A DNA stretch of 64,000 nt, from the NCBI GenBank assembly GCA_044221725.1, contig JBGAON010000001.1, forward strand, positions 806,954 to 870,953, in the 5' to 3' direction. The notes under the pieces are model-generated. The model was not told the DNA's origin, ran no database searches, and was given only the letters and a program-made list of their open reading frames with translations. Position 1 is the stretch's first letter, and the number at the start of each line of letters is the position of its first letter. Source of the DNA: Elusimicrobiota bacterium. Lineage in GTDB: Bacteria; Elusimicrobiota; Elusimicrobia; F11. Both the position numbers and the translations under genes were made by a program. This document shows positions 1-64,000 of this stretch, piece by piece.

Positions 1-1
1 C

Positions 2-2239
2 ACGGCTTATTCGGCAAGCGCCCGGCTTTTGGCTGGAATGGAAATACTTCAAAAACAGACGGATGCAAGATTGGGAGATGTAATTTCACTCGCGAAGAAC
101 AGCGCCGAGTTCGCGCAGGCGGCCGTCATGCGCGAAGATTTTCGTCGGAGTGCGTGGACCGGGTTAAGCGTCAGCGCCGAGAACGCTCATCCTATCGGCT
201 CCACGCTTCTCATGGTTATCCCGATTCAGGTCCGTCTGCCCAACGGAGCGGTGGTGAAGAAGGCCGTGATCGTCAGTCACGGGGACTCTGCCATTATCGT
301 CGTGAAGAAGGATGGTCGGTATGCCCGGGTCACGGACGTTGACAACGTTGCCGGAACCGTGACGCGAGAAAACGCGACGTTGCCGAAAGCGAAAAAGATA
401 GAAGTGCCCGAAAATCCACACGGGATTTGGGCCGAAATTACGTCGCATATCGGTATGAACAAATTTAAGTGGAATCCGCACAATGTTCGGATTGTCGATC
501 TTGACATCGGCGACCGCATTCTTGCGATGACGGACGGCGTTTCTGGGAATCTCTCCGATAAAGAGATCGCCGAGCACGTGCTAAAAGAGCCAAATCCATT
601 CGACCATGTCGCGACGATCCATCGGGAATCAATGGAACGCGGGGCGGCGCACCGAGCCAATCACGATTTGCCGGGGCACAGCGACGACGTGTCGATGGTG
701 TCGCTCGCCGTCGACGAAACGTTTGGACAACATTTAATCGTGGATGAGAACACCGCGTTGTCGGTGGAATGGACTCGGCCGTTGCTTTATAAGCGTAAGC
801 AGATGGCAGAAGTGTACACGACGCCGGCGAATATCAACATTGGGGGTATTGGATTAACGCTGAATGCCAACGCCCACCATTTTCACGTCGACAGCGAAAC
901 GGTCGGGCACGATCCCGTCGTGGATCCGGCGCAGATGATCGTTACTCATCCGATAAAGATCGGTCGAGAAAAAGCAAGCGTGGATATGGCTGTGCGGTCC
1001 GATAAGGTTTCAAAAAAACATCTGGAGCTTACGCCGGGAGTGGTGTTGCAAGTTGCAGATCCGTCAACAAATGGTACGTACTTCTTTGACGCGCCCTGGC
1101 CCAATCGACGATTGGGGCTTTTGGCAGAACCATCTTTAACCACTTTGCGCACGCTTCGTTTGGTTCAACGATTCGCGCGCTTCGTTCCGCGGGCGTTCGG
1201 TTTGCGTGTGGCTGTGCGAACGCTCCTTATTCTCGCCGTGGAATTCCCGAGGTTCTTTGTTCCGACCGTGACGTTTCGCGATCAGCACTTTGAGTCGACC
1301 ACGCTCGCGAACACGGCCGAAAATCGAGTTAAAGTTCGTAATCGGATTTTGTTGATCACCGTCTTGTCGGTGGCGATTTCGATGCTTGGCGTCGTTCCGG
1401 CGTTTGCATCGGAGATGTCGACGGCGAACCGGTTGTTGATTTCCGGCGCATCGCTTTTGGCGGGCAATTTCGTCGCGCACGCGCCATTTGTTGAGCAACA
1501 GACCGGGCGGATTGCGGATGTGCTCGGAGAGTTCGAACACGATCAAGTGCTCTCCAAGACAGCGGTGGCGGACCTGGTTAAAATTTTGAGCCCGACAGCC
1601 GACCGCTCGTTGGGTCTTAAAGACGCGTTGACCGCTCGCGCGATCGACGGATTGGCTCGAAATCTCACGCGCGGAAATGTGGTGGACGTTTTCCCAGCGC
1701 TTAATTTGCTGCAAACCAAGCAGCGGCAGGCCGTTCGCATTGATTCTCTATCAAGGCTTGCCGCTGTTGAGAGTGGTCGTGTTGTCCCGCGACTCGAAAT
1801 CTCCGGCGCAAAAACGGTTGATGAGTTGTGGAGAGAAATCAACTCGATAAACACCTGGTCGAACACGAACAAGAAAAAAGTGACGCTGGCCTTTGATGAT
1901 CGTCTGCTGGCGCAAGCGCGCGCGCAAGGTCCGATGCGTACGAATAGGAATTTAACCATCATCGCACACTCCGCAGTCCCGCAGTCAAAGATCGATCTTG
2001 CTCGGATGTTTGGAATGCGGGAATTGGACATGCGCCGTTTGGAGTTGGTGGTGTCGCGCCGCGTGCGCATGACGCACGAAATGGAAGCGCGCATTCAGAC
2101 CGTGCGCACGCTGGCGCATCTCGAAGTGAATTTGTACCTGCTTGTTGACGAGGCGCTGCGCATCGCAATTCCAATCGAACCGAAAGACTTGTCCGAATTC
2201 TCTGAGTTGCAACGCCGGCTTATTGATTCTCAGGCGTAA
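2..2239 (+). CDS. 5'-truncated large protein: PP2C/PPM-type Ser/Thr phosphatase domain, FHA-like domain, hydrophobic/TM segments and an unknown C-terminal region
   Basis: Frame is open from base 2, upstream of the tracked TTG at 29. PP2C motifs HGDS, LAMTDGV and HSDDVSMV. FHA-like IGR..S..H..STNGTY. Hydrophobic stretches at about aa 390-490 of the tracked ORF. Confidence 0.7.
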   Translation, partial: TAYSASARLLAGMEILQKQTDARLGDVISLAKNSAEFAQAAVMREDFRRSAWTGLSVSAENAHPIGSTLLMVIPIQVRLPNGAVVKKAVIVSHGDSAIIVVKKDGRYARVTDVDNVAGTVTRENATLPKAKKIEVPENPHGIWAEITSHIGMNKFKWNPHNVRIVDLDIGDRILAMTDGVSGNLSDKEIAEHVLKEPNPFDHVATIHRESMERGAAHRANHDLPGHSDDVSMVSLAVDETFGQHLIVDENTALSVEWTRPLLYKRKQMAEVYTTPANINIGGIGLTLNANAHHFHVDSETVGHDPVVDPAQMIVTHPIKIGREKASVDMAVRSDKVSKKHLELTPGVVLQVADPSTNGTYFFDAPWPNRRLGLLAEPSLTTLRTLRLVQRFARFVPRAFGLRVAVRTLLILAVEFPRFFVPTVTFRDQHFESTTLANTAENRVKVRNRILLITVLSVAISMLGVVPAFASEMSTANRLLISGASLLAGNFVAHAPFVEQQTGRIADVLGEFEHDQVLSKTAVADLVKILSPTADRSLGLKDALTARAIDGLARNLTRGNVVDVFPALNLLQTKQRQAVRIDSLSRLAAVESGRVVPRLEISGAKTVDELWREINSINTWSNTNKKKVTLAFDDRLLAQARAQGPMRTNRNLTIIAHSAVPQSKIDLARMFGMRELDMRRLELVVSRRVRMTHEMEARIQTVRTLAHLEVNLYLLVDEALRIAIPIEPKDLSEFSELQRRLIDSQA

Positions 2240-2240
2240 A

Positions 2241-2249
2241 TGTTATGAT
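2241..2249 (+). promoter_or_regulatory. Possible extended -10 promoter (TGtTATGAT) for the tRNA pair
   Basis: TGn plus TATGAT ending 16 nt before the first tRNA. Confidence 0.4.
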
Positions 2250-2265
2250 CCGACCTCTTTCATCT

Positions 2266-2339
2266 GGGCCCATAGCTCAGTTGGTTAGAGCACTCCGCTC
2301 ATAACGGATTGGTCGGTGGTTCAAGTCCACCTGGGCCCA
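2266..2339 (+). tRNA. tRNA with CAT anticodon, most likely tRNA-Ile2 (lysidine-modified); elongator Met not excluded
   Basis: Acceptor stem GGGCCCA/TGGGCCC, D-arm AGCTCAGTTGGTTAGAGC, anticodon loop CTCATAA, T-arm GGTTCAAGTCC. No encoded CCA. Confidence 0.9.
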
Positions 2340-2342
2340 TAC

Positions 2343-2414
2343 GGGCAGTTAGCTCAGCGGGAGAGCGCTCGCCTCACACGCGAGAGGTCATAGGTTCAAT
2401 CCCTATACTGCCCA
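2343..2414 (+). tRNA. tRNA-Val(CAC)
   Basis: Acceptor stem GGGCAGT/ACTGCCC, anticodon arm CTCGC-CTCACAC-GCGAG, T-loop GTTCAATC. No encoded CCA. Confidence 0.93.
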
Positions 2415-2434
2415 AATTTTTATACCATCGTTTT

Positions 2435-3184
2435 ATGACCACCGACCTTTCTTTTCTCATCGAGTTGCAAAAACACGATGCTGCCGTCGATGAAGCCCGC
2501 GCGAAAGCCGAAACTCTCACACCGCTGATACAGAAGAAAAACCACCAAATTGAAACGTTAAAAGCCGACCTCAAAGGCGCGAAAGATGCGCTGTCGAAAC
2601 ACCAAGTTAAAAAAAAGCAACTCGAACTCGACGCCGAAGCGCAAGAGAAGCTTGTTCAGAAACACCAATCCGAATTGAATTCGCTGAAAAGCAACGACGC
2701 GTACAAAGCAATGCTCGGCGAAATTCAAGCAGCGAAAGACGCCGTGGTGAAAATTGAAGACCAAATCCTCGATCTGATGGCCGAAGTGGACGCCGATGAC
2801 AAAAAATACAAAGAGCTCGAGAAGAAATTTAAAACCGATGAAGCGGCCGTAAAGTCCGAAATTCAAAATCTTGAATCGGAGAAGTCGGCGCTGTTGGCCG
2901 ATGCAAAGAAGAGAGAAGAAGACCGCAACGCCTTCGCCGCCTCGGTACCGCCCGCGCTGTTATCGCAATACGAACTCATCCGCGAAAAAGGCGGCGGGCT
3001 CGCCATTGTTCCAATGATTAATAGTACCTGTGGCGGTTGCCACATGTCGCTCACGCAGGCGAAAGCGAACGATGTCCGCAAAGCGAAATCCATGGTGCTT
3101 TGCGATTCGTGCAGCCGCATCCTTTATTTGCCCGCCGAACAAGTCGCTCCCGCAGCACCCGCAGAAGCCGCACCCGCCAACTAA
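2435..3184 (+). CDS. Coiled-coil plus C4 zinc-ribbon protein (DUF164/CT398-like)
   Basis: Long coiled coil followed by CGGC...CDSCSRILY. The true start is taken as ATG 2435 because the tracked ORF extends through the tRNAs. Confidence 0.85.
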   Translation: MTTDLSFLIELQKHDAAVDEARAKAETLTPLIQKKNHQIETLKADLKGAKDALSKHQVKKKQLELDAEAQEKLVQKHQSELNSLKSNDAYKAMLGEIQAAKDAVVKIEDQILDLMAEVDADDKKYKELEKKFKTDEAAVKSEIQNLESEKSALLADAKKREEDRNAFAASVPPALLSQYELIREKGGGLAIVPMINSTCGGCHMSLTQAKANDVRKAKSMVLCDSCSRILYLPAEQVAPAAPAEAAPAN

Positions 3185-3278
3185 ATAACCGCAAAACATC
3201 ATACGCCGTCATCCCGGCCCGACCGTCGCTGTGATTGTTGGGTACTTTCCTGTCGCATCCCTTCCTATTTCTTTTTCA

Positions 3279-3307
3279 TTGACACCCGTATTTTCACCTA
3301 TTAAACT
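3279..3307 (+). promoter_or_regulatory. Sigma70-type promoter of the dcw operon
   Basis: TTGACA (3279-3284), 17-bp spacer, TAAACT (3302-3307). Confidence 0.75.
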
Positions 3308-3309
3308 GC

Positions 3310-3368
3310 GTGGACAATTGTGGCTAAAAGTGGCGAATTGTGGATAACTCTGTGGACGGTGGGGATAA
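3310..3368 (+). promoter_or_regulatory. MraZ-binding GTGG direct repeats overlapping DnaA-box-like 9-mers
   Basis: GTGG at 3310, 3320, 3330 and 3340 (exact 10-bp period), plus 3352 and 3359. TGTGGATAA at 3339-3347 is a perfect DnaA box; TGTGGCTAA (3319) and TGGGGATAA (3360) each have one mismatch. Confidence 0.7.
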
Positions 3369-3377
3369 CTCAAAGGA

Positions 3378-3824
3378 GTGGTGGCTTTGTTTCTAGGGAC
3401 GTACGAATACACGATCGATGCGAAGGGACGGCTGTTTCTCCCAGCGAAATTGCGCGAAGGCGAACTCACAAAAGGTGGAAACTTTGTGGTGACGCGTGGG
3501 CTCGAGAACTGTTTGTACATCTACGACACCGAAACGTTTCATGGCCCCGTCTTAAAACGCCTCGAAAATTTGCAAGTGAAGAACCAGCAGGATGGCCGTG
3601 CGTTCAAGCGGCTTTTGCTGGCCGGCGCGCAGGAAGTTTCGCTTGATGAAATGGGCCGCGTGATCGTCCCGAAGACGCTCATTGATTACGCGGATTTGAA
3701 AAAAGATGTGGTTTTGCTTGGCGTAGGGGAACGCATCGAACTTTGGTCCGCCGCGCGTTGGACCGCGTACAGCAAGAAAGCGGCCAGCACGTTCCAGAAA
3801 ATGGGCAAGCATTTGGAAATATGA
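3378..3824 (+). CDS. mraZ: Division/cell-wall cluster transcriptional repressor MraZ
   Basis: Two DxxGR motifs (DAKGR, DEMGR) and first position in the dcw cluster. The start may be GTG 3381 or TTG 3387 given the AAGGAG position. Confidence 0.95.
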   Translation: MVALFLGTYEYTIDAKGRLFLPAKLREGELTKGGNFVVTRGLENCLYIYDTETFHGPVLKRLENLQVKNQQDGRAFKRLLLAGAQEVSLDEMGRVIVPKTLIDYADLKKDVVLLGVGERIELWSAARWTAYSKKAASTFQKMGKHLEI

Positions 3825-3828
3825 CGAC

Positions 3829-3945
3829 GTCATTGCGAGGTCCCATCCTTAATGAACATTAATAAGAAGGGGCCGAAGCAATCTTCCGTAGGGATTGGTT
3901 CTCCAGCACCAATTTATGAATTCAATGATGCTGGCTCGCAATGAC
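3829..3945. repeat. Palindromic REP/MITE-like element with GTCATTGCGAG...CTCGCAATGAC terminal inverted repeats
   Basis: Perfect 11-bp TIRs at 3829-3839 and 3935-3945, with internal GAAGCAATC / GATTGGTTC near-complement. Confidence 0.75.
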
Positions 3946-3951
3946 ACACGC

Positions 3952-4839
3952 ATGCACAAAAGCGTCTTGCTCAATGAAACAATCGATTTTCTCAACATTC
4001 AGCCGAACGGTTTTTATGTCGATGGCACATTGGGGCTTGGCGGTCACGCCGAAGCCATCCTTGCGAGGTTAAACAATGACGGTCGATTACTTGGGCTTGA
4101 TGTGGATTCTCAGAATCTGGAAAAGGCACGCGAACGGCTCAAGCCGTTTGGACAGCGAGTTCATTTAAAGCAAAAGAATTTTCGCGACGTCGGGTTCGCG
4201 CTCGATGAGTTGGCGTGGCCGGAAGTCGATGGCATGTTGTTCGACTTGGGTGTCGCCAGCCCACAGATCGATGTCGCCGAGCGGGGGCTTAGTTTTCAGT
4301 CCGAAGGTCCGCTCGATATGCGGTTGGACCAGAGTGGGAAAGAGACGGCGCTGACGCTGCTCCACAAGATGGACGAGCGCGCATTGGAATCGGTGCTGCA
4401 CGAATTTGGGGAAGAGCGGTTCGCTCGGAAACTCAGTCGAAGTATTTTGGCAGCGGTGGCAGCGGGCGCTGTTAAGACAACGAAGGATTTGGCCGCGGTT
4501 TGCGAGCGAGCGATCGGCCGGCACGGAAAAACGCATCCGGCAACGCGTGTTTTTCTGGCGCTGCGCGCCACCGTGAACGATGAACTTGGCGCGTTGCGAT
4601 CGATGTTGGCGGTGGCACCCGCGCGACTTAAAAAGGGAGGACGATTGGCCATCATTTCGTTTCACTCGTTGGAAGATCGAATGGTGAAAGAAACGTTCCG
4701 GTCGCTCACGAACGAGAATTCATCCCCAAAACAATTTTCCCTTCTCACGAAAAAACCCGTTGTTCCGTCCGACGCCGAACAATCCGAAAATCCACGCTCC
4801 CGCAGCGCGAAATTGCGCGTGATCGAAAGGACGGCCTGA
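3952..4839 (+). CDS. rsmH: 16S rRNA C1402 N4-methyltransferase RsmH
   Basis: HKSVLL, DGTLGLGGH, DLGVAS, PLDMR, ISFHSLEDR, NPRSRSAKLR. Confidence 0.96.
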   Translation: MHKSVLLNETIDFLNIQPNGFYVDGTLGLGGHAEAILARLNNDGRLLGLDVDSQNLEKARERLKPFGQRVHLKQKNFRDVGFALDELAWPEVDGMLFDLGVASPQIDVAERGLSFQSEGPLDMRLDQSGKETALTLLHKMDERALESVLHEFGEERFARKLSRSILAAVAAGAVKTTKDLAAVCERAIGRHGKTHPATRVFLALRATVNDELGALRSMLAVAPARLKKGGRLAIISFHSLEDRMVKETFRSLTNENSSPKQFSLLTKKPVVPSDAEQSENPRSRSAKLRVIERTA

Positions 4840-4840
4840 T

Positions 4841-5131
4841 ATGCGCGAAAGAAACTCGGCGGCCACATACGAGCCGTTGCGTCGTGTGGGCACTGTGTTT
4901 GGGATCGCCGGTGCGTTGCTTTTCATGCGCGTGTGGTGGCCCATTCAAGCGGAACGCAATTTGCAGAAGCTGCGCAAAGTAGAAACCCAAATCTTTCAGA
5001 AAAAATCAGAGCTCAATATATTGAACGAGCGTTACTCTGCGATGACGTCTCTCACCGTGCTCGATCAATGGGCCAAAAAACATGGGACCTGGGTGCCCGC
5101 TGGTGCGAACAATGTCATTCCGATCGAATAA
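4841..5131 (+). CDS. ftsL: FtsL-like cell division protein
   Basis: Small bitopic protein with a TM helix and leucine-zipper-like coil, located between rsmH and the PBP gene. Confidence 0.65.
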   Translation: MRERNSAATYEPLRRVGTVFGIAGALLFMRVWWPIQAERNLQKLRKVETQIFQKKSELNILNERYSAMTSLTVLDQWAKKHGTWVPAGANNVIPIE

Positions 5132-6818
5132 GAAAGCATCGTTCGTTGCGCCGATTCACGGTCGCTTCTTCGCTGTGCGGGCCGGCGTATTTTTTATTTT
5201 TGCGATGCTGGCCGCGCGCCTTGTTTATGTGCAAGGCGTTCTGCGCAGCGATCTGCAATTGCGGGCGGACCGTCAGTGCCCCGTGAACGTGACCCAAAAT
5301 TCCGTTCGTTATCGCATCGCGGACCGCAACGGGTCAACGCTCGCTGAAACCGTTGAGGTTGCGTCGTGTTTTGTTGATCCCTCGCTTGTGCCGAACAAGC
5401 CAGCGCTCGCCAAGAAATTGGCGCCGATGCTCGGTTTGTCGGAATCCGCGCTCGAAACAAAATTGCGCAAAGCAAAAGGTTCGTTTGTTTGGATCAAACG
5501 TGATGTTCCGGCCACTGTTGTGCCGGTCATTAAGGAAAAGAAATTTCCGGGCGTCGCGTTTATGCAAGAGAAACGCCGGCACTACCCGATGGGCGTAATG
5601 GCCGCGCATCTCCTTGGATTTGTGGGACACGAGGGAGTGGGGCTTTCCGGAATTGAGAGCAATTTGAATCAGGTGCTCACACCAGCCGTCGACGACGAGA
5701 ATGTTCCGGCTAAGAAAGACGCACGACCCGTCGGCAATGTTCAATTAACAATTGATAGTTCGATTCAGCAGATTTGCGAGCGCGAGCTCGAATGGGGAGC
5801 AAAAAAAACGGGCGCCAAGAAAGCGATGGTCGTCGTACAAAATCCGTGGAGTGGAGAAATACTCGCGATGGCGTCGTGGCCGCCGGTGTCGTTGGATCCG
5901 GATCAGCCGTCGCCGCCCGGCGAATTGCGCGTGCCAACCATCGTCGATGTGTTTGAGCCCGGTTCCACTTTTAAAGTCGTGACCGCCGCGGCGGCAATTG
6001 AGGAAAAGTTGGTTTCCGATCGTGATGTGTTCGATGGCGAAAACGGCGCTTGGAAAGTGGCCGACATTACCATTCACGATCACGAGCCGCTCCGTCGCAT
6101 GACGTTCGATGACATTATTGTTCACTCCTCGAACATCGGCACGGCAAAAATCGCCGAACGCATCGGCTCGGCGCGGTTGTATCAATACGCTCGACTTTTT
6201 GGTTTTGGCGTGCAACCGGGCACCGGTTTGATTGGTGAGGCGAAAGGAATTTTGCGGCCGCCGAACAAATGGAGTGGCGTTTCGAAATACGTGGTGTCGT
6301 TCGGCCAAGAAATTAGCGTGACCGCGATCCAACTGGTGGGCGCCTATTCGGCGATTGCGAACGGTGGAGTCTTGATGGAGCCGCGAATAATCAAGGACAT
6401 TGTGTCGGAGAATGGCGACGTTCTCTGGAACCAACCCGCCGCTGAAGTGCGCCGCGTGGTTGCACCGGAGACCGCAAAAAAGCTCACGTCGATGCTGACC
6501 AAAGTCGTCGAGAAAGGAACCGGTGTGAACGCGCAAATTCAGTGGGACCCTTCAACGAAGGTCGCTGGAAAAACCGGAACCGCTCAGAAATGGGACAGCG
6601 TGCGCCACCGTTATCACGATTTGTTGGCGTTGGTTTCGTTCTGTGGATTTTTTCCCGTGGATCATCCGAAACTAACCATGCTCGTTATTTTGGATGAGCC
6701 CGAAGGGCGCCGCTTTGGCGGTTTGGACGCCGCGCCAATTTTCCGGCGCATTGCCGAACAATTGAGCCCGCGGCTTTTAGCGCTCGAAAACGAAACCGGG
6801 GTTTCGAAACCTTCATGA
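5112..6818 (+). CDS. ftsI: Class B penicillin-binding protein FtsI (PBP3)
   Basis: N-terminal TM, IADRNG, RHYPMG, GLSGIE; transpeptidase motifs STFK, SSN, KTG. Confidence 0.92.
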   Translation: MSFRSNKKASFVAPIHGRFFAVRAGVFFIFAMLAARLVYVQGVLRSDLQLRADRQCPVNVTQNSVRYRIADRNGSTLAETVEVASCFVDPSLVPNKPALAKKLAPMLGLSESALETKLRKAKGSFVWIKRDVPATVVPVIKEKKFPGVAFMQEKRRHYPMGVMAAHLLGFVGHEGVGLSGIESNLNQVLTPAVDDENVPAKKDARPVGNVQLTIDSSIQQICERELEWGAKKTGAKKAMVVVQNPWSGEILAMASWPPVSLDPDQPSPPGELRVPTIVDVFEPGSTFKVVTAAAAIEEKLVSDRDVFDGENGAWKVADITIHDHEPLRRMTFDDIIVHSSNIGTAKIAERIGSARLYQYARLFGFGVQPGTGLIGEAKGILRPPNKWSGVSKYVVSFGQEISVTAIQLVGAYSAIANGGVLMEPRIIKDIVSENGDVLWNQPAAEVRRVVAPETAKKLTSMLTKVVEKGTGVNAQIQWDPSTKVAGKTGTAQKWDSVRHRYHDLLALVSFCGFFPVDHPKLTMLVILDEPEGRRFGGLDAAPIFRRIAEQLSPRLLALENETGVSKPS

Positions 6819-8257
6819 AGCTGCGCGATCTTTTGGCCGCCGCGAAAGCGGATTCCCGCAGCGATGCCGATAGAGAGGTGACCGGACTCGCTTACGATTC
6901 GCGTCTCGTCAAAAAAGGCGATCTTTTCTTTGCCATAAAAGGTGTGCACAGCGACGGTCATGATTTCGTAAATGATGTGGCCGCCAGAGGCGCTGTCGCG
7001 GCGATCGTTGAGAAACCAGTTTCCGCCAAAATACCGACACTTCAAGAGCGATCGGTGTTGCGCGCGATGTCAAAAATTTCGGCTGTTTTCTTTGATCGGC
7101 CCTCCGAAAAAATTCCGGTGATTGGTATCACGGGGACGAACGGAAAAACCACCACAACGTACATCATTGAGGAAATTCTTGCGTCGGCGGGGAAAACCTG
7201 CGGCGTGCTTGGAACCGTGAATTACCGCATCGGAAGCGATATTCGCCCGGCCCCGAACACAACTCCGATGTCACTCGACGTGCAGCAATTTCTCGCCGAC
7301 ACCGTGCAACGGAAATGCGCGGCGGTTGCCATGGAAGTATCGTCGCATGCGCTCGAGCTTAACCGCGTTGATGACGTTACGTTCGCGGTCGGTGTTTTCA
7401 CGAACCTCACACAGGATCATTTGGATTTTCATGGAACGATGGATCGTTATTTTGAGGCGAAACGAAAACTGTTTAAACGGCCCGAACCGGTCACGCCGGT
7501 CATCAACGTGGACGATGAGTACGGCGTGCGCTTGGCGAAAGAATTTCCGAGCGCGATCACGTTCGGCCAAAGCGAAGCGGCGCGGCTGCGCGCGAGCGCG
7601 ATTTCTTCCAATCTTAAAGGGATTCGTTTCCAACTCACATTTCCGTCAAAGATTTCGTATGAGATAGCGAACAATTTGTTGGGCCATCACAATATTTCAA
7701 ATTGTTTGGCGGCCGCCGGTGCGCTGTTCGCGTTTGGACTGAAAGAAAGCGACATCGTGAAAGGTTTAAATCAGACACTGGCCGTGCCCGGTCGGCTCGA
7801 GCGCGTGGAGGCCGGACAAAAATTTGTGGTGGCCGTTGATTACGCGCACACGCACGATGCGCTTGCTCAGGTTTTGACCACACTGCGCAACACGAACCCA
7901 AAAAATCTCATCTGTGTCTTCGGTGCCGGCGGCGACCGCGACAAAACAAAGCGACCGAAGATGGGCGAGGTGTCGGTTCGGTTGGCGGACAAAGTTTTCG
8001 TGACGTCGGACAATCCGCGCTCCGAAGATCCGAAAATGATCATGAAAGATATTGAGGCCGGAATTAAGAAGACCGGCAAAAAAAATTACACGCTGATTGA
8101 AGACCGCGAAGAAGCGATTCGGCAGGCCGTGAAAGCCGCGGGTCCCGAAGACATCGTGCTCATCGCTGGTAAAGGACACGAGACCTATCAGATTTACGGA
8201 ACAAAGAAGATTCATTTCTCAGATTTGGAAGTCGCCAGCAAGGTTCTCCGTCAATGA
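6815..8257 (+). CDS. murE: UDP-MurNAc-tripeptide synthetase MurE (mDAP type)
   Basis: GTNGKTT, EVSSH, DYAHT, DNPR, AGKGHE. Confidence 0.96.
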   Translation: MKLRDLLAAAKADSRSDADREVTGLAYDSRLVKKGDLFFAIKGVHSDGHDFVNDVAARGAVAAIVEKPVSAKIPTLQERSVLRAMSKISAVFFDRPSEKIPVIGITGTNGKTTTTYIIEEILASAGKTCGVLGTVNYRIGSDIRPAPNTTPMSLDVQQFLADTVQRKCAAVAMEVSSHALELNRVDDVTFAVGVFTNLTQDHLDFHGTMDRYFEAKRKLFKRPEPVTPVINVDDEYGVRLAKEFPSAITFGQSEAARLRASAISSNLKGIRFQLTFPSKISYEIANNLLGHHNISNCLAAAGALFAFGLKESDIVKGLNQTLAVPGRLERVEAGQKFVVAVDYAHTHDALAQVLTTLRNTNPKNLICVFGAGGDRDKTKRPKMGEVSVRLADKVFVTSDNPRSEDPKMIMKDIEAGIKKTGKKNYTLIEDREEAIRQAVKAAGPEDIVLIAGKGHETYQIYGTKKIHFSDLEVASKVLRQ

Positions 8258-9627
8258 ACGCCACCATTAAAGATATCACGAATGTTTTGCACGGTCAGTT
8301 GATTCTTGGGGATCCCAAGGCGGTTGTGTCGGGCGCGGCCGTCGATTCACGGCAAGTGGAACCCGGTATTTTGTTTTTTGCGTTTAAAGGAGAGAAACAG
8401 GACGGTCACGATTTCGCGTTGAACGCGAGCCGCCAAGGCGCGTCCGGTGTTGTTGTCACCCATTTGGATTGGATGAAACACGATCCGAATCTCACGACCG
8501 CCGTCATCCGTGTTCAAGAGCCAATCGAGGCATTGCGATTTCTTGGTCAACATCTGCGCAATTCGTTTAAGGGGCCGGTCGTTGGCATCACCGGTTCAAA
8601 CGGTAAAACGACCACGAAGCAGATGGTCACGCGAATTTTGCAGACGCTGGGACCCGGTTTGTCGACGCCCGGTAACTACAACAGTCAAATCGGTTTGCCG
8701 CTCGCGTTGTCCAAATTGCGACCGGAATACAAATGGATGGTTTTGGAAATGGGAGCGTCCGCGCCTGGAAATATTGCGGCGCTTGCCGAAATTGCACGGC
8801 CGACGGTGGGCGTGATCACCAGCATTGGCCCCGCGCATCTTGAAACGTTCGGATCCATCGAGCGCGTGGCCGATACGAAATGGGAACTCATGGATTCTCT
8901 TCCGACCGATGGGACAGCGATCGTGCCTTGGGCCGAACCGCATCTGGAGCGGCTGGTGCGAAGCTTTAAGAAAAAGATTGTCTATTTCGGAGATTCGTCG
9001 TCGTGTCCCGTTCGCGCAACGGCTGTTGAAGTTGGCGAGAGCACAAAGTTTATGCTTCATATCGCATCTCAGAACGCGCCGGTGACGCTGAAGTTGCCCG
9101 GGCGTCACAACGTGACGAACGCACTGGCCGCGGCGGCCGCCGGTTGGGTGCTTGGTTGCACCTTCACACAGATTGTCGATGGTCTCGAAAATTTCGAGCC
9201 TCCCAAAATGCGCATGCAGATCGTTCCTCATGCATCGGGGGCCGTGCTCGTGAACGATGCGTACAACGCAAACCCCGCGTCGATGTTGGTCGCGGTGCGT
9301 TCGCTTGTTGAAACATACCCAACCAAAAAGCGCGTGCTTGTGATCGGATCAATGAAGGAATTGGGTTCCGAGTCCGAGAAATACCACTTTCATATTGGCG
9401 TCGAGCTCGCACACTTCCCATTGGAGAAAGTCTTTCTCGTGGGCCCCGAAACAAAACAGATCCTTGAGGGGGCCATCTCGGCCGGCGCGCCGAAAGAAAA
9501 GTTTTCGCTGTTCGAAACAGCCGCGGACGCGGCCGGTGCCGTGAAACCGTATGTTCAACCGAACACCGTAGTTTTCTTTAAGGGCTCGCGCAGCGTCCAG
9601 CTGGAGAAAGTGGTGGAGCTGCTGTAA
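8254..9627 (+). CDS. murF: UDP-MurNAc-pentapeptide synthetase MurF
   Basis: GSNGKTTTK, LEMG, NDAYNANP, KGSR. Confidence 0.96.
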   Translation: MNATIKDITNVLHGQLILGDPKAVVSGAAVDSRQVEPGILFFAFKGEKQDGHDFALNASRQGASGVVVTHLDWMKHDPNLTTAVIRVQEPIEALRFLGQHLRNSFKGPVVGITGSNGKTTTKQMVTRILQTLGPGLSTPGNYNSQIGLPLALSKLRPEYKWMVLEMGASAPGNIAALAEIARPTVGVITSIGPAHLETFGSIERVADTKWELMDSLPTDGTAIVPWAEPHLERLVRSFKKKIVYFGDSSSCPVRATAVEVGESTKFMLHIASQNAPVTLKLPGRHNVTNALAAAAAGWVLGCTFTQIVDGLENFEPPKMRMQIVPHASGAVLVNDAYNANPASMLVAVRSLVETYPTKKRVLVIGSMKELGSESEKYHFHIGVELAHFPLEKVFLVGPETKQILEGAISAGAPKEKFSLFETAADAAGAVKPYVQPNTVVFFKGSRSVQLEKVVELL

Positions 9628-10712
9628 TGTTTTACGCGTTGGCGCAGTTCCGCTCATTTTGGTTTCCCGTCAATGTGTTCCAGTACATCACGTTCCGAAC
9701 GGGCGGCGCGTTCCTTACGGCGTTGTTGATCATGTTAATTTTTGGTCAAAGATTTATTGACCTCGTGAAACGCTGGGAGGTCACTCAGAGCATTCGTGAG
9801 TACGGTCCGCAAACCCATTTAAAGAAAGCCGGAACACCGACGATGGGCGGCCTTCTTATGTTGGCGGCGCTGGTCGTGGCCACACTTCTATGGGCTCGGC
9901 TCAACAATCGGTTCATTCTGTTAACACTGATCTCGGCGGTTTATCTGGGTACGCTCGGTTTTTGGGACGACTACAAAAAGCTTATTCTTAAACACCCGTC
10001 GAAAGGTTTGTCGCAGGGTGGAAAGATTCTTTTTCAACTGATTTGGGCCGTGGGCGTAACCGCGTACTTGTATTTGTATCCACCGAACGATTCGTTTGGC
10101 ACGCATGTGCAAGTGCCGTATTTGAAAAATGTCTTTCTTAATTTGAACTCGTTCATCATTTTGTTCGGCATGGTGGCGGTCATTGGCGCTTCGAATGCGG
10201 TGAATCTCACCGACGGCCTGGATGGGCTTGCGTGTGGCACGCTGCTGATCAGCGCGCTCGCGTACGGCGTTTTTGCGTATCTGGCGGGAAACGCGAAGCT
10301 GTCGTCGTACTTGCGGCTTATTCCGGTGACGGGTGCGGGAGAACTAACCGTTTATCTGGGCGCCATGGCCGGTGCGTGTCTTGGATTTTTGTGGTTCAAT
10401 GGGTATCCAGCGGCGATTTTTATGGGTGACACCGGGTCACTTTTTCTTGGCGGCACCATTGGGCTCGTCGCTATCTCGATTAAGCAAGAAATTATGCTCA
10501 TCATTGTCGGGGGAATTTTTGTGGCCGAAGCCGGGTCGGTGCTGTTGCAAATCGGATCGCTAAAACTTTTTAAGCGGCGCGTTTTCAAAATGTCGCCGCT
10601 TCATCATCACTTTGAAATGCTGGGATGGCCAGAAACCAAAGTTACGCTTCGGTTCTGGATTATCGCGGTGGTTCTCGCGCTCCTGGCCATGACTTCGCTC
10701 AAGCTGCGATGA
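9627..10712 (+). CDS. mraY: Phospho-MurNAc-pentapeptide translocase MraY
   Basis: KAGTPTMGG, DDYKK, NAVNLTDGLDGL, FMGDTGS, PLHHHFE. Confidence 0.97.
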   Translation: MFYALAQFRSFWFPVNVFQYITFRTGGAFLTALLIMLIFGQRFIDLVKRWEVTQSIREYGPQTHLKKAGTPTMGGLLMLAALVVATLLWARLNNRFILLTLISAVYLGTLGFWDDYKKLILKHPSKGLSQGGKILFQLIWAVGVTAYLYLYPPNDSFGTHVQVPYLKNVFLNLNSFIILFGMVAVIGASNAVNLTDGLDGLACGTLLISALAYGVFAYLAGNAKLSSYLRLIPVTGAGELTVYLGAMAGACLGFLWFNGYPAAIFMGDTGSLFLGGTIGLVAISIKQEIMLIIVGGIFVAEAGSVLLQIGSLKLFKRRVFKMSPLHHHFEMLGWPETKVTLRFWIIAVVLALLAMTSLKLR

Positions 10713-11983
10713 AAAACAAGAACGTGGTCGTGGTCGGTGCGGCCAAATCGGGCCTCGCCGCGGCCCGTTTGCTGCTCAAGAAAGGCGCTCGCGTCACGCT
10801 CGTCGACGAGCAACCGCGCGCGAAACTCACGAAAGTGCTTGTTGGTCTTCCGAAACGGATCGCGGTAAAAGCCGGCTCCAAGAAATTCTTCTCTCCAAAT
10901 TGGGACCTCGTCGTGGTCAGCCCTGGTGTACCTTGGGATCATCCGGAGCTCGTGAAAGCGCGTCGAGCTGGAATTCCGGTGTGGCCGGAGCTCGAACTTG
11001 CGTGGCGGTTCGTGAATCCAAAGAAAACCATCGCGATCACGGGAACCAACGGAAAAACAACGACAACCGCTCTGATTGGTCACATTTTAAAACGCGCCGG
11101 GCGTCCAACGATGGTGGCTGGAAATATTGGAACGCCGCTCAGCGCTCTGACCGAAAAAATTTCGAATTCCACGTATCTTGTGCTCGAGGCGTCGAGCTAT
11201 CAGCTTGAAGCGCATCAAACATTTCATCCGAACGTCGGAGTTTTTCTGAATCTCACACCGGACCATTTGAAACGTCACGGAACAATGGCCGGATACGCGG
11301 CCGCGAAAGCGCGGCTGTTTGAGCAAATGTCCGGTCTCGATACGGCAGTGTTGAACGGCCGCGATCCGTGGGTGCGCAAGGTCGCGAAAAACATTCTCGC
11401 GAAGAAAGTGTTTTTTCCGAATCCGGTCGATAAAAAAATCGCGGCGTCCATTGCGCTTCCGGGCCAACACAATTTTGAAAACGCGATGGCCGCGTCCGTT
11501 GCCTGCCGCGCCGTGGGGCTCAGCGATCGTGAAATTCGGGACGGTCTGCGGACATTTAAAGGAGTGCCGCATCGCATCGAATTCATACGTGAGTTGTCGG
11601 GGGTTCGTTACTTTAATGACTCGAAGGCGACGAACGTGGATTCCACGATAGTGGCGCTCAAATCTTTCGGAGATCCCGTTCATTTGATTTTGGGTGGCGA
11701 GCACAAAGGCTCGCCGTACACGCCGCTGATTCCGCTCATTAAGAAAACCGTTAAGAAAATTTATTCGATCGGGGACGCCGCACCCGTTATCGCGCACGAC
11801 TTGAAAAATGTCGCGCCCATCGATGCGGCTCGCACGTTGGCGAACGCCGTGAGCGACGCGCGAAAAAACGCTGCAAAGGGCGACGTGGTTTTGTTGTCGC
11901 CCGCGTGCGCGTCGTTCGACCAATTCAAAAACTTCGAGCACCGCGGCGAAGAGTTCGCCAGACTCGTGTGGGGCCTCAAGTGA
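10709..11983 (+). CDS. murD: UDP-MurNAc-L-Ala:D-Glu ligase MurD
   Basis: SPGV, GTNGKTTTT, SSYQL, NDSKATN, SPACASFDQF. ATGA overlap with mraY. Confidence 0.96.
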   Translation: MKNKNVVVVGAAKSGLAAARLLLKKGARVTLVDEQPRAKLTKVLVGLPKRIAVKAGSKKFFSPNWDLVVVSPGVPWDHPELVKARRAGIPVWPELELAWRFVNPKKTIAITGTNGKTTTTALIGHILKRAGRPTMVAGNIGTPLSALTEKISNSTYLVLEASSYQLEAHQTFHPNVGVFLNLTPDHLKRHGTMAGYAAAKARLFEQMSGLDTAVLNGRDPWVRKVAKNILAKKVFFPNPVDKKIAASIALPGQHNFENAMAASVACRAVGLSDREIRDGLRTFKGVPHRIEFIRELSGVRYFNDSKATNVDSTIVALKSFGDPVHLILGGEHKGSPYTPLIPLIKKTVKKIYSIGDAAPVIAHDLKNVAPIDAARTLANAVSDARKNAAKGDVVLLSPACASFDQFKNFEHRGEEFARLVWGLK

Positions 11984-13176
11984 AACGAGTGATGTCGCGT
12001 TATCAATTCGTCTCGAAAAAAGCGACCGAAGAGAAAAAGATAACGAAGTTTTTTTCGATTCAGTCGCTTATGCGCGCGCCCTACCCCGACACCGGGCTGC
12101 TGTTGTCGGTGTTCGGTCTGCTCGTGTTCGGCTGGGTGATGATCTACTCATCGAGCGCGCTCTTCGCTGAAACGCGTTACCACGACCAATTTTATTTCGT
12201 CAAGCGGCAGATGATGTGGTCGGTGATCGGAATGGGCGGGTTCCTGATGGCCGCGAACATTCCATTCCCATTTTGGCAGACGCACGTAAAAAAACTTTAT
12301 GTTTGTGTTCTTGTGGCTCTCATTCTCGTGCTGGTGATCGGCCCCAAAATTTCGGGGGCGCGCCGTTGGATTCATTTTCCGGGTGGAAGTTTTCAGCCAT
12401 CCGAAGCCGCAAAAGTAGTAATGGTGCTCATTGTGGCGGATTATTTGGATCGACGTCAGAGTCGCATCAAAGATTTTAAAAAGGGCCTGTTGCCGCTGCT
12501 TTTGATGGTGGGTTTCATGTTGGGCTTGATCCTCATTGAGCCCGACCTCGGCACGCCGATGCTCATGACGGGCGTGCTTTTCACGCTGCTAATGCTCGGT
12601 GGAGCGCGCTGGACGCATTTTTTTGCAATGGGAATCGCGATGTTGCCGGTGTTGGTCGTCGCCGTTTTCAAGGTTCGTTACCGATTGGAACGTCTGTTCG
12701 CTTACATGAATCCGTGGGGCGACGCAAAAGGAAAAGGCTACCAGTTGATCCAATCATTGATCGCTATGGGGTCCGGCGGGTTTTTTGGGCGCGGGCTTGG
12801 CAATTCTCGGCTTAAGATTGCGAATTTGCCCGAATGTCACACCGATTTCATTTTTTCGATCCTCGGCGAGGAGCTTGGCCTTATTGGAACCCTCTTTTGC
12901 GCGGCGCTCTTTTTGTTTTTGTGCGTTCGCAGTTTAAAAATTGCCAAGCGCGCGCCCGATACGTTTTCGCGCCTTGTTGCGGCCGGTATTGGACTCACGA
13001 TTGGTTACCAGGCGCTCATCAACATGGGCGTTGCTTGCGGTCTTTTTCCGACGAAAGGAATGCCGCTTCCGTTTTTATCGTTCGGCGGTTCGTCGCTAGT
13101 GATCACGCTTTTTTCGGTGGGTCTCCTCGCAAACGTTTCGCGGCGGGCGCAGATCCCGTTCGAAAAGGGACGTTGA
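11980..13176 (+). CDS. ftsW: SEDS peptidoglycan polymerase FtsW
   Basis: GARRW, FQPSE, EPDLG, HTDFIF, EELG, PFLSFGGSS. Start is GTG 11980 or ATG 11992. Confidence 0.94.
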   Translation: MKRVMSRYQFVSKKATEEKKITKFFSIQSLMRAPYPDTGLLLSVFGLLVFGWVMIYSSSALFAETRYHDQFYFVKRQMMWSVIGMGGFLMAANIPFPFWQTHVKKLYVCVLVALILVLVIGPKISGARRWIHFPGGSFQPSEAAKVVMVLIVADYLDRRQSRIKDFKKGLLPLLLMVGFMLGLILIEPDLGTPMLMTGVLFTLLMLGGARWTHFFAMGIAMLPVLVVAVFKVRYRLERLFAYMNPWGDAKGKGYQLIQSLIAMGSGGFFGRGLGNSRLKIANLPECHTDFIFSILGEELGLIGTLFCAALFLFLCVRSLKIAKRAPDTFSRLVAAGIGLTIGYQALINMGVACGLFPTKGMPLPFLSFGGSSLVITLFSVGLLANVSRRAQIPFEKGR

Positions 13177-14252
13177 TGCGCATTGCGATTGCCGCGGGCG
13201 GCACCGGCGGACATTTTTACCCAGGATTGGCGGTTGCCAAAGAATTGCAACGTTCGGGAGAGTCCTTCTTTTTCATCATCAAAAAAGGGGATTACGTGCG
13301 GCCACTTTTGGATCGCGAAAAAATTCCCTACCACCTGATTTCTGCGGCCGGCTTTCAGCGAAAGTTCAGTCCCAAAATCTTTGTTGGTGTCTTCAATCTT
13401 GTTGCCGGTTTTTTCCAATCAATAAAGATATTGCGTTCGGAAAAACCGGCGGCCTTGCTCGTCATGGGCGGTTATCTCTCGGCGCCACCGGCACTTGCGG
13501 CGCATCTATTGGGGATTCCGGTGGTTCTGCACGAACAGAATGTGATTCCCGGTTTGGCGAACCGCTTCATTCGGCATTTCGTTCGGAAGGTGGCCATTAG
13601 TTTTCCTGGCAGCGCGAAGTTTGACACGAAGGCGGTGTTGACCGGAAATCCGATTCGGGCCGAATTTTCCAATCTCCCGACCAAGGCAGAGGCGCGAAAG
13701 AAGTGGGGACTCGAATTCGATAAATTTACTTTGCTCGTGTTTGGCGGCAGTCTCGGCGCACAAAAATTAAACAATCTCGTTTTGTCGGCGTTCGAACAGA
13801 TGGATCCCGTAAATTTGCAGGTGATCCATATCGCGGGTCCACTCGATGTTATTTCCGTGCGCGATAGGTACGAAAGACTGCCGTTCAAATCGTACGTGGA
13901 TTCGTATTGTCACGATATGCCGGCCGCGTACGCCGCGTGCGACTGGGTTGTTTGCCGGGCTGGCGCTTCCACAATCTCGGAGCTTATGGTCGTCAAGAAA
14001 CCGTCAATTTTGGTGCCGTACCCGCTCGCCACCGATGATCATCAGACCGCGAACGCGCGAGTGTTAGCGGATGTTGGGGCGGCGCTCTTGCATCAACAGA
14101 AAGAACTTACCGTGGAAAATCTCAGAGATATTTTTGAAAAGTTGATTGCGGGAACGATGCGGATTGGTTCAGAAGGCTTTCAGCGATTGCCGATTGATCC
14201 GGCGCTCGCTTCGCAAAAGATTGCGGCGTTAATTCGAGAAGTAGCTGCTTAA
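13176..14252 (+). CDS. murG: Lipid II GlcNAc transferase MurG
   Basis: GGTGGHFYP, HEQN, GNPIR, FGGSLGA, RAGAST, HQTANA. Confidence 0.96.
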   Translation: MRIAIAAGGTGGHFYPGLAVAKELQRSGESFFFIIKKGDYVRPLLDREKIPYHLISAAGFQRKFSPKIFVGVFNLVAGFFQSIKILRSEKPAALLVMGGYLSAPPALAAHLLGIPVVLHEQNVIPGLANRFIRHFVRKVAISFPGSAKFDTKAVLTGNPIRAEFSNLPTKAEARKKWGLEFDKFTLLVFGGSLGAQKLNNLVLSAFEQMDPVNLQVIHIAGPLDVISVRDRYERLPFKSYVDSYCHDMPAAYAACDWVVCRAGASTISELMVVKKPSILVPYPLATDDHQTANARVLADVGAALLHQQKELTVENLRDIFEKLIAGTMRIGSEGFQRLPIDPALASQKIAALIREVAA

Positions 14253-14882
14253 CCCCGCCGTGATCGCCTGCGCGATCTTTGTCTGATATTCATCGGTTGA
14301 CAGTTTTTTCCCTTCGTTACGGTTGCTTAAAAAGCCGGTTTCCACAAGAATGCTCGGCATGGTCGTTTGATCCAGCACCGTGTAGCTGTCGCGCGTCAAT
14401 TTTCTGTCCTGCGCTTTCAAATCTTTAATGAGCCGCCGGTGCACCGATTCACCGAGCCGTTGAGAGGCCGGTGACTTATAAAAGGTTGTTATGCCGTGAA
14501 TTTTCGTGCGCGGATCCCAATCGCAATGAATCGCGATAAATGCTTCGGCTTTGAGCTCGTTTGCGAGGATCGCGCGCGCGCGGTTGTCTTCGGTGACGCT
14601 CGACGCCTGGCGCCAATAGTCCGTTGGTGTTCGCGTGTAGATCACGCGGCCGCCCGCTTCCTCAATCCTCTTGCCGATCTTCTGGACGATATCGAACGTG
14701 AGTCTGTTCTCAACAAGTTTTCCGTTGCGGCTGATTTTCCCGGAATTGATGACGTGACCTCGATAATCGATCGTACCGTGGCCCGCATCGAGCACGATCA
14801 GATGACCTGCGAGTGGCGAATCCGAAAACGCGGACGGTGCGGCGACGCCCAGAACCAGGAGACTTAAGAGAAGTCGGCGCAT
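14229..14882 (-). CDS. N-acetylmuramoyl-L-alanine amidase (Amidase_3), secreted
   Basis: Signal peptide, LDAGHG, E, IAIHCD, LVETGF. Confidence 0.88.
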   Translation of the reverse strand: MRRLLLSLLVLGVAAPSAFSDSPLAGHLIVLDAGHGTIDYRGHVINSGKISRNGKLVENRLTFDIVQKIGKRIEEAGGRVIYTRTPTDYWRQASSVTEDNRARAILANELKAEAFIAIHCDWDPRTKIHGITTFYKSPASQRLGESVHRRLIKDLKAQDRKLTRDSYTVLDQTTMPSILVETGFLSNRNEGKKLSTDEYQTKIAQAITAGLSSYFSN

Positions 14883-15946
14883 CAACTCTTGTTGAGGTGA
14901 TCGATCAGTTGGCGCAGCCGCCCGTTGTTGGTGCGGTTGAACGGAAACACAAGCCGCGGAAGGTGTTTCAATTCCGGCTGGTTCGCTTCTTCGTCGAGAG
15001 GACCGCTGGTGATGAATTCACCCTTGTTAACGATGTCTTTGAACTTCGCGTTGATCACTTTCAGCTGACCTTTGTCGATGGGCCGTTTCGTGCGCATCAC
15101 GAGGTTATCACCGACGTAACGCATGGAGTGGTAATTCGAATAGAACCGGAAGATTTCGGTGGCCGCTTCTTCTACAGAGTCGGTGATCTTGAAGAGGCTC
15201 AAATCTTCCTTCGAAATCTTTCCTTTCTTAAGCATGCTAGTGAGGATGAACTTGTTCAAATCCTTCCAATAGGTCTGTTTCGGCGCATCGACAAATACAA
15301 CCGGAATCGGGTCGCACTTGCCGGTTTGAACCAACGTGAGAATTTCAAATGCCTCGTCCAATGTCCCAAAACCGCCCGGGAAAAACGCGGCGCCCGCCGC
15401 TTCTTTGACGAACACAAGTTTCCGTGTGAAGAAGTACCGGCAGTCGATGTAGGTGGGTTGGTCTGCAATAAATGGATTCGCGTGTTGCTCGTATGGCAGC
15501 CGAATATTCACGCCAAAGCTTCCGCTGGGGCCGGCGCCGGCGTTTCCGGCTTCCATTATGCCAGGCCCCGCGCCCGTGATGATCATGTAACCGTTATCGA
15601 TGAGTTTTTTCGCGAATATTTTGGTCATCTGGTACGATGCGTCCGACGACGGCGTGCGCGCCGATCCGAAAATACTGACCTTTCGAACGTTGCGGTATTG
15701 CTGGAAAATTTTAAACGCGTAGCGGAGTTCGCGTATCGCGCGACTGAGAAGTTTGAGATCGCCGCGGCCAATGCGCGCTTCGACGCCTTTGAGCGCCGTC
15801 ACAATCATCTCGCTAACAACATCAGCATTTTGGAACGGTTGTCCGACGGGTTCGATCTTTTTGATGATTTCTTGGATTGATTTTTGGACGTGAGGACTCC
15901 ACGGCCCGGTGGAATTCTGATGATTCGTTTTTGTTGAGGATTTCAT
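14882..15946 (-). CDS. LOG-family (Lonely Guy/lysine decarboxylase-like) nucleotide phosphoribohydrolase
   Basis: IFGSAR, TGAGPGIMEA, YFFTRK, PGGFGTLDE. Confidence 0.9.
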   Translation of the reverse strand: MKSSTKTNHQNSTGPWSPHVQKSIQEIIKKIEPVGQPFQNADVVSEMIVTALKGVEARIGRGDLKLLSRAIRELRYAFKIFQQYRNVRKVSIFGSARTPSSDASYQMTKIFAKKLIDNGYMIITGAGPGIMEAGNAGAGPSGSFGVNIRLPYEQHANPFIADQPTYIDCRYFFTRKLVFVKEAAGAAFFPGGFGTLDEAFEILTLVQTGKCDPIPVVFVDAPKQTYWKDLNKFILTSMLKKGKISKEDLSLFKITDSVEEAATEIFRFYSNYHSMRYVGDNLVMRTKRPIDKGQLKVINAKFKDIVNKGEFITSGPLDEEANQPELKHLPRLVFPFNRTNNGRLRQLIDHLNKS

Positions 15947-16054
15947 GTCGATGGTTCCTTTATTTTGCTTCCTTATTCTTACTTGGAGTTTAGTCCCATC
16001 CCGCGGACGAATCAATGCCAATTTTCGTGCCGATTCGGTTAATATTCAATTCCC

Positions 16055-18052
16055 ATGAGCAGATTTGAAGTTGTTTCTGATTTTAAACCGGCCGGCGATC
16101 AAATCCAAGCGATCAAAGATCTGACGGCGGCGCTCTCCGCCGGGAAACCACACAATGTTTTGCTTGGCGTCACCGGATCCGGCAAAACGTTTACGATGGC
16201 GAACGTGATTGCGAACCTCGGAAAACCAACGCTCGTGATGTCACCGAACAAAATCCTTGCGGCGCAGTTGTACGCAGAGTTTAAGTCGTTCTTTCCGAAG
16301 AACGCGGTCGAATATTTCATCTCCTATTATGATTATTACCAGCCCGAAGCCTATGTCCCGCAGTCGGACACGTTTATCGAAAAAGACGCGAGCATCAACG
16401 AACACATCGACCGGTTGCGGCTGAAAGCGACATCGAGTCTTATGGAACGCGAAGACGTCATTATCGTCGCGAGCGTGTCATGCATCTACGGTTTGGGGTC
16501 GCCTTCCGAATACAAACGGCTCGGCGTTTTCCTGGAAGCGGGGAAACCCAAGTCCAACCGCCAACTGCTCGATGATTTGATCGCGATCAACTACGAGCGC
16601 AACGAAATGGAATTTCGGCCCGGCAAGTTCCGTGTGCGCGGCGATACGGTGGAGATTTTCCCGGCGTATCTCGACACGGCGCTTCGCGTCGAATTTTTCG
16701 GCGACGAAGTGGAGAAAATTCGGGAAATCCACCCGGTCACCGGCAAAGTGCTCGTTGATAAAGACAAGGCTTATATTTATCCGGCCAAACACTTTGTGAC
16801 CACGCGGCCGACGATTGACCGTGCCCTGAAGGAAATCGAGAGAGAACTCGCCGAACAGCTAGCGTTCTTTAAATCCAAGGGAAAATTGTTGGAGGCCCAG
16901 CGGCTTGAGCAGCGCACGCGTTACGATATGGAAATGTTGCGCGAACTTGGTTTCTGCCATGGGATTGAAAACTATTCGCGTCCGCTGTCGGGACGAAAAC
17001 CGGGAGAACGCCCGGACTGTTTGCTCGATTACTTTCCGGAAGATTTTCTCACGGTGATCGATGAGTCCCACGTGACGCTGCCGCAAATTCGCGGCATGTA
17101 CGAAGGCGACCGTTCGCGCAAGCAAACGTTGGTGGATTTCGGGTTCCGGCTTCCGTGCGCGCTCGACAATCGACCGCTCAAGTTCAACGAGTTCGATGCC
17201 ATGGTTCGGCAGGCCGTGTATGTGTCGGCGACACCCGGCCCGATCGAATTGGAAAAGGCAAAGGGGGAGATTGTCGAGCAGGTGATTCGGCCAACGGGGC
17301 TTGTGGATCCTGGTATCACCATTCGTCCAACGATCGGCCAAATTCCGGATCTCATGGAACGCATCAAGCAACACACGGCGAAAGGCGGCCGCGTGTTAAT
17401 CACGACGCTCACAAAAAAAATGGCCGAGGATTTGACCGATTATCTCACCGAACAGGATTTCAAAGTCCGTTACATGCATTCCGACATCGACGCGCTTGAA
17501 CGCATCGAGATCATTCAATCGTTGCGCAAAGGGACGTTCGACGTTCTGGTCGGAATCAATCTGTTGCGAGAAGGATTGGATTTGCCCGAGGTCTCGTTGG
17601 TCGCTGTCCTCGATGCCGATAAAGAAGGTTTTCTGCGCTCGGAAACAACGCTGATCCAAGTGTGCGGGCGCGCCGCGCGAAACGTAAACGGGGAAGTTAT
17701 TCTCTACGCGGACGTGATGACGGGTTCCATGAAACGAGCGCTCGATGAAATGTCGCGTCGCCGCGAGAAGCAGTTGGCGTACAATGCCGAACACAAAATA
17801 TTGCCCAAGTCCGTTGTAAAGGCGGTGCAAGATCTCGAGGAGTTTCAGGTAAAAGCGCGAGAGGATGGAATTCGAGAGGCGTATTCGCGCGAAGCGCTGA
17901 ACATTACCGATAAGAAAAGTTTGAACGGGGCCCTGAAAGAATTGGAAGCGCAAATGCGGTCCGCAGCGGACGTGCTCGACTTTGAACTGGCCGCGATTCT
18001 CCGGGACCGGATTCGCGATTTGAAGCAGATGGAAGTAAAAGGAAAGGCCTAA
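16055..18052 (+). CDS. uvrB: Excinuclease ABC subunit B
   Basis: [28 protein letters not shown]-terminal UVR motif. Confidence 0.98.
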
Positions 18053-19245
18053 AGTTTTTTCGCGCGCGGATTTTCGCGCGGAAGATCAATCACCATTGGC
18101 GTTCCGTCGACTGGAACGGAGTCTGGTGACGGCGTTGGTGGCGCACCACCGGCAGCGCCTTCTCTGCCATTCCACACACCACGATCAACGCCGCGAAGTT
18201 TGAGTGCCAAATCTTCGAGGTTTGTTGCGTGATTGAGCGCTTCTTGCGTGCTGATCAAATTCTGCGCGTGCAAATGTTCGAGATCTTGATCGAATGTGTG
18301 CATGCCGTAGTAGGTGTCTTGGGACAACAGCCGCAGCACTTCTTCGGTGCGCCCTTCTGCCAGCAATCTTTTCATGAACGTCGTTCCGATCAGAATTTCG
18401 GTCGCCGGATATCGGTGGCTGCCATCGGTTGAACGAACCAGTCGCTGTGCCACCACTCCGGACACGACACCCGCGACTTGCTGGCGAACGCTGTTTTGTT
18501 CGTGCGGCGGAAACGCATCGACGATACGGTTTACTGCGTGCACCGCATCAATTGTGTGAATCGTCGACAATACCAGATGGCCGGATTCCGCAGCCGAAAT
18601 CGCGGCCGACATTGTTTCCAAATCCCGCATTTCGCCGATAGCGATGACGTCCGGGCTCTGGCGCAACACATTTTTCAGCGCCGCTTTAAAAGACGCGGTG
18701 TCGTGGCCGACCTCGCGTTGCGAAACCGAGGACTTAATGTCCGTGTGGATGTACTCAATCGGATCCTCGATCGTGATAATGTTGTAGGTGTAGTTGGCAT
18801 TGAGAAAATTGATGATCGCGTTCATGGTGGTCGTTTTGCCAGCGCCGGTGACGCCCGCGAACAAGATCAAGCCGCGGCCCTGCGCGACCAGCTTTTTGAG
18901 GGTCTGAGTGGGAAGGTGCAAATCTTCGAAGGTTTTTAGCGTCAACGGAATTGTGCGTAGGGCGACAGCCACCGTTCCTTTTTGACGGTAAAGATTAACG
19001 CGGAAACGGCTAACTCCGTCGACGGTGCAAGCAACGTCCAATTCGTGGCGTTCGGCAAAATCTTTTTGTTGCTGGGGGGTTAGCAAGCTTTTCGAAATTT
19101 CTTCGGTTTGTGCGGCGGTGAGGGGTTCGAGGTTTGTTTGTACCAATTGTCCATTTACGCGAATGAGGGGACACGACCCAGGCTTGAAAAGGATGTCTGA
19201 AATTCCATCTCTCAGCATCAACTCTATGAGGCGCTTGTATTCCAT
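18049..19245 (-). CDS. PilT/PilU-family type IV pilus retraction ATPase
   Basis: Walker [33 protein letters not shown]. The canonical PilT AIRNLIRE motif is absent. Confidence 0.9.
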
Positions 19246-19366
19246 AAAACCCCTCTTAAAACGACGTGAAAATCACCCTTAAAACGTAACGAAATGGCCG
19301 GGCTTTGCAAGGCTTTTTTGCTTCTTTTCGATGGAGTAAAGGAACGCCGCTAGAACGCGGGTGGGA

Positions 19367-20584
19367 TTACCAGGAGGGCAGCAGAATCGGCTCTGTCTGG
19401 TTTTCGCGGGGAGCGTACTTCGTCATGATTGGCACGATTTTGTCCAGACTGCGGTGCAGCGCTTCAACGACCTTTGGATCGAAATGTTTCCCCGATCCAT
19501 CGTCGATAATCTTCAGCGTATCCTCGAGAGAAAAAGACGGTTTGTAGACCCGTTTGCTGGTGAGCGCATCGAATACGTCGGCTATTGTCGCGATCCGAGC
19601 CTCGATCGGAATTTCCTCGCCGCGGAGCGCGCGAGGGTAGCCGGTGCCATCCCATTTTTCATGATGGCAAAGCGCAACCGTGGCCGACATTTGCATCAGT
19701 TCATTTTCGGCGTCTTTCAAAATTTCGAATCCGTGTTGCGGGTGCTTCTTCATTTCCACCCATTCTTCGTCGTTCAGTTTGCCGGGTTTGTTCAAGATTG
19801 CGTCGGGCACGCCGATTTTTCCGATATCGTGCATTGGTGCCGCCAGGCGGAGATTTTCGGCCCAATCGGTGTCGAACCCCATCTCGCGCGCGATAATGCC
19901 GGAGTACTGGCTCATTCTCCACAAATGCGCGCGCGTGTCGTGATCCTTGAACTCGACGGCGGCCGCGAGACGAATAATGGTTTCCTGCGTGGCCTTTCGA
20001 ATTTCTTGGTAAAGCTGCGCGTTTTCAATGTGACCGGCCGCTTGGTCGGACAAAAGGGTAAGGATTTCTTCGTCTTGCTTGTCGAAGAAGTTTCGCTCCT
20101 TATTATTAAGGACCTGGAACACGCCGATCACCATGTTCTTTGCGTTGAGCATCGGTGCCGTTAACATGGAGCGGGTTCGGTAACCGGTTTTTTTGTCGAC
20201 GTCGGGATTGAATCGCTGGTCTTTGTAGACGTCTTTGATGTTCAGCATTTGCCCCGTGATGGCGACGGCACCGGCGATACCTTTGCCGAGAGGAATTCGA
20301 ATCGTTTCGGTGCCCGAGGCGACCTTCGACCACAATTCATTTTTCTTTCGGTCGACGACGAACACCGTTGCGCGCTCGGCGTTCAAAACGACTTTGGATT
20401 CGTCAACGAGAAGTTGTAACAGGTCGTCAAAATTTGTGGTGGTGGAAGCTTTTTTTGCGAACTTCAGCAGTGCATTGAGGCGGCGGCGCCATTTCGATAA
20501 GCGTTCGAGCTGAGCCTTGTAGTTTTCGGTGGAACGAGATGAATTCCCGCGTCGAACGGGTTTCTTCTTCTTGTTCGTGGTCAT
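19367..20584 (-). CDS. GAF plus HD-GYP cyclic-dinucleotide phosphodiesterase
   Basis: GAF features (GIAG, RFNPDVD, NK..F...DE) and HD-GYP motifs MHDIGK, HHEKWDGTGYP, ADVFDAL. Confidence 0.92.
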   Translation of the reverse strand: MTTNKKKKPVRRGNSSRSTENYKAQLERLSKWRRRLNALLKFAKKASTTTNFDDLLQLLVDESKVVLNAERATVFVVDRKKNELWSKVASGTETIRIPLGKGIAGAVAITGQMLNIKDVYKDQRFNPDVDKKTGYRTRSMLTAPMLNAKNMVIGVFQVLNNKERNFFDKQDEEILTLLSDQAAGHIENAQLYQEIRKATQETIIRLAAAVEFKDHDTRAHLWRMSQYSGIIAREMGFDTDWAENLRLAAPMHDIGKIGVPDAILNKPGKLNDEEWVEMKKHPQHGFEILKDAENELMQMSATVALCHHEKWDGTGYPRALRGEEIPIEARIATIADVFDALTSKRVYKPSFSLEDTLKIIDDGSGKHFDPKVVEALHRSLDKIVPIMTKYAPRENQTEPILLPSW

Positions 20585-20714
20585 TGGTGCGGAAGTGTAA
20601 CTAATTTTCGCGATGTTTTCATAAGCGCTAAGTCCAAATGTAGACGGTGACGCCATCGTGTGCCAGCGGTTTCCGAAAAAAACGCTTCGTGTTTGCTACT
20701 CTTAACGACAATCC

Positions 20715-21593
20715 ATGGAATTTCTCAATCTCAAGCGCCGCCTCGATCAGGCACTTAAAGAAGACGCAGCTTCCACCGATGTCACCACGCTCGCCATTCC
20801 CGGGATTAAATCGATTCGTCGAAAGGCCATTCTTTTGGCAAAAGAGTCCGGCGTTTTTTGTGGTGGATTTCTCGTGCCCCATATTTTCCAATCGCGAGAC
20901 AAAAAGGCGCGTGCTCGCTTCCTGAAAAAAGATGGAGCGTCGGTAAGGAAAGGCGAGAAAGTTCTTGCGATTGAATGCGGTGCCGCGACCCTTCTCAGCG
21001 GTGAGCGCTTATTTCTAAATCTCGTTTGTCACCTGAGTGGCATCGCGTCCCAAACGTATCGCTATGTGCAAGCCGTGCGCGGAACGTCGGCGAAAATTTT
21101 GGAGACCCGAAAAACAACGCCGCTGTGGCGGGATCTCGAAAAATACGCGGTGCGCTGCGGTGGCGGCGAGAATCATCGGTTCTCGTTGGGCGATGCGATT
21201 CTTGTGAAAGATAACCACTTGCAGCTTTTGCGCGAACGCGGACTCTCTGTTAAAGATGTTTATTCTCGACGAAAAGAACAGTTCTTAAAACGCAAGAACT
21301 TGAAATTCCTTGAGGTTGAAGCAACGACGATCCCCGAGGTTTGGGATGCCATTAAGGCTCGGCCCGACATCATTTTGTTGGACAACATGCCGTTAAATCG
21401 TTTAAAAGCAGCTATTGTCCTCATCAAGGCGGCCCGCGAGGCGCTCAATTCACCAAAGCCCGCTATTGAAGTTTCTGGCGGTATCACGCTCGCGACCGCA
21501 CGCACATACGCCACATTGGGTGTGGACCGAATTTCGGTTGGCGCCCTTACGCACTCAGCAAAAGCATTGGATTTTTCATTGGAGGTCATTTAA
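20715..21593 (+). CDS. nadC: Quinolinate phosphoribosyltransferase
   Basis: TRKTTP, NHR, VKDNH, LLDNM, EVSGGI, SVGALTHS. Confidence 0.95.
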   Translation: MEFLNLKRRLDQALKEDAASTDVTTLAIPGIKSIRRKAILLAKESGVFCGGFLVPHIFQSRDKKARARFLKKDGASVRKGEKVLAIECGAATLLSGERLFLNLVCHLSGIASQTYRYVQAVRGTSAKILETRKTTPLWRDLEKYAVRCGGGENHRFSLGDAILVKDNHLQLLRERGLSVKDVYSRRKEQFLKRKNLKFLEVEATTIPEVWDAIKARPDIILLDNMPLNRLKAAIVLIKAAREALNSPKPAIEVSGGITLATARTYATLGVDRISVGALTHSAKALDFSLEVI

Positions 21594-22375
21594 TGGGAGT
21601 TTCCGAGCTTTACCAAGTTATCGGCCGGTTGCAGGCGGATTTGCCGTGGCTCACCGTCGCCAAATTTTTCGACAAAGTTGACTCCACGCAAAACCGTGTT
21701 CTGCAGTTTCTTCCAAAAGAGGGTGAAGGGACCGTTCTTATTCTTGCGGAAACGCAGAGCAAAGGCGTCGGCCGTCAGGGGCGCACGTGGCATTCCCCGA
21801 CGGGTGGTCTGTGGTTCTCATTGGCGTTACCGCTCAAATCCATGCCTCTCAACCAGGTGGCTCCTTTTTCGATGGTAGCCGCGCTGCAAATTGCGACCGC
21901 CCTCAAAGAGGTCAACGCGCTCGAATGCAACATCAAATGGCCGAACGATATTCTCTATCAAGGGAAAAAAGTGGCCGGACTTTTGCTGAATACGACCACC
22001 AAGTTTCGCAAACCATGGCTCGTCATCGGTGTCGGAATTAACGTGAACAACGAAATTCCTTCTGAAATTTCGAAAATTGCGACATCTATCGCCGCGATCC
22101 GGAAGCAATCGCAGGGTCGCTCCCGACTGTTGGAATCTGTTTTGTCCGCCATTCACACAGCCTGGGCAGAATTCGATCGCACGGGGTTTGGTCCGTACCA
22201 AAAAGCCGTCGAAGCCCGGCTTGTCGGCGTCGGAAAACCGGTGCAAATCAAAGTGGGCTCGAAGACCGTTCAGGGAACGATGAAGGCCGTTGACCCTCAA
22301 GGAAACCTTCTGTTAGACTCCGCAGGCGGTCCCAAAACCGTGCAGGCTGGCGAAATCGTCGGACAACCCGCCTAA
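21593..22375 (+). CDS. birA: Biotin-protein ligase without an N-terminal HTH
   Basis: DSTQ, QSKGVGRQGRTW, KWPND, KVAG, GVGIN. Confidence 0.9.
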   Translation: MGVSELYQVIGRLQADLPWLTVAKFFDKVDSTQNRVLQFLPKEGEGTVLILAETQSKGVGRQGRTWHSPTGGLWFSLALPLKSMPLNQVAPFSMVAALQIATALKEVNALECNIKWPNDILYQGKKVAGLLLNTTTKFRKPWLVIGVGINVNNEIPSEISKIATSIAAIRKQSQGRSRLLESVLSAIHTAWAEFDRTGFGPYQKAVEARLVGVGKPVQIKVGSKTVQGTMKAVDPQGNLLLDSAGGPKTVQAGEIVGQPA

Positions 22376-22404
22376 CCTCGCCAATCACACAAGAGAGAGT
22401 TTAA

Positions 22405-23397
22405 TTGGCGCAAGTGACGTCGTCCCACAACATTGGACTTGGATTATTGGACCGTATCGGCAACACGCCGTTGTTGCGGCTCGAGAGGTTTAATCACTGG
22501 CTCGGCGATCACGGTTCGCAGATTCTCGGAAAAGCGGAGTTTTGCAACCCGGGGGGATCCGTCAAAGATCGAGCGGCACGCCACATGATTTTGGGCGCCA
22601 TCCGATCGGGCGAGCTGACCAAAGACAAAATAATTTTGGATTCGAGCAGTGGAAACACCGGCATCGCTTACGCGATGATCGGTACGGCGCTCGGCTATCA
22701 CGTTGAACTCTGCATTCCTGAAAATGCCGAAACCAAAGCGCGCATCAGCGAAGCGTTTGGCGCGAAGGTGATTTACACGGATCCGCTGGAGGGCTCCGAC
22801 GGTGCGATCGTGAAAGCTCAAGAACTTTTCCACAAAAACCCGGGTCGTTATTACATGCCCGACCAGTACAACAACCCGAACAATTGGAAAGCGCATTACG
22901 ACACAACCGCCGAAGAAATTTGGAAGCAAACCGAAGGCCGCATCACGCACTTTGTGGCCGGTATCGGAACCTCCGGAACATTGATGGGCACCGGCCGCCG
23001 GTTGAAGGAACTGAACCCGAAAATTGAAATTGTGGCCGTGGAACCCTCGAACCCGCTTCATGGTTTAGAAGGATTGAAACACATGGCGTCGTCGATCGTG
23101 CCGGGAATTTACGACCCGAAGGTGCACGACAAAAAAGTCAGCGTTCATACCGAAGATGCGTACGAAATGTGCTGCCGTTTGGCGCGCGAAGAAGGGGTTC
23201 TTGTTGGTTTTTCGTCGGGTGCGGCGCTTCAAGGCGCATTTGAAACAGCCCTTGGGAAAAAAGATGCGGTGGTTGTCACTGTGTTTTGCGATGCGGGTGA
23301 GCGCTACATGAACTCGCGGTTCTGGGAAGAGATGGTCAACTATTTTGAGAAATATTGGAAAACGCACGATCAGCTGAAGCCCGCGCGCGCTCACTAG
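22405..23397 (+). CDS. PLP-dependent cysteine synthase family protein (CysM-like)
   Basis: IGNTPL, NPGGSVKDR, SSGNTG, GIGTSGT, SSGA. Confidence 0.9.
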   Translation: MAQVTSSHNIGLGLLDRIGNTPLLRLERFNHWLGDHGSQILGKAEFCNPGGSVKDRAARHMILGAIRSGELTKDKIILDSSSGNTGIAYAMIGTALGYHVELCIPENAETKARISEAFGAKVIYTDPLEGSDGAIVKAQELFHKNPGRYYMPDQYNNPNNWKAHYDTTAEEIWKQTEGRITHFVAGIGTSGTLMGTGRRLKELNPKIEIVAVEPSNPLHGLEGLKHMASSIVPGIYDPKVHDKKVSVHTEDAYEMCCRLAREEGVLVGFSSGAALQGAFETALGKKDAVVVTVFCDAGERYMNSRFWEEMVNYFEKYWKTHDQLKPARAH

Positions 23398-23400
23398 ACG

Positions 23401-23892
23401 ATGTCGGCCTCGAGCGTGGTCATTCCAAAAGACGTGTACGACGGTATTGCCCGGTGGGCCGAAAAGGCCTATCCGAACGAGGGGTGCGGACTTCTTATTG
23501 GAAATTTTCAGAACGGTGGTGTGAAAGAAGTTGTGCGGTTAGCGCCCCTTTCCAACGAATTATTAGTAAAACAGGTAACCGGAGCCCCCACGTTACCAAC
23601 CGAACGCCAAGGCGCTGGCGCTGGAAAACGCGAATTTCTCATGAGTCCGTCGGAATTTAACGCCGAAACACTGCGCGCCGAAAAAGAAGGACTCGATGTT
23701 GTTGGTGTGATTCACACGCATCCGAATCATCCGCCGCGTCCGAGCCAAGTGGATGCCTCGCAACCGTTTCTTGCGCAGTGGTCAAACATTATTGTCGCCG
23801 TGCACGACGGAAAAACGGTGGATATGAAATCGTGGTTCCGTGAATTGGACAGTGACCCATTTGTTGAAGAAGAAATACGCATCAAATCCTAA
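23401..23892 (+). CDS. JAB/JAMM (M67, Mec-like) metallopeptidase
   Basis: YPNEGCGLL and HTHP...PSQVD JAMM motif. Confidence 0.88.
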   Translation: MSASSVVIPKDVYDGIARWAEKAYPNEGCGLLIGNFQNGGVKEVVRLAPLSNELLVKQVTGAPTLPTERQGAGAGKREFLMSPSEFNAETLRAEKEGLDVVGVIHTHPNHPPRPSQVDASQPFLAQWSNIIVAVHDGKTVDMKSWFRELDSDPFVEEEIRIKS

Positions 23893-23904
23893 AAGGAGTC
23901 TTGC

Positions 23905-25677
23905 ATGTCTGCGGTATCGGAAGTGAAAGAAAAGAACGTGACGTTGGCACCGGAAGTTGAAGAAGAAATTGTTCGCTTTGAAGAAAACATTAAAGCGATG
24001 CGATCCGGTGAAATGGACCCGAACGAGTTCAAAAAATTTCGCTTAAACAACGGCGTTTATGGAATCCGCCACGAAACCGACCGGCACATGATCCGCATCA
24101 AATGCCCGCACGGTGAAATTACCGCGGACCAACTCGATGTGGTGGCAAACGTTACCGAAGAATACACGCGCACAAAAATTGCGCACGTGACCACGCGCCA
24201 AGCGATCCAAATCCACCATGTTTTGTTGGACAACGTTCCCACCTTGCTGCGCCGTCTTGCCAATTGCGGTCTCACGTCGCGTGAAGCGTGCGGCAATACC
24301 GTTAGAAACGTCACAAAAACCCCGTTCGCCGGACTTCTTGCCGACGAAGTGTTTGATGTGACCCCGTGGGCCGAAGCTATTTTTCGTCATTTCTTGAGAA
24401 ACCCCGCGGTCCAAAACTTCCCCCGCAAATTCAAAATCGCTTTCTACGGCGGCGGCGCCGAAGACATTGCTTACACAGCGATTCACGATCTTGGCTATGT
24501 GGCCGCGAAGCGTGTCGTGAACGGGAAAGAAGAGAAAGGTTTCCGTGTGTATGTCGGTGGCGGTTTGGGCGCATCGCCCCAAGCGTCCATTCTCCTCGAA
24601 GAATTCACGCCGCTCACCGAGTTTTTCTCGACCGCTGACGCGATCACGCACATTTTCGATCGTCATGGTGACCGCAAAGACAAATTTCACGCACGTCTTA
24701 AGTTTGTCGTGAAGAAGTTCGGTGAAGACGCGTTCCGAAAAATGGTGATCGAGGAGCGCTCTCAGGTTCGCGCCACGCGCGCCGGCGGTTTCAAATGGAA
24801 TTTTCCACAAGAGACGCCTCTGGTAGCGCCCGTTCTTACGCAGAACATCGATACGAACGTGAAGCCCGATGCCGACTTCGAGCTTTGGCGGAAGACAAAC
24901 GCGCTCGCTCAGAAGCAGAATGGATACTCAATGGCGATCGTTGTGACGCCGCTCGGAGATATTTCGGTTCCGCAGATGAGAACTCTGGCCACTATTGCCC
25001 GTAAGTTTAACGGTGGGCGTTTGCGTACGATGGTTCAGCAAAATATGTTTTTGCCGTGGATCAAAAACGAACATTTGGTTCCGCTGTTCGCGGAATTAAA
25101 AGCGGCCGGTCTCGCGACAGCGGGAGCGCTCCGCTTGTCGGACGTGACGCGGTGCCCCGGAGCGGACACATGCCAGATTGCGGTGACAAAGTCGCGCGGT
25201 CTCGCCGGAGCCATTCTTGAACTTTTCAAAAACGGATTGGCGGCGGACAGCGACATGAAAGACTTGCACATCAAAATTTCGGGTTGCACAAACTCGTGCG
25301 GCCAGCATCACATCGGTAACATTGGATTTTTTGGCACGTATCGAAAAATCAATGGACACGACGTTCCGCATTACCAGTTGCTCATTGGTGGGGACGTGAA
25401 AGAGGGAAGTGCGAAGTTCGGTCAACCAATAACGGCCATACCAGCGAAGCGCGCTCCGGAAGCTGTGAAGCAGCTTGTCGCGCTTTACAAGAAGGAAAAA
25501 GTGGGCACCGAACGTTTTGTTGACACGATGAATCGCCTTGGCCGTAACCGAATTAAAGAGGAAGTGGAACAATTCCGCTCGCTGCCACCGTTTGAACAAA
25601 ATTCGGACATGTATTATGAGTGGGGCGAGTTTCACGAATTCAAAGCCGAGATCGGTCAAGGAGAATGCGCCGCTTAG
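23905..25677 (+). CDS. Siroheme nitrite/sulfite reductase (ferredoxin type)
   Basis: TTRQAIQ, ACGNTVRN, PRKFK, CPGADTC and SGCTNSCG cysteine motifs. Confidence 0.9.
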   Translation: MSAVSEVKEKNVTLAPEVEEEIVRFEENIKAMRSGEMDPNEFKKFRLNNGVYGIRHETDRHMIRIKCPHGEITADQLDVVANVTEEYTRTKIAHVTTRQAIQIHHVLLDNVPTLLRRLANCGLTSREACGNTVRNVTKTPFAGLLADEVFDVTPWAEAIFRHFLRNPAVQNFPRKFKIAFYGGGAEDIAYTAIHDLGYVAAKRVVNGKEEKGFRVYVGGGLGASPQASILLEEFTPLTEFFSTADAITHIFDRHGDRKDKFHARLKFVVKKFGEDAFRKMVIEERSQVRATRAGGFKWNFPQETPLVAPVLTQNIDTNVKPDADFELWRKTNALAQKQNGYSMAIVVTPLGDISVPQMRTLATIARKFNGGRLRTMVQQNMFLPWIKNEHLVPLFAELKAAGLATAGALRLSDVTRCPGADTCQIAVTKSRGLAGAILELFKNGLAADSDMKDLHIKISGCTNSCGQHHIGNIGFFGTYRKINGHDVPHYQLLIGGDVKEGSAKFGQPITAIPAKRAPEAVKQLVALYKKEKVGTERFVDTMNRLGRNRIKEEVEQFRSLPPFEQNSDMYYEWGEFHEFKAEIGQGECAA

Positions 25678-25703
25678 CCAGGGTGACGGAATCGAGTTTT
25701 TTT

Positions 25704-25732
25704 TTGACAGGCTGGAAACTTTGTCTTATGAT
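25704..25732 (+). promoter_or_regulatory. Near-consensus sigma70 promoter upstream of the histone-nuo operon
   Basis: TTGACA (25704-25709), 17-bp spacer, TATGAT (25727-25732), preceded by a T-tract. Confidence 0.75.
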
Positions 25733-25844
25733 CCAATTGTTTTTAACGCGTCTTCCTTAACCTCGACTGCTTAAAACCCTAAACATTTAATCCAAACAAC
25801 GTTCCTCTTCATTTATATGAACAGGCACAAAAGGAGCTGGCGTA

Positions 25845-26024
25845 ATGGCTGAGATCTATGTTGTTGTGAGCAAAGTGAAGAAGAAAGTGAAAGAAGCGGG
25901 ATTTCGTACCGGAAAAGATTACACCGATGCGCTTTCTCAGAAAATTGAACAAATTGTGAACGCCTCCGTTGAAAAAGTGAAAGCGGATGGCAAAAAGAAA
26001 ACCCTGGGGGCCGAAGACCTTTGA
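25845..26024 (+). CDS. Bacterial histone-fold protein (Bd0055-like), 59 aa, absent from the ORF track
   Basis: Hand translation gives MAEIYVVVSKVKKKVKEAGFRTGKDYTDALSQKIEQIVNASVEKVKADGKKKTLGAEDL*. SD AAGGAG at 25831-25836. VVVSKVKK N-terminus and KADG.KT....D C-terminus match the pattern of Bdellovibrio-type histones as recalled. Confidence 0.88.
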   Translation: MAEIYVVVSKVKKKVKEAGFRTGKDYTDALSQKIEQIVNASVEKVKADGKKKTLGAEDL

Positions 26025-26734
26025 GCCCAGCCGCTCTCCCTTCCGCAGAATCGACAACCCGGCCCATTCGCGAGATGTTCGACGCGTTGGTGCCCGAGTA
26101 CGATCGGTTTAATCATCTGAGCAGTTTGGGTCTTGATATTGTTTGGCGGCGCGAAGTCGTCAAGTTATTCAAAGCAAACGATCTGATTCTCGATGTCGGA
26201 ACAGGAACGGGCGATCTCGCCAGAGAATTGGCCACACACGGCGCGCATGTGATTGGAGTCGATTTCTCAGTAAACATGTTGGCCGCAGCGAAAGAGAAAA
26301 TGAAAAACGTCCCGAATGTAACTTTTGAAATGGCCAAGGCTGATGAATTGCCATACGAACCCCGAATGTTTGATGGTATTACGTCGTCGTTCGTCATTCG
26401 TAACCTTCATCATGGCGGTGTGCTCGCTCAGAGTTTCCGAGAATTTTACCGCGTGTTAAAGGTCGGCGGGCAAATGGTTCATCTCGAGCTTTCAAAGCCG
26501 CCCGCGCGGTTCTTGTCGTGGGGACATCAAAAGTACATGAAGTACATCCTTCCTATTATCGGATGGGCCAATTTCCGAAGCCGCTGGCCAAAAGACTACC
26601 TTTCAAAAACCATCGAAAAATTCCCAGTTCCAAGCGTCCTGTGCCAGCAAATGCGTTGGGCTGGTTTTGAACAAGTGAGCCATTATCCGCTCGCCGGTGG
26701 AATTGCCGGACTTTATGTGGGGCGCCGATGCTGA
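26021..26734 (+). CDS. UbiE/MenG-family quinone C-methyltransferase
   Basis: MFD..YDRFNH.SS.G.D..WRR and LDVGTGTGD. TTG start overlaps the histone stop (TTGA). Confidence 0.85.
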   Translation: MSPAALPSAESTTRPIREMFDALVPEYDRFNHLSSLGLDIVWRREVVKLFKANDLILDVGTGTGDLARELATHGAHVIGVDFSVNMLAAAKEKMKNVPNVTFEMAKADELPYEPRMFDGITSSFVIRNLHHGGVLAQSFREFYRVLKVGGQMVHLELSKPPARFLSWGHQKYMKYILPIIGWANFRSRWPKDYLSKTIEKFPVPSVLCQQMRWAGFEQVSHYPLAGGIAGLYVGRRC

Positions 26735-27090
26735 ACGTTGCTGAATACGCAGGCCTTTTGATCTTCCTTGCCATCGGCATCGCGTTTGTCGGCGGAGTTT
26801 TGGCGACCAACTATTTGTTGCGCGAACGCGGAACGGACCCTCTTCGCAAAAGCATTTACGAGTGCGGTATGGAGACCATCGGCACGCCCTACGTATCTCC
26901 GAATATTCGCTTCTACGTTTTTGCTCTCGTGTTTGTTGTTTTCGACATTGAAGCTGTGTTCTTGTTGCCCTGGGCCGTTAAGTTCAAGGAGCTCGGTCTC
27001 ACCGGTTTTATTGAAATCGTTTCGTTCATTGCGATTCTTTTCGTTGCGTTTGTTGTGGCATGGCGAAAAGGCGCGTTAAAGTGGGAATAA
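26728..27090 (+). CDS. nuoA: NADH-quinone oxidoreductase subunit A
   Basis: YECG, FDIE, GALKWE; three TM helices. Confidence 0.95.
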
Positions 27091-27100
27091 AGGAAAGGAT

Positions 27101-27691
27101 ATGAGCAACAGTTTGGTTTTGGATAAGCTGCCGATGATTCGGCAGTACAAGGTGCCCGGAGGAGAATTCATCCTCACATCCGTCGATTTCTTTATCGACT
27201 GGGCCCGCAAATCTTCTATTTGGCCTCTCACGTTTGGACTTGCCTGCTGCGCGATCGAAATGATGGCCGCGTACGCATCGCGTTATGATTTTGACCGCAT
27301 TGGCGTCATTCCACGCCCGACGCCACGCCAAGCCGATCTCATGATTATAGCCGGTACCGTTGTGAAGAAAATGGCGCCCGCGGTTGAAACCCTTTATCAC
27401 CAAATGCCGGAACCACGGTTTGTAATTTCGATGGGCGCCTGTTCCAACTGTGGCGGACCTTACTACGATTCTTACTCGGTGTCGAAAGGCGTCGACAAGG
27501 TAATTCCCGTGGACGTTTATGTTCCCGGTTGCCCGCCGCGCCCCGAAGCGCTTTACACGGCAATTGTTGCTTTGCAGCAGAAGATCGATAAATATTACGA
27601 CGCTGGAAAACGCATCGTTCGCCCCGAAACTCCGACGGCCCAAGTTCTGAAGGAGATCAACGAAGCTGCCATTCGCGCCCGCGCCTCCTAA
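27101..27691 (+). CDS. nuoB: NADH-quinone oxidoreductase subunit B
   Basis: [23 protein letters not shown]. Confidence 0.96.
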
Positions 27692-27697
27692 AATTCC

Positions 27698-28237
27698 ATG
27701 TACAACGCCGAAATCTGTCAGCAACTCACGAAGAAGTTTTCCGACGTCACCATTGTTCCGGTGCCGGAAAAATATGTGCGCGACCCTGAACCTCAGGTTC
27801 GTGTGCCGGCCGCGAAACTTATTGAAGTGTGCAAGTTTTTGAAAACGTCTCCGGAGATGGCGTTTGATTTGCCGATCCAGATGACCGGTGTTGATTACAT
27901 CAAAGACAATTTGTTTGAACTCGTTTACAATCTGTACTCCACAAAGAAAAAGCACGGGCTCGTTTTGAAAGTGCAAATTTCGCGCGCCGATGCCTCGGTT
28001 GATTCGGTGACCCCAATTTGGAGCGGAATGGATTGGCAAGAACGCGAAGTGTTTGACCTGATGGGCATCACGTTTAAAGGTCATCCCAATTTGAAGCGCA
28101 TTATGATGTGGGACGGATTCCCTGGGTATCCGTTGCGCAAAGATTACGTTCACATCACCGACAAATACGATTCCGGTCTCGAAGTTGGCACGCCGGGTCT
28201 TGATGAAAAGGGCGTTCCTGCCGGAGCGAAACATTAA
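27698..28237 (+). CDS. nuoC: NADH-quinone oxidoreductase subunit C
   Basis: EREVFDLMGI.F.GHP and PLRKDY. Confidence 0.95.
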   Translation: MYNAEICQQLTKKFSDVTIVPVPEKYVRDPEPQVRVPAAKLIEVCKFLKTSPEMAFDLPIQMTGVDYIKDNLFELVYNLYSTKKKHGLVLKVQISRADASVDSVTPIWSGMDWQEREVFDLMGITFKGHPNLKRIMMWDGFPGYPLRKDYVHITDKYDSGLEVGTPGLDEKGVPAGAKH

Positions 28238-28238
28238 T

Positions 28239-29405
28239 ATGGCAACCGAAACAATTCCACCGACGGGTTTGGCGAAAGGCCCGGTTTTCGAAACAAAGAT
28301 CGAACAAGTCGGCGAAAACGAAATGTTGCTGAACCTCGGTCCGCAGCACCCGTCCACGCACGGTGTGTTGCGCGTCGTCCTTAAGTTGGACGGTGAAGTG
28401 ATCACCGATGCCGAATGCGATTTGGGATACCTGCACCGCGGCGTCGAGAAGCTCGCCGAGCACCGCACCTATCCAATGATCATTGTTCTCTCGGATCGCG
28501 ACGATTATCTGTCAGCGATGAACAACAACTGGGGTTTCTGTCTCGCGGTTGAAAAACTTTTGAAAGTCGAAATTCCGGCGCGCGCGGATTTTATTCGCGT
28601 TATAGTGGGCGAATTAAACCGTATTGCCTCGCACATGGTGTTCTACGGCACGTTTGGAATCGATATCGGTGCGTTCACGCCGTTCTTGCATGCGTTTGGT
28701 CGCGACCGCGAAGAAATTTTGGATTTGTTTGAAGAGATCTGTGGCGCGCGGATCACGTACAACTTCGTGCGCGTTGGCGGCGTGATGCTGGACGTTCCCG
28801 AAGGTTGGATCGGCCGCGTTAAAGCGTTCGTGGAACGCATGAAGCCGCGCCTCGAAGAATACGACGGCCTTTTGACCTACAATCCGATTTTCATGGACCG
28901 CACGATTGGCGTCGGAAAACTTCCGGCCCAAACGGCGATCGATATTGGCGTGACAGGTCCCGCGCTCCGTGGAAGTGGCGTCGCGACGGACTTGCGTAAA
29001 GACCATCCGTACGGTCTGTACGGAGAATTCAAATTTGATGTGCCTGTTGGGAAAAACGGCGATTGCTACGACCGGTTCATGGTACGGCGTCGGGAAATGA
29101 GCGAGTCCCTTAAAATTATTGAACAGGCGTGCGACAAATTTCCAGAAGGGCCAACGATGGGCAAAGTGGCGAAAGTGTTTCGCCCGGGCGCTGGCGAAGT
29201 TTACGCTCAAATCGAAGGGCCGCGCGGGTGGTTGGGCTATTACATCGTTTCCGATGGAACCGATCGTCCGTACCGGTTGCACATTCGTCCGCCATCGTTC
29301 GTGAATTTGCAGGCGCTTAAGGAACTCGTCAAGGGTTGGAAAGTGGCCGATGTTATTGCGATCTTGGGATCGCTCGATTTCGTGTTAGGAGAAGTGGACC
29401 GATGA
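28239..29405 (+). CDS. nuoD: NADH-quinone oxidoreductase subunit D
   Basis: GPQHPSTHGVLR, GYLHRG, GEVDR. No NiFe CxxC motifs. Confidence 0.96.
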   Translation: MATETIPPTGLAKGPVFETKIEQVGENEMLLNLGPQHPSTHGVLRVVLKLDGEVITDAECDLGYLHRGVEKLAEHRTYPMIIVLSDRDDYLSAMNNNWGFCLAVEKLLKVEIPARADFIRVIVGELNRIASHMVFYGTFGIDIGAFTPFLHAFGRDREEILDLFEEICGARITYNFVRVGGVMLDVPEGWIGRVKAFVERMKPRLEEYDGLLTYNPIFMDRTIGVGKLPAQTAIDIGVTGPALRGSGVATDLRKDHPYGLYGEFKFDVPVGKNGDCYDRFMVRRREMSESLKIIEQACDKFPEGPTMGKVAKVFRPGAGEVYAQIEGPRGWLGYYIVSDGTDRPYRLHIRPPSFVNLQALKELVKGWKVADVIAILGSLDFVLGEVDR

Positions 29406-30691
29406 GTGATGGCGTAGCAATTAACCCAGTCCCCGCACCGGGAACACCGCCGCCTCCGCCGCCGGCGGCTCCAAAAGCCGATGCGCGCATGACCGCGTAT
29501 GTGGAGGCATGGAACGCGAAGAAAGTTCGCATGCAGAAGAGTTGGCAGCGGTCCGCCATTTGGTTGACAGCGATTTTCGCGGTGGCCGCTGGCGCCGTCA
29601 TTGCCGTCGGTGAGCTGCAGCCCATCTTCCGGGCGGGTCTAGCGACGCTCGTTGATTTGTGTGCGAAGCACAATATTCCGGCCATTGTTCCTGTCATCGT
29701 TTCGTTCACGGTTCCGGCCGCGATTCTCAATTTAATGATGCAAGCGTGTCCCGGCGTTCTTGTGTGGTGGGAAAGAAAAGTGGCCGCGCACATGCAGCTG
29801 CGTCTTGGTCCCATGGATGTCGGCGGCTGGCACGGCTGGGCCCAAACGATTGCGGACGGCGTTAAGCTGCTGCTCAAAGAAGTCATTGAACCAACCGGTG
29901 TCGACAAATGGGTGTTCCGACTCGCTCCGGTGATTGTCATTCTTCCTTGTTATATGGCGTTTGCGCCGCTTCCGTTCGGAACCGGTCTCGTCGCCCTCGA
30001 TTTCGATATTGGTCTCGTATACGTCATGGCCGTTTCGGGTTTGTCCACGATCGGCATTCTTATGGCGGGCTGGGGCTCCGCGAACAAATTTTCGATGTTC
30101 GGTGGTTTGCGCGCGGCGGCGCAGGTTGTGTCGTTTGAAATTCCGCGTGTTCTTTCGGTCGTGCCCGTCGTGATGTGGGCCGGTACCCTTTCGTTGACGC
30201 AGATCGCGAGTGCGCAATCCGTTCCGATGGGTGGTTGGTTTCCACGGTGGTTCATTTTCTATCCGATTATTGGGCAAGTCAGTTTCATTGTTTATTTGAT
30301 CACAACGATTGCGGAAACGAACCGCGTGCCGTTCGATATTCCGGAAGCGGAATCCGAGCTTACGGCCGGGTTCCACACCGAATACGGTGGAATGATGTTT
30401 GCGATCTTCTTTATGGCCGAATACGCGTACGTGCTGATCGGCTCGGTGCTGGGCGTGGCGCTTTTCTTTGGGGGCGGATCCCCGCTCTTCCCATTCCTTA
30501 AATTTATTCCGTCGTGGGCCTGGTTCATTGGAAAAACGTTGGCGCTTATCTTTATTTTCTTGTGGTCGCGATGGACCTTTCCGCGCCTGCGCGTTGACCG
30601 TGTGATGGATCTGTGCTGGAAGATCTTTATTCCGTGGACGCTTATTAATATTTTGATCGCGGGTGGTGTAATGCTGTGGAGGAACCACTAA
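29402..30691 (+). CDS. nuoH: NADH-quinone oxidoreductase subunit H with a long N-terminal extension
   Basis: ERK...Q.R.GP, ADGVKL, AETNRVPFD.PEAESEL, PRLRVD. Confidence 0.93.
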   Translation: MSDGVAINPVPAPGTPPPPPPAAPKADARMTAYVEAWNAKKVRMQKSWQRSAIWLTAIFAVAAGAVIAVGELQPIFRAGLATLVDLCAKHNIPAIVPVIVSFTVPAAILNLMMQACPGVLVWWERKVAAHMQLRLGPMDVGGWHGWAQTIADGVKLLLKEVIEPTGVDKWVFRLAPVIVILPCYMAFAPLPFGTGLVALDFDIGLVYVMAVSGLSTIGILMAGWGSANKFSMFGGLRAAAQVVSFEIPRVLSVVPVVMWAGTLSLTQIASAQSVPMGGWFPRWFIFYPIIGQVSFIVYLITTIAETNRVPFDIPEAESELTAGFHTEYGGMMFAIFFMAEYAYVLIGSVLGVALFFGGGSPLFPFLKFIPSWAWFIGKTLALIFIFLWSRWTFPRLRVDRVMDLCWKIFIPWTLINILIAGGVMLWRNH

Positions 30692-31215
30692 TGTTTTGGG
30701 ATTTGAAAAAAGCTTGGCAGGTCGCCGCCGGCACGCTGAAGGGCATGATGATTACGCTCAAATATTATTTCAAGCCGTCGCTCACGTTCCAATTCCCGCG
30801 CGAGCGCAAACCGATTTCCGAACGTTTCCGCGGCGTGCTGTCGTTCCATCCGGAAATCTGTATTTCGTGCGAAATGTGCGTGCGCGTGTGCCCGTCGGAC
30901 GTTATCTCAATGGAATGGGTGCGCAACGAAGAAACCAAGAAAAAGGATCTAAAGTGGTACCAGATTGATTTTGCGAAATGCAACGTGTGCCGTCTGTGCG
31001 AAGAAGCCTGTCCCACCAAAGTGAAGTCCATCCATCATTCGAACGAATACGAAGTGGTGTTTGAAGACCGAAAAGATTTTATTGTGCGTTGGGGGCCGAC
31101 CACACAAGACACCGTTGAACAAGGACCAAAAGCGCAAGAGTGGTACCGCTACATGCCGGACGGCCGCAAAGAGAAAATCGAAAAATCCCAAACCACTGAG
31201 GTTTCCGCATCATGA
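30691..31215 (+). CDS. nuoI: NADH-quinone oxidoreductase subunit I
   Basis: Two CxxCxxCxxxCP 4Fe-4S motifs. Confidence 0.94.
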   Translation: MFWDLKKAWQVAAGTLKGMMITLKYYFKPSLTFQFPRERKPISERFRGVLSFHPEICISCEMCVRVCPSDVISMEWVRNEETKKKDLKWYQIDFAKCNVCRLCEEACPTKVKSIHHSNEYEVVFEDRKDFIVRWGPTTQDTVEQGPKAQEWYRYMPDGRKEKIEKSQTTEVSAS

Positions 31216-31706
31216 TTCAAACCGCAATCTTTGCCTTCTTGGCCGCTTTGGTTTTGATTCCGGCGCTGTTGGTCGTCACTGTTAAGAACGTTTTTCATTC
31301 GGCGCTTTGGTTGGTTCTGTCGCTCAGCGGCGTCGCCGGAATGTACGCGATGCTCGCCGCGGATTTCTTGTTCGCCGTGCAGTTGCTCGTCTATATCGGC
31401 GGCGTGATGATTCTTTTGCTGTTCGTGGTTCTTTTGTCCGGTAAACCGTCCGATTGGGCCGGCCGCCAGGTGAACGAAAAAGCGTGGGCGGCCGGACTTT
31501 TCTCGGTGTTTCTTGTCTCTGCGCTAGGAAGTGTGGTCATTGATTGGCCTCTCGTTATTGTTGATTCCAAACCGCTTTTGACCACTGGGCGCCTTGGAGA
31601 ATTGCTCGTCCACGGAATGGCGCTTCCGCTCGAAGTCATTTCGTTGGCGCTTGTCGCCGCGCTCGTTGGAGCGATTTATTTTTCAGTAAAAAGGAAATCC
31701 TCATGA
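31212..31706 (+). CDS. nuoJ: NADH-quinone oxidoreductase subunit J
   Basis: HSALWL, QLLVYIGGV; five TM helices. Confidence 0.93.
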   Translation: MIQTAIFAFLAALVLIPALLVVTVKNVFHSALWLVLSLSGVAGMYAMLAADFLFAVQLLVYIGGVMILLLFVVLLSGKPSDWAGRQVNEKAWAAGLFSVFLVSALGSVVIDWPLVIVDSKPLLTTGRLGELLVHGMALPLEVISLALVAALVGAIYFSVKRKSS

Positions 31707-32014
31707 TGCTGGGCCCCAAACATTTCTTGATCGTCGGTGCGATCATGTTCGCGATCGGCGTGTACGGTGTTCTCGCGCGTCGCAATATCGTTGGTGTGCT
31801 TATGTCGATTGAGATCCTTTTTAATGCGGCCGGAATAAATTTTGTTGCGTTTAATCGATACTTGCACCCGGACGGGCTTTGGGGCCAAGGATTCGTGCTT
31901 TTCATCATTGCGTTGGCCGCGGCGGAAGCTGTGGTGGGCCTGGCGCTCGTGCTCGCCATTTATCGTGGCGCACGCACTGTTTTGGTGGAGCGACTGAATC
32001 TTTTGCAGGGATGA
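31703..32014 (+). CDS. nuoK: NADH-quinone oxidoreductase subunit K
   Basis: RRN...MSIE and AAAEAVVGLA. Confidence 0.95.
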   Translation: MMLGPKHFLIVGAIMFAIGVYGVLARRNIVGVLMSIEILFNAAGINFVAFNRYLHPDGLWGQGFVLFIIALAAAEAVVGLALVLAIYRGARTVLVERLNLLQG

Positions 32015-32808
32015 GTTTTAAATCGTTTTTAAATTGGATTCAAAACGATGGGTCCGACAACAAAGGGTCGAAGCAAAACGAATCAATTGATTGGACGGAG
32101 AAGAGACGCGATAACCGACTGGACCTTGCAACAGACAAACCGTTAAGGGTCCATTTGATGAGCGAAGAGGCCGAAGGGAAATTGGCCAGCACGTTGGTCG
32201 CGACGGTTCGGAACGTGAGTGTTCGCGGTTGTGGTTTGGTTTTTGAATCGGCCGCGGATTGTCAGCGTTTGAAAGCAAAACAAGTTTTGTTGGCATCGTT
32301 GGCCGTGGATGATTTCCCGATTCCGTTGCAGGTGGAAGTTGTTCGTTTGATAAATGACAAGGAAGCAGCAATCCGTTTTCGTCCGCCGTTTCCGCGGGAG
32401 CTTGAGAAGCTAGAAAAATTTTTGGAACCCCGCTGTTTGGGGCGGTCGCTTCGAGAGATTGATCCGGCCAAGTTGCAGAAAGATCAGCAGAAAGGGTTCC
32501 GCTGGTTTCAGGGCGTGAATGAAACGCATTTGTTTTCGTGGATGTCTCCGGAGACAAAACAGATTTCGCAGCAGCAATTGGTGTTTCTGGACCACGTGGT
32601 CGAATGGAAGGAAGGCGACGTGGTCCGAAGCGGCATGATTCGCCCTGACGAGCGACGCGCTCGCGGCGAGGTGGGATGGGTGAAATCGGATCTGCTCGAT
32701 TTTGATGCGGTGGCCGACGCGGCGGTGGTGGCGCAAGCGCGCACCATCGTTGAATCGTGTGCGATTGATGGCGACATCAAAAATACGTTTTTGAAGAAAA
32801 TTTCTTAG
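32011..32808 (+). CDS. PilZ-domain protein with an unknown C-terminal domain
   Basis: RRDNR (RxxxR) and NVSVRG (D/NxSxxG). ATGA overlap with nuoK. Confidence 0.75.
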   Translation: MSFKSFLNWIQNDGSDNKGSKQNESIDWTEKRRDNRLDLATDKPLRVHLMSEEAEGKLASTLVATVRNVSVRGCGLVFESAADCQRLKAKQVLLASLAVDDFPIPLQVEVVRLINDKEAAIRFRPPFPRELEKLEKFLEPRCLGRSLREIDPAKLQKDQQKGFRWFQGVNETHLFSWMSPETKQISQQQLVFLDHVVEWKEGDVVRSGMIRPDERRARGEVGWVKSDLLDFDAVADAAVVAQARTIVESCAIDGDIKNTFLKKIS

Positions 32809-32821
32809 CAAAGGAAAACAA

Positions 32822-34813
32822 ATGTCTGGTGAAGCACTGCTTAGTCACAGTTACTTGATTGCGCTCGCGCCGCTGGCGGCGTTCGCTATTATTCTTACGT
32901 TCCGAAATGTGCTGGGTTTGCAAGGCGCCTGGGTTGGCGCGCTGGCGATGTTTTACGGATTCGTGCATTCCGCTCTCATTGCGGGTGGGATTTTTACTGG
33001 CTCAATTCATTTGCCGAGCGAAGGTTTGCAGGGACACTTCTTTGAATCGGCGATGACCTGGTTCTCGGTGGGCAATTTTGATTTCCGGTTGGGCGTTTTA
33101 ATCGACGGGCTTTCCTCGATGATGCTCGTCGTCGTGACACTCGTCTCCTTCCTCGTACAGATGTATTCCATCTCGTACATGCACGATCATAAGCGGTTTG
33201 GTCGCTACTTCGCCTACGTTAATCTTTTTACGTTTTCGATGTTGGTGCTCGTTTTAGCGAACGACATGTTGCAGTTCTTCATCGGATGGGAACTCGTTGG
33301 CCTTTGTTCTTACCTATTAATCGGATTCGACTTCGAGCGCGAAGCCGCCGCGTACGCCGGCCGCAAAGCGTTTCTTACCACAAAGTTTGGTGACCTTGGC
33401 TTTTATGTCGCGCTCTACGCGATCTTTAATTATCTCGGCACTTTCAATATTCCGCTGTTGCATCAGAATTACGAAAACATTGCCGCGATGCAGTATCCGG
33501 CATGGGTTGTGGCCATGATTCCGGTGTTCTTGTTTTTCGGCGCAATGGGCAAATCCGCACAGGTTCCTTTGCACGTTTGGCTGCCGGATGCAATGGAAGG
33601 CCCGACGCCCGCATCCGCATTGATCCACGCGGCAACGATGGTTGCCGCCGGTGTTTATTTGGTCGCACGTGTATTCTTTTTGTTTGAAGCGTCTCACTTG
33701 GCGATGGACGTTGTGGCGTGGGTGGGGGTTTCGACCGCGGTGATTGCGGCGAGCATGGGCGTTGTCTCAAACGACATCAAACGCGTGCTCGCGTTTTCCA
33801 CGGTGAGTCAGCTGGGTTTTATGATGACGGCGCTTGGTTGCGGCGGATACGAAGCCGGTATGTTTCATTTGACCACGCACGCGGCTTTCAAAGCTTTGCT
33901 TTTCTTGTGCGCCGGTAGCGTGATTCACGCGGTGCACACGAACGACATGTGGAAGATGGGTGGCCTTAAAACCGCGATGCCAATTACGTTCGCAACGTAT
34001 CTGTTTGGCACACTCGCGATTGCCGGATGTCCGCCGTTCGCCGGTTTTTACTCAAAGGAAGAAGTTCTCTCGGCGGCCTACCAGCACAATCCGATCATCT
34101 TCGCGTTACTGGCTTTTGCAGCGCTCCTCACCTCCTTTTATATGTTTCGCTCTCTGTTCCTTACGTTTTTCGGAGTTCCGCGGGATAAACATGCGTTTCA
34201 ACACGCGCACGAGTCGCCGTTGTTGATGACGGTGCCATTGATGGTGCTTGGCGTGTTGGCCGTGGTTCTCGGTTTCGTGCTCAATTACGATAATAATCTC
34301 GCGCACTTTATTTCGTGGGGTGCGCACGCCGAAGAAGCGCATCACGGCGGTCACGTGGTCATGTACGCATCGTTGTCGGCGTTTGCGCTCGGCCTTGTCG
34401 GTGCTTATTTCGTTTATATGTCGCAGCCACCCAAATACGAAATGCTCGGGCAACGTTTTGCGATTCCACACCGAATTCTCACGCGCCGTTACATGTTTGA
34501 CGAGCTTTATCTGTGGTTCATCGCGAAAGTTTATTACCCGGTCACAAATTGGTTTGCGAAGACCGATTACGATTTCGTGGACCAATTTATTGTGGACGGC
34601 GTTGGCCGTGTCGGGAAGAGTTTTTCGTGGGTTAGCAGTTTGTTTGATGGCACCATCATTGACCGTCTGCTGGTCGATGGACAGTCCGACATCGCCAATT
34701 TGTTCGGCAAACTATTTCGTCGGGCGCAGTCCGGACTCGCGCAGAGTTATCTTTTTTGGATGATCTTTGGCCTTGGGGCAATGGTGGCCTGGATCGCTCA
34801 TAATTTCAAATAG
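32822..34813 (+). CDS. nuoL: NADH-quinone oxidoreductase subunit L
   Basis: GWELVG, KSAQVPLHVWLPDAMEGPTP, HAAFKALLF. Confidence 0.96.
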   Translation: MSGEALLSHSYLIALAPLAAFAIILTFRNVLGLQGAWVGALAMFYGFVHSALIAGGIFTGSIHLPSEGLQGHFFESAMTWFSVGNFDFRLGVLIDGLSSMMLVVVTLVSFLVQMYSISYMHDHKRFGRYFAYVNLFTFSMLVLVLANDMLQFFIGWELVGLCSYLLIGFDFEREAAAYAGRKAFLTTKFGDLGFYVALYAIFNYLGTFNIPLLHQNYENIAAMQYPAWVVAMIPVFLFFGAMGKSAQVPLHVWLPDAMEGPTPASALIHAATMVAAGVYLVARVFFLFEASHLAMDVVAWVGVSTAVIAASMGVVSNDIKRVLAFSTVSQLGFMMTALGCGGYEAGMFHLTTHAAFKALLFLCAGSVIHAVHTNDMWKMGGLKTAMPITFATYLFGTLAIAGCPPFAGFYSKEEVLSAAYQHNPIIFALLAFAALLTSFYMFRSLFLTFFGVPRDKHAFQHAHESPLLMTVPLMVLGVLAVVLGFVLNYDNNLAHFISWGAHAEEAHHGGHVVMYASLSAFALGLVGAYFVYMSQPPKYEMLGQRFAIPHRILTRRYMFDELYLWFIAKVYYPVTNWFAKTDYDFVDQFIVDGVGRVGKSFSWVSSLFDGTIIDRLLVDGQSDIANLFGKLFRRAQSGLAQSYLFWMIFGLGAMVAWIAHNFK

Positions 34814-34829
34814 ACAAAAGGAGCAAGTT

Positions 34830-36368
34830 GTGAATCTACCCGTATTATCGTTGTTAACGTTTCTGCCGCTGATTGGCGGCGTCATCATTATGTTTTCGAA
34901 CAAGGAAAACAGTTCGTTCCATCGAACCGTGGCAACGGTGTTTGCGGGTGTGACCTTCCTTCTTTCGCTGACGCTGTGGCCAAAGTTTGATACCGCGACC
35001 GCGGCAATGCAATTTGTCGAAAAAATTCCATGGATCCCAACGTTCAATATCGACTACCACATGGGTGTTGATGGCCTTTCTTTTCCGCTGGTTCTGCTCA
35101 CCACTTTCCTCAGCCTTATTTCGATCATCGCTTCTTACAGTGTCGACAAGCGCACGAAAGAATATTTCTTTTGGTTCATGTTGCTCGAAACCGGAATGCT
35201 GGGCCTCTTTGTCGCGCTCGACTTCTTTTTGTTCTACGTGTTTTGGGAAATCACCCTTGTCCCGATGTATTTCTTGATCGGCGTGTGGGGCGGTCCCAAG
35301 CGGGAATACGCGGCGATCAAATTCTTTTTGTTCACGCTGTTCGGTTCGGTGTTCATGTTGCTGAGCATGATCGCGCTTTATTTTGCGAGCGGCAGCGGAC
35401 TTCCGGGCAACGAACGTACGCTTGACCTTGTGAAGTTGGCCGAGCTGGCACACAACGGCCAGCTTCAACTCGTCGGTACCGGCGCCATGCTGATCTTCTT
35501 GGGCCTTTATCTTGCGTTTGCCATCAAAGTGCCCGCGTTTCCGTTTCACACATGGTTGCCACTCGCACACGTTGAAGCGCCGACCGCGGTCAGCGTGATT
35601 CTCGCGGGCGTGCTGCTTAAGATGGGAACCTATGGCATTCTCCGCGTTTGCTACCCAATCTTGCCCGAGCAAACGAAACTCTTTTTGCCGGTGTTGATTG
35701 TGATTGCGACGATCAATATCGTTTATGGTGCTTTTTGTGCGATGGCTCAGAAAGATATGAAACGCATGGTTGCTTATTCGTCCGTTAATCACATGGGGTA
35801 TTGCTTGCTTGGAATGGCGGCCATCATGGGAAATCCGAATGCGGCGCACGCCGGTCTCTCGGGCGCGGTGCTTCAAATGGTCAACCACGGTATCATTACC
35901 GGATCGCTGTTCTTGCTCGTGGGCGTGATTTACGACCGCGCGCACACGCGTGATATTGATGCGTTCGGTGGTCTCGCTTCGCGTACTCCGATTTTTGCGG
36001 GCATCATGATTATGCAAGCGATGGCCTCGCTCGGACTTCCGGGTCTCGCGGGATTTATTTCGGAATTCCTCGCGTTCCTTGGTGGTTTCGGCGGCAGCTT
36101 CGGCGGTTTCAATTTCAAAATCTGGACCGGAATTTCGGTCATCGGTATTTTGGTTACGGCCGCCTTTTTCTTGCGCATGGTCAAACTGGTTCTCATGGGC
36201 GAGTTTAATCCAAAATGGGAAGGTCACATGCCGGACGTCACGGCACGCGAACTCGTAACGCTCGTGCCGCTCATGGCGCTGACGCTCGCGCTCGGTGTGT
36301 ACCCGGCGTTCATGCTGCGTCTTATGGACACGTCGATCACGCAACTGATCAAAATGGTGGCGGGATAA
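34830..36368 (+). CDS. nuoM: NADH-quinone oxidoreductase subunit M
   Basis: FWE...PMY, IKVP.FPFHTWLP.AH.EAP, AYSSVNHMG. GTG start follows AAGGAG. Confidence 0.96.
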   Translation: MNLPVLSLLTFLPLIGGVIIMFSNKENSSFHRTVATVFAGVTFLLSLTLWPKFDTATAAMQFVEKIPWIPTFNIDYHMGVDGLSFPLVLLTTFLSLISIIASYSVDKRTKEYFFWFMLLETGMLGLFVALDFFLFYVFWEITLVPMYFLIGVWGGPKREYAAIKFFLFTLFGSVFMLLSMIALYFASGSGLPGNERTLDLVKLAELAHNGQLQLVGTGAMLIFLGLYLAFAIKVPAFPFHTWLPLAHVEAPTAVSVILAGVLLKMGTYGILRVCYPILPEQTKLFLPVLIVIATINIVYGAFCAMAQKDMKRMVAYSSVNHMGYCLLGMAAIMGNPNAAHAGLSGAVLQMVNHGIITGSLFLLVGVIYDRAHTRDIDAFGGLASRTPIFAGIMIMQAMASLGLPGLAGFISEFLAFLGGFGGSFGGFNFKIWTGISVIGILVTAAFFLRMVKLVLMGEFNPKWEGHMPDVTARELVTLVPLMALTLALGVYPAFMLRLMDTSITQLIKMVAG

Positions 36369-36369
36369 A

Positions 36370-37842
36370 ATGAAGCAACTCGTTTTCATTGCGCCGGAGA
36401 TTTTTCTTTCGGCGCTCGCGCTAGCGATTCTCGTTGGTGAAGCGTTTGCTCCGCAGCGGCGCAAATTCTGGGTTTCGATGGGTTTGTTGGGCTTGTCGTT
36501 GGCCGGCCTCTACCAAATGTATTTCTTTTCAACGGCCAGCATTCCTGGGGCGGCGAGCATTGGAGTGAGTCCGATCGTGAAGGGAGGGTGGATTCAGTAT
36601 CCGACAGTGTTCGGCATGATTGCCATTGATTCTCTCGCGATGTTTTTCAAGCTTGTCATCATTGCGACGGTAATCATGGTGCTGTGGTTGTCCGCTGATT
36701 ATCGTGAATTTACCGATAGCCCGATGGGCACCTACGTCTCCCTTTTGTTGCTGGCAACGGTTGGCATGATGTTCTGGGTGGGTTCAACCGATTTTCTCAT
36801 TGCGGTTATTTCGCTTGAGGTGCTCAGCATTAGTTCGTTTGTGCTCACGGGGTTCACTCTCAACCGCGCTTCTTCAACCGAAGGCGCCATTAAGTTTTTG
36901 CTGGTCGGAACATTTTCCACAGCGATCCTTTTGTTCGGTATCTCCTATTATTATGGTTACTTTGGTTCGACCAGTATTGATGCGTTGCTCAAGATGGGCG
37001 TGACCGGTCAGTCCTCGGATGTTGTTCTTAGCGTGGTTCTCATGTTCATTCTTGCCGGTCTCGGATTTAAATTGGCCATGGTTCCTTTCCATATGTGGGC
37101 GCCCGATGCTTATGAAGGGGCGCCGACACCGGTCACCGCATTTTTGTCGGTGGGTCCGAAAGCGGCCGCTGTTGGATTTTTGTTGCGTCTGTTGGCGAAT
37201 CACGGAGGTCTCGGCATCACGCCCGTTTTGGCCGTTCTTGCTGCGCTCACAATGACGGTTGGAAATCTGGGCGCGCTCACGCAAAAGAACGTGAAACGGA
37301 TGCTCGCGTACTCGTCCATTGCGCAGGTTGGATACATTCTCGTTGCCATTGTCGCCGGCGGAAGCCTGGGAAGCCAGGCGGCTATGGTGTACACCTTCAT
37401 TTATCTTTTCATGAACATGGGCCTGTTCGCGGGCCTTTTGATTCTGTCGAACCAGAACCATGTCGACGAATTGCCCACGTTTGCCGGCGTATCGGCCAAG
37501 TCGATGGGGTTTGCGTTGGCGATTGTGGTGTTCATGTTATCTCTCACGGGTATTCCACCGATGGGGGGATTTATTGGAAAATTTGCGATCTTCGCAGCGG
37601 TCATTCCGCATTCGAACTTGTTGTGGTTGGCGATCGTGGCGGTGATCAACAGCGTGGTATCGCTGTATTATTATTTTGGAATCGTTTATCAGATGTTCTT
37701 TAAGGAATCGAAAGAAACAGCGTCGATTAAATTTTCACCGGCGCTCACGAGTTGTTTGGTGGTGGCATTGGCCGTCACTCTGATTGCCGGCATCATGCCG
37801 AACCAAATCTTGGGTTGGGTAAGGAATATTTTAGGATCATAA
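36370..37842 (+). CDS. nuoN: NADH-quinone oxidoreductase subunit N
   Basis: EGAIKF, FKLAMVPFHMWAPDAYEGAPTP, KRMLAYSSI. Confidence 0.96.
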   Translation: MKQLVFIAPEIFLSALALAILVGEAFAPQRRKFWVSMGLLGLSLAGLYQMYFFSTASIPGAASIGVSPIVKGGWIQYPTVFGMIAIDSLAMFFKLVIIATVIMVLWLSADYREFTDSPMGTYVSLLLLATVGMMFWVGSTDFLIAVISLEVLSISSFVLTGFTLNRASSTEGAIKFLLVGTFSTAILLFGISYYYGYFGSTSIDALLKMGVTGQSSDVVLSVVLMFILAGLGFKLAMVPFHMWAPDAYEGAPTPVTAFLSVGPKAAAVGFLLRLLANHGGLGITPVLAVLAALTMTVGNLGALTQKNVKRMLAYSSIAQVGYILVAIVAGGSLGSQAAMVYTFIYLFMNMGLFAGLLILSNQNHVDELPTFAGVSAKSMGFALAIVVFMLSLTGIPPMGGFIGKFAIFAAVIPHSNLLWLAIVAVINSVVSLYYYFGIVYQMFFKESKETASIKFSPALTSCLVVALAVTLIAGIMPNQILGWVRNILGS

Positions 37843-38819
37843 TGAATGTTTTGATTGCAAAAGAGTTGAAAGACACTCTCAAGCCGGAACTCAATCGACT
37901 CAACGAAAGGTTGGAGTCGTTGGCGTCGTCTTCGGACGGGTTTCTCGGGAGTCTAAAGTCGTATGTGTTGCTCGGCTCCGGAAAACGGGTGCGGCCCGCG
38001 CTGGTGATGCTAAGCGCGATGTTGGGATCCGCGGACGCCGAAAGCGTGCAAACGGTTTCCATGGCGGTTGAGCTCATTCATATCGCCACGCTCGTGCATG
38101 ATGACGTGATTGATAAAGCGGTGCTCCGCCGCAACCGCAAAACGGTTGCGAGCGAACACGGCGTGGATGCGGCGGTTCTTCTCGGGGACCATGTTTTTAC
38201 CTACGCTTTCGAAAAGGTTGCCGATCTCAATCATCCTCAGATTTTGAAACTCTTGGCACGTTCGACGTCGATCATGTGCGCCGGCGAAATTGATCAACTG
38301 AAGAAACGTTTTCAATTTGATTTGACCGAAGCCGAGTATTTCTCGTTTCTCGAGAAGAAAACCGCTTCGCTGTTCGGTTCGTCTGCGCGCTCGGGTGCCA
38401 TTTTGGCGGGTCAAAGTGAGAAGATTCAGTTGGCGTTGGAACGGTTTGGTCTCAATTTGGGTCTGGCGTTTCAGATTACGGACGATTTGCTTGATCTGAC
38501 CGGCGAAGAATCCGTGGTTGGCAAGACCCTGCGAACCGATCTCATGAACGGAAAAATGACGCTTCCTCTTATTTATTACCGTGACCATTTGACGTCCGCA
38601 AACGAATCGAAAGAATTTTTCGACAACTTGCAGCATCCCAACGGCCACTTGGCCGGTGTCGTCGATCAAATGAAGAGTTCGGGTGCGATTCAATACGCGG
38701 AAAATATCGCAACGCGCCATCTCGAATCGGCGCTGAACGAACTTGAAAACTTACCGGCCGGAACACCACGCGAACTTCTGACGTCGCTCGCGGAGATGCT
38801 GCAGACGCGAAAGGCTTAG
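37842..38819 (+). CDS. Trans-polyprenyl diphosphate synthase
   Basis: GKRVRP, LVHDDVID..RR, KKTA, FQITDDLLD. Confidence 0.93.
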   Translation: MNVLIAKELKDTLKPELNRLNERLESLASSSDGFLGSLKSYVLLGSGKRVRPALVMLSAMLGSADAESVQTVSMAVELIHIATLVHDDVIDKAVLRRNRKTVASEHGVDAAVLLGDHVFTYAFEKVADLNHPQILKLLARSTSIMCAGEIDQLKKRFQFDLTEAEYFSFLEKKTASLFGSSARSGAILAGQSEKIQLALERFGLNLGLAFQITDDLLDLTGEESVVGKTLRTDLMNGKMTLPLIYYRDHLTSANESKEFFDNLQHPNGHLAGVVDQMKSSGAIQYAENIATRHLESALNELENLPAGTPRELLTSLAEMLQTRKA

Positions 38820-38822
38820 TTT

Positions 38823-39533
38823 CTGTCAGTCGAAGACGTCGACAGACCTCAACCCCTCACCGAACACCTCACCGAGCTTCGTCGTCGGATTATCTCGTGC
38901 CTTCTTTGGGCGCTTCTTTTCTCGACGATTAGCTACTTTTTCGTCGGTCCTATCCTCGATTGGTTGTCGCGTCCCATTGGCCAGTTTGTGTTCACTGGGC
39001 CCACCGAAGCGTTCTTCATCCATATCAAAGTCGCAATGACCGTGGGCGGTATTCTTGCTCTTCCTGTTTGGATTTATCATCTGTGGCGTTACATCGGGCG
39101 CGCGCTTGGCGTTAAAGAACGGACTCTGGTCGTCGGTATTTTGCCCTGGGGAATTGCTCTGTTCTTTTTGGGAATGGCGATTGCGATTTTCGTGGTTGTG
39201 CCAGCCGCCATGCGGTTTCTATTGAGTTACAGTTCTCCGACGCTCAAGCCGATGATCTCGCTCAGCGAATATCTTTCGTTTTTATTTTGGATGATTCTTG
39301 GCTTTGGCCTCTTCTTTCAGATGCCGCTCGTGATTGTGACGTTGGCGCGTTTCGGACTTGTGGACCCTGCGACGTTCGTGAAATACCGTCGGCATATGAT
39401 CGTTGCAATTTTTGTTGCGGCCGCTGCCTTAACGCCGGGCCCCGATATCGTGAGCCAGTTGGTGCTCGCAATTCCTTCTTACCTGTTGTTTGAAATCTCT
39501 CTGCTCATAGCGAAGCGCGTTTACCGCCGTTGA
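38823..39533 (+). CDS. tatC: Twin-arginine translocase subunit TatC, probable CTG start
   Basis: In-frame PLTEHLTELRRR upstream of the tracked TTG at 38964; PTEAF, FQMP, TPGPD, LFEIS. Confidence 0.88.
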   Translation: MSVEDVDRPQPLTEHLTELRRRIISCLLWALLFSTISYFFVGPILDWLSRPIGQFVFTGPTEAFFIHIKVAMTVGGILALPVWIYHLWRYIGRALGVKERTLVVGILPWGIALFFLGMAIAIFVVVPAAMRFLLSYSSPTLKPMISLSEYLSFLFWMILGFGLFFQMPLVIVTLARFGLVDPATFVKYRRHMIVAIFVAAAALTPGPDIVSQLVLAIPSYLLFEISLLIAKRVYRR

Positions 39534-39646
39534 TACCACGCCACAGATTTTCATCGGCATTTCGCATATTTCTAGAACTCTGCAGCGTTCGAACCGTATT
39601 GGCTAAGCGCACGCCTTAAAGAACCGCAACAACAGGAGGTCCTCGC

Positions 39647-40624
39647 TTGGCGAGGTCGCATCGACGCCCTAACTATCGTGGCCTGGGATTTAAAGGCTCG
39701 TTAACCCTTGTTGCTGTTCTGTTCTCTTCCTCTGTTTGCTCGGCTGCCGGTACCGATGCTGCGTCGTTCCTGAATATTCCTACCGGCGCTGGACCCGCCG
39801 CTCTTGGCGGCGCTTACACGGCGCTTGCTACCGACGCCTACGCTCCGGTCTACAATGCGAGCGGGCTCGCATTCCTTCCGTCATTGCAATTGGCGGGATT
39901 GCACGTGAACTATTTGGAATCCATTAACTACGAGTTTTTGAGTTACGTCCATCCGTTGGGGTCCGAGCAGCGATCGTACGGAGGCATCGGCGCTTCGGTT
40001 CAGTATCTGACCACCGGAGAGATTGATGAGTTCGATCATTTTGGTGCGAAACGTGGAAGTTTCTCGGGTCGATCCGCCTCGTACAATCTGAGTTATGGTT
40101 TTCCAATCTCAAAAGCATGGGGAATCGGTGCCACAGGGAAAATTATTTCCGCATCGATTCAGGGTGTGTCTGCCAATGCAACGGCTGCCGACATCGGCAC
40201 AATTTATCAGCTGATGAAAACTTGGAATGTGGCTGCGGCGTACGCGAATTGGGGTTCCTCTCTTAGGTTCCTAGGAGATTCCGAACGATTGCCCGAAGCA
40301 TTCCATTTGGCAACGTCGTTTTCCGTCTCGCATCGTAGTTTGTTCACGATCGAAGAAGTTTTTCCAAAAAGCGATTCGGCAAGTTTCCGTGGTGGGTTGC
40401 AGTTTGAGCCAATTGAATTTCTGCGGTTGCGCGTTGGATATCGCACGGACACCGTGAAGCAAGCAAACGGAATGACGGGTTTCACCGCCGGAGCGGGGTT
40501 CGTTTTGTACGGGCAAGAATTGGCCTACGCGTGGATTCCGTACGGTGATCTGGGCGACACGCACTATTTTTCATTGCTGATCAATTTTGGTCAAACGGGA
40601 AACGTTGGAGTTCCCCGTGATTAA
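39647..40624 (+). CDS. PorV/PorQ-family (FadL-like) outer-membrane beta-barrel
   Basis: Signal peptide, FLNIP.GA..AALGGAY.A...DA....YN.SGLA hatch pattern, amphipathic strands and YAW.PYGDLG.THYFSL end. Confidence 0.75.
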   Translation: MARSHRRPNYRGLGFKGSLTLVAVLFSSSVCSAAGTDAASFLNIPTGAGPAALGGAYTALATDAYAPVYNASGLAFLPSLQLAGLHVNYLESINYEFLSYVHPLGSEQRSYGGIGASVQYLTTGEIDEFDHFGAKRGSFSGRSASYNLSYGFPISKAWGIGATGKIISASIQGVSANATAADIGTIYQLMKTWNVAAAYANWGSSLRFLGDSERLPEAFHLATSFSVSHRSLFTIEEVFPKSDSASFRGGLQFEPIEFLRLRVGYRTDTVKQANGMTGFTAGAGFVLYGQELAYAWIPYGDLGDTHYFSLLINFGQTGNVGVPRD

Positions 40625-43600
40625 GCGGCTTGCGTCGTGTGCCGCAGCGACAACGGCATTGTTGATTTTGATTTCGCCCATGCGATTGTCCGCAAGCTGC
40701 GGAGTGCCCGTGAATCTCATCGAATCGGAAAATTGCCTTCCAGGCAATCCCGCGAGCGAATGGGACATTCCCACGAAAGATGCCGGAGATGTATCCATTC
40801 AAGGATTCGCGACCGACATGAGCGTCAATAAAGGGACGTCGGTTTCCTTTAAAATCAAAACGTCGGCCACGGCTTACACGATTGATATATATCGGATGGG
40901 CTATTACGCCGGAAATGGCGCACGCAAAGTGGCATCTTTGTCGCCATCGGTGGATCTTCCGCAGGCGCAGCCCGAATGTTTGTTTGAGGCGGCAACGCAA
41001 CTGGTGGATTGCGGAAACTGGAATGTGTCGGCAACGTGGCCCGTGCCCAACAATGCGGTGTCTGGAATTTATTTTGTGAAGTTGACCCGCACCGATACCG
41101 GCGGAGCGAGCCATATTCCGTTTGTTGTGCGGGATGACGGCAATCATTCCGATATTCTTTTCCAAACATCGGACACGACCTGGCAGGCGTACAACAATTA
41201 CAACGGCTACAGTTTGTACGTGGCGCCCACACCAACACCCGGGCGTGCGTACAAAGTGAGTTACAACCGGCCGTTCGCTACGCGGACGACGCATTCGTCT
41301 TATCTGTTCACGCACGAATATCCAATGGTGCGTTTTCTCGAGCGCAACAGTTTCAACGTGACCTACTTTACAGGAATTGACAGCGACCGCCATGGTGCAT
41401 CGATTTTGAATCACCGCATTTTCATGTCGGTTGGGCATGATGAATATTGGTCTGGTCCACAACGAACACGCGTTGAAGCCGCCCGCGGTGCTGGCGTGCA
41501 TCTCATGTTTTTAAGCGGGAACGAAATTTTTTGGAAAACGCGCTGGGAGCCCAGCACGGACGGCACGTCGACACCGTATCGAACGCTGGTTTGTTACAAA
41601 GAAACGCACGATGGAAAGATTGATCCAGTGGACCCGCCGACATGGACCGGTACATGGCGCGACAAACGATTTAGTCCGCCCGCCGATGGTGGTCGGCCGG
41701 AAAACGCGCTGAGCGGCAACGCTTACAGAGTGGATTCGTTTCGAAACGATCCTATGACGGTGGGTCCGGAAGATGGAAGGCTTCGTTTTTGGAGAAATAC
41801 ATCGGTTGCGGCAGCGAGTTCGCCCACCACGTTTCCAGAAATTCTTGGCTACGAATGGGACGAACCATGGGACAACGGCGTTCAGCCAGCGGGGCTAATT
41901 TATCTTTCCTCATCGGCCATTTCTGTTCCAAAGAGGCTCATTGATGAAGGGAACAATTATGTGCCCGCTATGGCCGTTCATCACTTAACGCTTTACAGAA
42001 CAAACGGGTCCATTGTGTTCGGTGCAGGAACCATGCAGTGGCCCTGGGGACTTGATAGCCAACATGATCACGGTGGGGGAACCGGTGCCGATGCGAGACT
42101 GCAACAAGCAACGGTGAATCTTTTGGCGGACATGGGCAGTCAGCCGGGTTCTCTTCAACCGGGGCTTGTTTCCGCCTTTGGATCGACGGATTCTGTGCCG
42201 CCGGTTTCCGTTATCACGTTTCCCGCAAATGGCGCGACACTTTCGCTCGGTGTTCCGATCACAATTTCGGGAACGGCGTCGGATAGCGGAGGCGGTGTCG
42301 GGGGCGTCGAAGTTTCCGTCGATAATGGAAGCTCGTGGCATCCGGCAAGCGGCCGGGGAACGTGGACCTACGCATGGACACCGACCGGAACAGCGAGCGT
42401 CACGATTCGTAGCCGCGCCGCTGACGACAGTCTCAATGTCGAAACCCCGTCGGCTGGCATCACGGTGAATGGAACATCGGGGGCAGGGCCGCAGGCGCAT
42501 ATGATTTGGCCCAACACCGTACCGCCGTCGAACAATTTCTCTTCAGATGCAAATTCGCTTGAAGTTGGTGTGAGGTTTCGGTCGGATGTTGCTGGCAAAA
42601 TTACCGGTGTGCGTTTTTACAAGTTCAGCGCGAACACGGGGCCGCACGCGGGCCATTTGTGGACGTCGTCCGGTGCGCTTCTTGCCTCGGTTTCTTTTGC
42701 CTCCGAAACCGCGTCCGGCTGGCAGCAAGCAAACTTCGCGACGCCAGTTTCAATCAACGCCAACACGTCTTATGTGATTTCTTATTTCACGACCAAAGGT
42801 TATGCCGTCACGAAAAATTATTTTACGAGCAGCGGCGCCGATTCTCCGCCGCTTCACGCGCTTCAAAACGGCATTGATGGTCCCAACGGTTTGTACGCGT
42901 ACGCGGCGTCGAGCACGTTTCCAAGCAACAGTTACGCGCAAAGCAATTATTGGGTCGATGTCGTATTTTCGACCGTTTCGGATAATCCACCTCCTCCTGC
43001 GCCCCCGCCGCAAAGCAACGTCATTTGGCCCTCGGGGGGACCAGCGCCGTTTGGTTACTCCACGGAATCAAACGCCGTTTCGTTGGGGATTAAGTTTCAG
43101 TCGGATGTGGCCGGCTCGGTCACGGGCGTCCGTTTCTATAAGTTCAGCATCAGCACCGGAACCCACACGGGGCATTTGTGGACGAAGAGTGGCACGCTGC
43201 TCGCTTCGGTCACCTTCACGTCCGAAACGGCGTCGGGCTGGCAGCAGGCAAAATTTTCCACACCGGTCGCCATCCATGCCAATACCACCTATGTGGTTTC
43301 TTATTTCACGACGAAAGGCTACGCAGTAACGAAGAATTATTTCACAAACGCCGGCGTCGATTCTCCGCCGCTCCACGCTTTAAAAAGCGGCGCCGATGGT
43401 GCCAACGGTGTTTATATTTACGCGCCGTCGAACGCGTTTCCCACGAACAGTACCTCGCAAAGCAATTATTGGGTGGACGTTATGTTCACCTCGTTTGAGG
43501 GGGGAGGCGGTGCTGGGCTTGCTTTGAAACCGAGCGCACCGATGGGGTTGGGGGGGGCAACCGGCTCTCTGAGGGTCTTTCCAAACCCGTGGCGTTCCGA

Positions 43601-43829
43601 TCGAGATGCGGGGTTTGATATCACGTTTGACGGGCTACAGACCAACAGTTCTGTGAAAATCTATACGATTTCTGGCCAATATTTGAAAACTCTGGGGGCA
43701 CCCGCCGGCATCGCGTCGTGGAACCGGACGAACGACCATGGGGAGGCGGTCGGTTCGGGTATATATCTGTATTTTATTACCGGAGACGGGGGGGAGAAAA
43801 TGAAGGGAAAAGTCGCAATAATGAATTAA
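40617..43829 (+). CDS. Large secreted protein: dimethylformamidase-beta-like domain, Ig-like domain, two DUF4082 domains and a T9SS/FlgD-like C-terminal domain
   Basis: IYRMGYYAG, TWQAYN, GHDEYWS, GYEWD; DUF4082 motifs GVRFYK...SGWQQA...NYWVDV (twice); CTD VFPNP..KIYT.SG..W...GSGIYLY..K.AI. Confidence 0.8.
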   Translation: MIKRLASCAAATTALLILISPMRLSASCGVPVNLIESENCLPGNPASEWDIPTKDAGDVSIQGFATDMSVNKGTSVSFKIKTSATAYTIDIYRMGYYAGNGARKVASLSPSVDLPQAQPECLFEAATQLVDCGNWNVSATWPVPNNAVSGIYFVKLTRTDTGGASHIPFVVRDDGNHSDILFQTSDTTWQAYNNYNGYSLYVAPTPTPGRAYKVSYNRPFATRTTHSSYLFTHEYPMVRFLERNSFNVTYFTGIDSDRHGASILNHRIFMSVGHDEYWSGPQRTRVEAARGAGVHLMFLSGNEIFWKTRWEPSTDGTSTPYRTLVCYKETHDGKIDPVDPPTWTGTWRDKRFSPPADGGRPENALSGNAYRVDSFRNDPMTVGPEDGRLRFWRNTSVAAASSPTTFPEILGYEWDEPWDNGVQPAGLIYLSSSAISVPKRLIDEGNNYVPAMAVHHLTLYRTNGSIVFGAGTMQWPWGLDSQHDHGGGTGADARLQQATVNLLADMGSQPGSLQPGLVSAFGSTDSVPPVSVITFPANGATLSLGVPITISGTASDSGGGVGGVEVSVDNGSSWHPASGRGTWTYAWTPTGTASVTIRSRAADDSLNVETPSAGITVNGTSGAGPQAHMIWPNTVPPSNNFSSDANSLEVGVRFRSDVAGKITGVRFYKFSANTGPHAGHLWTSSGALLASVSFASETASGWQQANFATPVSINANTSYVISYFTTKGYAVTKNYFTSSGADSPPLHALQNGIDGPNGLYAYAASSTFPSNSYAQSNYWVDVVFSTVSDNPPPPAPPPQSNVIWPSGGPAPFGYSTESNAVSLGIKFQSDVAGSVTGVRFYKFSISTGTHTGHLWTKSGTLLASVTFTSETASGWQQAKFSTPVAIHANTTYVVSYFTTKGYAVTKNYFTNAGVDSPPLHALKSGADGANGVYIYAPSNAFPTNSTSQSNYWVDVMFTSFEGGGGAGLALKPSAPMGLGGATGSLRVFPNPWRSDRDAGFDITFDGLQTNSSVKIYTISGQYLKTLGAPAGIASWNRTNDHGEAVGSGIYLYFITGDGGEKMKGKVAIMN
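42501..43489 (+). repeat. Tandem intragenic duplication of the DUF4082 module (about 42501-42970 and 43020-43489)
   Basis: Near-identical blocks about 519 bp apart, for example GATTCTCCGCCGCT and CAAAGCAATTATTGGGT in both copies. Confidence 0.85.
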
Positions 43830-43937
43830 AAAAGTTGAGTTTTTCGAAAAGTTAGATAGAATTTTGCTCGTCGGAGCAGTCCCACCCCTAACCCCCGTCT
43901 CAGTTTCTGATGCATTATCCTCTTATCAAAGGAAATC

Positions 43938-45602
43938 ATGGACAACACTGGCTCGTTTACATCGGAATCGCCTGCCCAAATTGTTGGCGATCTGTTTCGC
44001 AATCTCGGCAAATCGCCGGGGCATCGAAATAAAGAAACCGAACATCGAAGGCACCCGCGAACGTCTTATATGCGCAACGTTTCACTATCGGCGAAACGTC
44101 TTGGCAAAAACGTGGTGGCCCGCGCATTCGATCTCTCGCGAACTGGAATTTGTGTGGAGATTAAGAATGGGCCGATGTTGGAGATGGGTTCCGATGTCGT
44201 CGTAAAGTTGGCCAAATTTGAAAAGTTGATCGGTTCGATTGCGTTGGACGGTCCTCACAAAATAAAAGCGGTGGTTGTTCGGTCGTGGCGTCTCGATGCG
44301 GATACCTGGGTCTATGGGCTTCGTTTCGCGAATTTGCTCGAAGAACGAAAGAAAATTAATTCACAGAAAATCCAACGGTTCCTGTCCGTATCGCTCGTGT
44401 TGATAGGAATAGCGATTATTCTTTCGCTAAAGATTTCCGATCTGCGTTGGTTTTGGTACGCCCCGGTTTACCGGATTTATGGAATCTTGGGTGGTGTTTT
44501 CTTTCTCAGTCGCGCGCTCCTTTCTCTCGTGTACCGTGAGCCCAAAGACGCGGGCTATTTGCCTCCAGTGACCGTCGTTATCTCGGTAAAAAACGAAGAG
44601 GCGCATATTGCCGAAACCGTGAAACGCGTGTTCGACGTTCGCTATCCGTTGCACAAACTCGAACTCATCGTTATTGATGATGGATCCACCGATAATACGT
44701 GGGCTGCGCTTCAGAAAGTCCAACCGGAATATCCACGATTGCGTCTGTTTCAATTTCCTACGAATCTTGGCAAACGCCACGGAATGGCGCTCGGTGCCCG
44801 CGAAGCAACCGGCGAGATTCTCGTGTACGTCGACTCCGATAGCTACGTGGAAGCGGAGGGTATTTATCGTCTCGTTCAGCCGTTCGCGGACAGACGCATC
44901 GGCGCGGTGGCTGGCCACACACGCGTGATTATCGAGAAGAAAAATCCGATCTCGAAAATGGAATCGGTTCGATATTTTATTTCTCATCAGTTTTTTAAGA
45001 CCGCAGAGAGTGTGTTCGGAACAGTAACCTGTTGCCCCGGCGCGTTTTCGGCCTATCGTCGCAGCGCTGTGTTGCGCGTTCTACCAAAGTGGTTGGACCA
45101 AACGTTTCTCGGTGTCAAATCAACGTTTGGGGACGACCGCAGCTTGACGAATTTTGTGCTGCGCACCCACCGCGTTGTTTATCATGCCGGTGCCATCTGC
45201 GTCACGTACGTTCCCACAACGTGGAAGCAATTTTTCACGCAACAATTGCGGTGGAAGAAATCGTGGGCGCGAGAAGCGACCGTTGCATCGCGCGTCATGC
45301 TTAAAAAGCATCCCGTTGCCGTAATTTCGTTTTACTTGAGCACCGTGATCACGTTTTTATCTCCGTTGATTTTCCTTCGCGCGGTCGTCATCGGACCACT
45401 GCTTTATTCGCAGTCGTGCGTGCCTTATTTGTTGGGCCTTCTTCTTGTGTACCTGTTCTTGTGTTTGTTCTTTCTGTGCCAGACCAACGAGAAACATTGG
45501 TACTACGGACTTCTGTTTGCGGCGAGTTATTTAACAATCCTCTGCTGGCAAACCTATTGGGCCACGTGCACGATCAATAAGACGCAATGGGGGACAAGAT
45601 GA
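43938..45602 (+). CDS. PilZ domain fused to a processive GT2 synthase (hyaluronan synthase/NodC-like)
   Basis: PilZ motifs RRHPR and DLSRTG; two TM helices; DDGSTD, YVDSD, CCPGAFSAYR, GDDRSLTN, QQLRWKKSW; C-terminal TM helices and WGTR end. Confidence 0.88.
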   Translation: MDNTGSFTSESPAQIVGDLFRNLGKSPGHRNKETEHRRHPRTSYMRNVSLSAKRLGKNVVARAFDLSRTGICVEIKNGPMLEMGSDVVVKLAKFEKLIGSIALDGPHKIKAVVVRSWRLDADTWVYGLRFANLLEERKKINSQKIQRFLSVSLVLIGIAIILSLKISDLRWFWYAPVYRIYGILGGVFFLSRALLSLVYREPKDAGYLPPVTVVISVKNEEAHIAETVKRVFDVRYPLHKLELIVIDDGSTDNTWAALQKVQPEYPRLRLFQFPTNLGKRHGMALGAREATGEILVYVDSDSYVEAEGIYRLVQPFADRRIGAVAGHTRVIIEKKNPISKMESVRYFISHQFFKTAESVFGTVTCCPGAFSAYRRSAVLRVLPKWLDQTFLGVKSTFGDDRSLTNFVLRTHRVVYHAGAICVTYVPTTWKQFFTQQLRWKKSWAREATVASRVMLKKHPVAVISFYLSTVITFLSPLIFLRAVVIGPLLYSQSCVPYLLGLLLVYLFLCLFFLCQTNEKHWYYGLLFAASYLTILCWQTYWATCTINKTQWGTR

Positions 45603-46867
45603 CGCCCGACGTCGACGCGATACCCGAACAACCAAGCTATATTGTTCATTGGTTATTTCTTGTCGCGCTTGGTTTTGCGGCGTGGCATTTTTACCCACGA
45701 ATTGTTGGTTCTCCTTTCACGCGCGTGCAACGCTCCGCATCGATCGCCGAAGTGGCTGATTATTTTCTAATCCTTAAATTTCCAGAGGTTGCGACCATTG
45801 ATTCGGCGGCGGTAAAGACCGCTCGACAACAAACAGCCGGCTGGATTCAGGCGATGCTTGATCACGGTTACCACCCGATGTTGTTGTCCGATGTGATGGA
45901 GCAACGGAAAGTGGGAAAAAAACTTCCCGAGAAAGCGGTGGTTATACTGTTTGATCCCGGGTACCGATCCACCTATGACGCGCTCAGTCCCGTGTTCGAG
46001 AGCAAGCGTCTCCCTGTTGTTTGGCTCACGCGTTCCGAGGGCCTAGAGGATTACGATTTGCGTTATTTGAGCAAACACCTTTATCTGCAACTGCACACCG
46101 ATCGCGGTTGGGACACCGGCATGTCGCGCGCGGATCAACGAACGTTTTTCCTTAACGTGCAAGACGGCGAAGAATTCGGGCGACCGTACGTGTGGGCCGA
46201 CGGAATCAATTGGCGGGGAAAGAACTTTTTGACGGAGAAGTCCGGCTTGGAGCGGTTGGCTGTTCGCAGCTATTGGACGAACGACGATTTACTGAAACAC
46301 CTCAACGCCGAAGTGCCAACGGCCTCGACCTGTTACTTGGTGGCCGAATCCGTAAACAATCGTCTCAAAGGGTTGAACGTTCCGTTGGTGCATGGAAACG
46401 ATGTCGCCGCGTTCGATCTTTCCACGGCGCGGGACAAGCGTCTGAGAACGGTGTTCTGGAAATCAACCGAACGCGTTGAAGATTTTAATCTGGACGTTTC
46501 TCTGCAAGAACTCGAAGGTGAATTCTGGATGTTGATTCGATCCGATGAAGACCTAAGCAATGGCGTGCGTATCGGGTTTTCTAAGGATCTCGTTTCCGTG
46601 GAAGAAATCATCGGAGGGCGCTCGAAACAGATTGCCCTTGGGCCCGTTGTTTGGGATTCAAAAAAACCTTTTGCGGCTTCGGTCTCGGTGCAAAATTCGC
46701 GTCTGGATATTTTCGTTCGCGGGAAGTCGTTGATTCGTATCCCGATTCCAGCGGCCGGTCATGCGCATCGCTCCAAGTTCGGCGTCATGCTGTTTCACCG
46801 CGTAAGGGGCGCGGCTCAAGTGAAAAACGTTTCGTTAAAATTTACACCCACGAAAGTCGCCGAATAG
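45599..46867 (+). CDS. Membrane-anchored protein with a degenerate NodB/CE4-like domain and a C-terminal beta-sandwich
   Basis: N-terminal TM. GYHP...LPEKAVVILFDPGY mirrors the CE4 motif 1 region (FDDG) but with D changed to P, and no HxxxH is seen. ATGA overlap with the synthase. Confidence 0.6.
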   Translation: MTPDVDAIPEQPSYIVHWLFLVALGFAAWHFYPRIVGSPFTRVQRSASIAEVADYFLILKFPEVATIDSAAVKTARQQTAGWIQAMLDHGYHPMLLSDVMEQRKVGKKLPEKAVVILFDPGYRSTYDALSPVFESKRLPVVWLTRSEGLEDYDLRYLSKHLYLQLHTDRGWDTGMSRADQRTFFLNVQDGEEFGRPYVWADGINWRGKNFLTEKSGLERLAVRSYWTNDDLLKHLNAEVPTASTCYLVAESVNNRLKGLNVPLVHGNDVAAFDLSTARDKRLRTVFWKSTERVEDFNLDVSLQELEGEFWMLIRSDEDLSNGVRIGFSKDLVSVEEIIGGRSKQIALGPVVWDSKKPFAASVSVQNSRLDIFVRGKSLIRIPIPAAGHAHRSKFGVMLFHRVRGAAQVKNVSLKFTPTKVAE

Positions 46868-46889
46868 CGCCGATCTTTTGCCTCAATCG

Positions 46890-49800
46890 ATGAGAAAGCT
46901 CTCCCTGGTTTTTGCTCTGCTGCTGTTTGGTCGCACGTTGGCGGCAGCCGAGAATTCGTCGGTAACGTCCGATCTCCAAGCGCAGGCGCTCAACGCGTTC
47001 AAAGCGGGTGATTACAAAAAATCGGCGAATCTTTACCGAACGCTCGCAGCGGAAAATCCAAACGATGCCCAGATACTTCGGGATTTCATGTGGGCGTGTT
47101 GGAACGCCGGGAATCCCCAGGAAACGATCGCGGCTGGAAAAAAGATTCTTGCGATCGAACCGTCCGATGTGGAAACGCTGAATCTCGTGGGGAAAGCGTA
47201 TCAAGCCTCGGGCGATCGAAAGAGCGCGTTGCAGTCGTTTAAACGCGTCGCCGATGCGCACCCCAACAGTGTTTCAGCGAAAGTATCGTTGATTCGTTCG
47301 CAGATTGAGTTGGCCGACCTCGCGAGCGCCGAACGCACGCTGCAAGCATTGGATTCGGATATCCCTTCAAAAGGGGCGTTGCGCGAAAAGATCGATGGGT
47401 TATGGAAAGCGTTGGCACGAGCGTATTCCGAGTCCGGTCGATCGGAAAAAGCGATTGCGATTTATCAGAAGATTATGCGCGTGTCAGCGAGCAACACGCA
47501 GGTGCAAATTGCGTACGCGCGTTTGCAGACCGATCAGAAAAAATACGATGAAGCCGAACGGGTGTTAAAGAGAATATTGGTCACCTCGCCCGATGCGTTG
47601 CCGGTCTATCCCAAATTGGCCGCCGTGCAATTTTTGAAAAAAGATTTTGCGTCCTCGGTTGACAACTGGAACGCCGCGATTCGCTCGTTTCCTGACAAAG
47701 TCGAATACAAATACAAAAGAGGGTTGGCTCTTTATTTCAATAAAAACTTCGACGAAGCGCTCCAGCAGATGGTGAATTTGCTGGCGGATCCGGAATGGGG
47801 ACGAAAAGCGGCCGATTTTCTTTACGACGACGCGTTTGCTCAAGGGGAAAATACGAAAGCGGCGAAATATCTCGCCGACAGCCTTGAAACTCTCGAATAC
47901 ACTCCGGAAGATCAGCAGCGTTACATCCGATTGTCGAACGCCTATGAGCGGCAAAACGATTATAAAAAAGCGGAGCAGGCGCTCGATGCGGCGCTGGACC
48001 ACTTTCCGGACGATGGCGCCGTGCGATGGTCAATGGCGTCTCTTTACCTCGAAACGAATCGGCTCGGCAAAGCCGTTCCATTCATGAAAGACATTCTGCA
48101 GCGAAATCCGAACGCATCGCACATCATTTACGCGCTAGTGGATTCTCAAGTCACGTTAGGAAACCGTGCTGACGCATTGCGTATTTTGCAAAGCGAACGC
48201 CGCGTGGACCCAACAAATCCATTTTTGATGCTGCGCGAAGCAGAACTTCTGTATCTCACGGACCAGCGGGAAAAAGCTCGCGCGATGTTGACCGCCTGGT
48301 TACAGGAAAAGGGAGATGGCCCGGTTCTTCCCGTCGCGTTGTATCACGGACTTACACCGTACGACCGCGACGGCATGTTGGCGCACCAGCAACATCACCG
48401 CGCTTCCGTTTTCGACGAGCACATGCGGGCGCTTCACGATGCCGGATACACGCCCGTAACCGTGCCCGAAGCGTTTCGGTGGGTCAAAGGAGAATTCGAA
48501 TTACCGAAGAAAGCGATTCTTATTTCATTCGATGACGGCCGACTGGATAGCTTTCAGAACGCTGATCCGATCCTCAAAAAATACGACATGAAAGCCACCA
48601 TGTTTGTCATTGGGCAGAACGCTGACCGCAATTTGCCGAACTACGCCAATTGGAAAGAACTGCGCGAGTATCAGAAAACCGGTCGGTGGAATTTCGAAGC
48701 GCACACCGATCATGGTCATTCCTACATTCCGATCACGAAAGAGGGACACAAAGGTTTGTTCTTATTGAACAAAAAGTGGCTTGAGAGTGAAGGCCGGCTT
48801 GAAACGCGTCAAGAATGGATTGACCGAATCGACGCGGATCACGACCGCATCAAGCGGAAAATGCTCACGGAATTGAAAGTGAACGTAGAGGGCTTTGCGT
48901 TTCCGGAGGGGAATTACGGTCACATCTATATTCCGAACGCGAAAGAATCCGCGGACGTGAACATGTCGGCCGCGCGAAACTATTTTGATCTGTCGTTTTT
49001 TCAGGAGTCCGAAGGTCTCGGAATCAATGTTCGCTCCCGCGATCCAGCGATGTTGAATCGGTTCGAGCCATCTCCCGATTGGACGGGTAGCGATTTGCTT
49101 CGGCGAATTTCCGATAACATTCCCGCAAACAAAATGCGCGCGACGCTGCTGCATTGGGCGATTTGGGAAGGACGTCTGAACGAAGCGAACGCGTGGCTAA
49201 ACGAGTTGCGCAAGGGAGGCGCGTCGCCGGCGTTGCTTCTCAGCGAGCACGCACGAATTTATGCGTCGCACGGTAATCTCGTGAAAGCGCGGGGATTGGG
49301 AAAGGATGCCGATACCGCGAAAGGGAACAGATCCATCGCGAATGATGACAACGAGCAAATCGTGCGGGACGCGAGCCGACCAGAATACAGCGCGTACGGA
49401 AGAATGTTTGAAGACAAGGTTCATCGCCGCAACAAATTGCTTGAACAGTCGTTTATGTTCCCGGCCTTTGGTGATTTTCGGTTCACGCTTCTGCAGCGGC
49501 TCGGAAACTATGCCGAACGGAACGTTCCGCACGTTAGTGAAAATGCGTGGGGAGCAAGAGTTGGTGTGCCGCTTGGGCTGCGCCACAATATTTCCGTGGA
49601 AGGAATGCAGAGCGTCTTTAATGCGCACGTGGATAATCAGACCTCGGGTCAAGCTGCGTTTCGCTCCCATTGGTCGGATCGTTTCACGACCGAAGTAAAT
49701 GCGGCGCGCCAACCGCTGTTCTTTGCGCAGGCGTTGTCGCAAAATATTCGACTTCGCACTCTGCGCTTGGGCGGATCCTATCGCGAGCGGGACGATTGGG

Positions 49801-50291
49801 AATTTGGTGGCGAAGCGCGCGCCAGCCATTATTCCGATACCAATGATCGCTTCGATGGACAATTTAACGCTGCCATGGGACTCGGCGCACGAAAGCGTAC
49901 GCGTCTGATGTACGTGCTGTCGGGAATGACGAACGATCAAACCAGCCCGTTTTATTACAGCCCGGAGCATTTGTTTGAAAACAGTATTGGGTTAAGTCAG
50001 ATCGTGCCGTTCCACGGCGCTTATAAGCTGACGCTTACGTATTTGCCGGGGTACGGTCAGGAATCGGACGTGTCATCGCATTTCATTCAGAACTTCAAGG
50101 TTGGTTTGGTCTGCCACTGGACCGACGCCACATCGCTCGATCTGGATTTTCAATATCAAGAAACACCCAGCTATTACAGTCGTTCAGCGAACGCACGATT
50201 TGTTCATCGCTTTGGCTTGAAGCGGCTGAGCGCGGAAGCAGCGACGTCGATTCAGCGTTCGCCGGAAGAGCTGCAAACACAGAACGATTAA
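46890..50291 (+). CDS. TPR-polysaccharide deacetylase-beta-barrel fusion (PgaA/PgaB-like export and modification protein)
   Basis: Signal peptide, about 450 aa of TPR-like helices, CE4 motifs LYHG, ISFDDG, EAHTDHGH and FAFPEG, then a C-terminal beta-rich region containing YYSP. Confidence 0.8.
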   Translation: MRKLSLVFALLLFGRTLAAAENSSVTSDLQAQALNAFKAGDYKKSANLYRTLAAENPNDAQILRDFMWACWNAGNPQETIAAGKKILAIEPSDVETLNLVGKAYQASGDRKSALQSFKRVADAHPNSVSAKVSLIRSQIELADLASAERTLQALDSDIPSKGALREKIDGLWKALARAYSESGRSEKAIAIYQKIMRVSASNTQVQIAYARLQTDQKKYDEAERVLKRILVTSPDALPVYPKLAAVQFLKKDFASSVDNWNAAIRSFPDKVEYKYKRGLALYFNKNFDEALQQMVNLLADPEWGRKAADFLYDDAFAQGENTKAAKYLADSLETLEYTPEDQQRYIRLSNAYERQNDYKKAEQALDAALDHFPDDGAVRWSMASLYLETNRLGKAVPFMKDILQRNPNASHIIYALVDSQVTLGNRADALRILQSERRVDPTNPFLMLREAELLYLTDQREKARAMLTAWLQEKGDGPVLPVALYHGLTPYDRDGMLAHQQHHRASVFDEHMRALHDAGYTPVTVPEAFRWVKGEFELPKKAILISFDDGRLDSFQNADPILKKYDMKATMFVIGQNADRNLPNYANWKELREYQKTGRWNFEAHTDHGHSYIPITKEGHKGLFLLNKKWLESEGRLETRQEWIDRIDADHDRIKRKMLTELKVNVEGFAFPEGNYGHIYIPNAKESADVNMSAARNYFDLSFFQESEGLGINVRSRDPAMLNRFEPSPDWTGSDLLRRISDNIPANKMRATLLHWAIWEGRLNEANAWLNELRKGGASPALLLSEHARIYASHGNLVKARGLGKDADTAKGNRSIANDDNEQIVRDASRPEYSAYGRMFEDKVHRRNKLLEQSFMFPAFGDFRFTLLQRLGNYAERNVPHVSENAWGARVGVPLGLRHNISVEGMQSVFNAHVDNQTSGQAAFRSHWSDRFTTEVNAARQPLFFAQALSQNIRLRTLRLGGSYRERDDWEFGGEARASHYSDTNDRFDGQFNAAMGLGARKRTRLMYVLSGMTNDQTSPFYYSPEHLFENSIGLSQIVPFHGAYKLTLTYLPGYGQESDVSSHFIQNFKVGLVCHWTDATSLDLDFQYQETPSYYSRSANARFVHRFGLKRLSAEAATSIQRSPEELQTQND

Positions 50292-50297
50292 TCTTTT

Positions 50298-51326
50298 TTA
50301 ACGAAGATTGTCCCAAAATGCTGCGTCGCCGCTGCCAATTCTCCAAAGTCCGATTTGGGTAATGCCCAGACGCTGCAGTTGCTTTACCTTTTCTTCCAAG
50401 CTCCGGCGATTTTCAAACCAGATCACATGATTCTTACTGCCGTCGTTGTACCGGAACCACGGCGATTGGCTGGGGCCATCCCATTCCATGCGAATGCGGT
50501 TTGTTTTCACAATATCCATGGCCGTATCGAAATCGATGATTTTTCCTTTGTCGCCGTCGCTCCAGTCGACGCCGTTTAACACCAGCGCGACACTTAATTT
50601 CTCTTTCGGTATTTGTGTGAGCGCAAATTTTGCAATGTCCGCGGTCCAGGGCGCGGGAGCCACTGGCCCCGGATCTCCCCCCGGATAATGGAGATAGTAC
50701 GCCATGATTTTGACGAGATCCGCTGATTGCGCAATGGCGCGCCAGTCCATTGCGCCCGCGCCATTCCAGGTTACTTCGGTTGTTTTCGGTTCAACAACAA
50801 CCGACAGCAGTTTTTTCTTTTTGTGGGCGGCATCGGCCAGTTTTGCGATGAAATTCGAAAAGTCCTCCCGATCGCGCCTGTCCAAGTTCTCATAATCGAT
50901 GTCGATGCCGTCAAATCCGTCGGCGAAATTTAACAGCGCTGCAATATGATCCGACGTTTTTGCTGGGTCGGAAACGATCGAGTGGACAACATTGGGATCC
51001 TTTAGTTTTGTTTTTTTTCCATCAACAACATCATTAACCGCGGTGAGGAAAATTTTTGCAGATGGTGCGTTCCGCCGAATGTCTCTCAGTGTGTTTGGTA
51101 GGGACGCAAACGCGGGTGCAAGATCTCCCGATGCATTGAAGTGAACAGCGAACACGCACAAAATATTCAAATCCTTTTCGTACGTTTTCGCGGCGCGGTC
51201 AACTTTGTTTGAGTCCCAGTAGATGTGCCAGCTGTTGTACCGGAGAGAGGGGGCGGCAAAAGACAGGCCGTGAGAAAGCATGATCGTCATCCCTGCAAAA
51301 GCGAGCCTGCGGATGTCGAGCCGCAT
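50298..51326 (-). CDS. Glycoside hydrolase family 18, secreted
   Basis: FDGIDIDYE (DxxDxDxE), MAY, WFEN, GLWRIG; signal peptide. Confidence 0.88.
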   Translation of the reverse strand: MRLDIRRLAFAGMTIMLSHGLSFAAPSLRYNSWHIYWDSNKVDRAAKTYEKDLNILCVFAVHFNASGDLAPAFASLPNTLRDIRRNAPSAKIFLTAVNDVVDGKKTKLKDPNVVHSIVSDPAKTSDHIAALLNFADGFDGIDIDYENLDRRDREDFSNFIAKLADAAHKKKKLLSVVVEPKTTEVTWNGAGAMDWRAIAQSADLVKIMAYYLHYPGGDPGPVAPAPWTADIAKFALTQIPKEKLSVALVLNGVDWSDGDKGKIIDFDTAMDIVKTNRIRMEWDGPSQSPWFRYNDGSKNHVIWFENRRSLEEKVKQLQRLGITQIGLWRIGSGDAAFWDNLR

Positions 51327-51335
51327 TGGTGTTCC

Positions 51336-52643
51336 TTAGGCTTTAACGACGTTCGGTGCCGGCTCCAAATAAACGCCGCGCGTATCAACGATGAGTTGCG
51401 CGCGTTCTTTCAGCATTTTGTAGTCGAACGCATCATGATTGGTAGCGATCAACACGCAATCGTATTTCGCGACGTTTTCGGCCGTTAACGGCACGCTTTT
51501 TAAATCGAATTTGTGGCGGCGCATTTTTGGAAACGTCGGGAAGAACGGATCCGAATAGTCCATTTGCGCGTTTTTCTCTTTCAAAATTTCCATAAGTTCA
51601 AGGGACGGCGACTCCCGGACATCGTCCACGTTCTTTTTATACGCAATACCGAGCACGAGAATTCGGCTGGCGCGCAAAGATTTTTTTCGTTCATTGAGCG
51701 CATCCATCATCTTGCTGACGACCCAATGGGGCATCATTGTGTTGATTTCCCCGGCCAGCTCGATAAACCGCGTGTGCAATCCGTATTCACGCGCCTTCCA
51801 TGTCAAATAGAACGGGTCGACGGGAATGCAATGGCCGCCAATGCCGGGGCCCGGGTAATAGGGAGTGAATCCAAAGGGTTTTGTGGAGGCGGCGCGAATC
51901 ACTTCATGGATGTCGATGCGCATTTTGTCAGCGACGATTTTCATTTCATTCACAAGGCCGATGTTCACGACGCGGTGAATGTTTTCGAGGAGCTTCGTCA
52001 ATTCCGCCGCGCGGGTGGTGCTGACCGGAACCACTTTATTAATGACGCTGCCGTAGATCGCGAGACCCGCTTTCAAACATTCGGGTGTGTCGCCGCCGCA
52101 GATCTTCGGAATGGTTTCGGTCGTGAAATTCGGATTGCCTGGGTCTTCGCGTTCCGGTGAATGCACCAGGAAAATATCTTTGCCGATCGTAAACCCTTTG
52201 GCCTCAATTCGGGGGCGAAGTTCTTCGTCGGTTGTGCCCGGATAAGTGGTGCTCTCAAGCGATACAAGTTGTCCTTTTCTTAGGTGCGGGGCCAACGCGT
52301 CCATGGTGTCGGTCACAAACGACAAATCGGGTTCGCGATACTTATTTAACGGTGTCGGAACGCAGATGATCAGCGCATCGGCTTCTTTCGCCCGGGAGAA
52401 ATCCGTGGTGGGAACAAAGCCGTGTTTAACGGCCTCGGCAATACGTTCGGCTTTGATGTGATCAATATAGGATTTGCCTTGGTTTATCAGCGTGATCTTT
52501 TCTTGATCGATATCGAAGCCGAGCACCGGGAAGCCCACTTTCGAAAACCGCAGGCAAAGCGGCAATCCCACATACCCAAGTCCAATAATGCCAACAACAG
52601 CTTTTTTGTTTTCAACTTTCTTTAAGAAATTTTCGAGTTCCAT
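51336..52643 (-). CDS. wbpA: Nucleotide-sugar 6-dehydrogenase, WbpA-like (UDP-GlcNAc to UDP-GlcNAcA)
   Basis: [56 protein letters not shown]. Closely resembles Pseudomonas WbpA as recalled. Confidence 0.82.
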
Positions 52644-52707
52644 AATGCGTGCGATCCTAATTTTTTTTCGACGCGTTGTCGACGGAAAACCCTGCAGAAA
52701 CAAGCGA

Positions 52708-52735
52708 TTGCCTATTTTCGGCATTGTTGTATAAT
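52708..52735 (+). promoter_or_regulatory. Probable rpsB promoter
   Basis: TTGCCT, 16-bp spacer, TATAAT. Confidence 0.55.
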
Positions 52736-52833
52736 TCCAAACCTCATTTGGGGGGCGGTCCTATGCCTCCTGTTGGTTTGATGTTCAATCCATCCCGTGA
52801 GCAATCTAAAAATCCAAGGAGTTTAAAAAGTTA

Positions 52834-53661
52834 ATGTCTTCTAATACGACGTCCACGTCACAAGCCAGCACCCCCGCCGCATCCGCCGAACCCGTCATCT
52901 CAATGAAGTCGCTGCTCGAAGCCGGTGTCCATTTCGGACATCAAACGCACCGTTGGAACCCGAAAATGGCGCGTTACATCTACGGCAGCCGAAACAACAT
53001 CCATATCATTGACCTTCAGAAAACCGTTCGTGAGCTGAAAAAAGCTTACCTGTTCATTAAAAGCATCGCCGCGTCGAACAAAACAGTTTTGTTCGTTGGA
53101 ACAAAGAAGCAGGCCCAGGATGCAATTATCAATGAATCAAAGCGGTGCACCTCTGCCTATGTTGCGGAGCGTTGGTTGGGTGGAACGTTGACCAATTTTG
53201 AAACCATCCGGAAATCCGCGAAACGTCTTCAAGAACTTGAAGGCATGAAAGAAAAGGGCGTGTTCGATCTTCTCTCGAAGAAAGAACGTGCGATGCGCGA
53301 AAAAGACATCAAACGGCTCGCGAAATCTCTCGCCGGTATTAAAGATATGCTCGATTTGCCGGGGTGTATCTTCATTATCGATCCATCCAATGAAATGACG
53401 ACAATTGCCGAAGCCCGCCGCATTGGAATTCCAATCGTTGCTGTTTGCGACACGAACACCGATCCGGATTTGATCGATTACCCGATTCCTGGAAACGACG
53501 ACGCCATCCGCGCGATTCGTTTGATTACCGGTCTCATGGCCGATGCCGTGATCCAAGGTCGTCAACAAGCGGAACAAGAATCCACCCAAGTTCAACAAAC
53601 CGAAGAGACGGCGATGGCCGCCGCGATGGGCGATGTCGTGCCCGCAACGGAGAACGTATGA
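52834..53661 (+). CDS. rpsB: 30S ribosomal protein S2
   Basis: [31 protein letters not shown]. Confidence 0.98.
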
Positions 53662-54524
53662 GCACCCCGACAATCGAAATTAAAGCCGCCGAGGTTCAAA
53701 AACTACGTCAGACCAGTGGCGCTGGTCTTATGGACTGCAAGTCCGCGCTGTTGGAAACCAAAGGCGATTTTGAGAAAGCCCTCCGGCTCCTGCGGGAGAA
53801 GGGAATTGCGAAGTCATCGAAGCGCGCCGATAAAGTGGCCGCCGAAGGTTTGGTTGATATTTGGATCTCGACCGATGCCAAAGACGGAATTATTTTCGAG
53901 CTGAATTCGGAAACCGATTTCGTTGCTCGCGCCGATGAGTTCTCGTTGCTATTGAAGAGCTATCTTGAATTGGTGCGCGCGAACGCGCATTGGACATCGT
54001 GTGATCAGTTGCCGACGGACAAAGCCGTTGAGTTGTCGGGAAAAGTCGGCGAGAAAATTATGGCGCGCCGGTTTGCTCGTTTCCATGCGAATGGCGGCGG
54101 ATTGGTTGCCGGTTACATTCACCCCGGTTCGAAATTGGGCGTGCTTGTTCAAATTGATGCGGATAAAGAGGGTGTTGCCGGCGATGATCTGAAAGCGCTC
54201 GGTCGCGAATTGGCGATTCAGATTGCCGGCGCGAACCCGCTTTATGTGAGCAGCAAAGAGGTTCCGGCGGACGTTATTGAACGCGAGAAAGAAATTGCGA
54301 AGAAACAGATGGCGGACCAGAAGAAACCGCCGGAAATTCTTGAGAAAATTGCGGTTGGAAAACTGCAACAGTTTTACGAAGCCAATTGCTTGCTCGATCA
54401 GCCGCACGTGCGTGACGCGTCGGGCAAAACAAAGATCAAAGACTTGGTAGAGAATGTCGGTAAAAAAATCGGACTCCATCTCAACGTGGCCAAGTTTGTT
54501 CGTTTTCGCGTTGGAGCTGATTGA
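53658..54524 (+). CDS. tsf: Elongation factor Ts
   Basis: [27 protein letters not shown]. Confidence 0.97.
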
Positions 54525-54552
54525 TCCGAACCTTTGACCCGGTCGGATAAAC

Positions 54553-55254
54553 GTGAAAAGAATCGTTCTTAAGCTGTCCGGAGAAGCGCTGCTTGGTGAG
54601 GAGCGCTCCGGTATCGACCTCAAGAGTCTGTTCCGTTTTGCTGAGGCGATTAAAAAAGCAAAAACCCGCAGCGTTCAGCTCGCTATTGTTGTTGGCGGTG
54701 GAAACATTTGGCGTGGTGCTCGCGATCAAGGATTGGGTCTTGAGCGCGCCATTTCCGACAACATGGGCATGTTGGCCACTCTGATCAACGCGTTGGCACT
54801 CCAGAATACGCTCGAACAAGTGGGGGTTTCGACGCGCGTGATGTCCGCCATTCCTGTCACGAACTTGGCCGAACCTTACATTCGGCGCCGCGCGATCCGG
54901 CACCTCGAGAAAGGCCGCATTGTTGTGTTCGCGGCTGGCACCGGCAATCCGTACTTCAGCACCGACACCGCTGCCGCTCTGCGGGCGTCCGAAATCGGTG
55001 CGTCGTTGCTTCTGAAGGCCACACAAGTGGACGGTGTGTACACGGGTGACCCGCGCAAATCAAAACGAGTGAAACTTTATCGCGAATTGACGCTTACCGA
55101 AGCAATCAGTAAACACTTGGCCATAATGGATACGGCCGCGCTCGCGCTATGCCGCGAAAACAATTTGTCGATTCGTGTTTTTAATCTTCACAAACCCGGA
55201 AATATGATTCGCGCGATTCGCGGCCAAGATGTCGGAACGCTCGTCACACCATAA
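54553..55254 (+). CDS. pyrH: UMP kinase
   Basis: LKLSGEAL, GGGN, GTGNPYFSTD. Confidence 0.97.
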   Translation: MKRIVLKLSGEALLGEERSGIDLKSLFRFAEAIKKAKTRSVQLAIVVGGGNIWRGARDQGLGLERAISDNMGMLATLINALALQNTLEQVGVSTRVMSAIPVTNLAEPYIRRRAIRHLEKGRIVVFAAGTGNPYFSTDTAAALRASEIGASLLLKATQVDGVYTGDPRKSKRVKLYRELTLTEAISKHLAIMDTAALALCRENNLSIRVFNLHKPGNMIRAIRGQDVGTLVTP

Positions 55255-55271
55255 AAATTTAGGGAGGACCC

Positions 55272-55832
55272 ATGTCCATTCAACCTGTTTTAAATGATGC
55301 TGAGCAGCTCATGAAGAAAACAATCGACCGGTTGCACTCCGATTTCTCTACGGTCCGAACCGGTCGCGCATCGCCCGCTTTGTTGGAAGGTGTGCGCGTA
55401 AATTATTACGGTTCCATGGTGCCGCTGCAGCAAGTGGGAAACGTCGCCGTCACCGAAGCCCGCACGATCGAGATTCGTCCGTGGGAGCCCGCTGTCATTC
55501 AAGAGATTGAAAAAGCAATCCACGCGGCCAACCTCGGCGTGACGCCGAATTCTGACGGCAAAGTTTTGCGGCTTACGTTTCCACCGCTCACCGAAGAACG
55601 ACGCAAAGATCTCGTAAAGATTGTGAAAAAGCTCGCCGAGGATTTTCGGGTTTCTCTTCGGAACGAACGGCGCGACGCGATTGAAAAAATAAAGGCCGCC
55701 GAGAAAAACAAACAAATTACCATCGATCTCAAGACGCAAGGGGAAGAAAAAATTCAAGGCCTCACAAACGCCTATATCAAGAAGGTGGATGAGATCCTCG
55801 CGCAGAAAGAGAAAGAAATCCTCGAGATCTAG
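55272..55832 (+). CDS. frr: Ribosome recycling factor
   Basis: VRTGRASP, YYG, PPLTEERRK. Confidence 0.97.
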   Translation: MSIQPVLNDAEQLMKKTIDRLHSDFSTVRTGRASPALLEGVRVNYYGSMVPLQQVGNVAVTEARTIEIRPWEPAVIQEIEKAIHAANLGVTPNSDGKVLRLTFPPLTEERRKDLVKIVKKLAEDFRVSLRNERRDAIEKIKAAEKNKQITIDLKTQGEEKIQGLTNAYIKKVDEILAQKEKEILEI

Positions 55833-55833
55833 A

Positions 55834-55927
55834 CGTCGCCCTGGAAAGTTTCTATCCAGGGCCCACGTTGCATTCTGTTAAAGTGGACCCTGGCCCATGT
55901 CACTCCATGGAACATGCCAGGATGACG
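55834..55927. repeat. Palindromic REP-like element, copy A (CGTCGCCCTGG...CCAGGATGACG)
   Basis: Imperfect long inverted repeat, homologous to the reverse complement of 63087-63167. Confidence 0.75.
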
Positions 55928-56656
55928 AATAAAATGACCACTTCCTCTGACCTTCTAAAAAAAATCGATCCTTCCCGACTGCCGGCCCATGTGGCAATTA
56001 TTATGGACGGCAACGGTCGCTGGGCGAAAAAACGCGGACTCCCGCGGCTGTGGGGGCACCGCACCGGCGCCAAGTCGGTTCGCGAAATTGTGCAGGTGGC
56101 CGGTGAAATTGGAATTAAGGCGCTCACTCTTTATGCGTTTTCCACCGAAAATTGGGTGCGGCCGCGCGCGGAAATTGCCGGCCTCATGCGGTTGCTGAAA
56201 ACGACCTTGCGCACCGAAGAACCAAACCTCCAGAAAAATAATGTGCGCCTCGAGACCATTGGTGATCTCTCGAAGCTTCCTCCCGATGCCCAAGAACAAA
56301 TCGCAAAATCAAAAAAATCGCTTCAAGCGAACACCGGGCTGCGCCTCGTGCTCGCGCTAAATTATGGTGGCCGTCAGGATATTCTTCAAGCGTGCAACAA
56401 GCTTATTTCCGAAAAAAAATATCCGCTCACCGAGGAAGCGCTGTCAGCGAACTTGTACACGTCGAATTTGCCGGACCTTGATCTGTTAATTCGAACCTCC
56501 GGTGAAAACCGTGTTTCCAATTTCTTGTTGTGGCAGATCGCTTACGCCGAGATTCATATAACGCCTGTCTTGTGGCCCGATTTTCGGCGTCAAAGTTTTT
56601 ACGAAGCGATCATCGATTTTCAAAGCCGCGACCGGCGGTTCGGGGCGGTGCGTTAA
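55922..56656 (+). CDS. uppS: Undecaprenyl diphosphate synthase
   Basis: HVAIIMDGNGRWA, FSTENW, NYGGR, IRTSGENRVSNF, RRFG. Start is ATG 55922 or 55934. Confidence 0.96.
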   Translation: MTNKMTTSSDLLKKIDPSRLPAHVAIIMDGNGRWAKKRGLPRLWGHRTGAKSVREIVQVAGEIGIKALTLYAFSTENWVRPRAEIAGLMRLLKTTLRTEEPNLQKNNVRLETIGDLSKLPPDAQEQIAKSKKSLQANTGLRLVLALNYGGRQDILQACNKLISEKKYPLTEEALSANLYTSNLPDLDLLIRTSGENRVSNFLLWQIAYAEIHITPVLWPDFRRQSFYEAIIDFQSRDRRFGAVR

Positions 56657-57510
56657 TGGTTCTACCGCGCGTGCTGACGGCGATGCTCCTGACGCCGCTT
56701 GTAATAGCGGTTGTGTGGTTCGGCTCGATTCCGTTCTTTTTGTTCGTGACAGCCATTTGTTTTTTCTGTGTGTGGGAATATTCGGTGATGGCAGAACTAG
56801 GAGGGTATCCCAATCAGATGGTTCTCGCGCTCATCGGATGTTTGCTGCTTATGGGCGCGCTGTACTTTGACGGAATGCCGTTGGGCCCACTTCATCACGC
56901 GCCCGGCCCCGTTTTTATCCTGCTTCTGTGGTCGTTCGTGGTTTTCTTGAGAGAATTTGTTCGCAACGATAAAGGCCTGTCGCTCTTGCGAATTATCACG
57001 ACCGTTTCGGGCGTCGTCTTTTTCGGTTTGTTTCTCGGGCACTTGCTTTTGTTGCGCGATCTGCGCATGGCCGCTGGAGAGGGGGTCCAAATGGTGGGCC
57101 GATCGATAACTTTCTTTTTGATCCTTATTATATGGACCGTTGACACAGGGGCCTGGTTTGTCGGCCGCCTGGTGGGACGATCGCCGCTCGCTCCGCGGAT
57201 TTCTCCGAAGAAATCGTGGGAAGGGGCGATCGGAGGAACATTGCTGGCGTGCTTCGTGGGCTGGTTGCTGCGGGAGATGTTGCTGCGCAATGTGATGGGA
57301 CCGATGGAAGCGGTAATCTACGCGTTGGGAATTGCCATCGCCGCGCAAATATCGGATCTCATCGAATCGCTGATGAAACGGTCGTTCGGCGCGAAAGATT
57401 CATCCCAGCTTTTGCCGGGGCACGGCGGCGTTCTGGACCGGTTTGATTCTTTTATTTTTGCTGCACCGTTTTACTATTACATGCTCGTGGCGACCGGACG
57501 GTTCTATTAA
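56656..57510 (+). CDS. cdsA: Phosphatidate cytidylyltransferase
   Basis: ISPKKSWEG, DLIESLMKR, KDS..LPGHGGVLDRFDS. Confidence 0.95.
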   Translation: MVLPRVLTAMLLTPLVIAVVWFGSIPFFLFVTAICFFCVWEYSVMAELGGYPNQMVLALIGCLLLMGALYFDGMPLGPLHHAPGPVFILLLWSFVVFLREFVRNDKGLSLLRIITTVSGVVFFGLFLGHLLLLRDLRMAAGEGVQMVGRSITFFLILIIWTVDTGAWFVGRLVGRSPLAPRISPKKSWEGAIGGTLLACFVGWLLREMLLRNVMGPMEAVIYALGIAIAAQISDLIESLMKRSFGAKDSSQLLPGHGGVLDRFDSFIFAAPFYYYMLVATGRFY

Positions 57511-57513
57511 CCC

Positions 57514-58692
57514 ATGAAAAAGAAAAATATCGTAATCCTCGGATCCACGGGGTCCATCGGTGTGAACGCGCTTGACGTGGTGCGGCATCACAGTGGTGAT
57601 TTTCAGGTCGTTGGCCTCGCTGCGAACAAGAACGTGCGATTGATTCTCGATCAGATAAAAGAATTTAAGCCGAAAGCCGTTGCCATGAGCGATACGCCAT
57701 CCGCAAACGAACTGCGGTCGGCGCTTAAAAGCTGGAAAAAAGCTCCCGAGGTGTGGAATCATTCGGATGGTGTCGAACGTCTGGCCAGCATGAAAGAGTC
57801 ATCTTTCGTGTTGTGCGGAATGGTGGGGGCTCGTGGATTGGCTCCGCTCGTGGCCGCGCTCAAAGGCGGAAAAACGATCGGTCTCGCAAACAAAGAGGCG
57901 TTGATTGTGGCCGGCGAAACAATCTTGGCTTTGTCCAAAAAATACAAAGCGCCGGTCATCCCTGTCGATAGCGAACACTCGGCCATTTATCAATGCTTGC
58001 GCGGACACGAAGGCGTGGAAGTGGAACGCATCATCCTCACGGCCAGCGGTGGGCCGTTCTATCGATGCGAAAAAGATTTGGATACAATCACCGTCGAAGA
58101 AGCGTTGAATCATCCGACGTGGAAGATGGGCAACAAGATCACGGTTGATTCGGCGACGCTCATGAACAAAGGGTTGGAAGCGATTGAAGCGCATTTCTTG
58201 TTTGGCGTGCCGATGGAGAAAATTGCGATCGTGATTCATCCTCAATCCATTGTTCATTCGCTTGTGGAATTTGCTGACGGGGCCATGCTCGCGCAGTTGT
58301 CGCACCCGGACATGCGATTGCCGATTCAGTACGCGCTCACGCATCCGCAGCGCGTTAAAACAAAGATTCGGCGCCTCGAGTTGTCGGATGTGGGCACGCT
58401 GAATTTTGCAGCACCAGATTTTTCCCGATTTCCGTGTTTGAAGCTTGCGATCGATGCTGGCAAGCGCGGGGGCACCGCGCCGACCGCATTGTCGTCCGCA
58501 AACGAAGTGGCGGTCCGAGCTTTTATCGATAAGCAGATTTCGTTTCTTACGATTCCGAAAGTTGTGGCCGCTGTCCTCAAGAAACATAATGTTCGGAACA
58601 AACCAAGTTTGACGGATGTTTGGGAAGTGGACGCCTGGGCACGAGAAGAAGCCCAAGAAATTATTAAAAGTCGAGGACCAAAAACCATATGA
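57514..58692 (+). CDS. dxr: 1-deoxy-D-xylulose-5-phosphate reductoisomerase
   Basis: LGSTGSIG, LANKE, PVDSEH, TASGGPF, HPTWKMG.KITVDSA. Confidence 0.97.
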   Translation: MKKKNIVILGSTGSIGVNALDVVRHHSGDFQVVGLAANKNVRLILDQIKEFKPKAVAMSDTPSANELRSALKSWKKAPEVWNHSDGVERLASMKESSFVLCGMVGARGLAPLVAALKGGKTIGLANKEALIVAGETILALSKKYKAPVIPVDSEHSAIYQCLRGHEGVEVERIILTASGGPFYRCEKDLDTITVEEALNHPTWKMGNKITVDSATLMNKGLEAIEAHFLFGVPMEKIAIVIHPQSIVHSLVEFADGAMLAQLSHPDMRLPIQYALTHPQRVKTKIRRLELSDVGTLNFAAPDFSRFPCLKLAIDAGKRGGTAPTALSSANEVAVRAFIDKQISFLTIPKVVAAVLKKHNVRNKPSLTDVWEVDAWAREEAQEIIKSRGPKTI

Positions 58693-59867
58693 CAGTTTTT
58701 CAACACCTTGGAACATTCGCATTATCGGCCGCCGGAATTGTGTTCGCGTTCGGCCTCGTTATTTTTGTTCATGAGTTTGGGCATTTTATTGTCGCCAAAA
58801 AATCCGGCGTGAAGGTGGAGCGGTTCTCGTTCGGCCTTGGTCCGGAGATGATCGGTTTCCAAATGGGCGAGACACGCTATTGCATCGCCTGGTTGCCGCT
58901 CGGTGGCGAAGTCCGAATGGCCGGTGAATTTGTTGAAGCCGATGATGCGTCAGATAAAACCGAAAGCAAGCTACCAGCCCCGCAATACGGTGCCGAAGAC
59001 ACCTCCCGGCATTTTTTCTCGCAGCCGTGGTACCGCCGCATTTTGATTGCGTTTGCGGGACCGTTTATGAACTACGTTTTGGCGGCGCTGATCTTTTTCG
59101 GAATGCTCATGGTGTGGGGCGAGTCAATTCAAACAAACAAAACCGAAATTGGTGACGTCGTGGCCGGAATGCCCGCCGAGAAAGCGGGACTCTTGAAGGG
59201 CGACAGCGTGCTGAGCGTGCAAGGCGAGAAGGTCGACGATTTTGTCGGACTTGCGACAAAAATCCATAACCGGCCGGGCCTTGCGACGGACATTGTTTAT
59301 TTACGAAACGGCCTCGAACAAAAAGTCACCATTGTTCCGCAGCAAGATGGCGGCAAGGGACCGGGCCTGATTGGCGTTAAGCCAGCGGACCCCATTGTCG
59401 ATAAGCGAAAAATTGGTGCTGTTTCAGCAGCGAAAAAGTCTCTGTGGCAGTGTTGGAATATCTCGGCGTTTACCGTTTATTATTTGGGGCAAAAAATTGT
59501 CGCTCGCGAGCGACCGGACGTGGCGGGCCCGCTGGGCATCGGCCAAGTTATCGTGAAAGCCGTGAAAGCCGGCGCGGAAGACTTCTTTTATTTGATCGCG
59601 ATGATTTCGGTTGCTATCGGACTTTTCAATCTATTTCCAATTCCGCTGCTCGATGGTGGTCATGTTCTTTATTATGTCATCGAAGGACTGCGCGGAAAGC
59701 CGCTCAGCGCAAAAGTGATGGGCAAAGCGAATGCGGTGGGACTCACATTTCTTTTGAGCTTGCTCGTGTTTGCAACGTACAACGACGTCCAGCGTTTTCG
59801 CATCACGAAAGAAAAAGCAGCGGCTGAAACGCCAGCGGCCACTCCATCTCCGTCTCCCGCGAAATAA
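58689..59867 (+). CDS. rseP: Site-2 intramembrane metalloprotease RseP (one PDZ)
   Basis: HEFGH, AGPFMN, NLFPIPLLDGG. Confidence 0.95.
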   Translation: MTVFQHLGTFALSAAGIVFAFGLVIFVHEFGHFIVAKKSGVKVERFSFGLGPEMIGFQMGETRYCIAWLPLGGEVRMAGEFVEADDASDKTESKLPAPQYGAEDTSRHFFSQPWYRRILIAFAGPFMNYVLAALIFFGMLMVWGESIQTNKTEIGDVVAGMPAEKAGLLKGDSVLSVQGEKVDDFVGLATKIHNRPGLATDIVYLRNGLEQKVTIVPQQDGGKGPGLIGVKPADPIVDKRKIGAVSAAKKSLWQCWNISAFTVYYLGQKIVARERPDVAGPLGIGQVIVKAVKAGAEDFFYLIAMISVAIGLFNLFPIPLLDGGHVLYYVIEGLRGKPLSAKVMGKANAVGLTFLLSLLVFATYNDVQRFRITKEKAAAETPAATPSPSPAK

Positions 59868-61568
59868 GTGCGCTTCTCTAAATATTTCATACCGACGTTA
59901 AAAGAAGTTCCTTCGGACGCCGATACCACGAGCGCAAAGCTCATGTTGCGCGCGGGCTTGATCCGCAAAGTGGGCGCCGGTCTCTACGATTGGTTGCCGT
60001 TCGGGTTCAAGGTTCTTAAAAAAGTGGAACAGATCGTGCGCGAGGAAATGGACCGCGCCGGTGGCATGGAAGTCTGGTTGCCGCACGTGCAGCCAAAAGA
60101 ATTGTGGGAAGAGAGCGGACGGTGGCAGTTTTACGGCAAGGAACTGTTGCGCATCAAAGACCGCAAAGACAACGAATTCTGTTTCGCCCCGACCGCTGAA
60201 GAAGTCGTCACCGATCTCGCGCGACGAAGTTTTAAATCCTATCGCGACTTGCCGGCGCTCTTTTATCAGTTCGGAACAAAATTTCGTGATGAGATTCGGC
60301 CGCGCTTCGGCGTGATGCGCGCGCGCGAGTTCTACATGAAAGACGCGTATTCGTTTCATTCGAACGACCAAGATTTGGACAAAACCTATCAGTCGATGGT
60401 GGAGGCGTACACGCGCATCTTTACTCGACTGGGCCTCAAATTCCGCCCCGTGGAAGCCGATACCGGAACCATCGGCGGAAGTTTTTCTCATGAATTTATG
60501 GTGCTCGCCGATACCGGCGAAGAACAGATTGCTACATGCGAATCCTGTGGATACGCCGCCAACATCGAACGCGCAGAAACCGTGATTCGCCAGGCAGCGG
60601 CCAAAGAAGCGGCGAAAGCGATTGAAGACGTGCACACACCAAACGCGCACCGCGTCGTTGATGTCGCGAAGCAAATGGGTGTTGGTGCGGACAAAATAAT
60701 TAAAACGGTTTTTCTCGTTGCAGACGGGAAGCCTGTGGTGGCGCTCGTGCGCGGTGATACGGATTTGAACGAACACAAATTGCAGCGCGCCATTGGTGCG
60801 CAGCAAATGCGACCGGCGCACGACGAAGAATACAAGGAAATCGCTGGTTGCGATGTCGGCTTTGCGGGTCCAATGAAGCTCAAAGCAAAAGTGGTCGCCG
60901 ATCTTTTGGTGCCGCACATTTCAAACGCGGTAACCGGCGCGCACAAAAAGGATTACCACCTCCGTAACGTAAACATCGATCGCGACTTTAAGCCGGATCT
61001 TATTGCCGACATCCGAAATATCCGTGCGGGCGATGATTGTCCTCGTTGCGACGGGAAGATTGTGTTTTACCGAGGAATCGAGGTGGGACATGTTTTCAAG
61101 CTCGGCATTAAATATTCGAAAGCCATGCAGGCGAACTTTTTGGATGAGTCCGGTGAATCGAAACCGATGATCATGGGCTGCTACGGAATTGGCGTGTCGC
61201 GTATTGTGGCCGCCGCTATCGAGCAAAACAACGACGAGTGGGGAATTCGGTGGCCGTTACCGATCGCTCCGTTCCAAGTGATTCTGACGCCGGCCAACAT
61301 GACGCACGAGCCCTCCGCTCAAACGGCCGAGAAAATTTACGACGGATTGTTGAAAAAGGGCGTGCAAGTGTTGCTCGACGATCGAGACATGCGCGCCGGA
61401 TTTAAGTTTAAGGATGCCGATCTCATTGGTGTTCCGCTGCGCGTTACCATTGGCGAGAAATCGCTCGCGAAAGGTGTCGTCGAAATCAAGTGGCGAAATC
61501 AAGCCAATGCCGAAGAAATTCCGCTCGATCAAGCCGTTGAAAAGGTGGTTTCCCTGCTTCAAGCTTAG
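59868..61568 (+). CDS. proS: Proline-tRNA ligase (bacterial type with INS editing domain)
   Basis: PTAEE, FRDEIRPRFG.MRAREF, GHVFKLG, GCYGIGVSR. Confidence 0.97.
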   Translation: MRFSKYFIPTLKEVPSDADTTSAKLMLRAGLIRKVGAGLYDWLPFGFKVLKKVEQIVREEMDRAGGMEVWLPHVQPKELWEESGRWQFYGKELLRIKDRKDNEFCFAPTAEEVVTDLARRSFKSYRDLPALFYQFGTKFRDEIRPRFGVMRAREFYMKDAYSFHSNDQDLDKTYQSMVEAYTRIFTRLGLKFRPVEADTGTIGGSFSHEFMVLADTGEEQIATCESCGYAANIERAETVIRQAAAKEAAKAIEDVHTPNAHRVVDVAKQMGVGADKIIKTVFLVADGKPVVALVRGDTDLNEHKLQRAIGAQQMRPAHDEEYKEIAGCDVGFAGPMKLKAKVVADLLVPHISNAVTGAHKKDYHLRNVNIDRDFKPDLIADIRNIRAGDDCPRCDGKIVFYRGIEVGHVFKLGIKYSKAMQANFLDESGESKPMIMGCYGIGVSRIVAAAIEQNNDEWGIRWPLPIAPFQVILTPANMTHEPSAQTAEKIYDGLLKKGVQVLLDDRDMRAGFKFKDADLIGVPLRVTIGEKSLAKGVVEIKWRNQANAEEIPLDQAVEKVVSLLQA

Positions 61569-61573
61569 GAGGC

Positions 61574-62410
61574 ATGCGGCTTCCTAAACTTTCAGTTTTT
61601 CTTCTCGGCGTTTCCTTGGTTTTGCCGGTGTTTTCCGATGACCAATCCGGTCGTGTGGATTGGACCATGGACGAAACGTATGCTGGCTCCCACGCCAAGA
61701 GTTTCACGAAGCTCCGCTACGACGTACCCATCCTCATGCGCCAAACGCTGATCGATCTTTCCGTTCGCTGTGGCCTCGACTTCAACGAAGGTTGGCAAAC
61801 ACCGCTCACGATCCGCTTTGATGACACGGCACCAAACGGAGTCGAAAACATTCTCGCCTACGTGCAGATGTACCGCGATTCGAAAGGACGCATCGGTCAA
61901 TTCCTGGTCGTTAACCTCAGTGCTTACGACAAAGAAAATTTCAATTTCAAAAAGGTGTTTGCGCACGAGCTCGTGCACGCGATGCTAAACGATTCGTTGG
62001 GTCTCGATTCGACGAAATTGCCCGTGTGGTTTCACGAGGGGTTGGCCGTCTACGGTGCCGATCAGGGCGAGCAGATGATGGACGTCTACGTGTCCGAATA
62101 TCCCGAAGCGAGCGAGTCCTATTTCATTAATGGACTCGAAGGCCCGCACAACGCGCTCGATTATTTGGAAGACTACTTAGCGTTTAAGTACATCCACGAC
62201 GAGCACGGCGTGAACTCGCTTCGGAATTTGATCCAGGAGGTGACGCTGAAGAAGACAGATATTCCCTCGGCCGTCGATTACACCTGCGGAGAAAACTTCG
62301 AACGATTTAAAGAGAACGCGCGAAAATTCGCGGAAGAAGAAGTGAAGCGAGTGAGCCGTTCAAACCGTACAAACACCTATCACAGCGAACGGCCCACCCG
62401 CCCTTATTAA
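61574..62410 (+). CDS. Secreted gluzincin-type Zn metallopeptidase (peptidase MA-like)
   Basis: Signal peptide, AHELVH, PVWFHEGLAVY. Confidence 0.7.
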   Translation: MRLPKLSVFLLGVSLVLPVFSDDQSGRVDWTMDETYAGSHAKSFTKLRYDVPILMRQTLIDLSVRCGLDFNEGWQTPLTIRFDDTAPNGVENILAYVQMYRDSKGRIGQFLVVNLSAYDKENFNFKKVFAHELVHAMLNDSLGLDSTKLPVWFHEGLAVYGADQGEQMMDVYVSEYPEASESYFINGLEGPHNALDYLEDYLAFKYIHDEHGVNSLRNLIQEVTLKKTDIPSAVDYTCGENFERFKENARKFAEEEVKRVSRSNRTNTYHSERPTRPY

Positions 62411-63084
62411 ACTTAGATGTACTTTTAGGTATTGATTCCTTATCTGCCCATCATCAAATTGCCCTGCATTCCATAGTCAAGATCAGCACAGTCATCATTA
62501 ACTGGCAACATAAATGAACCTGTGTATGTATAGTAGCTAACAATTTTGAGTCCATTTACAGCAAGAATCCCATCGCCCCCACATGGCAGGGTTCCCGCAA
62601 GGGTTGCGATACCTTGGTCATTGGTTTCGGCATGGGCGATTATGCTGCCACCGAATTTTAATGTTACGTCAACTCGGGACGCCGGGCCACCTGGTGTGTT
62701 TCCGCTCGGTATTCGTATCGGCGGTTTTCCCCATACAGCACTAACCTGCATTTTGATATTTCGTTGATGAGAGACGGGGGGTATTGATTGATTGGGTGTT
62801 GGTCCCGGATACGGTGTTCCAGCTTTGGATGTTCCGCTAAACCCGATTAAGATCGCTGCTAACCATATCACGCTGGAAGACTTCCTCGTATTTCCCTCCT
62901 ATGGATAATTTCCCATAGGTTAAGGCAGTTCCAGATTTAATCAAGATGATCCTGAATGAAACTGAGGTATTTTCCCTTAATGGACGTCCAATGAATGATT
63001 TTTCGGAAGAAGAAACAACGCGAGTGGACCGTTCAAACCCGCCAAACACCTATCACAGTGAACGGCCCACCCGCGCTTATAAAA
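62331..63084 (+). repeat. About 81-bp imperfect direct repeat (62331-62411 and 63004-63084) duplicating the 3' end of the peptidase gene
   Basis: Hand alignment gives about 12 mismatches in 81 nt with no gaps; shared core CAAACACCTATCACAG.GAACGGCCCACCCGC. Confidence 0.9.
62440..62889 (-). CDS. Small AT-rich secreted protein of unknown function; start is GTG 62871 or ACG 62889
   Basis: Signal-peptide-like N-terminus, Pro-rich linker, beta-rich domain with two Cys. SD AGGAGG lies 5 nt before an in-frame ACG. Confidence 0.6.
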   Translation of the reverse strand, partial: TRKSSSVIWLAAILIGFSGTSKAGTPYPGPTPNQSIPPVSHQRNIKMQVSAVWGKPPIRIPSGNTPGGPASRVDVTLKFGGSIIAHAETNDQGIATLAGTLPCGGDGILAVNGLKIVSYYTYTGSFMLPVNDDCADLDYGMQGNLMMGR

Positions 63085-63086
63085 TT

Positions 63087-63167
63087 CGTCATCCTGGAAT
63101 GTTTCTATCCGGGATCCAATGAGAGCTTAATAAAATGGGCCCTGGATTGAGACATTCCAGGGCGACG
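63087..63167. repeat. Palindromic REP-like element, copy B (CGTCATCCTGGAATGT...ACATTCCAGGGCGACG)
   Basis: Long imperfect hairpin of the same family as 55834-55927. Confidence 0.78.
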
Positions 63168-63168
63168 A

Positions 63169-63798
63169 CTAGATGGATTTACCAACCCCGGACGCCGACA
63201 TTTTGTAGGCGCCGTAGATCACCAGTTTTGCGATGACCAACACAAGGATAAACGTCACGAGGCTGAACGAACCGTAGTGCGGGGCGGCCAACATTCCGAA
63301 AAGCATCGGACCCGACAGATACGTGTTTATCTTCGAGGCGAGTCCGGCTTTTTTGCGGGCCGCCGCCAGCGCATCACCGGCAAATTTTCCGCCGAAGATT
63401 CCTTTCTGCGTCGGCCAGATGATGAACCAAACGTTGAACCACATGATGAAACCGAACAGCATGCCGAGCATGATCCAAATGGCACGACCGGTCACTCCTT
63501 CGGCGGTCGAGAAAAGAGCGGTCGGACCAAAACCGACGTCCGGCGTGTACATGTAGTTCATCACGAAAAGGAACAGGCCGGCGATAAAGGTGACCATCGC
63601 ACCCCAACGGAACCACCACAACGCGCGGAGAATCAACGGAGGGTTCGCAGCCTTTTTTGTCGCATCATCAATGGACGCTTGAAATTGGATGTTCACAAAA
63701 TTGAAAAAATACAAATGTCCAATCCAGGTAATTCCCGCGATGACGTGAAGCCATCGGATTAACAAATGAAGATTGCTGTACATATCGTTGATCGCCAT
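63169..63798 (-). CDS. PuuD/urate-oxidase N-terminal-like membrane protein without a cytochrome c domain
   Basis: RWLHVIAGITWIG, WFRWGA, MWFNVWFIIWP.Q, S..NTYLS.PM. Confidence 0.75.
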   Translation of the reverse strand: MAINDMYSNLHLLIRWLHVIAGITWIGHLYFFNFVNIQFQASIDDATKKAANPPLILRALWWFRWGAMVTFIAGLFLFVMNYMYTPDVGFGPTALFSTAEGVTGRAIWIMLGMLFGFIMWFNVWFIIWPTQKGIFGGKFAGDALAAARKKAGLASKINTYLSGPMLFGMLAAPHYGSFSLVTFILVLVIAKLVIYGAYKMSASGVGKSI

Positions 63799-64000
63799 GA
63801 TTTCTCCTGCCCTAAGGGCTAATTATTTAATTCAAAATCAAAATATAAAAAAAGTAACGGCCGTCAATCCTTTTTTCAGTTGGAATTGCCCATGGCTCTC
63901 AAGCCGCCATCAATAATTCCGCTTGTTGATTTTGCTGATTCATCCGTTGCATCGCCAGTCGTAACATCGGCAGCGAACGATACCCTTTAACCTTTCGCAG

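Follow-up and report, generated by a model that had tools for sequence, protein, structure and literature searches.

The histone gene and its surroundings

The window, which is the whole 64,000-nt stretch of DNA that was analysed, carries a short open reading frame (ORF) between a reductase gene and a string of complex I-like genes. The features of this locus are as follows.

23905–25677, plus strand: nitrite/sulfite reductase gene, upstream; varies among relatives
25704–25732, plus strand: putative sigma-70-type promoter, TTGACA-17-TATGAT, with 11 of 12 consensus matches, 112 nt before the ATG
25831–25836, plus strand: Shine-Dalgarno sequence AAGGAG, 8 nt before the ATG
25845–26024, plus strand: histone gene encoding a 59-aa α3-truncated singlet (P0001), from ORF translation, homologues, codon selection and models
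26021–26734, plus strand: UbiE/MenG-type methyltransferase gene, directly downstream; its longest ORF overlaps the histone stop, and an in-frame ATG lies at 26075
26728–37842, plus strand: complex I-like nuo string, A-B-C-D-H-I-J-K, an extra ORF, then L-M-N; nuoA assigned by Pfam PF00507, the other subunit names read from translations
31879–32808: extra ORF between the K-like and L-like nuo genes, without an NCBIfam match
37842–38819: polyprenyl diphosphate synthase gene, on the other flank of the nuo string

The 59-aa product contains 12 Lys and one Arg and has a net charge of +4. Its gene is present as a single copy in the 2.82-Mb genome, in which a broad profile found no second histone. The ORF is under purifying selection: the codon differences, synonymous to non-synonymous, are 26:1 against locus L002 and 30:2 against locus L003, an excess that shrinks to 17–26 against 11–15 for the farthest relatives among the 11 that were compared. 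A spurious ORF or an overlapping-frame artefact is ruled out by this excess and by the homologue scoring, in which 401 of 401 candidates qualified. Because a good Shine-Dalgarno sequence, a conserved near-consensus promoter and mostly synonymous codon differences coincide, 25845–26024 is a real gene. It lies in the genome of an Elusimicrobiota bacterium. The preliminary description had claimed an unannotated gene with a good ribosome-binding site and a near-consensus promoter about 110 nt upstream, and all three points hold. Standard annotation overlooks the gene, which is shorter than 60 aa, scores 14 bits with Pfam PF00808 (cut-off 21.4) and gave no match in an NCBIfam scan of its product.

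A single promoter site per 1.3 kb is at chance level (shuffle mean of 1.1 at the looser threshold of the local scan); sites with at least 11 of 12 matches number only 10 in the whole genome, the histone promoter among them. The –35 box is unchanged in nine of nine aligned close relatives, whose leaders vary. A site with at least 10 of 12 matches lies upstream of 36 of the 95 distinct orthologues; the opposite strand has one in 3 of 95 cases, and among 1900 shuffles the rate is 2.3%. An SD-like word precedes 94 of 95 orthologues, as counted with a loose pattern and no control. The spacer carries the word TTGT directly ahead of the –10 box in 9/9 sequences (window 25704–25732 and loci L002, L003, L006, L009, L026, L033, L039 and L082). 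In most of these nine, TTGT and the GACA of the –35 box form a short inverted repeat, which is possibly an operator. Contigs of the stretch occur at 99% identity or more in four RNA-library runs of one wastewater study. Two of the four contain the histone gene at a depth of 3–4, similar to its flanks, and such contigs cannot reveal transcription, strand or level.

On the same strand upstream, a run of nadC, birA, cysteine synthase, JAB protease and sulfite reductase genes spans 20715–25677, and several relatives have parts of this run in front of the histone gene. A tRNA-Met gene lies 40–244 nt upstream of the histone gene in 32 of 110 loci (for example L019, L023, L024 and L038); the window does not have it. 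There is no nuoE-F-G in the nuo string, and a search of the genome (94% complete) did not detect the NuoF family; from its gene content, the string would encode an 11-subunit type of complex I with another electron input. The extra ORF at 31879–32808 is presumably PilZ-like.

No terminator-like site was found on the plus strand between the histone and methyltransferase genes, and co-transcription of the histone gene with ubiE-nuo is plausible from this arrangement. The same arrangement admits the explanation that the protein serves specifically as partner or regulator to the complex I operon and is not a general chromatin protein. Within the class of the source genome, nuoA lies at most 4 kb downstream in 43 of the 49 histone-bearing genomes; counted over the named loci with enough flank, a nuo gene follows in 65 of 76. 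In the other classes the genes are linked in none of the 37 histone carriers, 35 of which have no strong nuoA match (E ≤ 1e-15). Conversely, 23 genomes with a strong nuoA match lack the histone gene; related genomes in these counts are not independent. Strict co-inheritance of the histone gene and nuoA is ruled out by these counts, as either gene occurs alone elsewhere. The link reflects a gene order handed down within one class and does not make either gene dependent on the other. The protein also has no extra domain and keeps the non-specific backbone contacts described below. A complex I-specific role is very improbable on this evidence; the place of the gene before ubiE-nuo would be an ancient arrangement within one class, and transcription probably reads through into the downstream genes. 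In loci where neither nuo nor ubiE is adjacent, a gene of about 1 kb lies between the histone gene and nuoA.

Histone fold and putative DNA-contact residues

HBb (Bd0055) of Bdellovibrio bacteriovorus is the best match among PDB sequences. The phmmer E-value is 4.4e-9 for HBb, followed by 4.5e-4 for HLp and 3.1e-3 for HTkC, so that HBb leads the next PDB matches by 4–5 orders of E-value. Profile searches left this order unchanged and also reached archaeal histones and H4. The structural elements assigned to the protein are as follows.

25866–25895, plus strand: helix α1, residues 8–17; S9, K10, K12 and K16 are the same as HBb DNA-contact residues
25905–25907, plus strand: Arg21 in loop L1, aligned with HTkC R22 and HBb N22; present in 94/94 orthologues
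25914–25988, plus strand: helix α2, residues 24–48, short type; contains Tyr26 and Lys44
25989–26003, plus strand: loop L2, G49-K50-K51-K52-T53, with a variable insertion at residue 50 and Lys51 at the clamp Arg position
26010–26021, plus strand: one-turn α3, residues 56–58, then C-terminal Leu59; E57 and D58 are invariant in 94/94 orthologues

Two AF2 models were compared. The second, built on an alignment with 35 diverse singlets, HBb-like rows among them, reaches a pLDDT of 85.5 and comprises α1 (8–17), α2 (24–48, 25 residues) and α3 (56–58, 3 residues). In a Foldseek search with this model, the top four rows are all HBb (TM 0.88–0.90, rmsd 0.9–1.4 Å, best E 6.6e-4). VIA-align places HLp and HBb equal at Z 8.1, with an rmsd of 1.2 Å over 56 residues for HLp and 0.8 Å over 55 for HBb, and HTkC at Z 7.5. 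A Z of 8.1 is modest for a small helical protein, and the tie between HLp and HBb means that the monomer fold cannot separate a dimer from a tetramer. In the first model, which was based on an alignment of 67 close relatives only, residues 52–59 fall below a pLDDT of 50 and α3 is not formed clearly; Foldseek returned nothing at E ≤ 0.001 for it, and the top six rows were nonetheless HBb and HLp.

As a class, α3 histones have an α3 of 3–4 residues and a shortened α2 (PMC11390915). The 59-aa protein combines a histone fold with a short α3 and a shortened α2. Its α2 carries a four-residue gap in the alignment with the archaeal histone fold; the ten-residue α3 and full-length α2 of HMf-type archaeal histones are absent, and the chain stops one residue past D58. 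That the protein is a histone is near certain. The Lys-rich three-helix pattern and the Bd0055-type assignment of the preliminary description were thus both correct, with 12 Lys in 59 aa, helices predicted at 8–17, 24–48 and 56–58, and a model that overlays HBb at TM 0.90.

HBb (PDB 8FVX, 8FW7, 8CMP, 9EZZ and 9F0E) is about 48–50% identical to the 59-aa protein. The two share the S9-K10 motif, K12, K16, K52, T53, D58, the short α2 and the one-turn α3. The 59-aa protein differs from HBb in R51 to K, the L2 insertion, an α1–L1 segment one residue shorter, N22 to R, R57 to E, S45 to K, T27 to Y and the lack of a C-terminal tail. Ten HBb residues are named as the main DNA contacts in PMC11317129. 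Measured against that list, six are identical here (S9, K10, K12, K16, K52 and T53) and four are changed (N22 to Arg21, R57 to Glu57, T8 to Val and S24 to Gly). Among 94 distinct orthologue sequences out of 110 loci, S9, K12 and K16 are each present in 94 and K10 in 93, and R21 is as invariant as E57 and D58. In HTkC, the counterpart of Arg21, R22, inserts into the minor groove (bioRxiv 10.64898/2025.12.06.692711).

The locus thus holds a real gene for a protein with a histone fold, a predicted homodimer and a conserved basic surface formed by α1 and the L1–L2 loops. By analogy with HBb, this surface would bind the minor-groove backbone without sequence preference through S9/K10/K12/K16, L1 (R21, T22, G23) and L2 (K52, T53). 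Arg21 may compensate for the lost HBb R57 contact.

The clamp lysine and the oligomeric state

In the RKTxxxxD motif, the 59-aa protein retains K52, T53 and D58 and replaces the Arg with Lys. The preliminary description had aligned its KKTLGAED stretch with the R-D clamp and placed a Lys at the Arg position. That placement is right, and the residue is Lys51; the alignment had overlooked the one-residue insertion in L2, where G49-K50-K51-K52-T53 stands against G-R-K-T in HBb once T53 and D58 are used as anchors. The accompanying suggestion that the Lys is a peculiarity which may disturb the fold finds no support in the relatives or in the model (TM 0.90). Of the 94 orthologues, 87 have K and 7, otherwise alike, have R at position 51; among 116 ungapped database matches the figures are K in 111 and R in 5 (4 of 120 were skipped for length shifts). 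Table S1 of PMC10627809 contains 22 Elusimicrobia proteins of the same clade, 19 with Lys and three with Arg at the clamp. Since 87/94 orthologues and 19/22 rows of that table carry Lys, Lys51 is the old, normal state of the clade, which is strongly conserved and spread through the phylum.

The orthologues with Arg51 retain D58 and Tyr26. They come from three or more families and are spread over a tree of low resolution, on which 6 changes are counted (a value as low arises in 63 of 500 shuffles). Made from 120 rows and 60 columns by a quick method that starred 4 of its 117 branches, this tree gives no date for the K/R changes, and Arg51 may have had a single origin. All seven Arg51 orthologues are 59 aa long and all eight Arg44 orthologues are 60 aa long, a pattern drawn from few, related sequences.

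By comparison with HBb, the Lys51–Asp58 salt bridge probably persists and would be weaker than with Arg. A more drastic outcome is that Lys opens the clamp and rearranges L2 and α3, with either a different DNA binding (for example, Lys51 turned towards DNA) or a loose C-terminus. The near-fixed combination of K51, the L2 insertion, G55 and E57 is compatible with such a change, as are the low confidence of residues 52–59 in the first monomer model and the predicted contact of Tyr26 with D58 and G55 of the partner chain in the four-copy prediction, which might be a substitute brace. HTkC offers a precedent: its clamp is rewired with the Arg contacting DNA, and the clamp can be lost without loss of the histone fold (bioRxiv 10.64898/2025.12.06.692711). 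Against an opened clamp, Arg occurs at position 51 in several families without any partner change at D58 or Y26, D58 is invariant, and the second model overlays HBb at 0.8–1.4 Å. An opened clamp is accordingly improbable compared with a weakened Lys51–Asp58 bridge. The other fixed changes (Arg21, Glu57, Lys44 and the L2 insertion) would be better candidates than Lys51 for a changed DNA-binding mode.

Prediction with four copies of the chain gave a homodimer score of 0.81, compared with 0.02 for the best of three controls; of proteins with solved structures, 20 of 30 pairs and 1 of 23 single chains attained the same mark. Contact agreement in the four-copy runs is at least 88% and partner pLDDT at least 84. 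The predicted contacts of residues 20–23 with 53–54 and of residue 30 with 37–38 are those of one histone-fold dimer. As the HBb dimer is already solved, the score may reflect no more than likeness to it. Confident contacts were formed between two copies only and do not include residues 44 and 47–51; unlisted residues are uncertain in this job, which gives no verdict on a tetramer.

Elusimicrobiota are placed in PMC11390915 among the phyla with bacterial dimers, not face-to-face histones, and bacterial dimers are described there as lacking the face-to-face residues R48 and N52 (profile numbering); the counterpart of that Arg here is residue 44, which is K or R throughout the clade. That category was defined by clustering, and the placement here is by best sequence match, HBb. 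The face-to-face Asn, two residues before the motif Arg, is absent: position 48 is Asp in the 59-aa protein, D/E in 87/94 orthologues and Asn in 0/94. The missing Asn is not decisive against a tetramer, since the tetrameric HTkC also lacks it. Taken together with the likeness to HBb, these data make an HBb-like dimer that bends DNA without sequence specificity the fairly probable state. Arguments on the other side are the four altered DNA contacts, with an invariant Glu in place of R57, and the resemblance of Lys44 and of a chain that stops at Asp+1 to face-to-face tetramers.

The face-to-face histones HLp (PDB 9QT0-2) and HTkC (9F2C), which have the same monomer fold at 27–32% identity, suggest a second arrangement: a face-to-face-like tetramer, stable or DNA-induced, that would wrap about 60 bp as they do, with Lys44 facing the carboxylate at the C-terminus of the other dimer. 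Position 44 is basic in 94/94 orthologues (K in 86, R in 8) and aligns with HTkC R45. According to bioRxiv 10.64898/2025.12.06.692711, the Ala mutant of R45 is a dimer, Lys occasionally occupies this position and should still support tetramers, and HTkC is tetrameric without the Asn and Asp of the motif. Arg21 corresponds to HTkC R22 in L1, and 42/94 orthologues, the 59-aa protein included, stop in the HTkC/HLp register without the tail of HBb. The other 52 of the 94 are one C-terminal residue longer, and the same preprint expects such an extension to break the Arg-carboxylate bridge. The HLp interface residues N53 and R55 (PMC12701072) are replaced by D/E and K, and an extra residue lies between the two positions; compared with the face-to-face histones, the protein has Lys for Arg at 44 and 51 and Asp for the Asn of HLp. 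Its sequence is far nearer HBb than HLp or HTkC, some Elusimicrobiota encode an additional paralogue that bears the complete face-to-face signature, and the phylum stands under bacterial dimers in PMC11390915. A tetramer is thus unlikely, although it deserves more weight than an opened clamp, and the HBb-like dimer is preferred.

In a broader proposal, the clade represents a third functional type of bacterial α3 histone, intermediate between HBb and the face-to-face kind. Its members would form a weak or DNA-induced tetramer (Lys44, free C-terminus), insert Arg21 into the minor groove, carry a rewired L2/α3 (the insertion, Lys51, Gly55, Glu57 and the Tyr26 brace) and have been lost more than once in small-genome lineages. 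We regard this combination as doubtful.

Distribution in the phylum and place among known histones

The best 80 of 172 confirmed genome loci are all titled Elusimicrobia/Endomicrobia, Ca. Obscuribacterium or plain 'bacterium'. A full-length orthologue is present in 86 of 301 phylum genomes, and a broader profile added no carrier; the count leaves out two weak partial matches in family f2 (G015 and G018), which lie inside a 589-aa frame. The gene was not found in f2 (0/88) or f14 (0/89), mostly small genomes, and is present in 2 of the 22 genomes of f3 and 84 of the remaining 102. Family f3 mostly retains nuoA despite its few histone genes. Several losses of the histone gene in the phylum are likely. 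Genome size and sampling point to the gut-associated Elusimicrobiaceae and Endomicrobiaceae as possible identities of these families.

The HU family is present in 289 of the 301 genomes, with two members in the source genome. Replacement of HU by the histone is thereby ruled out, and the histone adds to HU. A second histone match occurs in 17/301 genomes. The second singlet histones that were examined (L113:2015-2240, L114, L115 and L116) all have Arg and Asn ahead of RKT (4/4), which is the signature of face-to-face histones, and three of them are identical proteins. A library at 50% identity also holds many tandem doublets of α3-type folds (P0129, P0133, P0143, P0145, P0147, P0149 and P0154–P0158); the last fold of P0133 ends in the C-terminal motif of the Elusimicrobiota clade.

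The protein is not new, since Table S1 of PMC10627809, a 2023 survey, already contains 22 orthologues of this kind. The Elusimicrobia singlets in this table (for example OGR84132.1, OGR91400.1, OGR93324.1, OGS00328.1 and OGS47010.1) belong to the same clade, are 59–63 aa long and have the same L2 insertion and C-terminal motif; five of them are identical letter for letter to the proteins of loci L036, L041, L011, L019 and L048. The exact 59-aa sequence is absent from the table, which records only sequence, pI and length and contains neither a remark on the clamp nor an experiment. By sequence, the 59-aa protein belongs to this catalogued clade, and its Lys form was catalogued in 2023; as a discovery it adds little. 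The profile logos accompanying PMC11390915 may already contain the Lys form. A literature search, thin on subscription papers, found no paper on an Elusimicrobiota histone, its Lys clamp or its nuo link. As far as the available text of the cited literature extends, HBb and HLp are the only bacterial histones with experimental study, and no assays on any protein of the Elusimicrobiota clade are described.

The 59-aa protein would be a general nucleoid protein of Elusimicrobiota, an α3-truncated histone of the 'bacterial dimer' (HBb) kind. On the model of HBb, it would be strongly expressed from its own promoter, dimerise, and bend and compact DNA together with HU/IHF. Because residues of both kinds are mixed in its members, the clade is a natural test of DNA-bending dimers against wrapping tetramers.

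Follow-up and report, generated by a model that had tools for sequence, protein, structure and literature searches.

We found that a 64,000-nucleotide stretch of DNA from an Elusimicrobiota bacterium (the window, to which all coordinates refer) carries five genes that we interpret, with roughly even confidence, as a synthase-dependent exopolysaccharide operon: a HAS-like enzyme would make and secrete an acidic GlcNAc-based chain, most likely composed of GlcNAc and GlcNAc-uronic acid (GlcNAcA), and is predicted to be activated by c-di-GMP via a PilZ domain. A wider reading, which we hold a little more tentatively, is that of a further class of secretion system in more than 10 phyla, in which a sister group of class I hyaluronan synthases (HAS), gated by c-di-GMP, would produce a glycosaminoglycan-like polymer of a new kind (GlcNAc/GlcNAcA or poly-GlcNAcA) and export it via one TPR-deacetylase-barrel chain. 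If true, no other large bacterial family would stand closer to HAS and NodC than this clade, and it would serve as a test case for how one active site handles two sugars; it would also provide a HAS-like enzyme under allosteric control, together with an export route for diderms and probably a new charged polymer.

The known synthase-dependent systems are those for cellulose, alginate, PNAG and Pel. The first-pass annotation had considered the present gene combination to be undescribed, and no published description of the operon was found in the largely open-access literature searched; members could be filed as Pga in the operon tables of the PMC7112194 supplements. In databases these proteins go under 'hyaluronan synthase' or 'glycosyltransferase', names that hide the system.

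Organization of the locus

All five open reading frames are intact. The PilZ-GT2 synthase gene (43938..45602, + strand; 554 aa, ending at WGTR as does HasA of the streptococcal type) is followed on the same strand by the gene of a membrane-anchored pseudo-deacetylase with CE4 and lectin domains (45587..46867, +), whose second ATG (45599), the probable start, overlaps the synthase stop, and by that of a secreted TPR-CE4-PgaA-like barrel protein (46878..50291, +; 1137 aa, probable start ATG 46890). Relatives of the synthase align from residue 33, and its true start may lie up to ~30 codons downstream. On the opposite strand a GH18 glycoside hydrolase (50298..51326, −; start 51326, stop side 50298; 342 aa) and a WbpA-like UDP-N-acetylhexosamine 6-dehydrogenase (51336..52643, −; start 52643) are encoded. 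The stops of the TPR and GH18 genes are separated by 6 bp and the GH18 start from the dehydrogenase stop by 9 bp; coordinates and intact frames thus bear out the convergent five-gene layout initially described.

An Rfam scan of 38800-53000 gave no matches, and scans for promoters and terminators remained at or below chance (5 vs 6.5 and 11 vs 15.6, respectively). In one study, metatranscriptome contigs extend over the locus genes and the flanks alike and are therefore no evidence of transcription. A PorV-like gene and a secreted DUF4082 protein, both upstream, were considered as parts of the system and left out, since the genome contains 25 PorV-like and 20 DUF4082-type cargo genes and since such genes accompany the synthase at 6 of 23 loci in Elusimicrobiota and at none of 44 others. 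GlmS is nearby in only 4 of 36 loci.

The synthase resembles hyaluronan synthases

The synthase has the DxD, catalytic D and QxxRW of a membrane-embedded processive GT2. GDDRSLTN, QQLRWKKSW and a terminal WGTR are all present, as the first-pass annotation had claimed (GDDRxLTN, QQLRW, terminal WGTR). We do not count conservation of GDDRSL and QQLRWKKS among relatives as evidence because both served as search patterns. Positions 345 and 354 and WGTR were absent from these patterns: R345 is found in 91 of 92 family cores, K354 and WGTR in 92/92. R345 and K354 (44970..44999, +) align with R247 and R256 of chlorovirus HAS (CvHAS), which are assigned to glucuronate coordination in excerpts of PMC12346304; the roles of the HAS motifs, including the WGTR gating loop, are covered by excerpts of PMC11750622 and PMC12346304. 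All tested HAS signatures (GDDR, QxxRW, the WGTR gating loop and the R247-equivalent arginine) are kept, and lysine at the R256-equivalent position of all 92 relatives is a conservative change. Only R345 discriminates, however: at 354, where HAS has arginine, lysine is found in this family and in PgaC alike; the equivalent of residue 345 is glutamate in NodC, PgaC and IcaA.

Chlorovirus HAS is the top solved-structure match (E 4e-26). Its last two helices are missing from the synthase, so that a dimer or a partner helix would be needed. BLASTP scores were 171 bits for a Bacillus HasA candidate, 129/126 for NodC, 99 for PgaC, 94 for IcaA and 35 for BcsA. Among NCBIfam models NodC scored highest (159 bits; TIGR04242 cut-off 550), with PgaC at 124 bits (cut-off 422), both far under the cut-offs. 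In a GT2 tree that left out streptococcal and vertebrate HAS, and with Alg8 outside the comparison, the family forms its own clade (SH-aLRT 95) beside a HAS+NodC clade (98), the two being joined against PgaC/IcaA (99); the synthase does not branch among verified HAS enzymes. AU tests (LG+F+G4, time-limited search, fast constraint trees) rejected grouping of the two genome copies with PgaC/IcaA (p 6e-6) and marginally rejected family+HAS to the exclusion of NodC (p 0.047), whereas a sister relation between the entire family and PgaC/IcaA was not rejected (p 0.066). Phylogeny, bit scores and active-site motifs agree in placing the synthase outside the PgaC group, as had been suggested. The initial description of a HAS/NodC-type enzyme holds for its HAS half (R345, GDDR, WGTR) but not for its NodC half, since NodC carries E at 345, GEDR and WLSR; this favors a uronate-containing product over the 'chitin-like' one.

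The N-terminus of the synthase contains a PilZ domain (residues 36-137; 44043..44348, +; Pfam PF07238, E 6e-7, above the cut-off), which forms a beta-barrel in the structure model and carries both c-di-GMP receptor motifs, RxxxR (R37, R41) and DxSxxG (D65-G70); R37, R41 and G70 are invariant in 71/71 aligned relatives. The genome has 14 GGDEF matches. The domain is accordingly a predicted c-di-GMP sensor. For this copy the proposed gating is supported by motif only, and about half of the family lacks the domain: just 46 of 84 relatives carry a PilZ-like one.

The partner proteins

The membrane protein consists of an N-terminal helix, a PgaB-type CE4 fold and a C-terminal ConA-like lectin beta-sandwich. 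It had been called a degenerate CE4 protein, and indeed the catalytic motifs are missing (FDPG instead of FDDG, no HxxxxH; neither the DD motif nor the His-His metal ligands of an active CE4) while the fold is kept (Z 15.3 against PgaB, rmsd 3.3, 176 aligned). Atlas matches of the C-terminal domain (0.90-0.91) are leads only; a Pfam match to pertussis S5 (E 0.04) was taken as chance.

The exporter combines a secreted TPR scaffold, an inserted CE4 deacetylase (residues 482-744; 48321..49109, +; E 4.5e-16) and a C-terminal PgaA-like beta-barrel in one chain (PF21197, E 5e-6, just below the cut-off; TIGR03939, E 2.6e-28). FDDG, HTDHGH and FPEG are intact, and with them the DD and His-His ligands of an active CE4; among relatives DD is kept in 86/86 and both histidines in 72/86. 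Its CE4 and barrel are homologous to PgaB-type deacetylases and PgaA-type porins, at scores below the equivalog cut-offs and in a different fusion. As the closest counterparts of both CE4 domains and of the barrel, PgaB and PgaA count against our best reading. Domains and motifs suggest a single-chain modifier-exporter.

The hydrolase (GH18 domain match, E 2.6e-21) has a signal-peptide-like N-terminus and, with its intact DGIDIDYE (DxDxE) motif, is predicted to be an active GH18 enzyme, as first proposed; DxE is kept in 74 of 79 relatives. Its closest solved relatives are the YdhD/YaaH group. GH18 genes were found at 24 of 47 loci and adjoin the exporter gene in 25 of 27 cases.

The dehydrogenase

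Profile matches assign the last gene to the NDP-sugar dehydrogenases. The first-pass annotation had called it WbpA-like: the protein is 65% identical to WbpA, a reference that is itself annotated only, and 32% identical to WecC, and in the tree it shares a starred four-row clade with the WbpA reference, apart from WecC and Ugd. NCBIfam UDP-ManNAc dehydrogenase models gave 248/246 bits vs 217 for TviB, and the top PDB match is Cap5O. All 40 linked dehydrogenases, which spread over several separate subclades, score higher with WbpA than with Ugd or HasB; all are of the UDP-HexNAc type and none is of the UDP-glucose (Ugd/HasB) type, although the HMM used also detects these.

Within the fetched flanks a dehydrogenase is linked at 11 of 36 non-actinobacterial loci and at 14 of 16 in Actinomycetota, the latter 14 being close kin. 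In 21 of the 31 loci having one it lies directly upstream of the synthase in the same orientation (Elusimicrobiota, Acidobacteriota, Pseudomonadota, Actinomycetota and Paenibacillus). The genome has five PF03721 matches, and both WbpA-like ones sit at the two synthase loci; UDP-glucose-dehydrogenase-like genes lie elsewhere, and WbpB and WbpD gave no match in this genome. Against the link to the system, WbpA-like genes are common in the phylum in any case (186 of 401 genomes). A 100% complete congener (G282) has the dehydrogenase at the same site, between tatC and rpsB, but lacks every other gene of the system, and in another genome (G148) the orthologue lies within a separate O-antigen-type sugar cluster. 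The dehydrogenase of the present locus likely belongs to the system.

Conservation across bacteria

The order synthase, pseudo-deacetylase, exporter recurs in 13 named phyla of relatives, and the genome itself contains a second, paralogous locus; the arrangement is therefore not due to chance. The dead CE4-lectin membrane protein is kept at 65 of 69 loci and the TPR-CE4-barrel fusion at 42 of 47. Of 36 well-flanked non-actinobacterial loci, only 5 have both GH18 and the dehydrogenase, which, with the congener that has the dehydrogenase alone, speaks against the fixed five-gene set first assumed: the conserved core is three genes, with GH18 and dehydrogenase as frequent accessories.

In five loci (L042, L047, L049, L228, L215) a WecB-like gene is located directly upstream of the synthase; in those inspected it comes after a separate module of TPR and second GT2 genes. 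No epimerase was found in the other loci; a WecB-like gene is also present elsewhere in this genome. Cultured or named carriers (Holophaga foetida DSM 6591, Methylocaldum sp., Crenothrix polyspora and Paenibacillus cellulositrophicus) make the system testable now. DNA of this locus is also contained in data sets from wastewater and sludge, environments in which matrix polymers are important to the formation of flocs.

Proposed mechanism and alternatives

Our best reading of the product is a partly de-N-acetylated GlcNAc/GlcNAcA polymer. The dehydrogenase would oxidize UDP-GlcNAc, giving UDP-GlcNAcA, and c-di-GMP would bind PilZ and switch on the GT2. The synthase would then join both sugars to the chain in a single active site, R345 and K354 holding the carboxylate, and thread the chain across the inner membrane. 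The dead CE4-lectin protein may act as a periplasmic guide similar to BcsB or Alg44. The CE4 domain inserted in the exporter would remove part of the chain's N-acetyl groups, the PgaA-like barrel would export it, and GH18 may trim or free stalled polymer.

The same machine could instead make a homopolymer of beta-GlcNAc that is neutral, partly de-N-acetylated and chitin/chitosan-like, the dehydrogenase being a bystander or serving another glycan. We consider this unlikely. In its favor, NodC is the top NCBIfam model, far below its cut-off as is PgaC, and branches within the sister clade, diderm linkage is higher for GH18 (24/47) than for the dehydrogenase (11/36), and G282 has the dehydrogenase without the system; however, the synthase differs from NodC at 345 (R vs E), in GDDR vs GEDR and in WGTR vs WLSR, and 21 loci in five phyla have the dehydrogenase directly upstream. 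That the enzyme is a class I hyaluronan synthase proper, with UDP-GlcA from an unlinked Ugd and partly de-N-acetylated hyaluronan as export product, appears distinctly unlikely. Every tested HAS motif is kept, the unlinked UDP-glucose-dehydrogenase-like genes could serve it, and length and C-terminus are like those of the Bacillus HasA candidate, but identity to HasA is only 32% in a separate clade, and the HasA reference adjoins a dehydrogenase of the type missing from all 40 linked ones. GH18 is also not known as a usual family of hyaluronidases.

It is highly unlikely, in our view, that the uronate is ManNAcA, with an unlinked UDP-GlcNAc 2-epimerase feeding the dehydrogenase to give a GlcNAc/ManNAcA or ManNAcA polymer. 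The slightly higher UDP-ManNAc dehydrogenase scores, the Cap5O match and the WecB-like genes, upstream in five loci and unlinked in this genome, point in this direction; the higher identity to WbpA than to WecC, the position of WecB behind a separate module and the lack of an epimerase in the other loci argue against it. Least credible, and given very little weight, is a rearranged Pga system producing ordinary beta-1,6-PNAG. The CE4 domains do match PgaB/IcaB and the barrel PgaA, and the AU test did not reject the family as sister to the PNAG synthases; the hydrolase of PgaB itself has a GH18-like fold, so GH18 by itself does not exclude PNAG. Against this stand the low PgaC score, active-site motifs unlike PgaC/IcaA, the rejected nesting of the two genome copies and the lack of a PgaD/IcaD match in the loci and the genome with one PgaD query, a small divergent protein.

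Comparison with known systems

The GlcNAc/GlcNAcA system proposed here shares with PgaABCD (PNAG, E. coli) a GT2 synthase, a PgaB-type CE4, a TPR and PgaA-like barrel and a linked hydrolase; PgaABCD is also under c-di-GMP control, as predicted here. It differs in a synthase outside the PgaC group that carries PilZ, in having no PgaD match, in the active CE4 within the TPR-barrel chain, in the additional dead CE4-lectin membrane protein, in GH18 in place of GH153 and in the linked UDP-HexNAc dehydrogenase.

With the BcsABZC cellulose and alginate systems it has in common a PilZ-controlled synthase, a membrane-anchored periplasmic carbohydrate-binding partner, a TPR-barrel exporter and a hydrolase, and the alginate system also links a nucleotide-sugar dehydrogenase (AlgD). 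However, PilZ is C-terminal in BcsA and N-terminal here, the score of the synthase against BcsA is only 35 bits, BcsB gave no match, and the modifier and hydrolase families differ. NfrABC/WecB of E. coli likewise combines a c-di-GMP-controlled GT2 with a TPR partner in the outer membrane and an enzyme for an amino-sugar precursor, but has MshEN instead of PilZ and an epimerase as precursor enzyme; in some relatives an Nfr-like module adjoins the present system while forming a unit of its own. NodC with NodB (rhizobial chitooligosaccharides) shares a related GT2 clade, the CC motif and a linked CE4, but has E at 345, GEDR and WLSR and no TPR-barrel exporter.

For class I HAS, the sole sources listed by DeAngelis and Zimmer 2023 (PMC10939387) are streptococci, a chlorovirus and vertebrates. 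CvHAS, streptococcal HasA and the Bacillus HasA candidate share with the present synthase DSD, GDDR, QxxRW-KS, WGTR (terminal as in the Bacillus candidate), the R247-equivalent arginine and a nucleotide-sugar dehydrogenase alongside. In contrast to these enzymes, the synthase family forms a separate clade at ~27-32% identity with an N-terminal PilZ domain, and its locus encodes an outer-membrane exporter, a deacetylase, GH18 and a dehydrogenase of the UDP-HexNAc type.

Organization of the locus and a paralogous copy

All five ORFs are uninterrupted and lie in the order proposed in the first-pass annotation: the PilZ-GT2 synthase (43938–45602), a membrane protein (45587–46867) and a TPR protein (46878–50291) on the + strand, GH18 (51326–50298) and a dehydrogenase (52643–51336) on the − strand. 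The TPR and GH18 genes converge, their stops lying 6 bp apart. The GC content of the locus is about that of the remainder of the window, whose nearest named relatives, among the matches listed (best 80 of at least 564), are Elusimicrobiota. A second, paralogous locus was found on the same contig (G000:C3:639869–652944, core genes at ∼642.8–650.6 kb, partly spanned by locus L025). Its core comprises, on a single strand, a dehydrogenase, PilZ-GT2, membrane protein and TPR-CE4-barrel protein, the last three showing 50%, 25% and 33% identity to the window proteins, respectively. This locus contains no GH18, and a frameshift near 643.8 kb splits the dehydrogenase ORF in the assembled sequence. It also carries a secreted lectin-like cargo protein, a PorV-like gene and, after the exporter, a second GlmS copy on the opposite strand.

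In the window itself a PorV-like barrel gene and a gene for a 1080-aa secreted protein occupy 39647–43829; the latter protein bears DMFA2_C, Ig, two DUF4082 and a T9SS-type C-terminal domain. The genome holds 25 PorV-like genes and 20 cargo genes of this kind, which suggests that Elusimicrobiota have a T9SS-like route. At G000:C5:38784–41227 and in loci L052, L153, L155, L156 and L159, cargo proteins sharing this T9SS-type C-terminal domain carry GH18, CE4 or lectin-like domains; their genes adjoin PorV-like genes, several beside the synthase, and they are possibly surface enzymes acting on the same polymer. In some Elusimicrobiota (L032:8758–11879, L042, L047:1179–6909, L049, L228) the synthase is immediately preceded by a second module, made up of TPR proteins, a different GT2, which we take to resemble NfrB, and in most cases a WecB-like epimerase. 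Two close relatives carry very large ORFs near the locus (L239:962–10153, 3063 aa; L238:1–5421, >1800 aa).

The synthase family

The synthase combines a PilZ domain (residues 36–137) with GT2 (Pfam). NCBIfam scores for NodC (159 bits) and PgaC (124 bits) are both far under cut-off, and the nearest solved structures are the chlorovirus and Xenopus hyaluronan synthases (HAS). The AlphaFold2 model (pLDDT 90.7) displays an N-terminal beta-barrel and two helices ahead of the GT-A core, with three long helices at the C-terminus. The HAS-type WGTR noted earlier is indeed present and ends the protein. A Lactococcus plasmid GT and a Bacillus HasA candidate stop there too; chlorovirus HAS runs on for another 104 residues. 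In family cores 330 aa or longer, WGTR and K354 occur in 92/92 and R345 in 91/92. In the reference alignment R345 and K354 match R247 and R256 of chlorovirus HAS, termed critical in GlcA coordination in a passage of the review PMC12346304; passages of the structural study PMC11750622 show the WGTR loop of HAS as essential and the GDDR helix as lining the carboxylate pocket. A Lactococcus/Enterococcus plasmid cassette (L131:1105–3522) pairs a Ugd-type dehydrogenase with a HAS-like GT that has R at 345 and a terminal WGTR and is annotated only as glycosyltransferase. An IMG/VR contig of 66.8 kb (L136) encodes a family member without PilZ and with Q at 345.

A tree combining 28 family members with 12 reference rows (quick search, with a long-branch warning for BcsA and a haloarchaeal GT) places the family, including one viral-contig protein, in one clade (SH-aLRT 95) and HAS, NodC and the Lactococcus GT in a second (98); together these are separated from PgaC/IcaA (99). 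In AU tests on 26 rows with a time-limited tree search, placement of both genome copies with PgaC/IcaA was rejected (p 6e-6). The tests did not reject a sister relation of the whole family to NodC (p 0.12) or PgaC/IcaA (p 0.066), and family plus HAS alone was marginally rejected (p 0.047). Supports and tests together make the family a clade of its own, best placed beside HAS plus NodC, and the synthase is no PgaC.

The PilZ-motif residues R37, R41 and G70 are invariant in 71 aligned close relatives, and the genome has 14 GGDEF and 10 PilZ matches. A PilZ-like N-terminus is found in only 46 of 84 relatives among the matches listed (Actinomycetota 0/16, Pseudomonadota 4/12), and the predicted gating is therefore not universal in the family.

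Two CE4 proteins and GH18

In the membrane protein an N-terminal helix precedes a CE4 fold of the PgaB type (Z 15.3, rmsd 3.3, 176 aligned; profile match to PgaB E 7e-17) and a ConA-like lectin sandwich resembling GH32 C-terminal domains and CBM66 (Z 14–15). It had been called degenerate, and FDPG in fact replaces FDDG and the His pair is missing. Intact motifs occur in 8 of 71 aligned rows of this class, seven of which resemble exporter-type proteins that are truncated or split, leaving L223 as the sole true exception. The exporter unites TPRs, a PgaB-like CE4 and a PgaA-like barrel in one chain, as predicted; its CE4 motifs are intact in the window, and relatives keep DD in 86/86 and both His in 72/86. 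The window GH18, nearest to the YdhD/YaaH group, keeps DxDxE, and DxE is kept in 74 of 79 linked GH18 domains.

Conservation of the gene set

A synthase match (E 1e-40 or better) was obtained in 24 of 401 genomes from the phylum. Collection scans gave at least 564 and at least 546 relatives, the best 80 being kept from each. We counted 91 genome-derived loci (best 80 of at least 564, plus 11 non-duplicate others; a few genomes give two) with minimum flank lengths. Among the non-actinobacterial loci of this set a CE4-like gene adjoins the synthase in 65/69, and TPR-CE4-barrel is present in 42/47, GH18 in 24/47 and dehydrogenase in 11/36. A fixed five-gene set is not supported, GH18 and dehydrogenase being found together in only 5/36 of these loci. 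Actinomycetota, which have no outer membrane, show dehydrogenase in 14/16, GH18 in 14/15 and the barrel in 0/13. Where the comparison could be made among the matches listed, GH18 is next to the exporter gene in 25 of 27 cases and converges on it in 21 of those, which is the window arrangement.

Several variants were seen. A Paenibacillus plasmid has the order CE4, dehydrogenase, PilZ-GT2, CE4-like, GH18. Solirubrobacterales (L107–L129), without PilZ or barrel, carry a dehydrogenase, synthase, fibronectin-III-GH18 fusion and second GH18. Methylococcales loci (L085, L087, L093, L096, L098) lack PilZ and have extra repeated CE4-Ig proteins and a small partner gene; they include Crenothrix polyspora, a sheathed filament.

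Regarding the dehydrogenase, the gene lies directly upstream of the synthase and co-oriented in 21 of 31 dehydrogenase-bearing loci among the matches listed, and both WbpA-like genes of the window genome sit at its two synthase loci. G242 retains exporter, GH18 and dehydrogenase at another chromosomal site. On the synthase contig of three more genomes, GlmS and a dehydrogenase lie 10–21 kb upstream. Because 186 of 401 phylum genomes carry such a dehydrogenase gene, finding one elsewhere in 23 of the 25 genomes examined is weak evidence. The congener G282 keeps the dehydrogenase at the same tatC-rpsB site and lacks the remaining system genes as well as the PorV-like/secreted-protein pair; its CE4 matches are short and generic only. 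In G148 the orthologue lies inside a different sugar cluster. Across the family the link of dehydrogenase to system is well supported, and the window copy is a likely member.

Proposed mechanism and product

We established the domain anatomy, the intact or dead state of catalytic motifs, and gene order with its conservation. In the mechanism that we propose, c-di-GMP would activate the synthase, which would use UDP-GlcNAc and UDP-GlcNAcA; TviB exemplifies the dehydrogenase reaction type giving the latter (passage in PMC8760489). The polymer would be partially de-N-acetylated at the exporter and then exported. GH18, whose mechanism requires an N-acetyl sugar, would trim it. The short synthase may act as a dimer, as reported for streptococcal HAS in part of PMC10939387, or borrow a helix from a partner protein.

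A GlcNAc/GlcNAcA-type polymer has, in our estimate, an even chance of being the product. Position 345 is R in the window synthase in contrast to glutamate in NodC, PgaC and IcaA; K354 is also present in PgaC, so that R345 is the only discriminating residue. A neutral, chitin-like product appears unlikely, and PNAG is the least likely of the products considered. The dehydrogenase is WbpA-like as claimed, with 65% identity to an annotated WbpA, 32% to WecC and 23–27% to Ugd/HasB. Among the matches listed, all 40 linked dehydrogenases, which form several separate subclades, branch on the WbpA side in the tree; none is of the Ugd type, although the same HMM does detect that type. The window genome gave no WbpB or WbpD match. 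Hyaluronan, for all the HAS-like motifs of the synthase, is improbable, and a product with ManNAcA slightly more so; a GlcNAc/GlcNAcA-type polymer is the reading that we prefer.

Comparison with known systems

Titles and abstract openings yielded no published description of this operon. The main survey of synthase-dependent operons (PMC7112194) makes no mention of hyaluronan, GH18 or dehydrogenase in its main text, and the fusions described in passages from it are of other kinds. In PMC10939387 the only carriers named for class I HAS are streptococci, a chlorovirus and vertebrates. The system is real and widespread and apparently new to the literature. It belongs with the synthase-dependent systems and is marked by three core genes and a HAS-like synthase clade; its polymer is probably new and acidic.
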